Shown here in pieces: positions 1-64,000 of a DNA stretch of 64,000 bases. Location: positions 2,272,001-2,336,000 of the forward strand of contig OY762492.1 of the NCBI GenBank assembly GCA_963665845.2, written 5' to 3'. Numbering within the stretch: the first letter of the stretch is position 1; each line of letters begins with the position of its first letter. The translations under genes and the position numbers were made by a program. The notes beneath the pieces are model-generated. The model was not told the origin of the DNA, searched no databases, and was given only the letters and a program-made list of their open reading frames with translations. Origin of the DNA: Candidatus Poribacteria bacterium. GTDB lineage: Bacteria > Poribacteria > WGA-4E > GCA-2687025.

Positions 1-465
1 GTTCAGCACGGGCGGCGCGGGTCGGTGTCGCTTTTGAAGCCCGGGCGCGATGTCGGTCAGCTCAACGCCCCCGACCAGACGATTCCGCTGGGGCAGACGC
101 TTTCGTGGAGCTTGACGATACGCCAGAGCATCGCTGACGGCGCGACCAACTCGGATACTTTTCAGACATTTTCGAATGGCAAATTGCGCTGGACGGCGGA
201 GGTGGAGATGTCATGGGACGCCGCGGACGCTTCATTGAATCAAGACAAGCTGTGGGAAGCGATCCTGCCGGACGAGTTTGACAAAAGCGCCGTTCGGGAT
301 CGGATGGTACAGGCGAATCTGTATGTGGACGGGAGCCGCTGTTACTACGGCGCGGCGTATATTGAGCGGGCGGATGTGCATGCTCCGTTTGACGGACCTG
401 TGACGGCGCGGTTTCAGCTGCGCGGCAACGGACCGCTCAAATTCAGCGCCGGCGGGTCGGCGTGA
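1..465 (+). CDS. Phage tail tube / major tail-like protein (5' partial)
   Basis: Frame is open from base 1 (VQHGRRGSVSL...). Motifs resemble TP901-1-type tail tube proteins: SWSLTI, WTAEVEMSWD, YYGAAYI, C-terminal VTARFQLRGNGPL. Confidence 0.55.
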   Translation, partial: VQHGRRGSVSLLKPGRDVGQLNAPDQTIPLGQTLSWSLTIRQSIADGATNSDTFQTFSNGKLRWTAEVEMSWDAADASLNQDKLWEAILPDEFDKSAVRDRMVQANLYVDGSRCYYGAAYIERADVHAPFDGPVTARFQLRGNGPLKFSAGGSA

Positions 466-502
466 CGCGGCTCATGAAAGCGGCGTTTTTTGAAAGGAGA
501 AG

Positions 503-781
503 ATGATGGAGATGCGGGAAGGGGGCGTCGGCGCGATGGAGGCTGCCTTGGAACGGCTTCAGGCGCTCGCCCAGAAAGACCATGACCTGTTGACGCAGTT
601 GGATATGAAGGTGGGGGAGGCGCTGGCGCGTCTTTCCAACCATGAGCAGCGTTTCACCGATTTTGAGACGCGCATACGGGAGCTGGAGTCGGCGAAGTGG
701 CGCGTGGCGGGCGTCGCGGCGGCGATTTCAGCTCTCATACCGATCGTTGTGTCGCTTTTGACGACGCGCATTGCCGGTTGA
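503..781 (+). CDS. Small coiled-coil protein with C-terminal TM helix (phage holin/XhlA-like)
   Basis: AAGGAG SD. Heptad region ending ETRIRELE, then WRVAGVAAAISALIPIVVSLL. Follows the tail-like gene. Confidence 0.55.
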   Translation: MMEMREGGVGAMEAALERLQALAQKDHDLLTQLDMKVGEALARLSNHEQRFTDFETRIRELESAKWRVAGVAAAISALIPIVVSLLTTRIAG

Positions 782-789
782 CGCATCGG

Positions 790-980
790 CCTGACCTCAT
801 GCATAAAGTTGGGACAATTCTGGTTGTGGACACGGAAGGTTTCGTGGTGGACTCTGGATTCCCGCTTGCGCGGGAATGCATGCCCTCGCGGAAGCGGGGG
901 ACGATCTGTTTAGCAACGCTTTTTCCCATGAAGAAAGGCTTTGTTTATCCACCTGTCCCGACTTTAGACATGAGGTCAGG
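790..980. mobile_element. MITE-like unit with 27-bp imperfect terminal inverted repeats enclosing a composite REP palindrome
   Basis: 790-816 cctgacctcatgcataaagttgggaca matches the reverse complement of 954-980 with 3 mismatches. Internal REP at 852-903. Confidence 0.65.
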
Positions 981-997
981 GGTTCCCGCCCGCGCCA

Positions 998-2611
998 TCA
1001 ATGCAGGACGACATGCTTCACCTCATGAATCCGCTCAATCGCCGCAATCTCCTGTATCGCCTCTTCCGGCGCCTCGGAGTCGATATTGACGACCATGACC
1101 GCCAACCCTTTCGGCGAGACGCGCCCGACGCTCATATCGGAGATGTTGACGCCGTGGCTGCCGAGTATCGTTCCGACGCGCCCGATCATACCAGGCTGAT
1201 CGTAGTTATACACAAACAGCATGCATCCTTCAGGCTTCGCGCTGGTGTGGTACTGGTCAATCGCGACGATGCGCTCCTGGTTTCCGAACATGGTTCCGCC
1301 GATGGTTCGCCGCGCCTTGCTGGTGACGGCTGTGACGGTGAGCAGATTCGCATAGACGGAGTGTCCGCTTGAGCGCGTTTCCATGAGCCGTATTCCGCGC
1401 TGGCGTATCAGAACGGGCGCGTTCACATAGTTGACCCGCTTGTCAAGCGCGCGCGACAGGACGCCTTTTTGAAACGCGCTTGCGACGAGGTTCGACGCGC
1501 CTTCAAAGATGTCGCCCGCATACTCGATGCCGACCTCCTGTATCTGTTCGCCGCGGCTCAGCTGCGCCAGAATGCTGCCGAGTTTTTCCGCCAGCGACAC
1601 ATACGGTCCGACCGATTCCATCGCGCGCGCGTCCATCGACGGCATATTGACGGCATGTTCTACAGGCAATCCGCGCAGCGCCGCGGAGACCTGCAGGGCG
1701 ATGTCCCGCGCCACATACTCCTGCGCCTCGCGGGTTGAGCCGCCCAGATGCGGCGTTGTCAATGCGTTCGGCAGCTCCGCAAGCCGCATGTTGATGTTCG
1801 GTTCGTCTTCAAACACATCCAGGGCGGCGCCGGCGATCTCGCCTTCTTTGAGCGCGTCCAGCAGCGCCTCTTCGTCGATGACGCCGCCGCGGGCGCAGTT
1901 GACGATGCGGGCGGTCGGCTTCATGCGCGCGAATTCGCGCCGCCCGAATCGATGGTAGGTTTCGCGCGTCAACGGCACATGGATCGTGATATAGTCGGCG
2001 GTCTGGATCAGCTCCTCAAACGGCATGAGCTGGATGCGCTGTTGTCCGGCGGCTTCGTCCGAGATGTACGGGTCTCTTCCGACGACGCGCATGCCGAACG
2101 CCGCCGCCCGTTTGGCGACCTCAATGCCGATGCGTCCGAGTCCGATGACTCCGAGCGTTTTGTTGTACAGTTCGACGCCGACCATGCGCCTCCGCGCATC
2201 GAAGTCGCCGCGCCGCAGAGCCGCATTCGCCGGGGCGATGTTTCTGGACAGGGCGAGCATCATGGCGATGGAGTGTTCGGCGGCGGCGACCGTGTTGCCG
2301 GCGGGGCTGTTCATGACGATGACGCCTCGTCGGGTCGCCGCTCCGAGGTCGACATTGTCGATGCCGACGCCGGCGCGTCCGATCGCTTTGAGTCGGTCGG
2401 CGGCTTGGATCATTTCGGCGGTGATCTGCGTTCGGCTTCGGATGAGCAGCGCGTCGTACTGATGGATGACGCGGAGCAGTTCGTCCGGCGCAATGTCGGG
2501 GCGCAGGTCAACGTCAATATCGCCCGCTTTTTTCAGGGTTTTCAGCCCGCTTTCATGGAGCGCGTCGCACACGAGCGCTCGAAATGGAGCGTTGTTGGCG
2601 GGGTCTTGCAT
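998..2611 (-). CDS. serA: D-3-phosphoglycerate dehydrogenase
   Basis: IGRAGVGIDNVD, GVIGLGRIG, NCARGG, TPHLGGST; C-terminal ACT domain (NYDQPGMIG). Confidence 0.95.
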   Translation of the reverse strand: MQDPANNAPFRALVCDALHESGLKTLKKAGDIDVDLRPDIAPDELLRVIHQYDALLIRSRTQITAEMIQAADRLKAIGRAGVGIDNVDLGAATRRGVIVMNSPAGNTVAAAEHSIAMMLALSRNIAPANAALRRGDFDARRRMVGVELYNKTLGVIGLGRIGIEVAKRAAAFGMRVVGRDPYISDEAAGQQRIQLMPFEELIQTADYITIHVPLTRETYHRFGRREFARMKPTARIVNCARGGVIDEEALLDALKEGEIAGAALDVFEDEPNINMRLAELPNALTTPHLGGSTREAQEYVARDIALQVSAALRGLPVEHAVNMPSMDARAMESVGPYVSLAEKLGSILAQLSRGEQIQEVGIEYAGDIFEGASNLVASAFQKGVLSRALDKRVNYVNAPVLIRQRGIRLMETRSSGHSVYANLLTVTAVTSKARRTIGGTMFGNQERIVAIDQYHTSAKPEGCMLFVYNYDQPGMIGRVGTILGSHGVNISDMSVGRVSPKGLAVMVVNIDSEAPEEAIQEIAAIERIHEVKHVVLH

Positions 2612-2691
2612 CGCCCTCTCCTTCTGTCCGCGGCTCTGTGTGAGCTTTTTGTAATTATGCCCTGAAGCGCGGCTTTTTTCTACTTTTAGAA

Positions 2692-2992
2692 TTCGGACGC
2701 GTCTGAACGATCAAATCCTTCATTCATGGGAAAAGGCTTCCCCAACCAGGTCGTCCCCCGCTTCCGCGAGGGCATGCATTCCCGCGCAAGCGGGAATCTA
2801 GAGGCGCCGCAGAAACCGTCGCGTCGTTTCCCCAGATCGTCATTCCCGCGCAAGCGGGAATCTAGAGGCGCTGCAGAAACCTTCCGCGCCGCTTCCCCAG
2901 ATCGTCATTCCCGCGCAAGCGGGAATCTAGAGGCGCCGCAGAAACCTTCCGCGTCCACCCGCCGACATGTCCCAACTAACGACGTAAGGCCG
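2692..2992. repeat. REP cluster: three ATTCCC-N8-GGGAAT palindromes in 64-65 bp tandem units, bounded by degenerate MITE-type ends
   Basis: attcccgcgcaagcgggaatctagag at 2778, 2842 and 2907. Left flank ...attcatgggaaaaggc and right flank tgtcccaact match ends of the 790-980 unit in reverse orientation. Confidence 0.85.
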
Positions 2993-2998
2993 AGGCGC

Positions 2999-3027
2999 TT
3001 GATTCGTCCAACGCGCCGCTATATAAT
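2999..3027 (+). promoter_or_regulatory. Sigma70-like promoter
   Basis: TTGATT-17 bp-TATAAT upstream of the 3082 gene. Confidence 0.6.
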
Positions 3028-3081
3028 CTATTTAAGAATGACAGGGTCTCTGGAAAGCGCTGAATCGGGAGAGGACGGACA

Positions 3082-3549
3082 ATGAAGAGAATGTTAGCCG
3101 CCGCGCTCGGCGCGTGCCTCATGTGGACAGCGGCGCCCCTTTACGCCGATCAGATTGTCGCCAAAGACATTCTGCGAACGGAAGACGGGAGCGTGGTTGA
3201 AGGTACGGCGCTCGCCACCAAAGCGGATTTGAAAGCGGCCGAAAGCGCCATACGCGCTGAAACAAAAGCAACAGAAACCAGGCTGGACTCTAAAATCGAA
3301 GCGGTAGAAACCAGGCTCCGCGATGAAATACAGATTCTCCGCTCTGAAATGCGGTGGCTGTTCGGAATGTTGATTGGCGTATTTTTAGCGGCGGTAGGAT
3401 TCCTCTGGAAAATGCTGTCGGACTTGAAGGCGCAATTTGCAGCCTTTGCGGAGCGGATGCGGATTGCGGCTCCGACGATCCACCCGGCGCCGGACGCACA
3501 AGGGCATTTTGATCTCACCGCCGCAGGAAACAAGACGGAAGCGGACTGA
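3082..3549 (+). CDS. Exported coiled-coil protein with TM helix (DUF1640/CCDC90-like)
   Basis: Signal peptide, LATKADL motif, heptads, TM segment MRWLFGMLIGVFLAAVGFLW. Confidence 0.65.
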   Translation: MKRMLAAALGACLMWTAAPLYADQIVAKDILRTEDGSVVEGTALATKADLKAAESAIRAETKATETRLDSKIEAVETRLRDEIQILRSEMRWLFGMLIGVFLAAVGFLWKMLSDLKAQFAAFAERMRIAAPTIHPAPDAQGHFDLTAAGNKTEAD

Positions 3550-3631
3550 TCAGTGAACGGGATGGATGTGACGGATGAACGGCGGGCGGCGTTTGGGGCG
3601 CAGTCGGCGCTGGAGCGGCGAAGAATTTGCC

Positions 3632-3694
3632 GTTATTCTATTTTCAGGGCAAAATTAGAATAACCTGGCGCGTTATTCTATTCTCTGGAATAAG
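3632..3694. promoter_or_regulatory. Paired inverted-repeat operator-like sites upstream of the Fic gene
   Basis: gttattcta-N15-tagaataac (3632-3664) and ttattc-N9-gaataa (3673-3693), the latter overlapping the SD. Confidence 0.5.
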
Positions 3695-3705
3695 GAGATT
3701 TCCAA

Positions 3706-4869
3706 ATGGACCGAGGCGAACTTGGTCGATACAAAACGACGATCGCTAAAGGCAAACAGGTTAAGGCTTTTGTGCCGAATTCTTTGCCGCCGGACCCGCC
3801 TATTGATTTGAGCGGGCCGTTGCAGCAAACTCTTGAATCGGCGTCTATCGCGCTTGGCCGCCTTGACGGCATTATCGCCATTCTGCCAGAACCGTTTTTC
3901 TTCCTTTACCCCTATGTGCGCAAAGAGGCTCTTCTTTCTTCGCAAATCGAGGGAACCCGATCCTCCTTATCGGAACTTCTGCTCTTCGAGTTGGAGGACG
4001 CTCCCGACGCGCCCAATGACGATGTCACGGAAGTCTCAAACCATATCGATGCTTTGGAATATGGAACGGACCGTCTGTCGGAGGATTTTCCGCTGTGCAA
4101 TCGGCTCATTCGAGAGGTTCACGAAATACTGCTGTCCAGCGGGCGAGGCAAAAACAAAGCTCCCGGCAAATTCCGACGCATTCAAAACTGGATAGGCGGA
4201 ACAGGCCCCGGCGACGCTGTTTTCATTCCTCCGCCGCATGAGGACGTCGAGAACTGCATGGCAGATCTAGAGCGGTTTCTTCATGCAGAAGAAGACGGCA
4301 TCCCCACTCTGATTCGCGCAGGAATTGCCCATTTTCAATTCGAGACGATCCATCCGTTCTTAGACGGCAACGGGCGCGTCGGGCGTCTGCTCATTCTTTT
4401 AATGCTCGTTAACGCCGGAATACTGCAGATGCCGATTCTCTATCTAAGCCTTTACTTCAAACGTCATCACAGAGAATACTACCGACTGCTCAACGAAACG
4501 AGGCTGACAGGCGATTGGGAAACATGGCTCGCCTTCTTTTTGGAAGGAATCCGGACCACATCCGATGAAGTGGTTTCAACTTCGCGGGAACTTCTAAAGC
4601 TCTTTGACAAAAATAGAGAATTGATCAGAGCGAATAGCAAAAGTACCCACTCCGATCATGCCGTTCACAATGAGCTTTGCGCCACGCCGATTTCATCGCT
4701 GTCCCGCGTTGCCGAGCGGACTGATCTTCATTACACCACCGTCGATTCCGCTATGAAAAGGCTGATAGAACTTGGCATCGTGCGCGAAATCACCGGCAAA
4801 CGGCGCGGACGCGTCTTCGCCTACAACCAATACCTTGATATTCTCATCGAAGGTACCGAACCTCTTTGA
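3706..4869 (+). CDS. Fic family protein (Fic_N + Fic + C-terminal winged-helix)
   Basis: Canonical HPFLDGNGRVGR; EALLSSQIEG; C-terminal LIELGIVREITGKRRGRVF. Confidence 0.93.
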   Translation: MDRGELGRYKTTIAKGKQVKAFVPNSLPPDPPIDLSGPLQQTLESASIALGRLDGIIAILPEPFFFLYPYVRKEALLSSQIEGTRSSLSELLLFELEDAPDAPNDDVTEVSNHIDALEYGTDRLSEDFPLCNRLIREVHEILLSSGRGKNKAPGKFRRIQNWIGGTGPGDAVFIPPPHEDVENCMADLERFLHAEEDGIPTLIRAGIAHFQFETIHPFLDGNGRVGRLLILLMLVNAGILQMPILYLSLYFKRHHREYYRLLNETRLTGDWETWLAFFLEGIRTTSDEVVSTSRELLKLFDKNRELIRANSKSTHSDHAVHNELCATPISSLSRVAERTDLHYTTVDSAMKRLIELGIVREITGKRRGRVFAYNQYLDILIEGTEPL

Positions 4870-4924
4870 ATGAAAAGTCCGATGCGACAGCGCAGGCGCC
4901 GCTAAACCCTGAAAAAAGAGCCGT

Positions 4925-5485
4925 CTATTCCCGATCTTTACCAGCCATAAACGCAGACATCCCCCGCACCATCTCCTCCATCTGCCCGTCCATATCCACG
5001 ATGCTTTTGAAGTAATATCGATCCAGCGCGTCGATCTGCTCTAGCAGCAGGACGCATTGGTCCCTGACCCGCTCGCTTTTGGAAGCGCGGTACAGATCCG
5101 TCAAAATGTCTCTGGCGATGACGCTGTAAGCCTGCTTTTCCTTTTCTCTCCTGAAGAACGCATGGATGACGGCAAGATGCATCTGCGCCGTTTCATAATC
5201 GGTCTGGGACTCTTCCGCTTCAACCTTGTTGAAATGCGCCACCGCCTGCTCGAAGTCTGCAACCCTCTCGTTCGACTTCCTCCAGTTTGCGATTTCGGCG
5301 CATCCTTTAGCGTAAAACTCCAGTCCGGCGGCAAGATGGGCGTCCTCCGCATCCGTTCCGCCGGAACGCCCGGACATCGAATGATGAACCGCCGCGGCGA
5401 CGACAAGCAAGGCGGCGCCCGCCAATAAAACGATCCAATACTTTTTTCGGACGCTGCGCATGTTGCCGCTTCTCTCGTTGTCCAT
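4925..5485 (-). CDS. Hypothetical membrane-anchored helical protein (start may be 5461)
   Basis: N-terminal hydrophobic segment YWIVLLAGAALLVVAAAV; helical, TPR-like body. Confidence 0.55.
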   Translation of the reverse strand: MDNERSGNMRSVRKKYWIVLLAGAALLVVAAAVHHSMSGRSGGTDAEDAHLAAGLEFYAKGCAEIANWRKSNERVADFEQAVAHFNKVEAEESQTDYETAQMHLAVIHAFFRREKEKQAYSVIARDILTDLYRASKSERVRDQCVLLLEQIDALDRYYFKSIVDMDGQMEEMVRGMSAFMAGKDRE

Positions 5486-5512
5486 ATGTTATATGTTGCC
5501 ATAAAACCTAAG

Positions 5513-5688
5513 CGAACGCGGACGTCTTCTACCGGGACTCTGGATTCCCGCTTGCGCGGGAATGACGATAACGAACGCGGACGGTTTCTACCGGGACTCT
5601 GGATTCCCGCTTGCGCGGGAATGACGAGGAGGGGCGCGGAATGACGAGGAGGGGCGCGGGAATGACGAGGAGGGGCGCGGAATGACGG
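5513..5688. repeat. REP cluster: two full palindromes (59-bp period) plus three tandem half-repeats
   Basis: ctctggattcccgcttgcgcgggaatgacg at 5538 and 5597, then aggaggggcgcgg(g)aatgacg three times. Confidence 0.9.
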
Positions 5689-5698
5689 CGATCTGGAC

Positions 5699-6724
5699 CT
5701 AAGCGAATGCGGCGGCAAAGAACTCGCGCCGAAACGAAACGATGCCTGTCTTCGTCGCGTCCGGATGAACGCGGTTCGTCAGCAGCGCGGCGGCTGCCTT
5801 CCGTTCTGGATGCCACTGCAGCGCCGTTCCCGTGAAGCCCGTATGCGTTCGCCGCCCGTCCTCAAGGATGATCCAGGCGAGGGATCGGGTCGTCTCGCCG
5901 TCGTCCGCCGCCGGTTCCGTCAGCTGCCGATAGACGTTGTATGAATAGACCGGCGCGCCCTCGTTCAGCAGGCAGCGCGCGTAGGTTTCCATATCCGCCA
6001 GCGTAGAGAACAGCCCCGCGTTGCCGCTGACTCCGCCTAAAAAATGCGCGTTCTCGTCATGGACTTCCCCGCATATCATCTCCGCCCTGGGGGCGCCGTT
6101 CGGCTTGCGTTTTTTGGCGCTGTCGGCGCCTTCTGTCGCGGCGCATGCGGACGCCCATTCTTTCGGCGGGTTGAACCGCGTTCGTTTCATGTTGAGCGGC
6201 TGAAAGAGTCGCGCCGCCGCCTCTTTGTCTAACGAACGCCCCGCCGCCCGCGCGATGAGCCGCTCCAGAACGATGTAGCCGAGGCAGCTGTACACGATTC
6301 GCCCGTCCGCCGCGGACGGCTCCAGCCGTCCCAGACTCCGCAAGACGCGCTCCCGTTCGCCTGGGTCGATGTAAAGCGGTTTCCACGCGGGCAGCCTGGA
6401 GGTGTGCGTCAGCAGGTTTCGCGGCGCGACGTCCGCCCGTTCAAATTCAGGCAGCGTTTCGCTGACCGGCGCGTCCAGATCAATCCGCCCCTCCTCCGCC
6501 AGCATGAGCGTTACAGACGCGCACGCGATCGGCTTCGTGAGCGAAGCGAGATCGAAGAGGGTGTCGAGCCGCATCGGGCGCCGTTCAGGTATGACCATGC
6601 GCCGCCCCGCGCAGAGCCGCAGCGGCGTCTCCTCCTCCCGCAAAACGAACGCCGCCCCCCCAGGAAAAACGCCGTCCTGAATGCCCCGCTCCATGAGTTT
6701 CTGAAGTTGCTGCCGCTTCGTCAT
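5699..6724 (-). CDS. Serine hydrolase, beta-lactamase (class C-like) family
   Basis: FDLASLTK (SxxK), LLTHTS, YSCLGY, HTGFTG, LTNR. Confidence 0.9.
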   Translation of the reverse strand: MTKRQQLQKLMERGIQDGVFPGGAAFVLREEETPLRLCAGRRMVIPERRPMRLDTLFDLASLTKPIACASVTLMLAEEGRIDLDAPVSETLPEFERADVAPRNLLTHTSRLPAWKPLYIDPGERERVLRSLGRLEPSAADGRIVYSCLGYIVLERLIARAAGRSLDKEAAARLFQPLNMKRTRFNPPKEWASACAATEGADSAKKRKPNGAPRAEMICGEVHDENAHFLGGVSGNAGLFSTLADMETYARCLLNEGAPVYSYNVYRQLTEPAADDGETTRSLAWIILEDGRRTHTGFTGTALQWHPERKAAAALLTNRVHPDATKTGIVSFRREFFAAAFA

Positions 6725-6740
6725 CGCTTCCGCCCTATAG

Positions 6741-6769
6741 TTGACCCGCTCCGCCGTCTGCTTTACACT
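6741..6769 (+). promoter_or_regulatory. Sigma70-like promoter
   Basis: TTGACC-17 bp-TACACT upstream of the oxidoreductase-sulfatase pair. Confidence 0.55.
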
Positions 6770-6814
6770 GATTGCCGTTCGTTGTCAACCCGATCAGTCG
6801 AAACAGGAGTGAAC

Positions 6815-7912
6815 ATGGCAACCGCAAACCGAACGATTAAGGTCGGCGTCATCGGAACCGGCGGAATCTCACGGGCGCATTACGGCGCCTATCAGAAGGC
6901 GGGCGGTTTTGAAATCGTCGCCGTCTGCGACAAGATACGCGCCGCCGCCGTCCGCGCCGCCGACGAATGGGATGTGCCGAAAAACCGCATCTTCACCAGC
7001 TACAACAAAATGCTGGAGCTGGACGAGATCGAAACGGTCAGCGTCTGCACCTACAACCAAGCGCACGCGCGCCCGACCGTCGCCGCTCTCCGAGCCGGCA
7101 AACATGTCTTCTGCGAAAAACCGATGGCGGCAAAATTGGCCGACGCCGCCTCCATGACAAGAGCCGCCAAAGAGACCGGCAACATACTCCAGATCGGGCT
7201 GCATAGCGCCTTCCGCCCCGGCGTCCAGTTCGCCCGAAAAGTGGTACAAGAAGGCATCCTCGGCGACATCTACTACTCCGAAACGGCGGGCTGCAGACGG
7301 CGCGGCATCCCCGGCCACACCTTCATTTACAAAAAAACGGCGGGCGCCGGCGCTGTCGTCGACATCGGCGTCTACAACATGCATGAGGCGCTGTACATCA
7401 TGGGTTACCCGAAGCCTGTTCGCGTCTCCGCCATCACCGCCGACTATCTCGCCCGCCAAGATTCTCGATGGGACGCGATGGATGTTGAAGAGTTCGGCGC
7501 CGCATGGGTGCGCTTTGAAAACGGCGGCGTCATGGTGTTCAAAATCTCATGGGCTGTCCATGCGGACACGCTCGGGCCGCTGTTCTTTTTAGGTAAACAG
7601 GCGGGACTCTCCATGAGCGGACCGACCGTCTTTGCCGACAAGGTACCCGACGACCTGAAAAAACTGGCGGCGTCGGAAGGCGCCGAACTGGACCCGAACC
7701 CGCCCGAAGGCATGACCTCCATCCGAGTCGGCGGCTTGGGCGGCGCCGACGTGTGGGTTGAGCAGATGAAAGCCTTCCGCAATTCGGTACTGACGAACTC
7801 GCCGTCTGTACTGCCGCCTGAAGGCGTCATGCTGACGAACGTCATCATGGACGGCATGTTCCGCTCGCATGAAACAGGCAAGGAGGTGACGGCGCGCAAC
7901 CCTAAACTGTGA
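6815..7912 (+). CDS. Gfo/Idh/MocA family oxidoreductase
   Basis: AGGAG SD with ATG at 6815; KVGVIGTGGIS, AGKHVFCEKPMA, GAVVDIGVY. Confidence 0.92.
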   Translation: MATANRTIKVGVIGTGGISRAHYGAYQKAGGFEIVAVCDKIRAAAVRAADEWDVPKNRIFTSYNKMLELDEIETVSVCTYNQAHARPTVAALRAGKHVFCEKPMAAKLADAASMTRAAKETGNILQIGLHSAFRPGVQFARKVVQEGILGDIYYSETAGCRRRGIPGHTFIYKKTAGAGAVVDIGVYNMHEALYIMGYPKPVRVSAITADYLARQDSRWDAMDVEEFGAAWVRFENGGVMVFKISWAVHADTLGPLFFLGKQAGLSMSGPTVFADKVPDDLKKLAASEGAELDPNPPEGMTSIRVGGLGGADVWVEQMKAFRNSVLTNSPSVLPPEGVMLTNVIMDGMFRSHETGKEVTARNPKL

Positions 7913-7996
7913 ATCTGCGCGGCGCATGCCGGGCGCGTCTTCTCGGCATGCGCCGTCCGCCTTTTCTTTTAAAAAAACGCCCGCCGGAGAAACTGC

Positions 7997-9334
7997 ATGA
8001 AACCAAACATACTCTTCCTGTTCGCCGACCAGATGCATGCCTTCGCCATGCGATGCATGGGGACGGAGGACATCCACACGCCCAACCTTGACCAGCTCGC
8101 AAGCGAGGGGGTTCTGTTCCGCAACTCCTACTCGAACGCGCCTGTTTGCACGCCGTATCGCGGGACGCTCTTCACCGGCAAATACGCGAGCCAAACAGGC
8201 ATGTTCGGCAACCAAGCGGCGCTCCCGAAGGGACAGCCGACCCTCGCCGACAGCCTGAACGGCGCGGGCTACCTCACCAGCTATGTCGGCAAGTGGCATA
8301 TCGGCGACACATGGAACAAGTGGGTTCCGCCGAATCTGCGCGGCGGCTTCACCGAATTCATCGGCTATCAGGCGCACAACAACTTCATCGAGGATGTGTG
8401 GTTTTTTGACGAGGAAGGAAACAAGCGCGAATTCAACAAGCACCGCACCGACGCGACAACCGACATCGTCATCGAGAAGTTGGAGACATATCAGAAGAGC
8501 GCGGAGAAGCCGTTCGCGCTGTTCGCGTCGTACCAGAATCCGCATTATCCTGAACAGCCCGACCTGCAATACGAGGCGCTGTATGAGGGGGTTGAAATTC
8601 AGCGGCGGCCGAACAGCCAGGATGTGGAGCCGTACACGGCGACGCACAGCCCGCCCAGCCCAAAGCCGCGCGAAAACGACCCTGTTTATCAAAAATACGG
8701 GGGCGATCTGGGCGCCTATCTGCGGGCGTATTATGCGATGGTGACGCAGCTGGACCACAATGTTGGGCTTATCATGCAGGCGCTGGACGATCTCGGTCTG
8801 CGCGATAACACGATCGTTGTGTTCACCTCCGACCATGGCGATCTGCAGGGGAGCCATGGGCTGAAAAACAAAAGCCTCGCGTGGGAAGAATCGAGCCGCG
8901 TTCCGCATATCGTCCGCGCGCCGGGCGGCTTGGAAGGGCATGTCTCGGACGCGGTCGTATCGGGCATTGACCATTACCCGACGCTGATCGATTTTGCGGG
9001 AGGAGAGACGCCGCCCGACAAAGAGGGCGTCAACCTTGCCCCTCTCATACGCGGAGAGACGGCGGAAACTCCGCAGACCGTTTTCTGTGAAATGAGCGCA
9101 TGGGGCAGTCGCCGCGCATGGCGCATGATCCGAAAGGGGCCGTGGAAGTTGACATGCGACTGGTCAGACCCTGAAAACGGGGCGGAAGGCGGTTTAAGAG
9201 CCGTTCACCTGTTCGACCTGTCCGCCGACCCGTATGAGATGAACAACCTGGTCGACTCGAAGGCGCATCAAACGGTTCGAACAGCGCTGCAGGCGGAACT
9301 GAAAACATGGGCTTATCGGGTGAAGGGGGAATGA
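7997..9334 (+). CDS. Formylglycine-dependent sulfatase
   Basis: PNILFLFADQ, CTPYR (CxPxR), GKWH, TSDHG, DPYEMNNL. Confidence 0.93.
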   Translation: MKPNILFLFADQMHAFAMRCMGTEDIHTPNLDQLASEGVLFRNSYSNAPVCTPYRGTLFTGKYASQTGMFGNQAALPKGQPTLADSLNGAGYLTSYVGKWHIGDTWNKWVPPNLRGGFTEFIGYQAHNNFIEDVWFFDEEGNKREFNKHRTDATTDIVIEKLETYQKSAEKPFALFASYQNPHYPEQPDLQYEALYEGVEIQRRPNSQDVEPYTATHSPPSPKPRENDPVYQKYGGDLGAYLRAYYAMVTQLDHNVGLIMQALDDLGLRDNTIVVFTSDHGDLQGSHGLKNKSLAWEESSRVPHIVRAPGGLEGHVSDAVVSGIDHYPTLIDFAGGETPPDKEGVNLAPLIRGETAETPQTVFCEMSAWGSRRAWRMIRKGPWKLTCDWSDPENGAEGGLRAVHLFDLSADPYEMNNLVDSKAHQTVRTALQAELKTWAYRVKGE

Positions 9335-9389
9335 GGCGCATGGAGGATGGCGTTAGCGCCGCTCCATACGCCTAAAACGCGCTTCCGTT

Positions 9390-9761
9390 TCAGATCATGC
9401 CTTTCAGAAAGAGTCCCACGAGCGCGATCAAAATTGCAGTTTGGAACGCAAAAAACATTTTCATTTGGTTTTGAAGAGAGGTCATTTGCTTCTCAAGCCC
9501 CTCCACCTTGCTCGTCAGAGCCGCAAGCGCAATTCGCGTCTCTGCGTGTTCGTTTCTGACCGCCGCGATATCATCTTTGAGTTCCGACCGAAGATTCGCG
9601 ATATCATCTTTGAGTTCCGACCGAAGATTCGCGATTTCGTTTCGGACAGCCGAGATTTCATCTTTGAAGTCGGCGCGAAGATTCGCGATGTCCAGCTTTG
9701 TCGCATAAGCGTTTGGATCCAGCGGAAGCCCCTCGTTTTGGGGGTCCTGCGTTGTGTTCAT
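9390..9761 (-). CDS. Coiled-coil protein with 11-aa repeats and C-terminal TM (DUF1640/Bdr-like)
   Basis: YATKLDI, IANLRSELKDD twice, hydrophobic C-terminus; AAGGAG SD. Confidence 0.75.
   Translation of the reverse strand: MNTTQDPQNEGLPLDPNAYATKLDIANLRADFKDEISAVRNEIANLRSELKDDIANLRSELKDDIAAVRNEHAETRIALAALTSKVEGLEKQMTSLQNQMKMFFAFQTAILIALVGLFLKGMI
9564..9635. repeat. Intragenic 33-bp tandem repeat
   Basis: cgcgatatcatctttgagttccgaccgaagatt, two exact copies plus degenerate flanking copies. Confidence 0.85.
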
Positions 9762-9875
9762 AGCGCGTCTCCTTCATGGGAACCTGTCAACGCCTCAACA
9801 TGATACGCCGACGCGACGCATGACGCAAACCCGTCTTTCCCGAACCTCATGCCTTTTGTTAAACCAGCTAGAATC

Positions 9876-11285
9876 TCACCGCCGCCTCTTCGGGGCTTTG
9901 CGCCCCAGTTTCAGGTTCTTTTCGTTTTCAGGCAGAAGATGCCCGTCCCGCCGATTCTGGCTCTGTAGACCCGTCAAGGTCATTCTGTCCATCTTGACGC
10001 GGTTGCATGGCGGGCAGAGCAGCGTCAGGTTGTCGTAAGCGTCGCTCCCGCCGTCCGATTTGGGGCGGATATGATCCACCTCCAGGACGCGCGGATCGAA
10101 GCGGTAGTCGCGTCCGCAGCCTTGACAGAAACCGCCGAACTGCTCCAGCAACTTTCCATGCTGCAAACGCGGTCTCGGATGGCGGGCGCGCTTGCGTCCG
10201 GTCGGCGTTTGAATGTCGGCGACCGCTTCGTCTCCGCCGTCGGTTCGGGCGGGCGGCTCCGTTTCATAATGGACAGCGTCAAAACCGAAACGCCCCTGCC
10301 GCTCCAGATCGGGATTGACCTCGTCCGCCGCTAAACCCTCCATAGCGAGCCGGGACAGCACCGTCTCATGCGCTTTGTCCCAAAGATCGATGCCAACCCA
10401 CTGCCGATTCAGCTTTTCAGCGGCGACCGGCGTCGTCGCGCAGCCGCAAAACGGATCCAACACCATATCGCCCTCGTTAGAGGATGCCTTGATGATCCGC
10501 TCATAAAGCGCAAGCGGTTTTTGCGTCGGGTAGCCTGTGCGCTCCTTTACTCTCGACTGTAGGCTGTTGATATCTGTCCACCAATCCTCCGGTATTTTTG
10601 GCTCATCCAAATAATATCGGTAGACTTTACCTGTGGATTTAACGATTTTGTCCTGATACGGGCGGCCTGCTTCATCCTTCCCGATACGACCGCCAAAGCT
10701 CTTTGAGCCCGTGTCTCGCGGGATTCCAGCAGCCCGGCCGTTGAAGTGATAATCGCTCCCCCGTGTATAGAACAAGATGATGTCATGTTTACGCGCCCAC
10801 CAGCGCTTGCTTTTGCCGCCCACGTTGTAACACCAAACAATTTCGTTTCGAAAGTTAGATTTTCCGAAAACGGCGTCCAGCAGCATTTTCAGATAGTGGC
10901 TCGCCGTCGGATCGCAATGCAGATAGAGGCTTCCGTCATGCCGCAGGACGCGATGCATCTCAATAACGCGGACGCCCATGAAGCACAGGTAGGCGGCGAG
11001 ATCGTCCCCATAAACCGTCTTTGCCGCCATGACCGCGTTCCAAACTTCAGGATGTTCGTCCCTTATTTTCGTCAGCCATTCGTCATGGATGTCGTCGCGC
11101 CATGACCATCGGTCTTGGAAGCTGGCGCCGTCGGCGAGGCTGTCGGGCGTCGCATGGAAATCGCGCGACTTGTTGAACGGCGGATCGGTGGCGACAAGGT
11201 GTACCGTTTCGCTGTTCATGCCGCGCAGGAAGGCGAGGTTGTCGCCATGGTATAAGGTGCGGTTTTGGAAGTTTGGCGAGGGCAT
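9876..11285 (-). CDS. N6/N4 DNA methyltransferase (beta-class order) fused to a C-terminal HNH endonuclease
   Basis: DPPF, YPTQKP, LDPFCGCATT; C-terminal CQGC...EVDHIRPKSDGGSD..NLTLLCPPCN. Confidence 0.9.
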   Translation of the reverse strand: MPSPNFQNRTLYHGDNLAFLRGMNSETVHLVATDPPFNKSRDFHATPDSLADGASFQDRWSWRDDIHDEWLTKIRDEHPEVWNAVMAAKTVYGDDLAAYLCFMGVRVIEMHRVLRHDGSLYLHCDPTASHYLKMLLDAVFGKSNFRNEIVWCYNVGGKSKRWWARKHDIILFYTRGSDYHFNGRAAGIPRDTGSKSFGGRIGKDEAGRPYQDKIVKSTGKVYRYYLDEPKIPEDWWTDINSLQSRVKERTGYPTQKPLALYERIIKASSNEGDMVLDPFCGCATTPVAAEKLNRQWVGIDLWDKAHETVLSRLAMEGLAADEVNPDLERQGRFGFDAVHYETEPPARTDGGDEAVADIQTPTGRKRARHPRPRLQHGKLLEQFGGFCQGCGRDYRFDPRVLEVDHIRPKSDGGSDAYDNLTLLCPPCNRVKMDRMTLTGLQSQNRRDGHLLPENEKNLKLGRKAPKRRR

Positions 11286-11489
11286 GCGTCTCTTTCGGCG
11301 GGATATTGGCGGTTGAATGGACGGAAGGGCATGTTACCGCTCCCGCTTGACGCTGTCAAGAAGCATGCGCTGACCTTACGTCTTTGGTTGGGACATGCCG
11401 GCGGGCGAACGCGGGCGGCTTGCCAAAAAATGCCCAGCGGTATATGATCAACCAGCTAGACCCTCAAAACTGGTCGGAAGGAGCGCGCG

Positions 11490-12587
11490 ATGAGAACGGC
11501 GGCGTTGTGCATGGCGGCGCTGGCTGCAGTCGGATGCGGCGGCAACGGCGGCGAACATGCCGCCTCGCTCACTCTATACTGCGCCGCGGGCGTCAAGCCC
11601 CCTGTCGAACAGGCGGCGAAGCAGTACGCCGACGAATACGGCGTCCAGATCTACCTTCAGTACGGCGGATCGGGAACGCTGCTCAGCAACCTTCAGATCG
11701 CTCAAAAAGGCGACCTGTACCTCGCCGCCGATGACAGCTATCTGGAGCTTGCCGCCGAAAAGGGTCTCGCCGTCGAATCGATCCGCCTCGCGCGCCTAAG
11801 CCCTGTCATCGCCGTTCCGGAGGGCAACCCAAAAGGGGTCCAAAGCCTGGACGACCTAGAGCGCTCCGATCTGCGCGTCGCCCTGGCAAACCCCGAAGCG
11901 GCGGCAATCGGCAGGCTCATGCGCGACGGCTTAAAAGACGCCGGCAGATGGGAGCGGCTTCAAAAGGCGGCGGCAACCATGTTCCCCACCGTGACGGAGA
12001 TTGCGAACGCCCTGCGCATCGGATCGGCGGACGCCGGAGTCATCTGGGACGCGACGGCAAACCAGTACCCGCAGCTGGAAACGGTTGACGATCCTGAACT
12101 GGAGCCGTTGGAAAATCGGATTTCCATAGGGGTATTGAGCTTTTCGGAGCGTCCAACCGAGGCGCTGCGCTTCGCCCGTTATCTGTCGGCGCGCGGCAAG
12201 GGGCTGCCCCATTTCACACAGCATGGGTACGCCGCGGTGGAGGGCGACGTCTGGGCGGAGGATCCGCGTCTGCGCGTCTATTGCGAGTCGGCGCTGCGCC
12301 CGTCGGTTGAGGAGGCGGCGCGCGCCTTTGAGCTGCGCGAGGGCGCGTCGGTTCTGTTTGAAGAGGCGGCGGACAGCGCGCCGCCCGATCTGGACGCCTA
12401 CATCGCGCAAGACGCTGCGGCGCTGCCGGCGGGAACGGCGCGCCCGCTCGCGCAAAAAGAGAACGCGCTGATTCAATGCGCCGTGAACGAACAGGGGAAG
12501 TTTCCGCGTATGACCGAACGCATGATTCAACAGCTGCGGGGGGCGCTTGAAGCGCGCGGCTTTCAGTGGCTTTTTGAGCGGCAATGA
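11490..12587 (+). CDS. modA: Molybdate ABC transporter substrate-binding lipoprotein with a C-terminal partial second domain
   Basis: Lipobox AVGC; YGGSGTL, DLYLAAD, NPEAAAIG; upstream of permease and ATPase. Confidence 0.88.
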   Translation: MRTAALCMAALAAVGCGGNGGEHAASLTLYCAAGVKPPVEQAAKQYADEYGVQIYLQYGGSGTLLSNLQIAQKGDLYLAADDSYLELAAEKGLAVESIRLARLSPVIAVPEGNPKGVQSLDDLERSDLRVALANPEAAAIGRLMRDGLKDAGRWERLQKAAATMFPTVTEIANALRIGSADAGVIWDATANQYPQLETVDDPELEPLENRISIGVLSFSERPTEALRFARYLSARGKGLPHFTQHGYAAVEGDVWAEDPRLRVYCESALRPSVEEAARAFELREGASVLFEEAADSAPPDLDAYIAQDAAALPAGTARPLAQKENALIQCAVNEQGKFPRMTERMIQQLRGALEARGFQWLFERQ

Positions 12588-13447
12588 TGGGAGGGCTGCG
12601 GCGGGGAGCCGACATCCCATTTTTTGCCGTCTTCATCGCCTTGAGCGGAGCGTACGCCCTGCTCATCGCCGCCATGCTTGCGGCGGACCTCTCCTTCGCC
12701 TCGGCGTCGGACCTGTTGAAGGCGTTTCAAAGCCGAGAGATACGCTACTCGATCGCCTTGAGCCTCGTCTCTTGCACCGTGTCGGCGCTGCTGTCGATGC
12801 TGGCGGCGGTTCCGGCGGGGTATCTGCTGTCGCGGTTTCAGTTTCGGGGGAAACGTTTGGCGGAGGGTCTGTTCGACATACCGATTGCGCTTCCGCCGCT
12901 GGTGGTGGGCATCAGCCTGCTCATTCTGTTTCAGACGCCGCCGGGGGATTTTTTAGAAAAGATCGCCGCCGGCGCGGCGCGTTATACAGGTTTCAACGCG
13001 CTCATGCGCTGGATCGGCGCGCCTGAAGTGAAAGGCGTCGCTTATGAAACGCCGGCGGTCGTTTTGGCGCAATTCACAGTCGCCGCCGCCTTCGCGGTGC
13101 GGGCGATGCGCGTCTCGTTTGACCAGATCGATCCGCGCCAGGAGCAGGTTGCCTTGACGCTCGGATGCGGGCGGGGGCAGGCGTTTTTTCGCGTCGCGCT
13201 TCCGCAGGCGCGCCCAGGACTGCTGACAGCGTTCACGCTCGCATGGGCGCGCTCCATGGGCGAATTCGGACCGGTGCTGATCCTCGCCGGCGCGACCCGC
13301 ATGAAGACGGAGGTTCTGCCGACCACCGTTTTTCTAGAGTTGAGCGTCGGCAACTTGGAAGCGGCGGTCTCCGTTTCGTTCGTCATGATCGCCGCCGCGT
13401 TTTTGGCGCTGTGGCTCGCCCGTTCGATTGGACAGGCGCATGATTGA
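12584..13447 (+). CDS. modB: Molybdate ABC transporter permease
   Basis: LPPLVVG, EQVALTLG (EAA loop), WARSMGEFG. Confidence 0.88.
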   Translation: MMGGLRRGADIPFFAVFIALSGAYALLIAAMLAADLSFASASDLLKAFQSREIRYSIALSLVSCTVSALLSMLAAVPAGYLLSRFQFRGKRLAEGLFDIPIALPPLVVGISLLILFQTPPGDFLEKIAAGAARYTGFNALMRWIGAPEVKGVAYETPAVVLAQFTVAAAFAVRAMRVSFDQIDPRQEQVALTLGCGRGQAFFRVALPQARPGLLTAFTLAWARSMGEFGPVLILAGATRMKTEVLPTTVFLELSVGNLEAAVSVSFVMIAAAFLALWLARSIGQAHD

Positions 13448-14081
13448 GTTTCAAAAAGCGGCGGTTCAGGCGGGCGAGTTCGTTTTAAAAAATGTGTCGC
13501 TCCGCATCGAACAGGGAGAATACGGCGTGTTGATGGGTCCCACAGGCTGCGGCAAAACGACGCTGCTGGAAGCGGCGGTCGGGCTGCGCGCGGTGTCGTC
13601 CGGGCGCGTTCTTGCCGGCGGCGTGGATGTAACCCGTCTCAAACCGTCTGCGCGGCAGATCGGATATGTCCCGCAGGACGGCGTTCTCTTCACCTCCATG
13701 ACGGTCGCGGAGCATCTCGCCTTTCCGCTGCGCATACGCCGCATGGAAAAGGCAGAAATACAGCGGCGGGTCAACGAGCTGGCGGATCTGCTCGGCATAC
13801 GCGGTCTACTGGACAGGCGCCCGCGCGGATTGAGCGGCGGAGAACGGCAGCGCACGGCGCTCGGAAGGGCGTTGTCGTTTCGTCCAAAGGCGCTGCTCCT
13901 GGACGAACCGCTCAGCGCCCTGGATGAAGAAACGCGGGAACGCATGTATAATGTGCTGAAGCGCGCGCAAAAAGCGGAGCAAGCGTCTGTCCTGCATGTG
14001 ACGCACAGCAGCGGCGAAGCGGCGGCGTTGGCGGATCGAATGTTTCATCTGAAGAACGGAAAAGCGGCGGAAGTAGAGTAG
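13440..14081 (+). CDS. modC: Molybdate ABC transporter ATP-binding protein
   Basis: GPTGCGKT, LSGGE, LLLDEP, VTH. Confidence 0.85.
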   Translation: MIEFQKAAVQAGEFVLKNVSLRIEQGEYGVLMGPTGCGKTTLLEAAVGLRAVSSGRVLAGGVDVTRLKPSARQIGYVPQDGVLFTSMTVAEHLAFPLRIRRMEKAEIQRRVNELADLLGIRGLLDRRPRGLSGGERQRTALGRALSFRPKALLLDEPLSALDEETRERMYNVLKRAQKAEQASVLHVTHSSGEAAALADRMFHLKNGKAAEVE

Positions 14082-14093
14082 AAAGGACGGGCG

Positions 14094-14378
14094 ATGCTCT
14101 GTAAGATACATCTAGTTTATACGGGTCAGCTGCGGTCGGCGGTCGGCATGTCAGAGGATGCGCTGGAGTTTGAACAGCCCGCGCGTCTCTCGGAAGTATT
14201 GACAGCGGCGGCGGAGAAACGCGGCGAAGCGGCGCGCCGAATCCTGTTGAGCGGCGACGGAACGATTCAACGCGCCCTCGTTCTGATGATCGGCGATGCG
14301 CAGGTTCCGCGCGGAACCGATCCTGTACTGGAAAACGGCGCCCAGTTGACGATCATGACGCCCATCAGCGGAGGATAA
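14094..14378 (+). CDS. moaD: MoaD/ThiS ubiquitin-like sulfur carrier
   Basis: 94 aa ending PISGG; adjacent to an E1-like gene. Confidence 0.82.
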   Translation: MLCKIHLVYTGQLRSAVGMSEDALEFEQPARLSEVLTAAAEKRGEAARRILLSGDGTIQRALVLMIGDAQVPRGTDPVLENGAQLTIMTPISGG

Positions 14379-15130
14379 TGCGTATGCGTACCGAATTGAC
14401 CAGCGAGGAGCGCGCCGTTTATGAATGGCAGCTCTGGGTGGACGATTTTGGCGAGAAGGGGCAGCTTGCCCTGCGCAACGCCTCCGTTCTGGTGTCGCGC
14501 TGCGGCGGGCTGGGCGGGCCGGTCGCGTATGAGCTGGCGGCGGCGGGCGTCGGAAAGCTGATCCTTGCACACGAAGGCGATGTGGAGTATTCTGACCTGA
14601 ACAGGCAATTGCTGATGACGCAGGACTGGGTCGGCAAGCCGCGCATCGAAAGCGCCAAACGGCGCCTTCAGGAGCTGAACCCGCGCCTTGAGGTGGAGGC
14701 GCACAACGCGAACGTCAACGAAGAGAATGCGGCGCAGCTGGTCGGCGCGGCAGACCTGGTCATCGATTGCGCGCCCATGTTTGAGGAGCGGTTTGCGATG
14801 AACAGGCAGGCGGTCTTGCAGCGCAAACCGATCATCGAGTGCGCAATGTACGACCTGGAAGCGTCCATCACAACGGTGATACCGGGTCGAACGCCGTGTC
14901 TCGCATGCCTCATCCCGTCGATTCCGCCCGCTTGGAAGCGGCGGTTTCCGGTGATTGGAGCCGTGTCGGGCGCGGTCGGATGCATGGCGGTCATGGAGGC
15001 GGTGAAGGTTTTGGCGGGCTTCGGCGAGCCGCTGCTCGGTCGGATGGTTCATTTTGACCTGCGCTCCGCCTCGTTTTCAGAGTTTCAGATACAGCGCGAC
15101 CCCGATTGCGCTGTATGCAGTTCGTTATAG
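14378..15130 (+). CDS. moeB: MoeB/ThiF family adenylyltransferase
   Basis: CGGLGG, VEYSDLNRQ, PCLAC, C-terminal CAVC. Confidence 0.88.
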   Translation: MRMRTELTSEERAVYEWQLWVDDFGEKGQLALRNASVLVSRCGGLGGPVAYELAAAGVGKLILAHEGDVEYSDLNRQLLMTQDWVGKPRIESAKRRLQELNPRLEVEAHNANVNEENAAQLVGAADLVIDCAPMFEERFAMNRQAVLQRKPIIECAMYDLEASITTVIPGRTPCLACLIPSIPPAWKRRFPVIGAVSGAVGCMAVMEAVKVLAGFGEPLLGRMVHFDLRSASFSEFQIQRDPDCAVCSSL

Positions 15131-15153
15131 CGGTGAAGGACGGCGGGTCGGTT

Positions 15154-15903
15154 GTGTATGAACGGAGATTAAAGGCGCATTTTTGGCTGATCTTGGCGGT
15201 ATGCGCGCTCATATGCTGGGCGGCGTACGCGGGAACGCCCGCGCTCATCGACCCTGGCATACCGCATATGGAGCGGTCGGTGTACCGCTTGACGCGCGAG
15301 GACGGCTCCGTTTCCACCTCGACGCATCTGGTCGCCCTCTCCGAGGAGAACGATGAGAAGCTGTATCTCATCACGACGCTCGACAAAAAGATGATTCTGC
15401 GGCGAAACAATTTGACCCCCATCAACATCACCCAGTGGAAAAAGAACGACGCAGGCGAGAACACCGGCGAGGTGGACTGGGAGATACGTTACTCAAAAGA
15501 CCGCGTCCATTACATCTTTCCCGGGCCGACGCGCAACAAGGTTGAAAAGGTGGACGAAAACAGGTACGACGCAAACGCTATTGTGCATGCGGTGCGCGGC
15601 TTTCCGTTTGAGAAAGAAAAAGAGGTGAAGGTAACGCTGGTAACGCATGACCACCGCTTGGGCGTCGGTTTTAAAATTGTCGGTCGAGAGAGCGCGTCCG
15701 CGCCCGTCGGCGAGTTCGACTGCTACAAGATTCAGGCAGGCTTGACGGGATGGAAGGGCAGGGTTATGAAAAAGAAAATCTACTTCTGGGTGGAAGCGGA
15801 AGCGCCGCACCGTCTCATTCGGCAGGAGGATGAAGGCATCACCGATGTGCGCTTGACGGAGCTGGCGGAGTATGAAATCGGACCCGAAGAGGCTGAACGT
15901 TGA
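15154..15903 (+). CDS. Exported hypothetical protein (DUF3108-like beta-rich); start uncertain
   Basis: N-terminal hydrophobic segment; GRESASAPVGEFDCYKI and IYFWVE motifs. Confidence 0.6.
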   Translation: MYERRLKAHFWLILAVCALICWAAYAGTPALIDPGIPHMERSVYRLTREDGSVSTSTHLVALSEENDEKLYLITTLDKKMILRRNNLTPINITQWKKNDAGENTGEVDWEIRYSKDRVHYIFPGPTRNKVEKVDENRYDANAIVHAVRGFPFEKEKEVKVTLVTHDHRLGVGFKIVGRESASAPVGEFDCYKIQAGLTGWKGRVMKKKIYFWVEAEAPHRLIRQEDEGITDVRLTELAEYEIGPEEAER

Positions 15904-17054
15904 AGCGGCTGCTGCGCGTTCTCATCTGGTGCGCTTTATGCGGCGCCGCGTTCGCGCCTTCATGGGGGCAGAACTTGCTGCTGGAGGATTACCGCCCGCC
16001 GGTCAGCTCGGCGCGCGCCCTGCGCCTGAATCTCGACATGGACTACGCCGGCGGCGGAGGCGAGCCGTCCTCTAACCGCTCCCACCTGTTCGCTCATTAT
16101 CGATATTTTTACGACTCGCTTCCGTTCGCCTATTTTGTGGACGCTTCCGTTGACGCGGCGCGTTCCAGCGGCGCCGATGAGCGCGTCGTTATCGAAGCGT
16201 CCGAGCGCGCCCGCGCGTTCGTCTATAAAGACCTGTTCGGCGGAGCGGAACTGCGCCGATCCTACCGCTCAAGCGGACCGGACGCCGGCGGGCAGGCAAA
16301 CGGATCGCTCGGCGTCGGCTACGGGCGATTCATCAACGCGACCCCGCTCGCAAAAGCGGCGCGCATGGAGGACACGCTGCTGGAGCTTGGACTGCTGCGC
16401 GACGACCTTCCCGCGGAGACGATGATCGAGCTTGGACAGATCATTCAGCGCGAATCGGAATTCAAGGAGCAGTACGGCGACACTTTTCGACAAGAGTGGT
16501 TCAAGGCGATGGAGCGCGCCGCGCTGGAATCGGGCATGATGATTGAGCCGGAGCTGGGCGCGGCGGCGCTGTTGAAGATGGACGAAACGCTGCTGCGCGA
16601 GCGCATCTTCGACCGGTATTTTGGGTGGGAGGTCAGCCTTAGCGTCGGCTCCGACCTGTTCCCGTTTGAAAAGTTTAAGGAGGGCGGGCGCGTTTTAGAG
16701 GCGGCGTACAGGCTCGCAAAGCCGCTCGGATGGCGCATGCAGTGGAACGAAACGTTGTCGCTCCAGTCGCCGATGGACGAGCATTTTGGCAATTCGCTCC
16801 GCTTCTCCATCGAAAGCGAAATCTCCTATGAGGTCAGCAACCGCATCGATCTGATCTTCATGCACCGCCTGAACGCCTCGCGGGAGCCGGACGAAACAGG
16901 CGCCTTTGAAAATGCGACCGACAGCCGCCTGCAGGCGTCCTTCACGTTCTTTATTGAGAACGCCTTGACGCTCAACTCCTCCGCTTTTTGGAGCTCCGAA
17001 GGCGGTTCGCGCAACCAGGGCTTGTCGCTCATCTTCGGCTACCGCCTGTTTTAA
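15900..17054 (+). CDS. Putative outer-membrane beta-barrel protein
   Basis: Signal peptide, amphipathic strands, GVGYGR, C-terminal FGYRLF. Confidence 0.65.
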   Translation: MKRLLRVLIWCALCGAAFAPSWGQNLLLEDYRPPVSSARALRLNLDMDYAGGGGEPSSNRSHLFAHYRYFYDSLPFAYFVDASVDAARSSGADERVVIEASERARAFVYKDLFGGAELRRSYRSSGPDAGGQANGSLGVGYGRFINATPLAKAARMEDTLLELGLLRDDLPAETMIELGQIIQRESEFKEQYGDTFRQEWFKAMERAALESGMMIEPELGAAALLKMDETLLRERIFDRYFGWEVSLSVGSDLFPFEKFKEGGRVLEAAYRLAKPLGWRMQWNETLSLQSPMDEHFGNSLRFSIESEISYEVSNRIDLIFMHRLNASREPDETGAFENATDSRLQASFTFFIENALTLNSSAFWSSEGGSRNQGLSLIFGYRLF

Positions 17055-17068
17055 TTCGCGCCTCCTCC

Positions 17069-17236
17069 GCGTTCCCCGCTTCCGCGAGGACATGCATTCC
17101 CGCGCCGCCTCATAGCCTGCCCCCGTGAAAACGGGGGTCATTCCCGCCCTTGCGGTAAAATGGGCGGGAATCTTAGGCGCCGCAAACGGCGTCCAGCAGC
17201 GCGAAAACCCCCCTAGCCCCCCTTTTCAAGGGGGGA
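17069..17236. repeat. Nested composite REP variant plus a CCCCCCTAGCCCCCCTTTTCAAGGGGGG hairpin repeat between convergent genes
   Basis: ccccgcttccgcgaggacatgc-attcccgcg, cccccgtgaaaacggggg, attcccgccc-N12-gggcgggaat, then the poly-C/poly-G hairpin at about 17208-17235. Confidence 0.75.
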
Positions 17237-18394
17237 AACGGCGGGCGCGCTCTGGGCGGCGGCTTCTAACAGCTCCAGATACGCCTCGGCGATGTTCCCC
17301 CATGCATATCCGCGCGCTTTTTCGGCGTTTGCCGTACCGTATTGCCGGCGCAGCTGGGCGTCTTTGATGAGCGGCTCCAGCAGCTCCGCCAGCCGCCGAT
17401 GGTCGCCCGCTTCAAACAGCCGCCCGTTGATCCCGTCTTCGATCAGTTCCGTCATCCCTTGCGCGCGCGTCGACACAACAGGCAGCCCGGTCGCCATCGC
17501 CTCCAGCGCCGCCAGCGGCATCCCTTCCGCTAGAGACGTCAGCGCGAAGATGTCCGCCTCGGCGTACTGCGTCGGCAGCTCCTCATACGGAACGGAGCCG
17601 ACAAAGCGGACGCGGTCTTGAACGTCCAGTTCGGCGGCAAGCGCTTCCAGCCGGGCGCGCTCTTTTCCGTCGCCGACAATGGCGATCTCAAACGGCGGCG
17701 CCGCCCGTTTTTTGAGTTCAGCCGCCGCGCGAATGAACGTGTCGAACCCTTTGCGCGGTATGAGCCTGCCGACGCCCAGCGCGCGAACAGGCGTACGCGC
17801 TTGCCGTTCCGCCGGCGAAAACATCTCCAGGTCGATGCCGTCAGGTATGACCTGAATCGGCTGCTGCGGCGCGGTTTGGAGCGCCAACTCGCGCAGCCCT
17901 TCGCTGCATGCGACCGCATAGGACGCATGCTTCCAGATGCGCAGCAGCGCCGGTTTCAATACCCGATACAGATGCCGGTAATGGGGCGGGTCGGGGTTTG
18001 GGCGCGGCACATCCCTTCCCCCAAGAAAGACGATATACGGTATCTGAAAACGGCGTTTGAGCAGATAGGCGGCGCCGCCGGAGGGTATCCCGAAAAAGAC
18101 CTGAACGGCGTCGGGGCGGTTTTTTTTAACGGCGCGCCATGCCGTCCGCGCTGAGCTGGCGGCGTAGGTCAGCATCTCGGTTACTTTGGCGGCGTTTGGG
18201 CTGGCGCGGAGGGCGGGGGCGCGTTCTATTCGGCAACCGTTTTGCGTTTCAAGGCGCGGCAGGTCTCGATAGGCGGAGGTAATGATATGGACCTCATGCC
18301 CGCGCGCCGCGTATTCTTTCGCCAGCCGTTCCGTCACGCGCCCGCCGCCTCCTCCGATGGGCGGGTATTCATGGTTGAAGAGCAGCAGTTTCAT
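17213..18394 (-). CDS. Glycosyltransferase family 4
   Basis: EYPPIGGGG, VGRLIPRKG, EGMPLAALEAMATGLPVV. Confidence 0.93.
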   Translation of the reverse strand: MKLLLFNHEYPPIGGGGGRVTERLAKEYAARGHEVHIITSAYRDLPRLETQNGCRIERAPALRASPNAAKVTEMLTYAASSARTAWRAVKKNRPDAVQVFFGIPSGGAAYLLKRRFQIPYIVFLGGRDVPRPNPDPPHYRHLYRVLKPALLRIWKHASYAVACSEGLRELALQTAPQQPIQVIPDGIDLEMFSPAERQARTPVRALGVGRLIPRKGFDTFIRAAAELKKRAAPPFEIAIVGDGKERARLEALAAELDVQDRVRFVGSVPYEELPTQYAEADIFALTSLAEGMPLAALEAMATGLPVVSTRAQGMTELIEDGINGRLFEAGDHRRLAELLEPLIKDAQLRRQYGTANAEKARGYAWGNIAEAYLELLEAAAQSAPAVSPLEKGG

Positions 18395-18933
18395 TCCCGC
18401 TCGCTTTTGCCGCTTCGACTAAAGAGCCGCTTGAAGAAACCTTTGCGCGGCGGCAGCGCCTTCATCCGCAGCGCCTGCTCATTGGAAAGCAGCAGCGTCA
18501 GCCGTTCGTTCACATTCTCCAGATTTTCGATGCGCGGTCGAAGATGTGTCAGCTCCTCTTCGGCGTTTTGGCGCCGTTTTCGTTCGTTATCGGTTGCCTC
18601 TTTTTCGGCTTCCAGTTTTGTTTTCAACACTTCCAGCTGCGTGTTGAGTTCGTTGGCGCGGTTTTGCGTCTGCTCAAGCGCCTGTTGCCGTTCCTTCGCC
18701 GCTTGTTGTCGGCGCGTCAATTCGTCTTTCAGCTGGTCGGATTCGTTTTGGCGGAGCTGTATTTCGCGCGTCTGTTCCTCGCCGCGTTTTTGAAGCTGCT
18801 CCCGCTCTCTTTCGCGGGCGGCTTTTTCCGCTTCCAGTTTTGTTTTCAGAATCTCAACATGCGTTTCTAAGTAGGCGTTGTCATGTTCAAGCCGCTCTAT
18901 TTGCCGTTTCGCTTTCGCCGCCTTTTTTCCCAT
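18391..18933 (-). CDS. Coiled-coil protein with C-terminal amphipathic KGFFKRLF motif
   Basis: GGGAGA SD; charged heptads; E(I/V)LKTKLEAEK twice; tail ALPPRKGFFKRLF. Confidence 0.7.
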   Translation of the reverse strand: MGKKAAKAKRQIERLEHDNAYLETHVEILKTKLEAEKAAREREREQLQKRGEEQTREIQLRQNESDQLKDELTRRQQAAKERQQALEQTQNRANELNTQLEVLKTKLEAEKEATDNERKRRQNAEEELTHLRPRIENLENVNERLTLLLSNEQALRMKALPPRKGFFKRLFSRSGKSERE

Positions 18934-18985
18934 AATCTTCTCCCTGCTTTTTAACATGCGCATCCAGAGGCGCCGCCCTGCGGTT

Positions 18986-19428
18986 AAAACCCCCCAGCTC
19001 CCCTTTTCAAGGGGGGAGTCCAGAAACCCCGCGCCTTACCCGCCGTTGCCGTCTGAACTAGGATTGCCAGGATTGAAAAGATTGACATGAGGTGTGCGAA
19101 AGCCGATATGCCGTATTCCCAAATCCTGTAAATCTTTTACATCTTGAAAATCCTAGTTCAAAACGAAGCGCAGCCCGCGCGCGAAACCCCCCAGCCCCTT
19201 TTCAAAGGGAGTCCAGAAACCCCGCGCCTTACCCGCCGTTGCCGTCTGAACTAGGATTGCCAGGATTGAAAAGATTAGCATGAGGTGTGCGAACGCCGAT
19301 ATGCCGTATTCCCAAATCCTGTAAATCTTTTTCATCTTGAAAATCCTAGTTCAAACGAAGCGCAGCCCGCGCGCTAAAACCCCCCCAGCCCCCCTTTTCA
19401 AGGGGGGAGTCCAGAAACCCCGCGCCTT
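18986..19428. repeat. About 2.3 tandem copies of a ~195-bp composite unit (C/G hairpin plus ~107-bp long inverted repeat)
   Basis: tgaactaggatt...aatcctagttca at 19054-19160 and 19247-19353; cccc..ttttcaaggg(ggg)agtccagaaaccccgcgcctt three times. Confidence 0.9.
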
Positions 19429-19448
19429 GCGCCGCCGCAAATCGCTTC

Positions 19449-19477
19449 TTGAAATTGTCATTATTTAACGTTACACT
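19449..19477 (+). promoter_or_regulatory. Sigma70-like promoter of the yggS operon
   Basis: TTGAAA-17 bp-TACACT. Confidence 0.55.
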
Positions 19478-19552
19478 ATTTTGAGCTGCGGGGCAGCGCT
19501 GAAAAGGCGCCTTGCCGGTAAACGGAGGCGGAAGGTTTTTGCTACACTTCTA

Positions 19553-19665
19553 GATTCCCGCTTACGCGGGAATGACGGTTGGATTCCCGCTTACGCGGGA
19601 ATGACGGTTGGATTCCCGCTTACGCGGGAATGACGGTTGGATTCCCGCTTACGCGGGAATGACGG
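19553..19665. repeat. Four head-to-tail 29-bp REP units in the yggS leader
   Basis: attcccgcttacgcgggaatgacgg at 19554, 19583, 19612 and 19641. Confidence 0.93.
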
Positions 19666-19687
19666 CGATAGGCGAGGGAGGCGGAGT

Positions 19688-20371
19688 ATCGACGCAGGGC
19701 GCGGCGTACATCAAACGCTGGAGCGCATCGCCGAGGCGGCTGTCTCCGCGGGGCGCGATCCGAGCGGCATTCAACTGATTGCCGTAACGAAGGGCGTTGA
19801 CCCGACGCGCATCGCGCAAGCGCGCGTCGCCGGCGTCAAACGCATCGGCGAAAACCGCGTACAAGAAGCCGAAGCGAAACGCCCGCGCATACCGGACGGC
19901 ATGGAATGGCATATGATCGGGCGCCTGCAAAGCAACAAGGCGCGCCGCGCCGTTCAGCTGTTCGACTGCATTCACTCGGTCGACTCGGAAAAGCTGCTGC
20001 GCCGTTTAGACCGATGCTGTCAAGAGCTTGGCGTCCGCCGGCGCGTCTTGATACAGGTCAACTGTTCGCGCGAGGCGTCTAAAGGCGGCGCCGCGCCGCA
20101 TGCGCTGGAGAGCCTGATGGAGGCGTCTCAAGAAACGGCGCATTTGGACGCGGTCGGTTTGATGACGATGGGCAAGCTGGGCGGTTCCGTTTTGGAGACG
20201 CGGCGCGCGTTTGCGTTGTTGCGCGAATTGGCGCACAATTCAGCATACGCAAAACAGCTGCGCCATCTCTCGATGGGCATGACGGGCGATTTTGAAGAGG
20301 CGGTTGCGGAGGGCGCCACGATGGTGCGCATCGGGACAGCCATTTTTGGAGCAAGGGAGGCGGGGCGATAG
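19688..20371 (+). CDS. yggS: PLP homeostasis protein YggS (start is either ATC 19688 or TTG 19637 inside the REP)
   Basis: LIAVTK, GENRVQE, WHMIGRLQSNK, IHSVDS, LSMGMT, MVRIGTAIFG. Confidence 0.92.
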   Translation: MDAGRGVHQTLERIAEAAVSAGRDPSGIQLIAVTKGVDPTRIAQARVAGVKRIGENRVQEAEAKRPRIPDGMEWHMIGRLQSNKARRAVQLFDCIHSVDSEKLLRRLDRCCQELGVRRRVLIQVNCSREASKGGAAPHALESLMEASQETAHLDAVGLMTMGKLGGSVLETRRAFALLRELAHNSAYAKQLRHLSMGMTGDFEEAVAEGATMVRIGTAIFGAREAGR

Positions 20372-21177
20372 AGCGGATCGGAATTGTCGGCGTCGGAAAA
20401 ATGGGCGGTTCGATTTTGCGCGGCGCGTTGACGTCGGGCGCGCTGTCGGCGGAGGCGGTCTGGGTGGACGACGCGCTGCCGGGGCGCGCCGAGAGCGTTG
20501 CCGAAGAGCTGGGCGTCCATGCTGTCGAGTCGAAGCGGGAGCTGCTGGCGAACGCGGACTGCATTCTGTATGCCGCGCATCCGTCCAACTTAGAGGCGGC
20601 GCTGTCGGAACTGTCGCAGTCGGGCTGGAAGCCGCGCCACTGGATCTTATCGATAGCGGCGGGCGTCGCGACGAGCCGTCTGGAGTCGCTTCTGCCGGCG
20701 GGTACCGCGGCAGTGCGGGCGATGCCGAACATTGCGGCGTCGGTGGGCGAGGCGATGACCTGCGTCTGCGGCGGCGCGCATGCGGATGAGAAACATCTTG
20801 CGTCGTCCGAACGTTTACTTTCGAGCGTGGGCGAGACGGCGCGCGTTGAGGAGCGGTTGATGGACGCGGTGACCGGTTTGAGCGGGAGCGGTCCGGCATT
20901 TGCGCTGGTGGTACTGGAGGCTTTGGCGGACGCGGGCGTTGAGCTGGGTTTGCCGTTTGATCAGTCGCTGTTGTTGGCGCGTCAAACATTGTTGGGGGCT
21001 GCCGTTTTGGCGGCCGAGTCGGGCGAGCATCCGGCGGTATGGAAGTCGCGCGTCGCGTCGCCGGGCGGGTCGACGGCTGCGGGATTAGCGGCGATGGAGC
21101 GGGGCGGGGCGCGGGCGGCGTTGAGAGACGCCGTACATGCAGCCGCCGCGCGGTCTAAAGAGTTGGGGAACGCATGA
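20368..21177 (+). CDS. proC: Pyrroline-5-carboxylate reductase (likely ATA start at 20368)
   Basis: IGIVGVGKMG begins upstream of ATG 20401; RAMPN, VTGLSGSGPA, VASPGGST. Confidence 0.93.
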   Translation: MERIGIVGVGKMGGSILRGALTSGALSAEAVWVDDALPGRAESVAEELGVHAVESKRELLANADCILYAAHPSNLEAALSELSQSGWKPRHWILSIAAGVATSRLESLLPAGTAAVRAMPNIAASVGEAMTCVCGGAHADEKHLASSERLLSSVGETARVEERLMDAVTGLSGSGPAFALVVLEALADAGVELGLPFDQSLLLARQTLLGAAVLAAESGEHPAVWKSRVASPGGSTAAGLAAMERGGARAALRDAVHAAAARSKELGNA

Positions 21178-21728
21178 TTACGCCGATGGAAATCTACCAA
21201 AGAGAATTCAAACGCAAGGCATTGAACGGTTTAGACCCGGAGGATGTGGAGGATTTTCTCTTTCAGGTCGCCGAAGATATGGAGGCGCTCATCAAAGAGA
21301 ATACGGAGCTGAAGCAGAGACAGGGGGGAGGCGCGCCTGCCTCCCGCCAAGAACCGCCGCCCGCCGCCGGCGACCAAAGCGCCGAGGCGCTTGAACAGGC
21401 GCAGGCGGAGGCGGCAAGAATCAAGGCGAAGGCGGAAAGAGAAGCGAGAACGATACTCAACCAAGCCAGAGCCGAAGCGAAAAAAATAAGCCAGCAAAAA
21501 GGCGGAGAAAGCCCCCAGACAAGCGGCGGCGGCGTCTCCGAGCATGAAAAAAAATATCTGTCCATGCTGGCGCGTCATCTGTCGGAGATGACGCTGCTGC
21601 TGGAAGAGACCGACCTGGACGATGCAAGCGGCGGGCTGGACCCGTCGACCGACCTGTCGACCGACTCCGCCCCAGAAGGCACCGGAACGACCCTGTTGGA
21701 ACCGGGCGCGTCCGACGACCGCGAATAG
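21174..21728 (+). CDS. divIVA: DivIVA domain protein
   Basis: MITPMEI..REF....NGLDPEDVEDFL N-terminus; AEREARTIL coiled coil. Confidence 0.8.
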   Translation: MITPMEIYQREFKRKALNGLDPEDVEDFLFQVAEDMEALIKENTELKQRQGGGAPASRQEPPPAAGDQSAEALEQAQAEAARIKAKAEREARTILNQARAEAKKISQQKGGESPQTSGGGVSEHEKKYLSMLARHLSEMTLLLEETDLDDASGGLDPSTDLSTDSAPEGTGTTLLEPGASDDRE

Positions 21729-21737
21729 GAACGCGCT

Positions 21738-24401
21738 ATGGCTGTGAACAAAACATTCGATGCCTTTAGAAAGCAGGCGCTGGGAGAAGCCCGCGACGCC
21801 GATCTTGTGGAGCGGTGGGAAGAAATCGCCCTGCTGGCGCAGCTTCGCCAAAAAAACAAAGGCAAGGACAAGCATGTTTTTCATGACATACCCCGCCCGC
21901 CGCGGAACGAACTGAACCCGCTTCACTTGAGCGTCCGCATGCGCAAGGACATCTATCTGAAAGCGGCCGCGCTGATGGGGTTCAATGTTGCGTACTCGCC
22001 CAGCTGGGACCTGTTTGACGGCGGGGTTGAAAAGGAGGCGCTGCGCGATGAGAACGCCGCCGGGCGCCCGTTCGACTCTGACCTGGTGCGCGGCAGCTGC
22101 AAGCAAAGCGCTCAGGAGCGCATGGAGACCGAACGCGCCGCGCTGAAACAGCTGGGCGTATTCGCCGACTGGCGCGGAGTCAAACCGCATTTAGAAGCGC
22201 GCTACGAAGCGAAACTGCTCGACAGCTTCGGGCGTCTCATGACCGCTGGGCTTGTCAAGCGGGAGCTGAAACCCGGCTACTGGTGCATAGAGTGCAGAAC
22301 CGACTTGAGCGAGACGGAGCAGGCGGTTCGCAAACGCAAATCGACCGGCGCGTATATCCGCTTTCCGCTTCGCGCAGGGCTGGAACGGCTCGGCGCGAAC
22401 GCCGGCGTCGCCGCGCGCGTCTTTGAGCTGTGGACGATGCCGGCGGGCGCGGCGCTAGCGTTGTCTCCCGACGCGTCGTACGAGGCGGTACGGTTCAACG
22501 GCAAACCGCTTGTCATCGAAAAAGGAAGCGTCGACAAACTCCCGGCAGACAGCGAGATGGAGCGGCTCGAAACGATTGAAACGGCGGAGCTGCTGCAGTG
22601 CGTCTGCAGCCATCCGCTGTTGGACGCCGATCTGCCGATCGTCATGCGCGGGGAGGAAGAAGGCGCGTTTGTTCTGGTCAGCCGAAGCGGAAAAGAACGC
22701 CCCTTCCCGCAACAGCTGTTCCTCGCCTCCGAAGCGGATCCGTTCGGCGGACATACGCCGCGACTCGCTTACAACTACCGCATCGGCTCCATCATGAACG
22801 AAAGCGGCGAGATGACCGAAGAGGCGGAAACGTTCTGCGGGCTGTCGATACAGGAGGCGCGCGAGCATATCGCCCTTCGGCTCGATTACATGGGCATGCT
22901 CATCCGGGCGGACGACGGCGAACTTGCCTACCCGCACTGCTGGACATGCGAGGAGCCGGCGGCGTTTCGTCCGATTGACCAGTGGACGTTCGACGCCTCG
23001 GCGAGCGGGCTGCTGCGGCGCGTCGTTCAGGGGATGGAGCTGTTTGAGGGGCGTCCGTCCGGCTTGAAGGCGCAGTTGAAAAAGCGGCTCCCGCGGCAGG
23101 AGCGGTGGGAGGCGTCGCAGCCGGGGGTGTGGGGTTTGCCGGTTCCGGCGTTTTACTGCCGAAAATGCGGCGGTCAGCTGGAGGTGGAGCGCAGCGTCAA
23201 GACAGCGCGCGACCTCATCAGCCATAAAGGAACCGACGCATGGTTCTCCGTTGAGCCGGACGACGCGCTGCCGAACGACGCCGTTTGCCCGAGCTGCGGC
23301 GAGCGCGAGTTTCGGCGCGACACCAGCGTCATGACGCCATGGACGGCGTCGCTTCTGGACGCGATACAGAACATGGACAGCCGGCGCGAAAACGCCAAGA
23401 TCGGCGACATCTTTATGGAGCGGGCGGACGACGCGCTGGACTGGATCGCGCGGCTGCTCACGCTGCTTTACGCGCTAAGAGGCGGCTGCCCGACGAAGTT
23501 TTTACATTACATCAACCTTAAAAAAACCGGGGCGCAACTGAAGGCGCTCGCCGATCCCAAACTGATGCGCATCCTGGAGCAGCCCGGCGGATCGGACCTG
23601 CTCCGCCTCTTTGCGCTTCGGCATACCTTTAGTACGAAGACGTCGGCTGAAGACGCGGCGGCGCGTTTAGAGGAGCAGAGGGCGGAGTTTGAAAATGTTC
23701 TGCTGCGCGCCGCCTTTTTGACGCGGAAGCAGAAAACGCCTCCCAAAGGGAACGCCAACATCGGATCGATTCCGTATCTGCCGGCGCTGTTTGCCGCATG
23801 GTTTCACGGGGCGAAGGGGGAGATCGAGAGCGCGTTTCAGGCGTACGATTTTGACGCGGCATGGGAAACGCTGCGCTCGGCGCTGCGCCGATTTGAAACG
23901 ATGGCAGATTATCTGGAAAAGGCGCAAAAGCGCGCGCCCAAAAGCAAGCGCGCCGACCTTCCGCTGATCGAACGCGCGTATTACGAATGCGCCCTTCAGC
24001 TGCTGAAACTGACGACCCCGTTTCTGCCGATGACCGCCGAGCGGCTCTGGACGCGCGCCTTCCGCGCGCCGGACGGCGCCAGCGTTTTTCTCTCCAACGC
24101 CCTGCGCGGCTCCCAAAACTGGAAACGCGGAAAGAAACGAATCGATCCGCCCGGCAGCTTTGAGATCTGGGCGGACGCGGCGCGCGCCGTTCAACATGCC
24201 TCCAGCGGCGGCGTTGACATCGTTTTTCAAAACGACGCTGCAGAATGGCGAAAAATGTTTATCGAGTCGGAGGAATGCCTGCGCATGTTCGCCGAAGGCG
24301 GTTTCGCCGTATGGACAGACGAGCCGCCTCCCGAAGACGGCGCGCCCGTCCCAACAGTGAGCGTCAGCAGCCTGAACGCAGAAGCGGACAGCGATGCATA
24401 A
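21738..24401 (+). CDS. ileS: Isoleucyl-tRNA synthetase-like protein with degenerate catalytic motifs
   Basis: Colinear with IleRS (KDIYLK, LGVFADW, YPHCW, WGLPVP, DLLRL, PFLPMTAERLW) and placed between divIVA and lspA. HIGH and KMSKS are absent. Confidence 0.8.
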   Translation: MAVNKTFDAFRKQALGEARDADLVERWEEIALLAQLRQKNKGKDKHVFHDIPRPPRNELNPLHLSVRMRKDIYLKAAALMGFNVAYSPSWDLFDGGVEKEALRDENAAGRPFDSDLVRGSCKQSAQERMETERAALKQLGVFADWRGVKPHLEARYEAKLLDSFGRLMTAGLVKRELKPGYWCIECRTDLSETEQAVRKRKSTGAYIRFPLRAGLERLGANAGVAARVFELWTMPAGAALALSPDASYEAVRFNGKPLVIEKGSVDKLPADSEMERLETIETAELLQCVCSHPLLDADLPIVMRGEEEGAFVLVSRSGKERPFPQQLFLASEADPFGGHTPRLAYNYRIGSIMNESGEMTEEAETFCGLSIQEAREHIALRLDYMGMLIRADDGELAYPHCWTCEEPAAFRPIDQWTFDASASGLLRRVVQGMELFEGRPSGLKAQLKKRLPRQERWEASQPGVWGLPVPAFYCRKCGGQLEVERSVKTARDLISHKGTDAWFSVEPDDALPNDAVCPSCGEREFRRDTSVMTPWTASLLDAIQNMDSRRENAKIGDIFMERADDALDWIARLLTLLYALRGGCPTKFLHYINLKKTGAQLKALADPKLMRILEQPGGSDLLRLFALRHTFSTKTSAEDAAARLEEQRAEFENVLLRAAFLTRKQKTPPKGNANIGSIPYLPALFAAWFHGAKGEIESAFQAYDFDAAWETLRSALRRFETMADYLEKAQKRAPKSKRADLPLIERAYYECALQLLKLTTPFLPMTAERLWTRAFRAPDGASVFLSNALRGSQNWKRGKKRIDPPGSFEIWADAARAVQHASSGGVDIVFQNDAAEWRKMFIESEECLRMFAEGGFAVWTDEPPPEDGAPVPTVSVSSLNAEADSDA

Positions 24402-24924
24402 CTGGTTTCAGCGGTGGCAGCCGCATCTCTACACCTTAATATTAATGTTGAGCGTCTTTGCGGCGGATCAGTGGTCAAAGCTGGCGATACAGGGCTTTTT
24501 TGAAGAGCGCGGCGTGACCATCGACAACCTGCGGGGAGTCGAATCGGAGCCTGTTTTAGGGGGGCTGTTCGGACTTCGGCTGGCGAAGAACACCGGCGCG
24601 GCGTTCGGTTTATTCGGCGGCGGCGCTTCTACGCCTTTCCTGCTGCTCGCCGTCTCGGTGATCGGAATGGCGGCGGCGGTCTGGATCTACTGGTACTACT
24701 CCAGCAGCCGATGGCTCCGCACCGCCTGGGCATGCGCCGCCGGCGGCGGATTCGGCAACCTGCTCGACAGGCTGCGCCTCGGCTATGTGGTCGACTTTAT
24801 CGATGTGGACATCGGGGCGTACCAGTGGCCCTATTTCAACTTAGCGGACACGTTTTTATGCGTCGGCGCGGGAATGCTCATCCTGTCGACGGCGCTGGAT
24901 CGACGAAAGGAAGCGGACGCATGA
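24394..24924 (+). CDS. lspA: Lipoprotein signal peptidase II
   Basis: DQWSK, NTGAAFG, GNLLDRL, VVDFI, FNLAD. Confidence 0.95.
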   Translation: MHNWFQRWQPHLYTLILMLSVFAADQWSKLAIQGFFEERGVTIDNLRGVESEPVLGGLFGLRLAKNTGAAFGLFGGGASTPFLLLAVSVIGMAAAVWIYWYYSSSRWLRTAWACAAGGGFGNLLDRLRLGYVVDFIDVDIGAYQWPYFNLADTFLCVGAGMLILSTALDRRKEADA

Positions 24925-25388
24925 CGCGCATTCAACAGCTCACGCAACAGCTGGCGGCGGCTTTTCTCTGCGCGGCTCTGTTCGGCGCGGCAACCGCCTC
25001 CGCCCAAACCGAAACGTCCGGACCGATTGAACAAGCGGCGCAGAATCCTCAACAGAACGAATCGGCGCTGCGCCGTTTTGAAATTGTGACGCTCACCGCG
25101 CTGCCGTTCACCGCCGCGCACAGCTACTTTCTGATGAAGGGCTATAGAATTCTCCGCGCGGGGTCGCTCGCGGCGCCTGTCGAAGGCGGCGACTGGAACG
25201 TCGTCATCGCGGGAGCGGCGGTCTTGGCGGCGGGCATCGGTTTTTACGACTATTTCCGCATGAAAGGCAAGGACCGAAACGAGTCGCTTCTGCCGGAGCC
25301 TCCCCCGCGCCGGCTGGAAACTTCCCCAAACCGATTTTCGTCCGCGCGGTTTCAGACGCCGCTTGTCGCGTTTGCGGCGCGTTTTTAA
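24921..25388 (+). CDS. Hypothetical exported/membrane protein
   Basis: ATGA overlap with lspA; signal peptide; LRRFEIVTLTALPF and a second TM segment. Confidence 0.65.
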   Translation: MTRIQQLTQQLAAAFLCAALFGAATASAQTETSGPIEQAAQNPQQNESALRRFEIVTLTALPFTAAHSYFLMKGYRILRAGSLAAPVEGGDWNVVIAGAAVLAAGIGFYDYFRMKGKDRNESLLPEPPPRRLETSPNRFSSARFQTPLVAFAARF

Positions 25389-25406
25389 TCTGAACGGCAG
25401 GCGGCG

Positions 25407-26447
25407 ATGAACGAGCGGCTGCTCATGGCGGCGTCATGGACGCTTCATCGGCTTTTTTTTAAACGAAGCCCGCTTCCGTCCAATCCGCGCGCGCTCCTTT
25501 ATATACAGCTTGATCATATCGGCGACGCGATCTTGGCGGAGCCGGCGCTGGCGAGCCTGCGGGCTTATTATCCGCGCGCGCGGCTGGATGTGCTGTGCGC
25601 GCGGTGGAACCGAGCCGTCTTTGAAAACTCCCCCCATGTACAACGTATACTGGAGTTCAACCCGCGCGCCTTCAGGCGAGACGCCCGCCCGCCGGACTCC
25701 GCCTTCAAAACATGGCGCGCTTTCAGGGCGCTCCGCGGCGAATATGCGCTGACGATGTGCGTCCGAGGTTCATGGACGGCGCTGACATTGGCGAACGGCT
25801 GCTGGTTCGACCGCGGCGCGGATCGGTTGGAGATGAAACGGCGGCGGCAAACTCCGCCCGACCACGCGGCGGACGCGGCGCTGCAGATGCTGGCGTCGCG
25901 CGGCGTGTCGACCGAATCGCGCCCGCCGCGCTTTTATTTCACGCCGGAGCAGGACGCCTCGGCGGCGCGCCTATTAAAAGGTATGTTAAAAAAAATCGGC
26001 GGGGAGAAGAGGGAGGCGGTCGCGCTCCATGTCGGTTCGCCTGTCCGGGCGAAGCGGTGGCCGACCGCCAAGTTTGCGTCCCTGGCGGAGCGGCTGTATG
26101 CGCGGGGGATGGCGCCGCTGCTGGTCGGCGCGCGCGGCGAAGCGGAACTGACCGCCGAAACCGCCAAAACAGCGCGCGTCCCGACGATCGACCTGTCAGG
26201 GCGGACGACGCTGGGCGAGCTAGGGGCGTTGCTGTCGCGCTGCGCAGGGTTTGTCGGCAACGACTCGGCGCCGATGCATATCGCCGCGGCGGTCGGGCTG
26301 CCGGCGGTCGGGCTGTTCTTCGCGTCCGATCCGCTCCGCTTCGGACCGAGAGGCGAACGCGCGGGCTGTCTACAGGCGCCCTCCCCCCACGCGCTGGACG
26401 CCGACGCCGCCCTAAACGCGCTCCTCCGCCGGATGAATTCGCCGTAA
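25407..26447 (+). CDS. Glycosyltransferase family 9 (LPS heptosyltransferase-like)
   Basis: DHIGDAIL, AKRWP, DLSGRTTL, GNDSAPMHIAAA. Confidence 0.92.
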   Translation: MNERLLMAASWTLHRLFFKRSPLPSNPRALLYIQLDHIGDAILAEPALASLRAYYPRARLDVLCARWNRAVFENSPHVQRILEFNPRAFRRDARPPDSAFKTWRAFRALRGEYALTMCVRGSWTALTLANGCWFDRGADRLEMKRRRQTPPDHAADAALQMLASRGVSTESRPPRFYFTPEQDASAARLLKGMLKKIGGEKREAVALHVGSPVRAKRWPTAKFASLAERLYARGMAPLLVGARGEAELTAETAKTARVPTIDLSGRTTLGELGALLSRCAGFVGNDSAPMHIAAAVGLPAVGLFFASDPLRFGPRGERAGCLQAPSPHALDADAALNALLRRMNSP

Positions 26448-26482
26448 AGCCCCCGGGGGCTGCCATTCCCGCCCCTCCGGTT

Positions 26483-26801
26483 CGTCATTCCCGCGCAAGC
26501 GGGAATCCAGAGTTGAGTTCGACACGGTTCGCATTTGCCGACCGCGTTGACTACCCTGTTCGTCCCCCGCTTCCGCGAGGGCATGCATTCCCTTTCCGCA
26601 CAAGCGGGAATCCAGAGTCGATCTCGACACGGTTCGCATTTGCCGACCGCGTCGTCTACCCTGTTCGTCCCCCGCTTCCGCGAGGGCATGCATTCCCTTT
26701 CCGCGCAAGCGGGAATCCAGAGTATTTGCGCATACGCTTCGCGTTTTCCAGTTGCTGTCATTTCCTCCCGCCGTCATTCCCGCGCAAGCGGGAATCCAGA
26801 G
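26483..26801 (+). repeat. Four REP units upstream of the GIY-YIG gene (CGTC end outward)
   Basis: cgtc...attccc...gcgggaatccagag at 26483, 26561, 26666 and 26772; the middle two carry inserted hairpins. Confidence 0.92.
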
Positions 26802-26836
26802 TTTTCGGCAAACGGCTCGCATTGGCAAGACAGCGC

Positions 26837-26865
26837 TTGAAATCAAAACAGAATTTCCTTAAACT
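26837..26865 (+). promoter_or_regulatory. Sigma70-like promoter, possibly producing a leaderless GIY-YIG mRNA
   Basis: TTGAAA-17 bp-TAAACT; ATG starts 7 nt after the -10 box; no SD. Confidence 0.55.
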
Positions 26866-26871
26866 AACCCG

Positions 26872-27180
26872 ATGAAACAGCCCTGCGTGTACATCATGGC
26901 GAACAAAAGAAACGGCACAACATATGTCGGCGCGACCTCCGACCTGCCGTCTCGCGTATGGAAGCATCGAAACGGTTTCTACGAGGGATTTACGAAGCGA
27001 TACGGCGTTCAAAGACTGGTCTGGTATGAAACGCATACGACCATGCAGAGCGCGATCCTGAAAGAGAAGCAGATCAAACGATGGCGGCGCGAGTGGAAAA
27101 TGGAGCTGATTGAAGAGGAAAATCCGCAGTGGCGCGATCTATACGACGAAATCAGCGGATATGCGCCTCCCAGCGAGTGA
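26872..27180 (+). CDS. Small stand-alone GIY-YIG nuclease family protein
   Basis: CVYIMAN..NGTTYVGATSDL..RV..H, FTKRY, LVWYE, AILKEKQIKRW.R.WK..LIE..NP.W.DL. Confidence 0.92.
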   Translation: MKQPCVYIMANKRNGTTYVGATSDLPSRVWKHRNGFYEGFTKRYGVQRLVWYETHTTMQSAILKEKQIKRWRREWKMELIEEENPQWRDLYDEISGYAPPSE

Positions 27181-27240
27181 CGCTGGAGATGGCGGGTTGC
27201 TTGGCAGGAGTTTGGGGGATGCGGGCGGTTTCTGCCGGGA

Positions 27241-27542
27241 CTCTGGATTCCCGCTTGCGCGGGAATGACGGGGAGAGGGGCGCGGGAATGACGTCGGGTG
27301 GGATGATGGTTTCGCCGTATGCGAACGTTCTTTTGTTTGCCTCTGGATTCCCGCTTACGCGGGAATGACGGGGAGAGGGGCGCGGGAATGACGTCGGATG
27401 GGATGGCGGTTTTGCCGTATGCGGTCGTTTTTGTGTTTGCCTCTGGATTCCCGCTTGCGCGGGAATGACGGTCTGGTTGGCGGAGCCTTTTTCCCATGAA
27501 TAAAGGCTTTGGTCGTTTAGCCGTCCGACTTTATGCATGAGG
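27241..27542 (-). repeat. Three inverted REP units (100-bp period) downstream of GIY-YIG plus a conserved element end
   Basis: ctctggattcccgctt(g/a)cgcgggaatgacg at 27241, 27341 and 27441; 27487-27542 is similar to 918-975. Confidence 0.92.
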
Positions 27543-27556
27543 CCGCCGCATTTATG

Positions 27557-27585
27557 TTGACACGGGCGGCGGGAGTGTGTATGTT
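27557..27585 (+). promoter_or_regulatory. Sigma70-like promoter
   Basis: TTGACA-17 bp-TATGTT. Confidence 0.5.
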
Positions 27586-27624
27586 TATTGCAAGCGGCGG
27601 AAAACTCAACAAACGGGACGCGGA

Positions 27625-27969
27625 ATGCCCAACTACAGAGTCATACACACATGCGACCTGAAACCCGGAGCCGACACGGCGGCGTTTGAAAAATTCATGC
27701 TGAACGAATTCTTTCCCGCCAAACGGAAACTGCCCGGATGCCTCGACGCGCAGCTGATGCGCGGATACCGAGGCAGCCTGCCGGGAGCCGCCCGTTCCAA
27801 AGTCGATTACGCATGGATCACCCTCTGGGAAAGCGTTGAGCGCAATAATGAGGTATGGTCACGGGACGGCGAGCATCAAACGCCCGACTCGCAGCGCGAG
27901 CCGCAGGCGCGCCTTTACGAATACGCCGCCACCGTGACGCTGGTCGGAGGGTTTGTCGTTGCTTCTTGA
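27625..27969 (+). CDS. Hypothetical protein, dimeric alpha-beta barrel-like
   Basis: LKPGAD..AFEKFM, LPGC, DYAWITLWESVE pattern typical of ABM/Dabb folds. Confidence 0.65.
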   Translation: MPNYRVIHTCDLKPGADTAAFEKFMLNEFFPAKRKLPGCLDAQLMRGYRGSLPGAARSKVDYAWITLWESVERNNEVWSRDGEHQTPDSQREPQARLYEYAATVTLVGGFVVAS

Positions 27970-28106
27970 GTTGTATCGAAAGATATTTTCCTGTATGATG
28001 CGGTGAAAGGGCGTCTATGTGTAACCGGGCGGGCATCGCTGAACGTTCTGAAGTTAGCGGAAATTTTGCGTTTCCGCGCGCAAAACGGGCGGGGCGGAGA
28101 AAACGC

Positions 28107-28136
28107 TTGACACGTTCAGCCGCCTCGGTGTATTAT
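28107..28136 (+). promoter_or_regulatory. Sigma70-like promoter for the giant protein gene
   Basis: TTGACA-18 bp-TATTAT. Confidence 0.5.
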
Positions 28137-28482
28137 AGGTTGTTGCCTGGCGCCGCTGTTTTTTTGGCGGTCGGGCGAAGCGGAAAGGATTGATCAATTT
28201 TGGCAAACGGCTCAGATTGTTTCAGTTTCGGTTGCATCGCGCGCCTGTCCTGCGGTAACATAAGGGCGCGCCAAATGAAAGCGCAACAGACATGCGGGCG
28301 GATACGCCCCTTTACCTCGGATTTGAAAAAAGTTTGGACGATTACGCATGATTGATGGAGGGCGTCAGGTGGACGACAGACGAACCAACACGCAACGCGA
28401 TTCGATTGCATATCAACGCCGCGACGCGCAGAAGCCGGCGGCAAACCAGTTTTCCATGAAAGCCATCAGCAGGAGGGCAACG

Positions 28483-31400
28483 GTGTTTCATTCAAAAGGC
28501 GCGCGGCGCCTGTTCTCAACGGCGTGGGCGTTCGCGCTGCTCGCGCTGGCAACTTTCAGCGCATCGGCGCAAACTCCGACACTAGCCGTCTCGCCGACAA
28601 GCGTGAAGGTCGGGGATCTTGTAACCGTGACCGGCGCCAGCTACACCGCCAACCAGGGCGTCGGGCAGCTCTCGGTCGCCGGCACTCCCATTGAAACGGG
28701 AGCGCATCTGCTCTCCGCTACGGTCGGAACGGTTAGCGGCAACAATATCACCGCCAACGCAAGCGGCGCCTTCACCGTTACTTTCCGCGCCCCCGCCACA
28801 ACAGGCGGAGAAAAAACGGTCAACCTGACCGGCTCGACGGCGACAGGCACCTACGACGTTATCCCGCGCATCGTCCGCTTTTCGCCGCTCTCCGTTAAAT
28901 TCGGCGATAGAATGACGATTGTCGCGGACGGATTCACCAAAGATCAAGAGGTGGAGGTCCGCTTTGGAGGAGCCACCTATGCGGACGGCCATGTGCAGAG
29001 CAAAATCAAGGCGAACGGCAATGGGCAGATCAACGGGCAGATTGACGTTAAAGCCGCGCCCTACGCCGACGGAACATCCAGCCATCCGCTCCATAAACTT
29101 TGGGTCGGAGCCGACGTTTCTCGCGACACAGCGGTCGGCGTTTCGCCATACCTTAAACCTGGCGCGCAGACCGTGAAGGGCGGCGGCAAGATCAAGATCC
29201 TGGCGCATGGCTTCCCCGCCGGCGCGGTCACTTTGGATGTTGGCAGGGATATCACTTCTTTCGCAACAGCTAACGCTGCAGGCTCCATCCAAGACGGAGA
29301 TGACGTTAACAAGGCCGCCGAGATTGATCTGCCCGCGGTCAGCTTCGGGCGGCGCGATCTGGTGCTGAAGAGCGGCAACGCCGTCAGCAGGATCACAAAC
29401 GGCTTGAGCGTTGAGCCGTCGTTAAGCGTTGGAACGAAGAACACAGCGGGCGTCGGCGATGATTTCTCTCTCACTTTGGAGGGATTTGCGCATTACAAGG
29501 CGGTGAACAGCGTCAACGTCATCCAGACCGACAACACGGGAACCCATAGGGAAGCTGTCACGCTGGATCTGGTTCAGAACGGCTCGGTCGTCGCGGCGAA
29601 CGTCATGACAATTGACGCTTTCCCTTCCGACCCTAATTCTCAGACCCCCATCGGCGATGGCATCAACGGCGACACAGGGTCCATAACTGGCGAGACATAC
29701 ACGCTCAGCGCCGCGAATGCGTCGGCTCTGCGTTCGGGCGTGGCGACGCTGCGCGCGACCGGCGCTCTCAGCAGGATGTCGCAGGATGTCGTTTTCTTCT
29801 ACTCCAGCCCTGCCGACTCGCCGCGGCTGTTTGTCGTTGAAAAGGCGGACAGCACGACGATGATTACAAGCGCCGCGCCAGGCGGGACCATTGAACTTGT
29901 AGGAACCAGCTACCCGGTGAGCGCGAGCGCCGGCGCGTTGAGCATGGTCCGCGGCGGTCAGTCGAAGGCTCCTGGAGTCACTGTGACCGCAGACGCTGAC
30001 GGTTTGTTCTCTGTATCGGCGACGATACCGACCGATATCGCCGGCGGCGTATGGACGCTTGCATTTGCGAACTCCCCCACCGCCACGGCGACGATCAACA
30101 TCGTTCCGAGCAAACCCGACGTCACTCCTAAGTCTACGACGGTTGGAACCGAGCTGACGTTGAGCGGCAGCGGCTTCCTAGCGGGCGAAACGGTCACGTT
30201 GAGCGTCGGTTCCACCACCTCTGTTCGGGTGACGGACGGCAGCAACACGGACGGCGACACAAAAATCGGCGCGGTTTCGACGACCGTTCGGCTGGGTCCG
30301 ACGCCGTACGGCAAGCATAAAGTCATGGCGGCGCACGCGCGCGGGTCGACCGAAGGCGCCGAGCTGAGCGTGCAGAGCAAGATCACGCGTGTGGACGGCC
30401 TCTCGCGCGATAGAACGGGCGCGCCGGCGGATGAGCGGGTGACGAAGCGCCTCGGCGACGGGTTGACGATTGTCGGGACGGGGCAGGCGGCGAGCTCTGA
30501 GCTGCAGCTGTGGCTGGATGCGAACAGAAGCGGCGGCAAGAACGATGGCGACATCCATCTGAATACGAACAAAGCGACCTCCAACGCGAACGGGTCGTAC
30601 AGCATTGCGGCGGATTTGACCTCCGTCAACGTTGACAATCTAACCCATGAGTACCGCGTATTTCTTGTGGATCCGACGGCAAAAACGACCCAACCGGTTC
30701 CTGTTCTGGTGAAGTTTGACAGCTCCTTTGTGCGCCCCATTGCGGCGCATGTCACCAGCGTGAAGTCGAAGGATCCTGTGAATAAGCTCTGGATTCAAGG
30801 GATCGCCTACAACCAGAACGGACAGCCTGCTCCTGGCAAGAACCTCGGTTACCTGCTCCTGGATGGAGCGCAGCAGAATCTGGGCGGAACCGCCGCCGCA
30901 GATATGTTCAATGAAGGCGGCTCGTTCGATAAAGATCCGAGTTCCGGCGGGTTCCGTATTGAGATCAATACGCCGGAGCTGTCGAAGGGGCAGCATTCGT
31001 TGTCGCTGGGCGGGCAGACGGTGTACTTCACTGTGAACGAGCGGTGGGAAGGCGCCAATAAAAGCCTCAAGATTGGCGAAAGCCATAAGCTGACCGTTTA
31101 CGGGTTCGGCGCCAACGAGTCGATTCAGATCAAGATGGCAGGCCAGGTTGTCCGCACGGCGTCGACGAACGCAAGCGGCACCGCCAAAGATGTATCCTTC
31201 ACGGTTCCGAGCAACATCACGGGCGGCGACTACAAAGTGTCGGTTGAGAGCGGGTCGGTGAAGAAGATCGACACGCTCACGATCACGGTCATTCCGAGCA
31301 TCGCGTTCAAAGGCGATGACGACAAAGAGACCGGCGAGGCTCACGGGACGACGCAGGATACGGTTACAGTGACGGGCAAGGGCTTCCGCAAGGGCGAAGG

Positions 31401-34400
31401 CATCACCTTCACGTTCGGCGGATACAGCGTCGGAGTGACTGTTACGGCGAACTCGAACGGCGCGTTTGAGCAGCTGCTGCGGGTACCGTCCGCAAGTTAC
31501 AACAGGGACGGCGTTGAGTTCCGAGCGGTCGGCAACGCGTCGCTTGCGCATGCGACCGCGACGTTCCATATCTTTGCGGATCTGCGGCTTGCGGATACGC
31601 AGGAGCTTCAGGTCGGCTCCGGCACGGTTGCGGATGTGGTCGGCGACGGCTTTGCCAGCGGCGACACGATCAAGTTCACCATCAGCGGAAAAGACGCAAC
31701 CTCATCGCCGTCGACAGTGACGGCCGGCCCGAACGGATCCTTCACGGCGTCGCTGACGATGCCTGAGTCGCAGGGCGGCATTCAGACGATTAAAGCGGAG
31801 GCGACGAACGGCTCGCGGCAGATTGAGCATCTGCCGGTCAATGTCAGCCCCAGCCTTCAGGTGATAACCAATCCCGCTTCGGGAACGGTCGGGACTTGGC
31901 TCACCGTGAAAGCGAGGGGCTTCGAGAACAACAAGCGGGTCAAGTTCTTCGTGACGCACCCGAGTCTTGGCACTGTTAACGCGAGCACTCATGGGGACGA
32001 CCATAAGGCTAATCGCAACCTTGTCGGCAAGAATACCGGCTGGAACGGCTCCACCGACAATGTGCGGGTTCAGATTCCGACGCTTCCGCGCGGGACATGG
32101 ACGCTTGTCGTTCAGCAGGACGGAACAAACGATCCGTTGACCAATGCGCCGCGTCAGGCGACTGCAGACATTTCGGTCACGCCGCGCATCACGCATATCG
32201 AAGGCGAAGGCAACCAAGGCAAATGGCCAAAGGCTGTCACGGTGCGCAATGCGGACGATTCGTTCCGGACCTTCAGGGTTCAGGGCAACGGCTTCGAAGC
32301 CGGCAGCGCCCTCTCCGTGTACCACACCAACGCGAGCGGCGATGAGTTCACGATCACATCGGGCGGCGCGGTCAACGCCAACGGAACGTTTGATCTGCGG
32401 GCGCAGCTTGAGGATTCGGCGCACGGACCTTTCAAACTGTATGTTGCCGACAGCAAGGGCGGCGTTGCGACAGCGAAAGACGCGATTCGGGTCGGACCGG
32501 TGATCTTCGTTTCGAAGACCTCCGTGTTAAGGGTACCGGATCCAAATGATACGGAAAAGAATAAGATCCAGATCACCGGCTCCGGTTTCGCGGCGGGCGC
32601 GGTCACTTTCCGCTTTAAAAGCGGAGAGAACATGTTCACAGGGACGAGCAGCACGACCGTTATTGTCGGTCAAAAAGTGGTCGCCTTCAAAGGCGCTCTA
32701 AACCCGCTCGCGCCGAGTGGGTGGCAGACGATCGTCGCAACCGACAGCACGGGCGCGACGGCGGAAAAGAATATCCTGGTCGCCACCGAGCCAGGAATAC
32801 GGTTGACCTTGAATAGGACTGCCGCGCATGTGGGCGATGAGGTGGAGGCGACGGGAACGGGTTACGTTGCGAACACATCTTATCCCGCGCTGTTCGGCGG
32901 GAACCCTGTGACCATCACGAGCGCGACCGTCGGGCATTTGCCGACCAACAAGACCTACATTCGGACAGACGGCAACGGCGCCTTCCGCTTTAAAGCGAAG
33001 CTTCCGAATGCGACGAAGGGAACGCAGCAGCCGTTCCGCGTCGGCGCCAACCATGCGGTCGCCCCGATTCAGGTCACCGAGAAGGTGTGGTTGAGCGGCT
33101 CGTTGAACGGCGTTCAAGAGGGCGCTTCCTTCACCGTGAACGGATCAGGCTTTGCGCCGGGCGAGACGCTGGCGCTTGTGTTGGCAATAGAGGGCAACCC
33201 CCCGAACCCGCTTTACTTCTACACGCAATCCGGCGGGACCAGGAACGAAGTGACGACACGGGTGAAGCTTAACGGCGGCGCGGATGTCGGCAGCGTCATC
33301 TGGGACGGCAATGCGAACCGCGGTCCTGGCTTCCGCGCCCGTTCGAACGGCTCTTTCAGCGTGACGATGGAGTCGCCGGGCATCCCTCTGGGCAAATACC
33401 GCGTGGACGTTTTCAAGATGAACACGTCCAAGGGAGGCGCCATTACGTCGACAGGATCCTTGCGGGCGCGGTCGAGCAACACATTCACCTCAAGCGTGAA
33501 AGCGGTTTTGGCGGTCAGCTCCTCCACCGTTTACAACCAGTCGACAGGGGTCGGCGGGAACAACAACGGGCAGCTGTTCATCTCCGGTACCGGCTTCAAG
33601 GCAGGTCAAAATGTGACGGTATCGCTCCCCGGTTGGTCGCAGAATGTGACTCCGGACGCGGACGGCTTCGTGAACACCACCGTGACGGTCACCGGCGCTC
33701 AGTACGGGAACCATGAAATCTCGGCGGCAAGCAACGGCGTGGATCACAACACCTTTAAAAAGCATGGGTACCACGACGCTAAACTCAAAGTGAATGTGGC
33801 GTCGGAGATTGTGGTTGTGCCGTCGACCGCGAGTCCGGGACAGACGGTGACGATCCATGGCTTCGGTTTCGGCAACGACAACCGAGCCAACAAGAACGAC
33901 GAGCAGGTGCGGTTCCGCGCGAACGGCCTGGATATCGGCAGTGCGAAGGGCATCGTCGGCTCCCACGGCCGATTCTTATTCAACTATAGGCTCCCTAATG
34001 CCATCAAGGCCGGCAAAAACCTGACAGGAGTTCCGGGCGGAACGATCGTGGTGCGGGCTGAAGGGCATAGCACGGGCGGCGCCGGCGCCGCCGAGGACAG
34101 CCTGACCATCATTCCGGTGGCGAAGATCAAGAATACGTCGGTTGAGATCGGCGGCGACATCCAGATTGAAGGTTACGGGTTCCCGGCGGGGGCGGCGGTC
34201 CAGCTCTATCTGGATCAGAGCGCCAACGGCAGCGGCGTCTATGAGCTGGGAATAGCGCCCAGCGGCACGGAGAACAAGGCGAACGCGCGCGGCGGACTTG
34301 AAGCGAAAGTGACATCGAAGGCGTTTGTGAATCCGCACATTGCCCGCCATGTCCGGTGGCAGGTGCAGGGGACAGACGCGAATACGGCTGTCGGCGCCGG

Positions 34401-37400
34401 CAACACGACGAACACCTACGTAGCGAAGCCGTCCATCACGGTGGATCCGTACACCGGGCGCGGCACCGAGGACATTCAGGTTGTCGGAAAAGGGTTCACG
34501 CCCGGCTCCGCTTTGAGCGTGAAGGTCGGCGCTAACTGGGCGGCCGGGACGAGCGCGTTCTGGCAGAACGTGACGGTCGGGACGATCAACGGCGGCGGCG
34601 CCTCGTTAACTCCCGCCAATACGGGCGACTTCATCGCCCGTTTCAACGCGCCGACGGCTGCATCGCCGGGCAAGACGAAAGTTCATGTCGGCTCCGCGTC
34701 GTCTATCGCGTCGAAAGACTTCATCTACTCCTCGCCTACGGGGACGAAGATGCTGGAGGCCTTCGACGGCAAAAGCGGAGCCCCCGGCACAACGGTGAAG
34801 CTTCGCGGCTGGAACTACGGCAGCTTTGAGTCGGTCGGGCTTCTTCGGATCGACAACAGCGCGCCAACAAATAGTTCGCCGTTGATCCGGGACGCCGTGA
34901 AGCTCGGCGGCGACAGCCGCGGCTGGCAGGCGATCGGCGGTTATATCACCGCGGATGTGAACGGCGTCTTTGAGGTGTCGTTCAAGACGCCTCAATACAC
35001 GGCGGTTTCGACGAACGGAACGAAGTACATCAACACGCAGAACGGAGCCGCGCCAACGTCCGCCACGGTGACGATCACCTCTACCCTTGCGCGCAGTCCG
35101 CGGGTCGTCTCGCCTGGCTCTACCGTCACATTTACGGGCAGCGGCTTCGGCGCCAATCAGAACCTCGGCAAAGCGACGGTGGTTGGATTCGGGCAGCTGG
35201 GCAAGGAGATCAAGGCAGACGCCAACGGCGTCGTCACCGGCGCGACGTTCAAAATTCCGGACGAGAAAAACAGCGATGGCACCTTTAAAAATGCCAACGT
35301 TTACAACAGAAACATCAATATCACGTCGCCCTCCCTTAGCGGCGGCAACGATAAGAAGGATCTGCATCTTCGGAACGCGGAGGAGATCATTTACTTCTCG
35401 CCGACCAGCGGCGGCTCTGGGACGGTCGTTCGCGTCAAAGCGCGCGGCTTCTTCGCCAATTGGCAAGTGGAAGTTCAATTTGACGGCAAGCATGTCTCGC
35501 CGTATGACGTATTGAGCGGCAAGGTTCATGGCGGTCATTATGTCACGGCGAGCGCCGCTGGCGATCTGGACTTCTACTTCAACGTTCCGCCTTCCGACTC
35601 CGGCGCGCGTGAATTCTGGGTGCGTCAATATCAGCATGGCGACCGGAACAAGAATCATCGTACCAAGCAGCACAAGCGAACCTTCATGGTTGGCGCGATC
35701 ATTGCGGTTCGTCCTTTGAGCCGCGAGGTGGGCGAAGACTTGACGGTGACAGGAACCGGTTTTGGCGCCAATCAAGCTCTGACGGTGAATGTCGGCGGAA
35801 CGGTCATCCAAAAGAACGGCATTGACAGGACGTTCAAAGCCAACGGGGACGGCACCTTCAATGCGAAGTTCAAGGTTCCGGAAGTTCAGGGCGGATTGCA
35901 GACGGTGACGGTGGGCAGCGCGTCCTTCCGGTCGCTCATGGTCAACCCGAACTATACGCTGAGCGGCGTCAGGGCGAAGGTTGACGATCCTTCGACCCCG
36001 TTGATCGCGAGGGTTGACGATCCTTCGACCCCGTTGACCGTCACTGGATACGGTATGGAAGCCGGCACGTCTGTGATGATTTATCTTGACAACGACGATA
36101 AAGACCGGCAGAAGTCGCCACCCCTTCAGGTAGGGTCGAACGGAACGGTGAGCTGGACGTTCCCGACGATCGCGGCGACCTCCTCCGACCGCAGTTACAC
36201 GGCGACGCTGGTTGATTCGGGCGGCAACAGGCACGATGCGGGTACATGGCATGTGGTCAGTACTGCGACTGCGGCAACAGAGACGACGCAGTCCGGGAAA
36301 CTGTTCGGGAACTCCGGCGACGTGGTGACGCTTTCGGCGAAGGGCTTCTCTCGCTATGAGCGTGTGCGGGCGTTGTTCGGCAGCGTCAAGAACGGCATTG
36401 TCACCGGCATTTCCGCGATTGACGGCGAAGGCATTCCGGTGGATGAGAACGGAACGCTTGGCGAAACGAAGGTGCGCGTGCCGAATCTGGCTCCTGGCGC
36501 GACGAAGTTGATCTTGGTCGGACAGGCTTTGAACTCTCAAGGCAAGTTGAACCTGCATCAATGGGACTTTGCGGTCGGCAGCGAAACGAAAGATGTCTTG
36601 ACAGTGGCGCCGGCTATCAACGGCGGCAAGCCTATTTCGGAAGCCAGCCCCGGCGACCGCATCCGCGTTTACATCAATGTCGTCAACACGTTCCAGCCCA
36701 ACGAAGCTGTGACGGTGTACTATGACTACGATCCGGTCAATAAGACCGGCGCGCTGTCTCAGACAACGACAGCGGATCCCAACGGGTCCATACCGGCGGT
36801 CAGGGCGGTGTCGTTCACGGTGCCGGGCGGTCCGGGCGGTATGAAGACCATCGGAGCGGTCGGGGCGAAGTCGGGCGCGGAGCGCAAAGCCGAGTTCACG
36901 GTGATTCCGAAGGTGACGCTGCTGAATCCGTCCCAGTTTGATCTGGGCGATCAGGTTACGATTGACGGCGTCGGCGCCGGCGCGAATCAACCGTTGCAGG
37001 TGGAAATCGCCACCGCGAAGGATAATAATGCAGCGGATGGGTCGGGCGCCGTCTCGACGGTGACGATCGATTCGGGCGCGACCTCGGGCGCGGACGGGCG
37101 GTTCAAGGTAACCTTCCGCGTGCTGAATGCGCTGTATACGAAGAACCCGCAGCCTGTTCGCATCCGCGTCAAAAGTGGAAGCGAGCTGACCTCGCCATGG
37201 TTTGGACGCGCTGCGAAGCTGCAGGTGGTGACGAAGGGCGTTCGGGTGGCGCTGAGACCTGCCGCTGAAGGTCCGGGCGACGCCGTCTTGACGCTGGAAG
37301 GCACCGCCGCCGACTCGGGAGGCAATTCGCGCATTCTTGAGAACATCGGGAATGTGGAGTTGGCGCACGGCTCGATTAACAACGGGCAGCGGCGGAAGAT

Positions 37401-40230
37401 GAAATACGAGAACCTTACGGTACTGGACGGTATCGGCACGAGGGAAAAAGACGCCGGCGGGTTTGCGACGATCCGCACCGACTCGAACGGCCGTTTCAAG
37501 GTGCGCGTCAACTTGACGTCGCTGAACGGCGGGAAGCCTGTGCCGAGCGGTCTTGTGACGATCTATGTCGGCGGCGAGCTTGTGACGACCAGTTACACGG
37601 TGACGCCTCAGCTGCGCCTGACGGACGCGGACGACAAGGCGGTCGCGCAGGTGAAACTCGGTCAGGACTACACCTTAAAAGGGATCAGTTTCAGCCGCAG
37701 CCGCGCGGTGACGCTGACCTTGGGCGGCAAGTCGGCGACGGCCTTAGACGTGAAGACGGACAATAACGGCGAGTTCACGGCAACGATGAACTGGGCGGCC
37801 GGCGGCTGGGTCGGCGGAGTTAAGAAACTGACAGCTGCAACGCTGTATGACGATGCAGAGTTGGATTTGACGGTTTTGGGTTCCATCACCGACGTGGAAG
37901 CTGGGACAGCGGTTAAAGTCGGCGATAAAGTCGATGTGTCGGGCAACGGCTTCGGCGCAGAGGAGGCGTTGACCATCACGGTCGGCGGCAACCCTGCGGA
38001 GGCGACTGAAGGCGGCACAACGAACGCGGACGGAACCTTCACGGCGACGATCGCGATTCCTGACTCATCTTCGGGCGCGAAGGATTTGAGAGTGTCTTCA
38101 GACACGAGCTCCGCGACCGTTACAGGCGCGTATGCGATCGGAACGTCGCTCAGCGCGAAGATGACGAAGGCGGACACGGCGACGGTCGCGGGAACAGGCT
38201 ACCCCGCCGGCAACGTTACCATTATGGTTGCGGGCGAGGCGGATGCGGCAGCGACCGCGGGCGCCAACGGCAGCTTCACGGCGGAGATCGCTTTGACCGC
38301 CGATCGGGATCATGGCTCTTCGGTCGCAGTGACCGCCGGTTCGCAGACCGCCAGCTTCCTATACGATGACACGGCGGAGGCGCAGAACATTGCGGTGTCG
38401 CCGAATCCTGCCGGCTCCGGCAAGACGGTTACGGTGAGCGCGGAGATTGAAGCGGGTTCAACGGCGATGTTCAGCGTCGCAGGCGTTGACGGCGCTTCGG
38501 GCGATCTGGAAGCTGTTGAAGGCGGCGACGCTCCTGACGGCTTCACGGCGGTTGCCGGCATGTATGCGGTCGAGGATAGCGTGAACGTTGCGGACGCTGT
38601 CGTTACGGTGACGGTGACGGACAGCATCGACAACGAGACCATGTATGACAATATGTCGGAGATGAAAGTCCCGACATTGACGATTGACACGATCGCTCCG
38701 ATAGGAACGGCGGCGTTGAGCTCGGAGACGACCCGCAACAATCTGTCCTTCACGATCACGGCGACCTCGGAGGAGTCGGGCTTGACCGCTGCGGCGGATG
38801 TGAGCGCTGTTGACTCGACGAAAGTTGACCCGGTCGCGCTTGCTGAAAGCGATGAGGGCGGCTCCTACTCGGCTGATGTGGTGGTGAGCGGCAAGAACGA
38901 AGCGACGCCGGGCGATAAGACGGTGGTTGTGACGCTGACCGACGCTGCGGGCAACAGCGCCTCTATAGAGGTCGGCATTGAGTTGCGCGCGAACACCGCC
39001 TTCACCGTGAAACTGTATCCTGGGCTGAACCTGATTCATGTTCCGGTGAGCGAGGAAGGGCTGGATCGGGCGAGCGCCCTTTGGGAGAAGATCAACAAAA
39101 GCGGCAACGGCGGCAACATCATCAACGCGATTGTGATGCTGAAATACGCCGACAGTCCGGGAGGGACTCCGAAGTTTGTGTCCTACACAGGCGGCTTGGT
39201 CGGTTCTGCGGTGGATCTTCCGTTGGAGGATTCGACAGGCGTCCTGGTTCTGATGAAGCAGGCGGCGTCGGTCACCTTCACGGGCGGCCCTTTGGAAGCT
39301 TCGGTTCCCTTGCGGAGCGGCATCAACCTGATTGGAGTTCCGCGGGACAGCGACGATGTCTCCATGGCGAGTCATATAGCGGCTCTTGGTCAGCCGGATG
39401 TGGCGATACAGACGTTGGCGTTGAAGCGGGATGACGACGGCAATGTGCAGTTCATTGCGGCGACGCCGAGCAACGATGTTGCCGTGACAGGCGGTCAAGG
39501 GTTCATCGTGGTCGCGTCGGGTCCGTGGGCTTTGACGATGCCGGGCGCTCCGTGGGAGAACGCTGCTGCGCCGTCTACCGCGGCGTCCGCGGAGCATCTG
39601 CTCCCGACATCCACGCCGTTGCTGGTGGTGGAAGGTTCGCTGGCTCGCGAGGACACCTTGGCGGCTCTGAACGGGCTGGAGGTGTCGGTGACGAACCTGC
39701 GGACGGGTCAAAAGGCGACGGAGCGGGTCGGTTCGACCTCCGGCAACGGACGCTTCTCGGCGGCAATGATCGACCTCAAAGGCGGGCGTTATGAGGCGTC
39801 CGATCAGTTTGAGGTTCAGGTTGTGGATCCGAGCGGCGTCTTCGGCGGCTTCCCGGCGCGGCGCATCGTTTTCGATGAAAAGAGCGTTGTGAGCGGTCGG
39901 GTGGATCTGGGTCAGCTGTTGTTGAGCGCGGTTCCGGACTATTCGGCTCTGCTGCCGAACTATCCGAACCCGTTCAACCCAGAAACCTGGATTCCGTTCC
40001 AGTTGGCAGAGTCGAGCCGCGTGACGGTGACGGTCTACAACGCCGCTGGTCAGACGGTTCGCGTGTTGGAGTTGGGTCAGCTTCCGGCAGGGACCTACCA
40101 TAGCCGTTCCAAGGCGGCGTATTGGGATGGTCGGAACGCGCTGGGCGAGCGGGTCGCAAGCGGTTTGTATTTCTACCGCATTGAAGCGGGCTCGTTCAGC
40201 CAGCTGCGTCGGATGGTGATCCTGAAATAG
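28483..40230 (+). CDS. Giant secreted protein (~3915 aa) with many IPT/TIG-like Ig repeats and a T9SS type A / FlgD-like C-terminal domain
   Basis: AGGAGG with GTG at 28483; signal peptide ending ASA-Q; recurrent G..V.V.G.GF and A.ANG.F motifs; C-terminal NYPNPFNPETWIP...WDGRN..GERVASGLYFY. Confidence 0.9.
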   Translation: MFHSKGARRLFSTAWAFALLALATFSASAQTPTLAVSPTSVKVGDLVTVTGASYTANQGVGQLSVAGTPIETGAHLLSATVGTVSGNNITANASGAFTVTFRAPATTGGEKTVNLTGSTATGTYDVIPRIVRFSPLSVKFGDRMTIVADGFTKDQEVEVRFGGATYADGHVQSKIKANGNGQINGQIDVKAAPYADGTSSHPLHKLWVGADVSRDTAVGVSPYLKPGAQTVKGGGKIKILAHGFPAGAVTLDVGRDITSFATANAAGSIQDGDDVNKAAEIDLPAVSFGRRDLVLKSGNAVSRITNGLSVEPSLSVGTKNTAGVGDDFSLTLEGFAHYKAVNSVNVIQTDNTGTHREAVTLDLVQNGSVVAANVMTIDAFPSDPNSQTPIGDGINGDTGSITGETYTLSAANASALRSGVATLRATGALSRMSQDVVFFYSSPADSPRLFVVEKADSTTMITSAAPGGTIELVGTSYPVSASAGALSMVRGGQSKAPGVTVTADADGLFSVSATIPTDIAGGVWTLAFANSPTATATINIVPSKPDVTPKSTTVGTELTLSGSGFLAGETVTLSVGSTTSVRVTDGSNTDGDTKIGAVSTTVRLGPTPYGKHKVMAAHARGSTEGAELSVQSKITRVDGLSRDRTGAPADERVTKRLGDGLTIVGTGQAASSELQLWLDANRSGGKNDGDIHLNTNKATSNANGSYSIAADLTSVNVDNLTHEYRVFLVDPTAKTTQPVPVLVKFDSSFVRPIAAHVTSVKSKDPVNKLWIQGIAYNQNGQPAPGKNLGYLLLDGAQQNLGGTAAADMFNEGGSFDKDPSSGGFRIEINTPELSKGQHSLSLGGQTVYFTVNERWEGANKSLKIGESHKLTVYGFGANESIQIKMAGQVVRTASTNASGTAKDVSFTVPSNITGGDYKVSVESGSVKKIDTLTITVIPSIAFKGDDDKETGEAHGTTQDTVTVTGKGFRKGEGITFTFGGYSVGVTVTANSNGAFEQLLRVPSASYNRDGVEFRAVGNASLAHATATFHIFADLRLADTQELQVGSGTVADVVGDGFASGDTIKFTISGKDATSSPSTVTAGPNGSFTASLTMPESQGGIQTIKAEATNGSRQIEHLPVNVSPSLQVITNPASGTVGTWLTVKARGFENNKRVKFFVTHPSLGTVNASTHGDDHKANRNLVGKNTGWNGSTDNVRVQIPTLPRGTWTLVVQQDGTNDPLTNAPRQATADISVTPRITHIEGEGNQGKWPKAVTVRNADDSFRTFRVQGNGFEAGSALSVYHTNASGDEFTITSGGAVNANGTFDLRAQLEDSAHGPFKLYVADSKGGVATAKDAIRVGPVIFVSKTSVLRVPDPNDTEKNKIQITGSGFAAGAVTFRFKSGENMFTGTSSTTVIVGQKVVAFKGALNPLAPSGWQTIVATDSTGATAEKNILVATEPGIRLTLNRTAAHVGDEVEATGTGYVANTSYPALFGGNPVTITSATVGHLPTNKTYIRTDGNGAFRFKAKLPNATKGTQQPFRVGANHAVAPIQVTEKVWLSGSLNGVQEGASFTVNGSGFAPGETLALVLAIEGNPPNPLYFYTQSGGTRNEVTTRVKLNGGADVGSVIWDGNANRGPGFRARSNGSFSVTMESPGIPLGKYRVDVFKMNTSKGGAITSTGSLRARSSNTFTSSVKAVLAVSSSTVYNQSTGVGGNNNGQLFISGTGFKAGQNVTVSLPGWSQNVTPDADGFVNTTVTVTGAQYGNHEISAASNGVDHNTFKKHGYHDAKLKVNVASEIVVVPSTASPGQTVTIHGFGFGNDNRANKNDEQVRFRANGLDIGSAKGIVGSHGRFLFNYRLPNAIKAGKNLTGVPGGTIVVRAEGHSTGGAGAAEDSLTIIPVAKIKNTSVEIGGDIQIEGYGFPAGAAVQLYLDQSANGSGVYELGIAPSGTENKANARGGLEAKVTSKAFVNPHIARHVRWQVQGTDANTAVGAGNTTNTYVAKPSITVDPYTGRGTEDIQVVGKGFTPGSALSVKVGANWAAGTSAFWQNVTVGTINGGGASLTPANTGDFIARFNAPTAASPGKTKVHVGSASSIASKDFIYSSPTGTKMLEAFDGKSGAPGTTVKLRGWNYGSFESVGLLRIDNSAPTNSSPLIRDAVKLGGDSRGWQAIGGYITADVNGVFEVSFKTPQYTAVSTNGTKYINTQNGAAPTSATVTITSTLARSPRVVSPGSTVTFTGSGFGANQNLGKATVVGFGQLGKEIKADANGVVTGATFKIPDEKNSDGTFKNANVYNRNINITSPSLSGGNDKKDLHLRNAEEIIYFSPTSGGSGTVVRVKARGFFANWQVEVQFDGKHVSPYDVLSGKVHGGHYVTASAAGDLDFYFNVPPSDSGAREFWVRQYQHGDRNKNHRTKQHKRTFMVGAIIAVRPLSREVGEDLTVTGTGFGANQALTVNVGGTVIQKNGIDRTFKANGDGTFNAKFKVPEVQGGLQTVTVGSASFRSLMVNPNYTLSGVRAKVDDPSTPLIARVDDPSTPLTVTGYGMEAGTSVMIYLDNDDKDRQKSPPLQVGSNGTVSWTFPTIAATSSDRSYTATLVDSGGNRHDAGTWHVVSTATAATETTQSGKLFGNSGDVVTLSAKGFSRYERVRALFGSVKNGIVTGISAIDGEGIPVDENGTLGETKVRVPNLAPGATKLILVGQALNSQGKLNLHQWDFAVGSETKDVLTVAPAINGGKPISEASPGDRIRVYINVVNTFQPNEAVTVYYDYDPVNKTGALSQTTTADPNGSIPAVRAVSFTVPGGPGGMKTIGAVGAKSGAERKAEFTVIPKVTLLNPSQFDLGDQVTIDGVGAGANQPLQVEIATAKDNNAADGSGAVSTVTIDSGATSGADGRFKVTFRVLNALYTKNPQPVRIRVKSGSELTSPWFGRAAKLQVVTKGVRVALRPAAEGPGDAVLTLEGTAADSGGNSRILENIGNVELAHGSINNGQRRKMKYENLTVLDGIGTREKDAGGFATIRTDSNGRFKVRVNLTSLNGGKPVPSGLVTIYVGGELVTTSYTVTPQLRLTDADDKAVAQVKLGQDYTLKGISFSRSRAVTLTLGGKSATALDVKTDNNGEFTATMNWAAGGWVGGVKKLTAATLYDDAELDLTVLGSITDVEAGTAVKVGDKVDVSGNGFGAEEALTITVGGNPAEATEGGTTNADGTFTATIAIPDSSSGAKDLRVSSDTSSATVTGAYAIGTSLSAKMTKADTATVAGTGYPAGNVTIMVAGEADAAATAGANGSFTAEIALTADRDHGSSVAVTAGSQTASFLYDDTAEAQNIAVSPNPAGSGKTVTVSAEIEAGSTAMFSVAGVDGASGDLEAVEGGDAPDGFTAVAGMYAVEDSVNVADAVVTVTVTDSIDNETMYDNMSEMKVPTLTIDTIAPIGTAALSSETTRNNLSFTITATSEESGLTAAADVSAVDSTKVDPVALAESDEGGSYSADVVVSGKNEATPGDKTVVVTLTDAAGNSASIEVGIELRANTAFTVKLYPGLNLIHVPVSEEGLDRASALWEKINKSGNGGNIINAIVMLKYADSPGGTPKFVSYTGGLVGSAVDLPLEDSTGVLVLMKQAASVTFTGGPLEASVPLRSGINLIGVPRDSDDVSMASHIAALGQPDVAIQTLALKRDDDGNVQFIAATPSNDVAVTGGQGFIVVASGPWALTMPGAPWENAAAPSTAASAEHLLPTSTPLLVVEGSLAREDTLAALNGLEVSVTNLRTGQKATERVGSTSGNGRFSAAMIDLKGGRYEASDQFEVQVVDPSGVFGGFPARRIVFDEKSVVSGRVDLGQLLLSAVPDYSALLPNYPNPFNPETWIPFQLAESSRVTVTVYNAAGQTVRVLELGQLPAGTYHSRSKAAYWDGRNALGERVASGLYFYRIEAGSFSQLRRMVILK

Positions 40231-40247
40231 GCGTCTTATGCGGGCTG

Positions 40248-40282
40248 ACGGGAGAGGCGGGGCTTGTTCCTCCTCTCCCGTT
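40248..40282 (+). terminator. Hairpin after the first giant gene
   Basis: acgggagagg...cctctcccgt stem with a short U tract. Confidence 0.45.
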
Positions 40283-40551
40283 GCCTTGTAATTGGCGAGG
40301 CGAAGGAATATACTTGAAACGCCGGCAGTTTTGTCGCATGATATGGAGCGGTAGGCAGCGTCGCTGTTGTGTCGAATAAAAAGGTAGCATTCGAAAGCGA
40401 TGCGTTGTATGCTGTATGTGTGTTCGGGTTTTGGCGGCAGGCGTCGGGACGGTAGGAGAGCGGATTTGACGACATTTCATTTTCAGAGTTTGAACAACAA
40501 TTTTTGTAGGGTACGATCATGACAAGACCCCTTGTTTTATGGAGGCAACGG

Positions 40552-43500
40552 ATGCGCGATTTTCAGTCGTATTTCAAGACAGCGGTCGTCTGGATTGCGG
40601 CGATTGGACTGGTTTTTGGGAGCGCGGCGACCGCAGCTGCGCAGTTCTCGAATTTTAAGGTGACGGTTTCCCTGACCGACAGGGAGGGGAACGCTGCGAC
40701 CGGCTTGAACGTTGTGTTCCAGAACACAAGCGCCCCTGAAGGTTCGCAAGCGGCGCAGGAACAGGATCTGTCGGAGGACGCCTCGACTCCTGGCTCCTAT
40801 AGCGTCACGCTCACCGACCTTGACATCGGAGGAATCTTCAAGCAGGTGCTGATTCCAAAAGAGGGGGATGTCGTTTCTATACGCGCGACGCAGACCGTCG
40901 GCGGGGTAACATCGCCATGGTCGACTCTGCAGCGGACGATTACCAAGGCTGAACTGGACGCTGGAGAGACCAACATCGCTATGACCGAATCCGGCCTCAC
41001 GGTCGAATTCGAGGAAGCGGATGTGAGAGGCGACGGCGTGTCCACCGCGACTCTTGTGGTTACGGTGGTGGACGCCTCTGGAAATCTCATTGACGACGCG
41101 GACCTGACCGCGACGACGACGGCCGGATCTGTGGGCGCCTTTACAAGCGTCGGCAGCGGAAAGCATGAGGCGGTCTTCAACGCGCCTTTAACAAGCCAAG
41201 ATGTGACGGCGGAAGTTACCGTTACATACGGCGCCGATTCGGGTAAAGCGACCATCAACATTATAGGCGTCCCGGCGAATATAACCGTGTCGGTGGACCC
41301 GACCGAACTGGTCGCCGACGGAGCCTCTACCGCAGTTGTCACGGCAACGTTGACGCGCGAAGGCGAAGCGGTTGTGAACGAAACGGTGACGATAGAAGCC
41401 ACCTTAGGTACCGTGGGCGATGTGACCAACAACGAAGACGGAACCTACACGGCGACCTTCACCGCAGGGACGACGGCAGGAACCGCCGAGATCACCGTTA
41501 CGGCTTCGGCGGGCGATACAGGCGAGGCGAGCTTGACTCTAACGCCGGGCGCGCCTGCCGGCATCGTTGCCTCAGTGGATCCGACGCAGATACGCGGCGA
41601 CAGCATCACCACGGCGACCTTCACCGCCACCATCGCCGACGCGAACGGCAACCCCGTTTCCGGGCTTGAAAACGTGACGGCAACGCTCACGGGCGGCGGC
41701 TCCATCGGCGATGTGGCGGATGCCGGCGACGGAACCTACACGGCGGTCTACACCTCCCCCCTGGTGAAAGAAGACGCGGTCGCAACGGTTGAATTCGCTT
41801 ATGCGGCGTTGACGCCCGCCTCGGCGACATTGACCGTGACGGGTGAACCTGACGCCGAAGCGACCATCCTGGTGGTGAAAGGTTTAGCCACCTATCTTGA
41901 CAGATCGCATGCGGCTCCGAACGGCCTTTCTGTCTTGGTGGAAAACGTGACGAAAGATTCGAGCGTAACGAGCGCAACAGGAGACGACGGACTAGGACGT
42001 TACTCCGCAACGTTCTTTGACCTCGCCAATCCGAATGCGGTCGTCGCGAGCTCAAACGATCTGATTCGAGTGACGGTGACCGATCCTGAATCCAACCAGT
42101 CGACCGTGGTTGAGCGGCGCTTGACGGCGGATGAAGTGAACGCGACGATCGTTGACATTGACGTTGAGACAAACCTGAAAGCTACGGCGTCTGAGTTCCT
42201 TGTAGCAGGCACGGTGCAGTATTCCGACGGAACCGCTGCAGTTCTTCCAGGCGCGGGTTTGAGGGTGGAGGTGAGCATCGGAGAGGCTGTGCAGGGGCAG
42301 CCGCTGAATGAGGCGCCGAACGGCGTGTTTAGCATCCAATTCGCAGGCCCGACGTTTGAAGTCGCGACCGGCGACCTGATCAACATCACTGTCTACGATA
42401 TCGACAACAATGTCGTGGCGACCGGCAGCCAGTTCACGTTTATTGCGTCCTCCGCGCAGGTGATTGGCGGCGAGATTGATCTGGGAGATATTCAGACAAC
42501 GGTTGACGCGCACACCGCGAGCCTGAAGGTGATCGGCTCTTTGAAATACAATGACGGAGCCGCTGGGATTCTTCCGAGAGAGCAATTGACAGCGATTGTC
42601 ACCGTTGGCGCTGACAGGAAGGATCCCCTGTCTATCGACAGTCCTATGGGCGACTTCGAGGTCAGCTTTCTTGATGCGCAGTCTGCGGCTAAGACGGGCG
42701 ATCTGGTGAGCATTGAGGTTCTCAAGAACGGCGACGTTGTTGCAAGCATGAGCCGACAGATCACCTCGCAGGAGGTGATTGACGGAGCCTTTAACTTCAA
42801 CGATGTCGTCACTTCGCTGCCGGCGATGTCGGGCGGGACAGGCTTGTTAATCGTCTCCGGTACGGTCACAGCCGACGTTGAGATTCCGGACGGTTCCATG
42901 GTTCTAGTGACGAACCTGCACCGCGGAGACACAAGCACAAGCTCGCCCGTTACCATCACAAACGGCAAGTATAGCGCGGTATTGCAATCCAGCAATGTCG
43001 GGGCGCCCAACTTGGGCGATGTCGCTGAGACGGGCGATGTGCTGCTCATTGAGGTACTTGATCCGGACGGCGTTGTCCTCGCGGCCAATGAAACCGTTCT
43101 CGATTCGATGGCGGTGGTTCTCGGAGCGATGACGGGCGCGAATGTCCAAGTGACCGGCGTTGTGATAGCGCTGACCATCGGCGGCGACCCAGTGGACGCT
43201 AACTCATCCCATCAAACCCAGTATGATGCGAACGGCGTCGCTTCGGCGACGGTGGTAGCGACGGTGTCCGGCTCGGTGAGCGCGGGCGAACTGACATTCG
43301 ATTCAGGCGGCGTGGGATCCTTTGAGCCGTTGGACGGAAACACTCGCACCTTTAGTACCGTTTACGCTGACGAGATGTATTTCTCGTCAGACAGAGGTCT
43401 CGTGACGATCACGGTCTCGGCCGGCGACAAGGCGAGCCGCACCGTCACGCTGAACGTGGTGGATATAGACGATCCAGTGATCAACTCCATCACGCCAGAA

Positions 43501-46500
43501 GGTCCCATGGCTTTGATCGGCGAGGAAGAAACGCTGACAGCCGATGTTGAAGACAACACGGCAGTTGCATCGATTGTTTGGGAATTCCCGGACGGCACAA
43601 CGCAATCGGGCATGGCCGCAACAAAGTCGTTTGACGAGGTTGCGCGTTATTCGGTGACGTTGACCGTTACAGACGTGGCGAACAACGAAGTAACCCGAAC
43701 CAAGACGATTGACGTGCTGGATCTGCGGTTCTCAACCGCCTCTGATCAGGTGGAATACGATGAGAACGGCGTCGCAACCGTTGCCGTTACCATCGAAGCG
43801 GAAGGGCCCGCTGGAATCATCGATTTTGGCGACAGCGTCTATACGTTGACGCTGACGGACGGCGTTTCCGACGACACGGATGATTTCACGAAGACATACG
43901 AGTCGGACGCAGACCTCGGCGACCATACGCTGACAGCGACGGTCACGAACGAGGACGGGCAGACGGTGATCCAGTCGGTGACGGTGGAGCTTGTTGACCT
44001 GATCGCTCCGACAGCGGAGTTGACTTCGGTTGCGGAGCCGCTTGAGCTGGTCGGGCAGCCTGTTGATGTGAGCGTTACGGTGGTGGAAAACACCGAAATC
44101 GCATCGATAGAGTGGCGAGCCGACGGCGAAGTTCTCGAATCGAGAGCGCCGACAGCGGAAGAGATCGAATCGGGCGTTTTCGCCTACACCTACATGCAGG
44201 AAGGCGACGACCCGGCGCCGGCGCTGGTGAACGTGACTTTCCATGTCACGGACACTTCCGACAACACGAACGATGCGGACACGCCAATATCGGTTCCGAT
44301 CACCTTCGTGGATGTTGAGTTCAGCGCGGAGTCGCTGGAAGTGCCTTACGATGCGGACGGCGTCGCTTCTACAGCCATGACGATCGTTGTGAACGGGCCT
44401 GACGGCGTTGTGACGCCGGAAAGCGCGGGGCTGACCATGGCGTTGACCCCTGACGATCTGTTCCCCGATCTTGAAACGTTCTCCAAGACCTACGCGAGCG
44501 CGGAAGACCTTGGCGAGCATGAAGTGACGCTGACGATCACATCCGAAGCGGGCGAGCAGATTGTCAAGATGCTGACGCTGACCCTCGTTGATCATATCTA
44601 TCCGATGGTAACGCTGACCTCTACTGCGGAGCCTCTTAAAGAGGCCGGGCAGTCTGTTATGGTGAGCGTTGATGTGGTGGAAAACACGGAGATCAGAGGG
44701 ATTGAATGGAGAGTTGACGGCGTAGCGGTTGAAATACGAAAGCCCGAAGCGGGCGAGACTGCATTCAGCTACACCTACACGCAGGACGATCCTGCGCCGG
44801 CGGCTGTCGAGGTGTCGTTCCATACTGCGGATACCTCTAGGAACCGAAACGACGACTCTGAGAGCGCCGACGCGACGCCGATCAATGTTCCGATCACCTT
44901 CGTGGAAGTTGAGTTCAGCGCGAAGGTTCCGGACCCAGATCCGTCTACAGAGGCGCATGAGGTGTATTACGACGCTGACGGCGTCGCTTCCCTAGACATG
45001 ACGATCGTCATGGAGTTGCCTGCCGGCGTTACGCTGACCACAGCGTTGGCTCCTGAGGATCTGTTCATCGATGATACATTCTCCAATACCTACGAAGCGC
45101 CGGAGGATATTCGGGACCAGTTAGTGAGTCTGACGATTGCCAAAAGCGGCGAAGAGATTGTCAAGGAGCTGACGCTGGCGCTTCGCGATATGATTCCACC
45201 GACGGTTTCCCCGATTGCGGCAGATTCGACGAACTCGGCCGGCGAGCCGTTCATTCTGACGAACCGCGATCTGACTCTGTCGGCGAGCGCGTCGGACAAT
45301 ACCGAAATCTTGACGGTGGAGTGGGTCTTCCCCGACGGGACGGTTGAAGGGGCTTTGGACGCGGAGGGCAACACCTCCGTGACGCGCGTCTTCACGGAGC
45401 CGGGCGACTTCACGGTGACGCTGCGCGTTGTGGACGCGGGCGGCAACGAAAGTACCTCGGAGACGATGGTGACGGTTCGACGGGTTGAGGTGGGCGGTTT
45501 GGCGCTTGACCTGCGCGGCGCGTCCGAAATTATTGTGGCGCTGCTGCAATCGCCGTTGGTGAGCGATTTGCTGGCAGAGAACGGTCTGCCGACGATTCCG
45601 CAGCTTCTGGGCGACAACCCCACCACAGCGGATGTTCTGCAGTTGTTGAACTCGCCTGAAATTATGGCGGCGCTGCAGCAAGCCGGCTTGACATTGCCGG
45701 GTTTGCCTGCAATGTTGAACCCTGTGATCATCCCTGACGATGAAGACCTTTACCTTGAGAACTTCGGCAATGCGCTGTCGGTTCCGCATCTTGAGGTGTG
45801 GGACAACCTGAGCGGCGTTGCGGACGGCTCCTATCGTATCGAGAAGGGTTTGACGCTGACAGGACATAAGTTGAGCCTGTTTGCGGTCGCCCCGAAGGCG
45901 ATGGAGGTGATCGTTACGCTGCATGGAAGCGACGGGATGACCTATCCCGTCTCCGGCATGAGCGCCGAGGGAACGGGAACCTTCCAGCATGAGTTCGCCG
46001 TTGATGAAGAGCTGTTCCTGGCGACGCTGCCTGCATGGCCTGCGAGCGACTCCAGCCCCATTCAGGAGGTGACGCTGCGTCTTTCCACGAACGGGATGGA
46101 AGGTCCGTATCGGTCGGTTCCGCTGACTAAAGAGATGCGGACGGTCGGCGGATACGCGGAGCCTGTCTGGAGCGCGACCGATACGCTTGACGCGGGCAAA
46201 ACCCACTACTACTACTATGTGGTGGAAATGACGCACCAGATACCGGTCGGCGGCGGGAAACGCACGGCGAAGATGCTTGTGATCCCCGATCCGCGCAATC
46301 TTCAGATGGAGCCGACGATCGATATTGCCAGCTTGACGATTGAGGACCTTCAGAATGTGGCGAACACGGGGCGCGTTCCGCTCGTGTCTAAGTTCTCGAC
46401 TCCTTCGGCAGAAGGCCTCTGGACTTTTGACTTTGACCTGAGCCAGATTCCCGACGGCGACTATCAAGTGACCGTCACGGTGGACGGCGAGGATGGATTT

Positions 46501-49500
46501 GTCACGCCGGACGGCGCGGCTGGAATGCGGCCCTTGAGCATCAACCGCGCGCCTGAACCTGTTTCAGATGTGACGGTAGAAGCGATCAACGGCGCGACTC
46601 ATTATATAGATGAGAGCGGCGCGGTTGTGACGACGAACGCCAACGGCGAAGGTTCCTTGTCGCTGACAGCGGAAGCGATGGACGGCGGCGAGGACATCTA
46701 CGACCGCACCAGCGTTGTCTTCCAAATCCGTCCGGTCACCGGCGAGCCGACCGTTGACTTCTGGACGACGATTAACATCCCCACGAGCGTGACGCCGCTC
46801 ATGGACGGCTTGGCGAACGACGAGTTCGTGCCGCTGCTCGCCTATGTGAATCAGATTGCAGGCGGGAACGGATTGCTCGGACGCATCGGACCTGAACCTG
46901 TCCGCACGGAGATGCTGGACTATCCGCAGGTCGGCAGCTACCAGATTCGGGCGATTTCCATTGACCAGTTCAGCAACCTGAGCATGTCGAATCCACAGGC
47001 GGTTGAGGTTGTTCCGCGCACGGTTGGCGAGTTCAATGTGTCCAGTCTGGGCATCGGGAACTTGAAAGGCAACGAAGCGGAACGTTATATCTCCGCCGAG
47101 GTGCCGGAAGACGGCTCGGTCGCCGCGGACGATTTCCGCATCTGGTCGGACACGACGCAGTTGGAACTGATGATACGCAGTTTGCGGGATGTTACTATTC
47201 CGTTGACGAGCGCGACGATCCAAAGCTCGACAGACGGCGGAGCCACTTGGACAGACCTGAAAATGTATGACGAGGCTGCTTTGGCGGATGTGGACGCATC
47301 TTGGATGTCGGACATGACCTCTCATATGATCGACGGCGTTCAGCTCGCGACGGACGGCGTGACGGAATACCGCCTGCGCGTTGCGGCGGAGAATAGGCTG
47401 ACAATCAGCGGCGTCGGACCTGAAACGGTCTTGGTTGTGGATGTCTTGCCGATACCGGTTACGCCGGAGGTTCTGGCGTTTGCGTCAGCGCAGGCTGAAG
47501 GAACGTCGGTCAGCCCGGACAGCGGCGGGGCGCGCGATCAGCTGGTGTTGACGGTTGATACGCCGTTCAACATGCTGCCGAAAGCGCCCTCGGTTGTGAT
47601 TGAAATCAGCGCGGACGGCGGACAAACGTTCATGCCGCTTGCGATGGAGATGGGCGGTCCCGAAGCGGGAACGATCTCTGCAGACGACCACACAGCGGCT
47701 GACGGAATGCCTGAAATCGGCGTGAACCGCACCACCTGGACGGCGGTCTGGGACACGACGATGGCGGCTGACACGGTTGAAAATATGGAACCGGAAGCGC
47801 GCGACGCTTCTATGGACGACAACCCGTATATCGTCCGCGCGTCTCTGATGGGAGAAGGCGGCACGGCGTATCTGTCCGAAACGCTGACGATCCCTGTCGA
47901 CAATGTGGACGATGTCCCGCCGCTCTCTTCAACGGTTGTGACGCTGGTGGAACGCGAAGCGAAGGCGCCGGGAACCTTTGAAGCGGTGGACGCGAATGAG
48001 GACGGCTCCTACACGGTTCGCTCCGATGTTCGCATCACGGCGAGCGTGACGGCGGGCTATCTGACGATTGAGGGAGGCGATGTCGCGCTGGTCGTTGTGG
48101 ATGAAAGCGGCGCCGTGATGGAAATGCTGGGCGACGCGGCTCCTGTGGCGGAAGGTCAAGAGAGTTACAGCTTTGAGTTTGACTCGACGATGTTCCCGAA
48201 CGGAGCTTTGCGCCTTGCCGTTCTCGCGACGGACGCCTCCGGGAATCAAGAGTTGACCGTGATGGATACGACGGTGGTCGCCAACATCGCCAACATTCTG
48301 ATTGGCGGGCTGCTGCCGGACGATCCGGGCGTGTATGAGTTGATTCGCATCACGCAGACGGGCGCCTTGATGACCGACCGCACCTTTGCGACGGATCAAG
48401 CTGATCGGCCGATTGGCGGAACGGCGCTGTTTGAGCTGGACACCGAAAACGCGATGACGGCTCAAGCCTACATCTCCGCCAACATGGCGGATCTGATGGA
48501 CGAGGCGCTTGCTGACGCGACGCCGATGGAGGCGGTGGGCGAGAACGGCGCCTTCCAGTTGCCGTTGGATGTGAGCGGCTTGGCGGACGGCGAATACTAT
48601 GTGCGTATCGTCCTTGCCGCCAGCCCGAACGTGTTTGCGCCGCTGGCGCCGGTTGCGTTCACCGTTGACAACACGGCTCCTCCGCTTACGATTGAGGCGC
48701 CGGCTTCTGGAACAGCGGTCAATACGCGGCCGACGATCGTCTCGGAAGGTTATGAAGACCCGACGGGCATCGTGACGGTTGGGCTGACGCTTTCTGCGAA
48801 CGGCTCGGAAGTCTTCACAGGCTTTGCGGGCGGGAACGCGGATATGCGGCTCGCCGGCAACGAAGACCTTGTGAACGCCGACGGCATGACGACAGACGGT
48901 CTCATGTTTGCGGCTCCGCAGATCAGCTACATAACGCCGAGCGATGTTCGCCATCCGAGCGGCAGCTACGTAGCGACGGGAACCGCGACCGACTATGCGG
49001 GGAATGTCGCTGTCGTGAGCGCTGTTTATGTGATTGAACAGGATGCGACGGCTCCGACCGTTAGCGCGTATTCGCCGACAGGCGTCATCGCGACGCGAAC
49101 GCCGACGGTGAGAGTTTCCTTCACAGAAGACAACTCCGGCGTGACCGCCGAGGGCGTTTCTATACAGGTGAGCGACAACGAAGGCAATGCGGTTGCGGGA
49201 ACGACGACCCTGCAGACGATTCCGCTGCATCTGGGCGACGACGCTACCGCAGACGACATACTGGATGCATTGAATTCGTCCGACGTTATGGACGAGCTGC
49301 AGCAGGGCGACGGACCGCAATTGAGCGGCATCGTTAGCTTCATCGCAGACGAAGACCTTGCGAACGGCGCCTACAGCGTCGTCGCGAGCGTCGCGGACGC
49401 TGAAGGCAACGCCGCGCCTGTATCGTGGGAGTTCACGGTCTATGTGGACGACAACCCGCCCGTCATCACCGAGTTCTCGCCGTCCGGAACCATCGAAACG

Positions 49501-52500
49501 GCGGATACGACGCTGAGCGCGACCTTCTATGACGAGTTGGAAGTGACGAGCGTGACCTTCACGGTTGACGGCGGCGAGCCGATGGACGCTGACGCGATTG
49601 TTGACAACACCTCAGCAACGCTGGCGGTGACGGGACTTTCCGACGGCGCCCATACAGTGGTTGTAACAGCAACCGACGCGCTTGGAAATGTCGGCTCTGG
49701 GCAGTTCACCTTCACGGTCTCGTTGGATCTGGAGCCGCCGGTTATCACGGCGTTCTCCCCGACGGGCGTTGTAGAGATGCCTGATACGACGTTGGCGGCG
49801 ACCTTCTTGGACGAATCCGAGGTGGTGAGCGTGACCTTCGCGGTTGACGGCGGCGAGGCGATGGACGCGGACGCAATCGCGGACAACACCTCGGCGACGC
49901 TGGCGGTGACAGGGCTTGCCGACGGCGATCATACGGTCGTTGTGACGGCGACGGATGAGCATGGGAATGTCGGCTCTGCCGAGTATCAGTTCACGGTGTC
50001 GTTGGATCTGGAGGCTCCGGTCATCACGACGGTTTCTCCGACGGGCGTTGTTGAGATGCCTGATACAACGTTGGCGGTTGCCTTCTCGGACGAATCCGCT
50101 GTGACAAGCGTGACCTTCGCCGTTGACGGCGGCGACGCCATGGACGCTGCGATTGCGGACGACAACACTTCCGCGACGCTGGCGGTGACAGGGCTTGCCG
50201 ACGGCGATCATACGGTCGTAGTGACGGCGACGGACGAGCATGGGAATGTCGGCTCTGCCGAGTATCAGTTCACAGTGTCGTTGGATCTGGAGCCGCCTGT
50301 CATCACGACGGTTTCTCCGACCGGCGTTGTTGAGATGCCCGATACGACATTGGCGGTCGCCTTCTCGGACGAATCCGCGGTGACAAGCGTGACCTTCGCC
50401 GTTGACGGCGGGGACGCGATGGACGCCGCGATTGCGGACGACAACACCTCGGCGACGCTGGCGGTGACCGGACTTGCCGACGGCGATCATACGGTCGTTG
50501 TGACCGCGACGGATGAGCATGGGAATGTCGGTTCCGCCGAGTATCAGTTCACGGTGTCGTTGGATCTGGAGGCTCCTGTCATCACGACGGTTTCTCCGAC
50601 CGGCGTTGTTGAGATGCCTGATACAACGTTGGCGGCTGCTTTCTCGGACGCTTCCGCTGTGACAAGCGCGACCTTCGCCGTTGACGGCGGGGACGCGGTG
50701 GACGCTGCGATTGCGGATGACAACACTTCCGCGACGCTGGCGGTGACAGGACTATCCGACGGCGATCATACGGTCGTTGTGACCGTGACGGACGAACATG
50801 GGAATGTTGGCTCTGCCGAGTATCAGTTCACGGTGTCGCTGGATCTGGAGGCTCCGGTCATCACGACGGTTTCTCCGACCGGCGTTGTTGAGATGCCTGA
50901 TACGACGTTGGCGGCGACCTTCTCAGACGCCTCGGCGGTGGTGAGCGTGACCTTCGCAGTGGATGGCGGCGACGCCGTTGACGCTGCGGCGATTGCGGAC
51001 AACACCTCGGCGACGCTGGCGGTGACTGGACTTGCCGACGGCGATCATACGGTCGTAGTGACGGCGACGGATGAGCATGGGAATGTCGGCTCTGCCGAGT
51101 ATCAGTTCACGGTGTCGCTGGATCTGGAAGCGCCGGTCATCACGACAGTGTCGCCTACAGGAACGGTGGAATCTGCCGATACAACGTTGGCGGCGACCTT
51201 CTCGGACGCCTCCGAGGTGGACAGCGTGACCTTCTCGGTTGACGGCGGAGCCGCCCAAGACGCGGCGAGCATCGCGGACAACACGATGGCGCGGCTGCCT
51301 GTGACGGGTCTTTCCGACGGCGAACATACGGTTGTTGTGACGGCGACGGATGAACATGGCAATGTCGGCTCGGCGGAATACCTGTTCACGGTATCGCTGG
51401 ACACGGCGGCGCCGGTCATCACATCCATCTCCCCGACAGGGGTTGTCCGAACGGCTGACACGACGCTGGCGGTCAACTTCTTTGACGACTCTGAGGTGGA
51501 CAGCGTGACCTTCGCCGTTGACGGCGGAGCCGCCCAAGACGCGGCGGACATCATCGACAACTCGCGGGCGCATCTGCCGGTGGACGGGCTTTCGCAAGGA
51601 AGCCATACGGTGGTTGTGACGGCGACCGATGAACATGGGAATAAGGCGTCGGCTCAATTCAGCTTCTTGGTTGAGATCGACATGATCCCGCCGACGATCG
51701 CAACGACGGCTCCCACAGGATATGTGCGGTCGCTGCGGCCGCTCATCTCGGCGACCTTCACCGACAACCTTGCCGGCGTGGACGCCGACAGCGTTGAGCT
51801 GATGGTCAACGGAAATGCTGTGAACGCCGATGCAACCGACTCGAGCGTCTCGTATCAGCCCAGCGCGGATCTGGCGACAGGAACGCATGAAGTGACGCTG
51901 ACGCTTGCGGACGCGCTCGGAAACGAAACGTCGACAAGCTGGACATTCACAATTGAAACCACGCCTCCGAGCATCTGGCCGGCCGCTCCGGTGGACGGCG
52001 CGCGCGTCGGCAAGAATGTGGCGGCGCGGACAGATGTGGTTGTGAGCGCCTACTACACCGATGCCGATTCGGGCATTGATGTGGATTCGGTTGAGCTGAC
52101 CGTGACTCGGAACGGCAACCGCGTAGCGGGAACGATTGAAAGCAAGACGGAATCGGGCGTCGCATGGAAAGCGCAGAATGTGCTGCGAGCCGGCATCTAC
52201 ACGGTGACGGTCTCGGTCGCAGACAATCTGGGCAACGCGACGGAGCATTCCTGGAGCTTCATCGTTGAAGAGGAAGAGGCGATCACCATACCGGTTCGCG
52301 TCGTTCCGAACCCGTTTGAAAAAGATGTGGCTGTCTGGGTCGGTCTCGGCAAAGAAGCCGAAGTGCGGGTTCGCATCTACGACCTGAACGGACGGCTTGT
52401 GGCAGAGCGCCCGGGACAGATACTGCTTCCGGGACGCCATGCGATCAACCTGACTGAAGAGACCTGCAACTACGGACGCGGCGTTTACATCTGCCAAGTG

Positions 52501-52563
52501 ATTGTGGACGCGGCGGATCGGGAGCGGGTTGTCAAGATCGTCAAGATGGCGAAAATCAGATAA
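40552..52563 (+). CDS. Giant acidic secreted protein (~4000 aa): invasin/Big_1, PKD and tandem Ig repeats with a T9SS-like C-terminal domain
   Basis: GGAGG with ATG at 40552; signal peptide; ADG.STA.VTATL and DGTYTA repeats; WEFPDG/WVFPDG PKD motifs; C-terminal PNPF...VRIYDLNGRLV...GVYI. Confidence 0.9.
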   Translation: MRDFQSYFKTAVVWIAAIGLVFGSAATAAAQFSNFKVTVSLTDREGNAATGLNVVFQNTSAPEGSQAAQEQDLSEDASTPGSYSVTLTDLDIGGIFKQVLIPKEGDVVSIRATQTVGGVTSPWSTLQRTITKAELDAGETNIAMTESGLTVEFEEADVRGDGVSTATLVVTVVDASGNLIDDADLTATTTAGSVGAFTSVGSGKHEAVFNAPLTSQDVTAEVTVTYGADSGKATINIIGVPANITVSVDPTELVADGASTAVVTATLTREGEAVVNETVTIEATLGTVGDVTNNEDGTYTATFTAGTTAGTAEITVTASAGDTGEASLTLTPGAPAGIVASVDPTQIRGDSITTATFTATIADANGNPVSGLENVTATLTGGGSIGDVADAGDGTYTAVYTSPLVKEDAVATVEFAYAALTPASATLTVTGEPDAEATILVVKGLATYLDRSHAAPNGLSVLVENVTKDSSVTSATGDDGLGRYSATFFDLANPNAVVASSNDLIRVTVTDPESNQSTVVERRLTADEVNATIVDIDVETNLKATASEFLVAGTVQYSDGTAAVLPGAGLRVEVSIGEAVQGQPLNEAPNGVFSIQFAGPTFEVATGDLINITVYDIDNNVVATGSQFTFIASSAQVIGGEIDLGDIQTTVDAHTASLKVIGSLKYNDGAAGILPREQLTAIVTVGADRKDPLSIDSPMGDFEVSFLDAQSAAKTGDLVSIEVLKNGDVVASMSRQITSQEVIDGAFNFNDVVTSLPAMSGGTGLLIVSGTVTADVEIPDGSMVLVTNLHRGDTSTSSPVTITNGKYSAVLQSSNVGAPNLGDVAETGDVLLIEVLDPDGVVLAANETVLDSMAVVLGAMTGANVQVTGVVIALTIGGDPVDANSSHQTQYDANGVASATVVATVSGSVSAGELTFDSGGVGSFEPLDGNTRTFSTVYADEMYFSSDRGLVTITVSAGDKASRTVTLNVVDIDDPVINSITPEGPMALIGEEETLTADVEDNTAVASIVWEFPDGTTQSGMAATKSFDEVARYSVTLTVTDVANNEVTRTKTIDVLDLRFSTASDQVEYDENGVATVAVTIEAEGPAGIIDFGDSVYTLTLTDGVSDDTDDFTKTYESDADLGDHTLTATVTNEDGQTVIQSVTVELVDLIAPTAELTSVAEPLELVGQPVDVSVTVVENTEIASIEWRADGEVLESRAPTAEEIESGVFAYTYMQEGDDPAPALVNVTFHVTDTSDNTNDADTPISVPITFVDVEFSAESLEVPYDADGVASTAMTIVVNGPDGVVTPESAGLTMALTPDDLFPDLETFSKTYASAEDLGEHEVTLTITSEAGEQIVKMLTLTLVDHIYPMVTLTSTAEPLKEAGQSVMVSVDVVENTEIRGIEWRVDGVAVEIRKPEAGETAFSYTYTQDDPAPAAVEVSFHTADTSRNRNDDSESADATPINVPITFVEVEFSAKVPDPDPSTEAHEVYYDADGVASLDMTIVMELPAGVTLTTALAPEDLFIDDTFSNTYEAPEDIRDQLVSLTIAKSGEEIVKELTLALRDMIPPTVSPIAADSTNSAGEPFILTNRDLTLSASASDNTEILTVEWVFPDGTVEGALDAEGNTSVTRVFTEPGDFTVTLRVVDAGGNESTSETMVTVRRVEVGGLALDLRGASEIIVALLQSPLVSDLLAENGLPTIPQLLGDNPTTADVLQLLNSPEIMAALQQAGLTLPGLPAMLNPVIIPDDEDLYLENFGNALSVPHLEVWDNLSGVADGSYRIEKGLTLTGHKLSLFAVAPKAMEVIVTLHGSDGMTYPVSGMSAEGTGTFQHEFAVDEELFLATLPAWPASDSSPIQEVTLRLSTNGMEGPYRSVPLTKEMRTVGGYAEPVWSATDTLDAGKTHYYYYVVEMTHQIPVGGGKRTAKMLVIPDPRNLQMEPTIDIASLTIEDLQNVANTGRVPLVSKFSTPSAEGLWTFDFDLSQIPDGDYQVTVTVDGEDGFVTPDGAAGMRPLSINRAPEPVSDVTVEAINGATHYIDESGAVVTTNANGEGSLSLTAEAMDGGEDIYDRTSVVFQIRPVTGEPTVDFWTTINIPTSVTPLMDGLANDEFVPLLAYVNQIAGGNGLLGRIGPEPVRTEMLDYPQVGSYQIRAISIDQFSNLSMSNPQAVEVVPRTVGEFNVSSLGIGNLKGNEAERYISAEVPEDGSVAADDFRIWSDTTQLELMIRSLRDVTIPLTSATIQSSTDGGATWTDLKMYDEAALADVDASWMSDMTSHMIDGVQLATDGVTEYRLRVAAENRLTISGVGPETVLVVDVLPIPVTPEVLAFASAQAEGTSVSPDSGGARDQLVLTVDTPFNMLPKAPSVVIEISADGGQTFMPLAMEMGGPEAGTISADDHTAADGMPEIGVNRTTWTAVWDTTMAADTVENMEPEARDASMDDNPYIVRASLMGEGGTAYLSETLTIPVDNVDDVPPLSSTVVTLVEREAKAPGTFEAVDANEDGSYTVRSDVRITASVTAGYLTIEGGDVALVVVDESGAVMEMLGDAAPVAEGQESYSFEFDSTMFPNGALRLAVLATDASGNQELTVMDTTVVANIANILIGGLLPDDPGVYELIRITQTGALMTDRTFATDQADRPIGGTALFELDTENAMTAQAYISANMADLMDEALADATPMEAVGENGAFQLPLDVSGLADGEYYVRIVLAASPNVFAPLAPVAFTVDNTAPPLTIEAPASGTAVNTRPTIVSEGYEDPTGIVTVGLTLSANGSEVFTGFAGGNADMRLAGNEDLVNADGMTTDGLMFAAPQISYITPSDVRHPSGSYVATGTATDYAGNVAVVSAVYVIEQDATAPTVSAYSPTGVIATRTPTVRVSFTEDNSGVTAEGVSIQVSDNEGNAVAGTTTLQTIPLHLGDDATADDILDALNSSDVMDELQQGDGPQLSGIVSFIADEDLANGAYSVVASVADAEGNAAPVSWEFTVYVDDNPPVITEFSPSGTIETADTTLSATFYDELEVTSVTFTVDGGEPMDADAIVDNTSATLAVTGLSDGAHTVVVTATDALGNVGSGQFTFTVSLDLEPPVITAFSPTGVVEMPDTTLAATFLDESEVVSVTFAVDGGEAMDADAIADNTSATLAVTGLADGDHTVVVTATDEHGNVGSAEYQFTVSLDLEAPVITTVSPTGVVEMPDTTLAVAFSDESAVTSVTFAVDGGDAMDAAIADDNTSATLAVTGLADGDHTVVVTATDEHGNVGSAEYQFTVSLDLEPPVITTVSPTGVVEMPDTTLAVAFSDESAVTSVTFAVDGGDAMDAAIADDNTSATLAVTGLADGDHTVVVTATDEHGNVGSAEYQFTVSLDLEAPVITTVSPTGVVEMPDTTLAAAFSDASAVTSATFAVDGGDAVDAAIADDNTSATLAVTGLSDGDHTVVVTVTDEHGNVGSAEYQFTVSLDLEAPVITTVSPTGVVEMPDTTLAATFSDASAVVSVTFAVDGGDAVDAAAIADNTSATLAVTGLADGDHTVVVTATDEHGNVGSAEYQFTVSLDLEAPVITTVSPTGTVESADTTLAATFSDASEVDSVTFSVDGGAAQDAASIADNTMARLPVTGLSDGEHTVVVTATDEHGNVGSAEYLFTVSLDTAAPVITSISPTGVVRTADTTLAVNFFDDSEVDSVTFAVDGGAAQDAADIIDNSRAHLPVDGLSQGSHTVVVTATDEHGNKASAQFSFLVEIDMIPPTIATTAPTGYVRSLRPLISATFTDNLAGVDADSVELMVNGNAVNADATDSSVSYQPSADLATGTHEVTLTLADALGNETSTSWTFTIETTPPSIWPAAPVDGARVGKNVAARTDVVVSAYYTDADSGIDVDSVELTVTRNGNRVAGTIESKTESGVAWKAQNVLRAGIYTVTVSVADNLGNATEHSWSFIVEEEEAITIPVRVVPNPFEKDVAVWVGLGKEAEVRVRIYDLNGRLVAERPGQILLPGRHAINLTEETCNYGRGVYICQVIVDAADRERVVKIVKMAKIR
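49447..51678 (+). repeat. Eight intragenic 279-bp (93-aa) Ig-domain repeats
   Basis: Units start at 49447, 49726, 50005, 50284, 50563, 50842, 51121 and 51400; central copies are nearly identical. Confidence 0.93.
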
Positions 52564-52571
52564 CAAGGAAC

Positions 52572-52597
52572 GCGGGGGCTGCGCAAACAGCCCCCGC
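52572..52597 (+). terminator. GC-rich hairpin between the giant gene and the PorV-like gene
   Basis: gcgggggctg-cgcaaa-cagcccccgc; weak U tract. Confidence 0.4.
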
Positions 52598-52635
52598 CCC
52601 TTTCACCTTCGCGCAGAGATACATAGGAGCGTCTG

Positions 52636-53634
52636 ATGATTGACGGAAGAAAATGGGCAAAGTTAGCCGCGTTTGCGCTCGCAACGTCGGCACTGATTGG
52701 ATACGCCGCTGTGGCAACAGCGCAGGACGACACGGCAGGGACGCGGCATGGAGCCTCATGGCTCTTCCCAGGGCAAGGCGCCCGGGCAACCGCTCTCCAA
52801 GCGTTCTCGCCCCTCGCCGGCGGCGTTCCAGCAATCACCACCAACCCCGCGGGGCTGGGCGGAAGCGCCAACACTGAACTGGCGATATACACACAAGACA
52901 GCCCGCTGGATATTCGACGAAACGCCTTCGGGATCGCGCTCGGATACATAGGCGGAGAAAACGGTTCGCTGGGAATTTCATGGCGAAATGTGAGCGTCGG
53001 AGACAGCGACGCCGCCCCCTTTGAACGCACCGACCTACAAGGACAAACGCACGGTTCACTCGGCTATGCCAGCAACGCCATCGACTTGGCGTATGGACAT
53101 ACCGTCAACGAGATGTTTGGGTTCGGACTGGGCGTCGGAATGGTGTTTGACAAGTTCGACGGCGTGGACGATGCATACCCTGACGACGCCAGCGCTTCCG
53201 GGTTCGGCGGCGTGACGCTCGGCGTTCAGGGGCTGATCGCCGATACGGTCCACTACGGGCTGTCGGCGCGGAACCTCGGCGGGACGCTCGGAGAAGGCGA
53301 AATCGCGCCGACCGTTTCGGCGGGCGTCGCGGTGACCTATCCGTCCTACGACGGCGTCCTGATGGCTGCTGAAGTTGAGCAGCTGCTGGTGAACCTCATC
53401 AACGCGGACGGCGAAGTGACGCGGGTTGTCAAATTCGGCGTCGAATACTCCCTAAATCCGGTCAGCCTGAGACTCGGAACGAGCCAAAGCTCCGACCGCA
53501 GCGCGTGGTATACCGGCCTCGGCGTCAACTTCGGCTCGTTGGCGTTGGATTATGCCTACCAGTTGAGCAATGAAGCGGCGAGCAGCCTTGAGGAAGTTCC
53601 CCGGCACTTTGTTTCCATCGGCTACCAGTATTGA
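52636..53634 (+). CDS. PorV/PorQ (UPF0164)-like outer-membrane beta-barrel
   Basis: Signal peptide; GQGARATAL..F...A....AI..NPAGL plug motif; LDYAY; C-terminal HFVSIGYQY. Confidence 0.75.
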   Translation: MIDGRKWAKLAAFALATSALIGYAAVATAQDDTAGTRHGASWLFPGQGARATALQAFSPLAGGVPAITTNPAGLGGSANTELAIYTQDSPLDIRRNAFGIALGYIGGENGSLGISWRNVSVGDSDAAPFERTDLQGQTHGSLGYASNAIDLAYGHTVNEMFGFGLGVGMVFDKFDGVDDAYPDDASASGFGGVTLGVQGLIADTVHYGLSARNLGGTLGEGEIAPTVSAGVAVTYPSYDGVLMAAEVEQLLVNLINADGEVTRVVKFGVEYSLNPVSLRLGTSQSSDRSAWYTGLGVNFGSLALDYAYQLSNEAASSLEEVPRHFVSIGYQY

Positions 53635-53669
53635 TGAGCCGCAGACCGACGAGAGAGAAGGAGTTTCAT

Positions 53670-54449
53670 ATGATGAAGCGTAAAGGTTTTCAAACGATCG
53701 CGGCTGTCGCGCTTGCGCTGGCGGTTGGCGCCCCTCTGTTTGCGGGGATGTACGAAACCCTGACCGTGAAAAAAGGCGACACGTTGTGGGATCTTTCCGT
53801 AGAGCATCTTGGCGACGCGCTGCGCTTTCCGGAATGGGTTGAAATCAACGATCTGCGTTCCGGCGATCCGCACTGGATCTATCCGGGCGAGGTGCTGAAT
53901 ATCCCTGGGACCGTCGCGGAGCCAGAGCCGGAGCCTGTACCGGCGGTGGAAGTGCCGCTTCCAAGAGTTGAGGAGATGCTGAACGACTTGAGCGCGCGGC
54001 TTTCCAAAGCTCATGAGGAACTGGCGGCTCTCCGCGAAGAGCTGGAGCATGTTGACAGCCATCTTCATGACAAAGATTTCGAAGACCTGATGAAGAAACT
54101 GGATTCCATCCATCCGATGGATCTGAGCTCCATTGAGAAGAGAATCAGCCAGCTCAGCAAGACGATCTCTTCAAAGGTGGATAAGCTGTCGAACAGGACC
54201 CAAGAGCAGCATAAATGGACAAAGGGCGAGCTGCAGTCCTTGACAAAGGAACTGGCGACTCTCATGAGCGCCGTTGAGAAGCATGAGACGACTCGTCAAA
54301 AGGCGGTGGAAGAGCTTGCCGCAAAAATGATGGAACTGCACGCGCCGGTGAATCCGATCGGCGAAGTCCATCAGAATAAGCGCACGATCGGGGTGCTGTC
54401 GTTCTTGGCAGCCAGCGTTGCGCTGATGGTGGTGACGGCAACTCGCTAA
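53670..54449 (+). CDS. LysM domain protein with coiled coil and C-terminal TM anchor
   Basis: AAGGAG SD; signal peptide; TVKKGDTLWDLS...N....DPHWIYPGEVL. Confidence 0.85.
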   Translation: MMKRKGFQTIAAVALALAVGAPLFAGMYETLTVKKGDTLWDLSVEHLGDALRFPEWVEINDLRSGDPHWIYPGEVLNIPGTVAEPEPEPVPAVEVPLPRVEEMLNDLSARLSKAHEELAALREELEHVDSHLHDKDFEDLMKKLDSIHPMDLSSIEKRISQLSKTISSKVDKLSNRTQEQHKWTKGELQSLTKELATLMSAVEKHETTRQKAVEELAAKMMELHAPVNPIGEVHQNKRTIGVLSFLAASVALMVVTATR

Positions 54450-54476
54450 CCATAAAATTGACATCGTTGAACTTGG

Positions 54477-54512
54477 AAACGGGTAGGCCGCATCTGGTCT
54501 GCCCGTTTTTTT
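54477..54512 (+). terminator. Rho-independent terminator
   Basis: aaacgggtaggcc-loop-ggtctgcccgttt stem ending in a 7-T run. Confidence 0.75.
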
Positions 54513-54518
54513 ATACCT

Positions 54519-54980
54519 ATGCTGACAAACCGATTCGAGCTGCATGGCGACCGAACGCGGGGAGAAGACCCCCAAACAGAGATCGGGCTGGCAAACATCG
54601 GCGCGGCAAAATGCTGCTATGTACGGAATAGAACAGGCGTCTTCACAGCCCCCGCCTACGGAAAGGCGGCGCGGGTCATCTCTCTGGCGGAGAGGCTCAA
54701 CATCCCCGTTCTTTTTTTATACAACGCCCCCGCCCTCTGCGCCGCGCCAACCGACAGCGCCTTGACAAACGCGCATGCAGAACTGATGGAGGCGCTGGCG
54801 GGAGCCGCCGTCCCGTTGATTGCTGTGTTAGACGACAAACAGATGCGCCAATTCGCAGCGGCGATATTCGATCTGACGACGCGTCTAGACACAATGGCGG
54901 TTGAAACCGCGCTGGCGCATGCCGCTCAATGGACGCCTGACGAAATGCGCCGGCGCAGAGCGTATTCGCCCAAGTTCTAA
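54519..54980 (+). CDS. Short degenerate AccA (carboxyltransferase alpha)-like protein; possibly a pseudogene
   Basis: FELHGDR...D, YGKAAR...LAERLNIPVL, C-terminal TPDEMRRRR..KF resemble AccA segments in order. Confidence 0.55.
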   Translation: MLTNRFELHGDRTRGEDPQTEIGLANIGAAKCCYVRNRTGVFTAPAYGKAARVISLAERLNIPVLFLYNAPALCAAPTDSALTNAHAELMEALAGAAVPLIAVLDDKQMRQFAAAIFDLTTRLDTMAVETALAHAAQWTPDEMRRRRAYSPKF

Positions 54981-55033
54981 ATATCTTCAATCAGCGCAAA
55001 ATCAACGCGCGAGACGAATAAAAGGAAAACGCC

Positions 55034-56572
55034 ATGAGCCGCCGACCGCCCAACATCCTTTTCGCCTTCGCCGACGACTGGGGGCGTTACGCGAGCGCTT
55101 ACCGCGGCATCGAAGGCGACAACACGCCCAACGCGCTCATCGACACGCCCAACTTTGACCGCGTCGCCAACGAAGGCGCGCTCTTCACGAACGCCTTCGT
55201 CCCCGCCCCGTCCTGCACCCCATGCCGCAGCTCCATTTTGACAGGGCGGTATTTCTGGCAAACGGGGCGCGGAGCCATCCTGCAGGGCGCGCATTGGGAC
55301 GAGTCGATCCCGTCTTATCCGCTCGCGCTGGAAGAATCGGGATACCACATCGGATACACCTACAAGGTATGGTCGCCGGGGACGCCGCGCGACGCCCCCT
55401 ACGGCGGCGACCGAACGCGCTACGCTCCCGCAGGAACGCAGTTTGGCCAGTTCTCCTTCGCCGCGACCCGAAACGCCCCCGAACATGGCGTCGAAGGCGC
55501 GAAGCGGCTTTTATACAACGAAACGCGCGACAATTTCCAAGCGTTCCTAGACGCGCGGACCGGCGACCGTCCCTTCTGCTACTGGTGGGGTCCCACCAAC
55601 ACGCACCGAAAATGGCAGCGAGGCTCCGGCAAACAGCTCTGGGGATTGGAACCGGACGACCTGAAAGGCAAACTGCCCGCCTTCCTGCCGGACGTCCACG
55701 ACATACGCGAAGATGTGTGCGACTATCTCGGCGAATGCCTCGCGTTTGACAGCGGACTCGGCGTTCTGTTGAACATGCTGGAGGAGATCGGGGAGATCGA
55801 CAACACGCTCATCGTCGTCAGCGGAGACCATGGCATACCGGGCTTCCCAAGAGGCAAATGCAATCTTTACAACCTCGGATGCGAAGTGGCGCTCGCCGTT
55901 CGGTGGCCGGAAAGATGCCCAGAAGGGCGCGTCGTGGACGACTTCGTCAACCTGATGGACTTGGCGCCAACCTTCCTAGAAGCAGGCGGGCTGGAACCGC
56001 TTCAAGGCATGTCCGCCAAAAGCCTCCTGCCCGTTATCGAATCGGAGAAGCAGGGGCTGGTGGACGCGGCGCGCGATCATGTCGTCCTCGGACGCGAACG
56101 GCATGTCGCCAAAGCGAGACCTGGCAGCCTGCCTTATCCGCAGCGCGCCCTGCGCACCGACCGCTACCTTTATATACGCAACTTTGAGCCGGACCGATGG
56201 CCGATGGGCGACCCAAGAGGGCTGGACGACCCGACCGCTGAACCGCCCTCATACGACAAGCTCTGCAACGACACCTTCATCGCGTATCCCGACATGGACG
56301 CCTCGCCGACGAAAGCGTGGATGATACACAACCGCGCGGCGCCTGAAACGCAGCGGCTTTTTCAGATGGGGTTCGGCAAATTTCCCGCCGAAGAGCTGTA
56401 CGATCTCCAGAGCGACCCGCACTACATGAACAACCTTGCGGGCGATCCGTCCGCCGCGGATGTTCAGCGGCAGTTGTCCGCGCGGCTGACGGAGATACTG
56501 CGGGAGCAGGCGGATCCGCGCGTCGTTGAAACGGAATGCCGATTTGAAAATCCGCCCTACGCCGGCGGATAG
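55034..56572 (+). CDS. Formylglycine-dependent sulfatase (sulfamidase-like)
   Basis: [32 protein letters not shown]. Confidence 0.93.
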
Positions 56573-56575
56573 CCG

Positions 56576-58885
56576 CTACTCCACAATGCGAATGGAGAGG
56601 GACGCTTCCTGCGACATCGGCTCGCGGCATAGCTCATCGTTGCATGCCTGATAGCGCGCGCGGATCGTCAGCTGCATGCCGCCCGCCGCGTCCGACGGCG
56701 CCTGAACCGAAAGCCGAAACGAGGTTTCGCCGTCATACACCTGAAGCGGCGCGTCCGAAAACGCGAATGACTTCGCCTCGCCGGACGGGTACTCCACGCT
56801 CAACAGCGTGAAGCGGGCGTCCGCCGATTCTATCGTGGTCGGGATCAGATAACTCTCCGACGCAGGATTGGCGTTCACATGCCACCCGACCTCCACTTGC
56901 AGACGCGCCTCCACCTCAAAAACGGAGCCGGCGGACGCTTCAGTCGGCGCGGAGACGATCGTCAACAGCGCCAAAGCGTCCCCGTTGTTCAATAAGACCG
57001 CAAACGGTTCCGGCTCCGGCAACGGATCATCCAGATAACGCGCCGCCGCCGCCAGCATCCACACAAAAGCGCGCGGATAAAGGCGCATCGCTTCGGAACT
57101 GGAGCGCAGCGTCTCATACGCCAATTCCTTATAGGACGGATCGTCCAGAGCGGACGAGAGCGACAGCAGCGCATGCGCCGCCTCCGAATTGCCGGACGGA
57201 ATCGCCCCGTCGTACAGGTTCTTCACGCGCAGCGGCAGGTCGCCCTTCGACTCGGTGAAATAAAAAGCGCCTTTCTCCTCATCCCAAAACCGCCGCTTCA
57301 TCTCATCCGCCGTCTCTTGAGCGCGGCGCAGATACTCTTCGTTTTCCGTCGCCTCATGAAGTTTCAACAGCCCGCTCGCATAGAAAGCGTAATCGTCCAA
57401 AAAAGCGTTTTGCTTCGCCTGTCCCGCGCGGTAGGAACGAAGCAGGCTGCCGCGCTCATCCCGCAGCCGCTCCTCAATAAACGCCGCCGCTTTCTCGGCG
57501 CTGCGCAGATACTCTTTTTTGTTTAAAACCGCATACGCTTCGGCATACGCCCCGATCATCATGCCGTTCCAGCTGGTCAGCGCCTTCGTGTCAATGAGCG
57601 GCTGCAGGCGCCGGTCGCGCGTCTGCAGAAGTCGGCGGAGAAGGTCGTCCCGCTCCATCGGGCGCTTCACATACAGCGTTTTGCCCTTGCCGTCCGGCAT
57701 CGGCTCCAGTCCGTATGAGCGCAAAAAAGCGGCGGCGTCTTTTCCGAGCGTCTCGCGTATTTCGTCCTCCGTCCAGAGATACGACTTGCCCTCCTCCGCC
57801 TCCGTTTCCGAGTCAACCGCCGAATAAAACTCGCCGTTCGGTCCCGTCATCGTCTTTTCAACAAAAGCGAGGATGCCTTCCGCCGCCTTCAAAAACTCCT
57901 CCCGCTCCGTCAATCGATAGGCGCGCAGATAAACGGACGCCAACTGCGCTTGGTTGTAAAGCATCTTTTCAAAATGCGGCACGCGCCACTGCGCGTCGGT
58001 CGAATAGCGGTGAAAGCCGCCCGCCAGATGATCATGGATGCCGCCGCGCGCCATCTCGCTCAACGTCTTGACAACAATCTCCAGCGTTTCCTGATCGTCC
58101 GAACGCTCATATTCTGCCAGCAGCGTCGCCAGCTCAATCTCGTTTGGGAACTTCGGCGCGCCGCCAAATCCGCCGAAACGCTTGTCGAAATCGGCTTTCA
58201 AGAGACCCGTCAGTTGAGCCGTATGCTCCCTTGAAAACGGTCCTGGCGTCAACACATCGCCGCCCGCCTGTATTTTGGCGATCCCGTCGGCGACCCGTTC
58301 CGCGCGGGCTATGAGCTGCTCGCGGTTGCTTTTCCACGCCTTATTCACCGCCTCCATGACGCGCGGAAACGAGGGCGCCAGCCCCAGCCCGTCTGTCGGC
58401 GGAAAATAGGTTCCGGCGTATAACGGCTTCAAATCGGGCGACAAAAAAACCGAGTTCGGCCATCCGCCCCGCCCGCTCAACAGCTGCGTCGCCGTCATAT
58501 AGTAATTGTCGATGTCGGGGCGCTCCTCGCGGTCCACCTTGATATTCACAAACGACGCATTCATCGCCTCCGCAATTTCAACATTAGAGAACACAAGCCG
58601 CTCCATCACATGGCACCAGTAGCAGGTCGAATAACCGACCGACAAAAAAATCGGGCGGTCCAGCTGGCGCGCCAGCTCAATCGCCTCAGGTCCCCAAGGA
58701 TGCCAATCGACAGGGTTATGCGCATGGGACAGCAGATAAGGGCTGGTTTCATTGATCAGCGCGTTCGTGTATTTCCAAGTTCCGTCCGCGTTTTTCAACT
58801 CCGCCGCGCCGTTCTCCGAAGCGACACTCGACCAGCAGAGCGCCCAGCAGACAATCGCCCCATACAGCAAACGACCGAATTTCAT
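56576..58885 (-). CDS. YyaL/SSP411 (DUF255) thioredoxin-domain protein with C-terminal DsbD-N-like domain
   Basis: [51 protein letters not shown]; signal peptide. Confidence 0.9.
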
Positions 58886-60198
58886 GGATTCCCCCCTTGA
58901 TCCGACCCCTCTGACTCCATCGCCTCAACCGCCGAAATGAGCAGATCGATCGCCTCTTCCGTAAACTGAACATCGTTCTCCGACGCGGCAGACCCGTCCT
59001 TCAATCGAACCGCCAATTCGGTCAGCAGATCAGCCGACTCGGCATACTCGCCGCTCTCACTGACAAGGTCATGCAGCGCCTGCCGCTCAATCTCATCCCG
59101 TTTATGCAACTGAAGCGATTCCATTGACGAGGCGGAAACGGGCAAATTTGCGCGGTTCACGACCTCCACATGCAAGGCTCCGCTCGCTTCCTGCGCCGCT
59201 TCCCGAACCTGGTCTATCGGAATGTCTTTCGCGTCAAACTCTATATCCCCCTCCAGCGTCAATACAACCACCGGCGCCTTCCCCTCGGACGACAACTTCG
59301 CCGCCTCCTCTGACGCCTTTTTAGACGCGCGGGAGACAACGTCGGACTGGGACGGGGAGCCGTCCAAATCAACAGGAATGAGCAGATGCGGACGGCAAGG
59401 CGTTTCCTCAAACGTTATGAGCGGCTCGCCCTTCGGGTCGTCAGGCGTCTCGATCAGGAAAAAGCCGCGGTCATATTCCGCCTCGCGGATGTCGCACACC
59501 TCCGGCGACCCCGGCATCAGCGCCTTAAAGCTTTCAATCTGCCACTCGCGCTTGCGGTGCCAGTGTCCCAGCGCGGCGAGCTGCGCGCGCCCGTCCAGCC
59601 GCGCCAGCGCCTCCTTTGAAACGGAACCCATGATGAACCCGTCCGGCTGCCCGACGCCCGAATGAAACATGAGTATCGTGAAAAGATCGTCCGCGGACGG
59701 CAAAGCCGTGTCTACCTGCTCTAAAAAATCGTCACCCTGCGCGCCGCGGTAACCCAGCCCGACCAGCCGAACGCCCTCGATTTCTAGTATCGCGCCGCTT
59801 CGGGTCGCTTCATCCCACGGCGGCAGCTGAACTTCGCCTGAAGAGACGGACGGATGCAGTAGGTGAAGGTATCGCTCCTCTGAAAGATAGCGGAGCCATT
59901 CCAGCCGCGTGGAGAGGGTTCGGCGAAACGCCTTGTCGTGGTTGCCCTCTATCGCTACGACCTGAACGCCCGCCTCCTTTAACAACCGAAGCCCTGTCAG
60001 CGCCTGCGACAAGATCGCCGCGTCAATGTCCCGCTTGTCAAAAAAATCGCCTGATATGAGTAGAATGTCCGCGTTCAGTTCTACCGCCCGCTCCGCGATA
60101 CGACGAAATATAAGCCCAAAATCGTCAAACCGCTCCTTCAAGTTGAACGGACGCCGCCCAAGATGTACATCGGCGCAGTGCAGTATGCGCATCGTCAA
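58882..60198 (-). CDS. sbcD: SbcD/Mre11 family DNA repair nuclease
   Basis: ADVHLG, GDFFD, GNHD, LGHWH, PGSPE. Confidence 0.85.
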
Positions 60199-60677
60199 CC
60201 TCCCCGCCGTTCATATGCGTCGCCGCGCCCGCCAGTTTTGCGAACCAAGCGTATCTCGCCGATCGTCATCTCTTTGTCGACCGACTTGCACATATCATAC
60301 ACGGTCAACGCCGCGACCGAGACCGCCGTCAACGCCTCCATTTCGACGCCTGTCTGTCCGCGAACCTTGACCGTCGCTTCGATGTCAACGCAGCCTTGAG
60401 GCGCGTTCAGCTCTAAGCGCACCGAAACGGCGGTTAAAAAAAGCGGATGGCAGAGCGGTATCAGTTCGCTTGTCCGCTTCGCCGCCATCATGCCAGCCAG
60501 ACGCGCCGCGGCAAGCGGATCGCCTTTGGCAAGGGTTTGGGACGCGATGCGCTCCAGCGTTTGCGCGGACGCATAGACGCAGCCGCGCGCGGTCGCCTCG
60601 CGCGCGGTCGCCTCTTTTGAGGATACATCAACGATGCGCTCCTCGCCGCGCTCATTGAAATGCGTCAAGTCGGACAA
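60195..60677 (-). CDS. moaC: Cyclic pyranopterin monophosphate synthase
   Basis: [33 protein letters not shown]. Confidence 0.96.
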
Positions 60678-60684
60678 TTTCAGC

Positions 60685-62202
60685 CTAACTCACAAAAATT
60701 TCGCGGTTGTGCGGCATTTCAAAGACTCGAAAATCCTCCATATGGATGTCAGGGTTCGCGTCCACCTTGACGCGGATGTTCATGCTTTTCGTCAAATCGC
60801 GCAGCTTCTGCCGATCCTCCTTGCGAAGACGCGCGGCGATCATGTCGCTCACAACAAGGCGGTAGGAGCCTTTAGAGGCGCGCGCCGCCGCCCGCTTCAA
60901 ACTGCGCAGCGTCCGAATCACAACTGTTTCTTCAGACAGCACATAGCCCGACCCGCCGCAATACGGGCATCCCGAGCAGTACATCGCGCTCAAGCTTTCC
61001 TTCTGGCGCTGGCGCGTCATCTCAATGATCCCAAGCTCCGTGAACTGCAGAATGTTGGTGCGGGCGCGGTCTTTCCGTATCTCCTTCTCCAGCGTCTGTA
61101 ACACACGCTTTCGGTTGCTCGGATTTTCCATGTCGATGAAGTCAAGAACGATGATGCCGCCCAGATCGCGCAGGCGGATTTGACGGGCGATCTCCACCGC
61201 CGCTTCGAGATTGTTCTGGTAGATCGTCTCCTCATGGCTCTCGCTGCCGACGAACTTGCCGGTGTTGACATCGATGGCGACCAGCGCTTCCGTTTCGTCG
61301 ATGACAAGGTATCCGCCCGATTTGAGCCAGATGCGTCGGCTCGTCGCTTTTTTCACCTCCTGCTCAATTCCGAACTTTTCAAACGCCGGAATCTCATCCT
61401 CGTAGAAGACGATCTTTTCTTGGAGGGACGGCAGCGACTCTTCAACATATTTCAGGATGTTCTCATGAAGCGCGGCGCCCTCGACGATGAAGCGGTTGAT
61501 GTCGTCTGTGAAAATGTCGCGGATGACGCGGTAGACGAGACCGAGGTCCTCATAGACAAGCGCGGGGGCTTTTTTCCGCTCGCTCTTGGAGACGACCGCT
61601 TCCCATGTTTTGATGAGAAACTTGATTTCTGGAACGAACTGGCTGTCCTCGCTTCCAGCGCATGCGGTGCGGACGATGATGCCGCCCGTTTTCGGCATGT
61701 GCTTGGAGACCGCTTTTTGAAGCCGGCTGCGCTCCTTTTGACTGTCAATGCGCCGCGAGATGCCCAGCGTGGACGATGTCGGCGCAAACACCAGATGACG
61801 CCCCGGTATGGTGATGTAACCCGTGACGCGCGGTCCCTTCGTTCCGATCGGCTCCTTGTCGATCTGAACAAGGATCTCCTGCCCCTTTTTCAGGATCGAC
61901 TCGATGGGGGTGCGGTTTCGGGCGGCTCTTCCGTTTCCGTCGATGTTCCGCTCAATCTCGCCGTATTCGTTCACATGCGCCTGCAGATCGGACACATGCA
62001 AGAACCCGTTTTTGCTGGAGCCGATGTCGATGAACGCCGCCTGCATTCCTGGCAGGACGCTTCCGACTCGGCCTTTGTAGATGTTTCCTAACGAACGCTC
62101 CTCGGACTTCCTCTCGTTGAAAATTTCGACGCAACTCCCGTTCTCCAGAATTGCGGCTCGGACTTCGTACTCATCCTCCGAAACAATAATATCGGTAGCC
62201 AT
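60685..62202 (-). CDS. rng: Ribonuclease E/G family (RNase G length)
   Basis: GNIYKGRV, AAFIDIG, KGPRVT, IDVNTG, RLRDLGGIIVLDFIDM, CPYC. Confidence 0.93.
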   Translation of the reverse strand: MATDIIVSEDEYEVRAAILENGSCVEIFNERKSEERSLGNIYKGRVGSVLPGMQAAFIDIGSSKNGFLHVSDLQAHVNEYGEIERNIDGNGRAARNRTPIESILKKGQEILVQIDKEPIGTKGPRVTGYITIPGRHLVFAPTSSTLGISRRIDSQKERSRLQKAVSKHMPKTGGIIVRTACAGSEDSQFVPEIKFLIKTWEAVVSKSERKKAPALVYEDLGLVYRVIRDIFTDDINRFIVEGAALHENILKYVEESLPSLQEKIVFYEDEIPAFEKFGIEQEVKKATSRRIWLKSGGYLVIDETEALVAIDVNTGKFVGSESHEETIYQNNLEAAVEIARQIRLRDLGGIIVLDFIDMENPSNRKRVLQTLEKEIRKDRARTNILQFTELGIIEMTRQRQKESLSAMYCSGCPYCGGSGYVLSEETVVIRTLRSLKRAAARASKGSYRLVVSDMIAARLRKEDRQKLRDLTKSMNIRVKVDANPDIHMEDFRVFEMPHNREIFVS

Positions 62203-62492
62203 CTGACGCCTCCCTGCGACCTAACGGCCGAAACTGAAGCGCCGACCTCCTCTTGGCATGAAGATACCCGCGCGGCGCGCGGCGAACGCGATCAAGACCC
62301 GCCCCTTTCAAACAAGCGGTCAAAAGAATGCGCGCATCAATAGCGCCGCATGGACGATCTCACCTGATGAACGCTGCGTTGGGCGTTGCAGCGAACGTTT
62401 CCGCTCCCGACTGCCTAGATTCTGACCGGCGCCGCAGCGTCGGCCACCTTCAAAACATTCTCTCCGAGAGCGCCCGTCACGCTCCCCTAAAC

Positions 62493-64000
62493 TCATCGAC
62501 GGCGCATCAACGCGCATGGGATCAGCATCTCCTCCATCGAAATTCCCCCATGCTGAAAGCCGCCCTTCAATTTTTCGCGATATATCTGGTAATCGCTTGG
62601 GTACACAAAGTAGTAATCTTCTTTTGCAAACACGTAGTTTTTGCCCGGAAAATCGGACGGCAGGCGGTATTCCGACGGGCTGACTGACGCCGCCGCCGAC
62701 TCCTCCGCGCATTGAACGCGCTTGCCAAACTTGAAGCGCAAGCCGGACGCCGTGTCCCTGTCGCCGAACACCTTCGACGCCCGATTGCACAAGACAGACC
62801 CATGATCCGTTGTGACGACCACGGCTGCGCCCTTGTCGCCCATCAAACGAAAGATCTCATACAGGTCCGAATTTTGAAACCATGAACGAAATAGCGAGCA
62901 GAAGGACGCCTCATCCGGCGCAATCTGACGCAGAAGCTCCGAATGGGAACGCTCATGCGTCAAGGCGTCCACAAAATTCACCACCAAACAAGCCAAACTG
63001 AATCGGTCATAGGACGCGACGCGCTTGCGGTACAGCCGCCCGCCCTCTGGATCAAAGATTTTGAAGTAACGCGGCGCCGGCCACAGCTCCAAACCGCTCC
63101 GCTCCAACTTCAGCTCCAAAAGGCGTTTCTCATGCCGATTCAAACTCTCCGCCGAACGTACATCCTCCGACCAGCAATCTGGGTGCCGTTCGGCAATCTC
63201 CGACGGAAACAGTCCGCTAAACAGCGCGTTGCGGGCGTACGCGGTCGCCGTCGGCAAGACGCCGTAATACAGCTCCGTTTCAATATGAAAGATCTCCGCC
63301 AGCAGCGGCTGTATCGTCAGCCACAGGTCGTAGCGCATGCAATCGATAACGACGAAAAAGACAGGCGTCCCCTCCCGCAGATGCGGCAGAACATGCCTGT
63401 CCAGAACATCAACCGAGAGCGGCGGAGAATCGCTGTCGCCCCGCGCCCAGGAGCCGTAATGATCCGCGGCGTAGTTGGAAAAACGGCGGTTCAGGTCGGC
63501 GCGCAGCTCCGCATGGTTGGCGTCCAGCCCAACCGCTTTCAGCTCCTCGATGCGCATGTCCCAGGCGCACAGCTGCCGATACGCCTCGATCCACCCGCGC
63601 CAGTCCAGCTCGGCGTCGGTCAACGCGGACAGCTCCCTGTATGCGTTCAGATACTGCGCGGCGGCTCCTTCCGCCTCGACGCGCTTTCGGTCTAAGAGGC
63701 GGCGCAGCGTCCGCGCCACCTGCACCGCCTGCGTCGGCTTCACCAGGAAATCGTCCACCCGCCCGCGCAGCGCCTCGTCCATGAGCGCATCCTCATGGCT
63801 TTGAGTGATCATGACGACCGGCAGAAGCGGGTAGCTTGCCTTGATGGCGTCCAGCGCCTCCAGCCCGCTCATGCCGACCATGTGATGATCCAGCAGCGCG
63901 GCGTCGAACCTTTTTTCTGCAAGAAGGGCGAGTCCGTCGCGCGCGTTGGAAGCGGGCGTCACGCGGTAGCCGCGGCTTTGCAGGAAAAGCGTATGCGACC
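62493..64000 (-). CDS. PorX-like response regulator with PglZ (alkaline phosphatase superfamily) domain; start lies outside the window
   Basis: Receiver (LLD, MSGL, KP); IDCMRYD, LPTATAYARNALFSG, TDHG, FQHGGISMEEM; frame is open to the window edge. Confidence 0.88.
   Translation of the reverse strand, partial: SHTLFLQSRGYRVTPASNARDGLALLAEKRFDAALLDHHMVGMSGLEALDAIKASYPLLPVVMITQSHEDALMDEALRGRVDDFLVKPTQAVQVARTLRRLLDRKRVEAEGAAAQYLNAYRELSALTDAELDWRGWIEAYRQLCAWDMRIEELKAVGLDANHAELRADLNRRFSNYAADHYGSWARGDSDSPPLSVDVLDRHVLPHLREGTPVFFVVIDCMRYDLWLTIQPLLAEIFHIETELYYGVLPTATAYARNALFSGLFPSEIAERHPDCWSEDVRSAESLNRHEKRLLELKLERSGLELWPAPRYFKIFDPEGGRLYRKRVASYDRFSLACLVVNFVDALTHERSHSELLRQIAPDEASFCSLFRSWFQNSDLYEIFRLMGDKGAAVVVTTDHGSVLCNRASKVFGDRDTASGLRFKFGKRVQCAEESAAASVSPSEYRLPSDFPGKNYVFAKEDYYFVYPSDYQIYREKLKGGFQHGGISMEEMLIPCALMRRR

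Follow-up and report, generated by a model that had tools for sequence, protein, structure and literature searches.

A Family of Hairpin-Bearing MITEs With Tn5/IS4-Like Ends Located Upstream of Predicted Promoters in a Candidatus Poribacteria Genome

Introduction

Which element carries the REP hairpins of this genome, and which enzyme moves it, are the questions raised by positions 790-980 of the window, the 64-kb stretch of DNA analysed here (C1:2272001-2336000 of the 3.98-Mb host genome, G000). A composite REP hairpin lies there between inverted repeats, and the right end of this unit recurs beside the hairpin array of a GIY-YIG nuclease gene. The initial annotation of the window proposed that REP clusters move inside a larger bounded element and that the GIY-YIG locus may be its autonomous form. 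Both proposals are considered below using the whole host genome, the congeneric genome G001, and homologous loci of the enzymes involved.

The MITE at the Left Edge of the Window and Its Remnants

The inverted repeat at 790-816 and 954-980 is 27 nt long with 3 mismatches (89% complementary) and encloses a single composite REP hairpin at 852-903, as the initial annotation had described. Members of the family start with CTGAC, the element itself is bounded by 791 and 979 (189 bases), and the outer C/G pair belongs to the flank. The family has two distinct end modules, named C and A. The features of this copy are as follows.

791..979, + strand: complete MITE belonging to the 190-bp class, in which terminal inverted repeats tipped with CTGAC flank a composite hairpin
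791..816, + strand: left terminal inverted repeat, 26 bp
852..903, - strand: composite NTS/SRM-type (CGTC REP) hairpin within the MITE, motif as printed in PMC11893778
954..979, - strand: right terminal inverted repeat, preceded by the A-module at about 904-953

This copy aligns end to end with the consensus of the 190-bp class and is atypical in lacking both a target duplication and a predicted promoter on either flank. G001 does not carry it, and the copy probably arrived with a small deletion, or underwent one later, since the G001 site is occupied by about 50 bp of a different hairpin. When four sequencing runs were compared over 300-3300, contigs of two of them confirmed both junctions, and no contig joint skipping the MITE was present among the matches listed. 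The two confirming runs may be those of the source study.

Two further remnants lie in the window, each with a predicted promoter outside it.

2687..2993, - strand: decayed MITE, eroded at its two tips and containing three hairpins in tandem (2777-2932)
2999..3027, + strand: predicted sigma70 promoter TTGATT-N17-TATAAT, close beyond the decayed end at 2993
11370..11415, + strand: isolated C-type end that has no hairpin and lies between two genes transcribed divergently
11331..11359, - strand: predicted promoter TTGACA-N17-TAACAT that faces the ORF at 9876-11285 and begins 10 bp beyond the end at 11370

The first remnant is the inverted, degenerate recurrence seen in the initial annotation; the module occupies 2687-2804, and the other end type is found at 2906-2989. 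Its promoter is offset by 5 bp from the MITE end because the tip is deleted, and the counterpart in G001 keeps a near-intact tip at the serA-side end. Synteny with G001 (L024) breaks at this decayed MITE upstream of serA (window 2993 onward), and the next G001 gene beyond the break maps near G000 C1:1611536, which also adjoins hairpins. Elsewhere in the window, two giant ORFs of 3960 and 4014 aa are neighbours at 28348-40230 and 40519-52563.

A MITE Family Across the Genome

A search of the whole genome with an iterated profile of the end sequence, a step suggested in the initial annotation, returned 533 end matches, compared with 0 on one strand of shuffled C1. It placed the family boundary at CTGAC and gave 158 end pairs within 3 kb, with 217 ends left unpaired. 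Most of the 150 pairs of 700 bp or less are either 168 bp long, with a simple hairpin, or 190 bp long, with a composite one. Exact target duplications of 6-8 bp flank 51 of these 150 short MITEs (6, 7 and 8 bp in 26, 20 and 5 cases); duplications with at most one mismatch flank 73, and 77 have none. Shuffled pairings of the ends gave duplications at a rate of only 0.04-0.2%. The spread has been partly recent, because among the 67 copies of 168 bp there are 14 that are identical to their nearest neighbour or differ from it by 1 or 2 bases. The unit is thus a MITE in the usual sense, being short, non-coding and present in many copies, with terminal inverted repeats and with ends common to a transposase-bearing element. 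A transposase ORF also lies between two MITE ends at C1:2446972-2448553, which we take from its sequence to be IS1595-like.

Empty sites in a related genome were also sought. The comparison covered 1.2 of about 3.6 Mb of G001, where both flanks could be mapped for 11 of the 150 elements; six of these sites looked empty and five were otherwise changed. Clean empty sites, with one copy of the duplication beside the promoter motif, were found for C1:402658, 1814196 and 3817660. A swapped-duplication test gave no signal of recombination between copies: there were 16 matches at 6 bp (maximum in controls 17), 4 at 7 bp (5) and 1 at 8 bp (4). The absence of an exact duplication from 77 of the 150 MITEs, and from 50 of 58 metagenomic copies of the parent element described below, is tentatively attributed to later rearrangement.

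A Probable Tn5-Like Parent Element

The element at C1:561322-562588 (1267 bp) has both MITE-type ends and a transposase gene between them, and contains no hairpin. Compared with the MITE consensus, one of its ends has 2 mismatches in 27 positions and the other none in 26. The MITE ends are therefore the terminal repeats of a conventional DDE insertion sequence in the same genome, which speaks against the nuclease locus as their source. The transposase matches PF01609 at 50.9 bits (cut-off 23) and is the only DDE_Tnp_1 gene found in G000. A sequence search of solved structures gave weak matches to Tn5 only (E 0.33-0.56); with the predicted structure (pLDDT 82), the top five Foldseek matches were all Tn5 transposase (E 4e-12 to 5e-11). 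The full Y(2)R(3)E(6)K motif is present, with Y, R and K invariant in 40 aligned homologues. The putative catalytic residues are D94, D175 and E274 in alignment numbering, with spacers of 80 and 98, the second falling just under the IS4 range of D(60-110)D(100-150)E. The protein scores below all NCBIfam IS4 cut-offs, the best being NF033591 at 77 bits against a cut-off of 152, and the element is filed here as putatively IS4/Tn5-like, outside any named subgroup.

The parent is present as a single copy with no target duplication. Its transposase may be inactive at present, because there is a change of reading frame at an A run close to the C-terminus, followed by a stop codon in the continued frame. 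The nearest homologues (L009; P0001, P0003 and P0005) change frame at the same A-run position and distant ones read through, so that a programmed shift or slippage is possible in this sub-clade.

The transposase has 1631 homologues at E <= 1e-20. None of 80 metagenomic loci contains the hairpin, and in 65 of them both ends, of the same type, are found at a spacing of 1168-1509 bp. Exact duplications were present in only 8 of the 58 full-length metagenomic parents with flanks (L108-L187). A homologue in another genome (L009, G003:C53) lacks the hairpin but shares the ends and is flanked by a 6-bp duplication; its insertion point lies 9 bp upstream of a -35 box predicted for an apparent tRNA gene. 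No transposase homologue was found in the plasmid collection or in five genomes reached through nuclease loci. Taken together, the ends and the homologous loci argue strongly that the MITEs are mobilised by this transposase family.

Docking Upstream of Predicted Promoters

The flanks of the MITEs share a fixed feature. TTG occurs at an outward offset of 9-11 bp in 192 of 503 ends, and alignment of these 192 TTG-phased ends yields TTGACA-N17-TATAAT. TAnnnT follows at a spacer of 17 in 99 of the 192 and at 16-18 in 115, compared with 14 of 174 control TTGs elsewhere in the flanks and about 2% genome-wide. The TAnnnT peak persists without conditioning on TTG (61, 64 and 37 ends at offsets 32-34). 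Promoters were called with a generic sigma70 matrix, and the calls are predictions from sequence only; promoter-scoring ends number 52 at offset 9, 70 at offset 10 and 28 at offset 11, compared with 0-3 at offsets above 12. A predicted promoter lies on one side of 61 of the 150 elements, compared with 0-5 in control windows, and the predicted -35 box starts exactly 3 bp past the duplication in 16 of 17 scorable cases. Relative to a typical start site, the duplicated bases would fall at about -39 to -46, adjacent to sigma region 4 and the contact zone of alpha-CTD.

The motif is one-sided, occurring on the left in 19, on the right in 16 and on both sides in 1 of the 51 elements with exact duplications, and a palindromic target CAA-N13-TTG was rejected for this reason. 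Both end types, C and A, face promoters, so the orientation of insertion is free. The same promoter phase was found at 40 of 86 ends in G001. It was also found at 65 of 120 ends of metagenomic parents of about 50% identity, drawn from many samples, with the logo TTGACA-N17-TATAAT; this proportion is near the 50% expected were every insertion at a promoter. Motifs on both sides are commoner in MITEs without a duplication (11 of 77) than in those with one (2 of 73; Fisher p 0.018), which fits a later deletion or exchange joining the ends of two insertions. The metagenomic set gave 13 of 48 without and 1 of 8 with a duplication, a difference that is not significant, and frequent adjacent deletion or rearrangement between promoters is possible in those parents.

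Two routes to this phase can be compared. Promoter-bound holoenzyme may guide the transposase, or the DDE transposase may itself read TTGA/TTGC 3 bp outside the cut, or DNA shape, with promoters enriched only because insertions elsewhere were purged. Such direct readout combined with selection is the main rival to holoenzyme guidance. It would accommodate the 77 of 192 TTG-phased ends that have no TAnnnT at spacers 16-18, and the diverse sequence preferences described among IS4-family elements (PMC2266710); moreover, all copies examined have already undergone selection. However, a purely local readout of TTG agrees poorly with the -10 box, which accompanies phased TTGs (115/192) far more often than other flank TTGs (14/174). 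A dimeric transposase reading DNA should also give a two-sided motif, which is seen at only 1 of 51 elements, and the full two-box logo is retained in the distant metagenomic parents. Direct readout is thus considered unlikely, and targeting through contact with promoter-bound holoenzyme, by way of sigma region 4 or alpha-CTD, is the probable route. A complex prediction for the transposase with the C-terminal region of the host RpoD scored 0.01, favouring neither side.

The GIY-YIG Nuclease Locus and the Hairpin

The nuclease locus has the following features.

26483..26801, + strand: left NTS/SRM array of 4 hairpins, no MITE end outside
26872..27180, + strand: single-domain GIY-YIG nuclease gene of the Ssn type, 102 aa (PF01541, E 8e-15), the only copy in G000
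27241..27470, - strand: right NTS/SRM array of 3 hairpins, inverted relative to the left array
27471..27546, + strand: A-module of a MITE with its right terminal repeat decayed; the orthologous G001 locus has this part intact
27557..27585, + strand: predicted sigma70 promoter TTGACA-N17-TATGTT, beginning 10 bp beyond the MITE end; G001 locus L022 has the same geometry

The NTS consensus is matched with at most one mismatch at 26483 and 26772 (+) and at 27270, 27370 and 27470 (-). The closest named relative of the nuclease (L028) is 91% identical and also from Candidatus Poribacteria. The recurrence of the MITE right end after the hairpin array, reported in the initial annotation, holds, with the module at 27439-27542 and its tip decayed. 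Its failure to find a left end or a target-site duplication was repeated on re-search: no left MITE end was detected in 26301-26880 in either orientation (best local scores 14.5-25.5, where shuffles of a similar search reach 30), and no target duplication was found at the locus. A 15-bp match to the MITE interior just past the nuclease stop was rejected as a terminal repeat, being hairpin flank (score 26; shuffle 99th percentile 24, maximum 30).

G001 has two copies of the nuclease gene. The copy at the orthologous site is frameshifted and has an intact A end; the second (L020, G001:C32) is intact and lies in the ATP-synthase region between hairpin arrays without MITE ends. At the ATP-synthase site G000 has no nuclease gene, only decayed half-hairpin repeats at C1:1063717-1063973. 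The intact G001 copy is 94% identical to the window gene, the syntenic copy only 87%. Because the second G001 copy has arrays only and G000 lacks the gene there, the ssn cassette appears to change place without these MITE ends, which suggests that ssn moves between existing hairpin arrays.

Could this locus nevertheless be the autonomous element, recognising the MITE ends and moving the MITEs? In G000 and G001 alike, a MITE end adjoins the right hairpin array, the published Ssn system has this hairpin as its target and its description likens NTS-ssnA-NTS to an insertion sequence (PMC11893778), and the presence of the nuclease at two G001 sites implies that the cassette moved or was duplicated. 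The MITE ends, however, match a DDE insertion sequence and its distant homologues, which carry no hairpin, and the 6-8-bp duplications fit DDE chemistry. The nuclease locus itself has no left end, and MITE ends are present neither at the second G001 copy nor at any of 80 homologous nuclease loci, 63 of which have hairpins. An autonomous role of the nuclease, as put forward in the initial annotation, is therefore highly improbable. In a related history, the whole hairpin-ssn-hairpin cassette once travelled between a pair of MITE ends, of which the left one later disappeared; this would account for the canonical 10-bp promoter spacing of the right end in two genomes. Yet a left end or a trace of a duplication is absent both in G000 and in the G001 flank downstream of the glycosyltransferase, and the nuclease is present as one copy only in G000; this history is quite unlikely. 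The shared end is probably explained by docking of a MITE, because it sits at the family's target position relative to the promoter of the downstream gene in both genomes. The GIY-YIG gene is best regarded as a predicted Ssn single-strand nuclease that would recognise and cut at the hairpin, not as the mover of the MITEs.

The hairpin is much more widespread than the MITE. G000 contains 909 hairpins, with 174 exact matches to the printed NTS consensus; 508 are in clusters with neither MITE end and 166 have both. Hairpins in two-ended units thus make up about 18% of the genome total, and about 44% have at least one end. Conversely, 143 of the 150 short MITEs contain one NTS/SRM hairpin at a fixed position. 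No RAYT (Y1_Tnp, PF01797) was found in G000, a genome 90% complete in which 6 of 14 controls were detected. The hairpin is therefore a passenger of the MITE, and the MITE accounts for only part of the repeat family. The proposal that REPs move inside a larger bounded element accordingly stands for the 143 hairpin-bearing short MITEs, as seen in their duplications and the empty G001 sites, and does not cover the 508 hairpins without ends. Further repeat modules are joined to the hairpin in BIME-like mosaics, among them a C-run/TTGAAAA/G-run palindrome and a GGCAATC tandem module.

A Second Docking Family and Other Partners of the Hairpin

Clustering of hairpin flanks revealed other end modules; the greedy clustering over-merges, and chimeras were recounted from end motifs. 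Ends of the GGCAGT type gave 111 and 146 matches of two patterns in G000, with TTG at exactly offset 15 in 50 of the 111 and 41 of the 146. Short pairs of these ends have 8-bp duplications in 21 of 42 cases, and the same NTS/SRM hairpin is found in 35 of 40 short pairs. Their parents (C1:2900231-2901052, 1868311-1869132 and 3507598-3508422) are 822-825 bp long with IS1-family transposases, and an ISKra4/ISLre2 parent was rejected on this basis. An IS1-derived MITE unrelated to the first family is thus also predicted to dock, 15 bp upstream of putative -35 boxes. Thirteen hairpin-bearing units join one end of each MITE family, and 26 of 257 GGCAGT ends abut or interrupt an end of the first family.

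An IS110-family element (C1:3073389-3075095, L252) has its end joined to the hairpin in all 9 end matches genome-wide, and apparently targets the hairpin. An IS110-type end is also found upstream of ssn in L022, and one IS110 copy lies inside a MITE. The hairpin looks like a shared hub among element families.

Proposed Mechanism

The preferred reading, with a probability of about 0.85, is that the unit at 791-979 belongs to a non-autonomous MITE family with Tn5/IS4-like ends, likely moved by that transposase, which makes 6-8-bp duplications and docks 3 bp (plus the duplication) upstream of predicted -35 boxes, likely guided by RNA polymerase. In this mechanism a Tn5/IS4-like DDE transposase would act on the shared 26-bp ends to mobilise the MITE, and promoter-bound RNA polymerase would guide it so that the outer cut falls 3 bp upstream of the -35 box. 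A single capture event would have brought a hairpin with about 15-20 bp of flanks from an Ssn-type repeat array into the MITE, and MITE transposition would then have multiplied it. At the nuclease locus, a MITE would have docked at the promoter of the downstream gene, and its other end would afterwards have been lost or exchanged at the shared hairpin.

A wider scheme can be offered only tentatively. A widespread Tn5-like clade (>1600 homologues) may land by way of sigma70 RNA polymerase, cutting where class II activators sit; it and the unrelated IS1 elements may both have captured the Ssn hairpin, with Ssn cleavage shuffling MITE ends into promoter-proximal mosaics. If this were true, a three-way system of transposases, nuclease and hairpin would explain the expansion of NTS/CGTC repeats without a dedicated transposase. 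If RNA polymerase does guide insertion, the parent would be a host-factor-targeted relative of the best-studied transposase and a possible tool for safe-site integration or promoter mapping. The roughly 190 phased ends provide a ready map of predicted sigma70 promoters in an uncultured bacterium.

Comparison With Known Systems

Insertion at a constant spacing from promoters has been described for the Mutator-like TnGBS, ISLre2 and ISKra4 elements, which insert 15-17 bp upstream of primary-sigma -35 boxes (PMC3942029). The MITE family resembles them in its DDE enzyme, its fixed distance upstream of the -35 box and its near-symmetric ends used in both orientations, as that paper's available text presents them (PMC3942029). 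It differs in the Tn5-like fold, the YREK motif and the distance of 9-11 bp (a 6-8-bp duplication plus 3 bp). A search for Mutator-like transposases in G000 gave no match to NF033572 and none to PF06782, the controls of the latter search being equally silent. On sequence grounds the MITE family appears to work like the p-MULT promoter-targeting elements but is not one of them. Fixed-register promoter targeting was found in print, within the open literature, only for Mutator-type transposases, and would thus be an addition for a Tn5/IS4-like lineage. That literature yielded no description of IS4-like or IS1 elements with a promoter phase, or of MITEs that carry SRM, and nothing relevant on repeats and transposases in this taxon.

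The parent shares CT-starting ends, DDE and YREK residues, a length of 1.2-1.5 kb and a Tn5-like fold with IS10, IS50 and ISPepr1 of the IS4 family (PMC2266710), and differs in its variable 6-8-bp duplication and its scores below the NCBIfam IS4 cut-offs. The duplication sizes overlap those of ISPepr1 (7-8 bp) only partly, the IS4 subgroups ranging over 7-13 bp, about one helical turn. The main text of that survey never mentions promoters (PMC2266710), and a large survey of IS genes describes, in its available text, general promoter proximity only (PMC9208149).

The hairpin and nuclease have close published counterparts. Ssn enzymes cut single-stranded DNA beside the NTS hairpin, and the window resembles that system in that inverted arrays matching the NTS consensus lie on either side of a single-domain GIY-YIG gene of roughly 100 aa (PMC11893778). 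The available text of the same paper contains no mention of MITEs and leaves repeat expansion open, whereas here two unrelated DDE MITEs carry some of the repeats. The QMITE2 element of Coxiella burnetii is a REP-bearing MITE of 150-190 bp with terminal repeats and 7-11-nt duplications, whose REP is also a target of an IS110-family element (PMC5896051). It is alike in size, terminal repeats, duplications and internal REP; however, its REP is of the GTAG class and not CGTC/NTS, and the available text describes neither a parent transposase nor a promoter phase (PMC5896051). CGTC-tagged REPs, the same repeat class and similarly arranged in mosaic intergenic clusters, are said to lack a dedicated transposase (PMC3733652), whereas in this genome some of them probably ride as passengers and are spread by a DDE transposase. 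Carriage as cargo of DDE MITEs would provide a concrete route for the expansion of NTS/CGTC repeats, a matter left open in the available texts of both PMC11893778 and PMC3733652.
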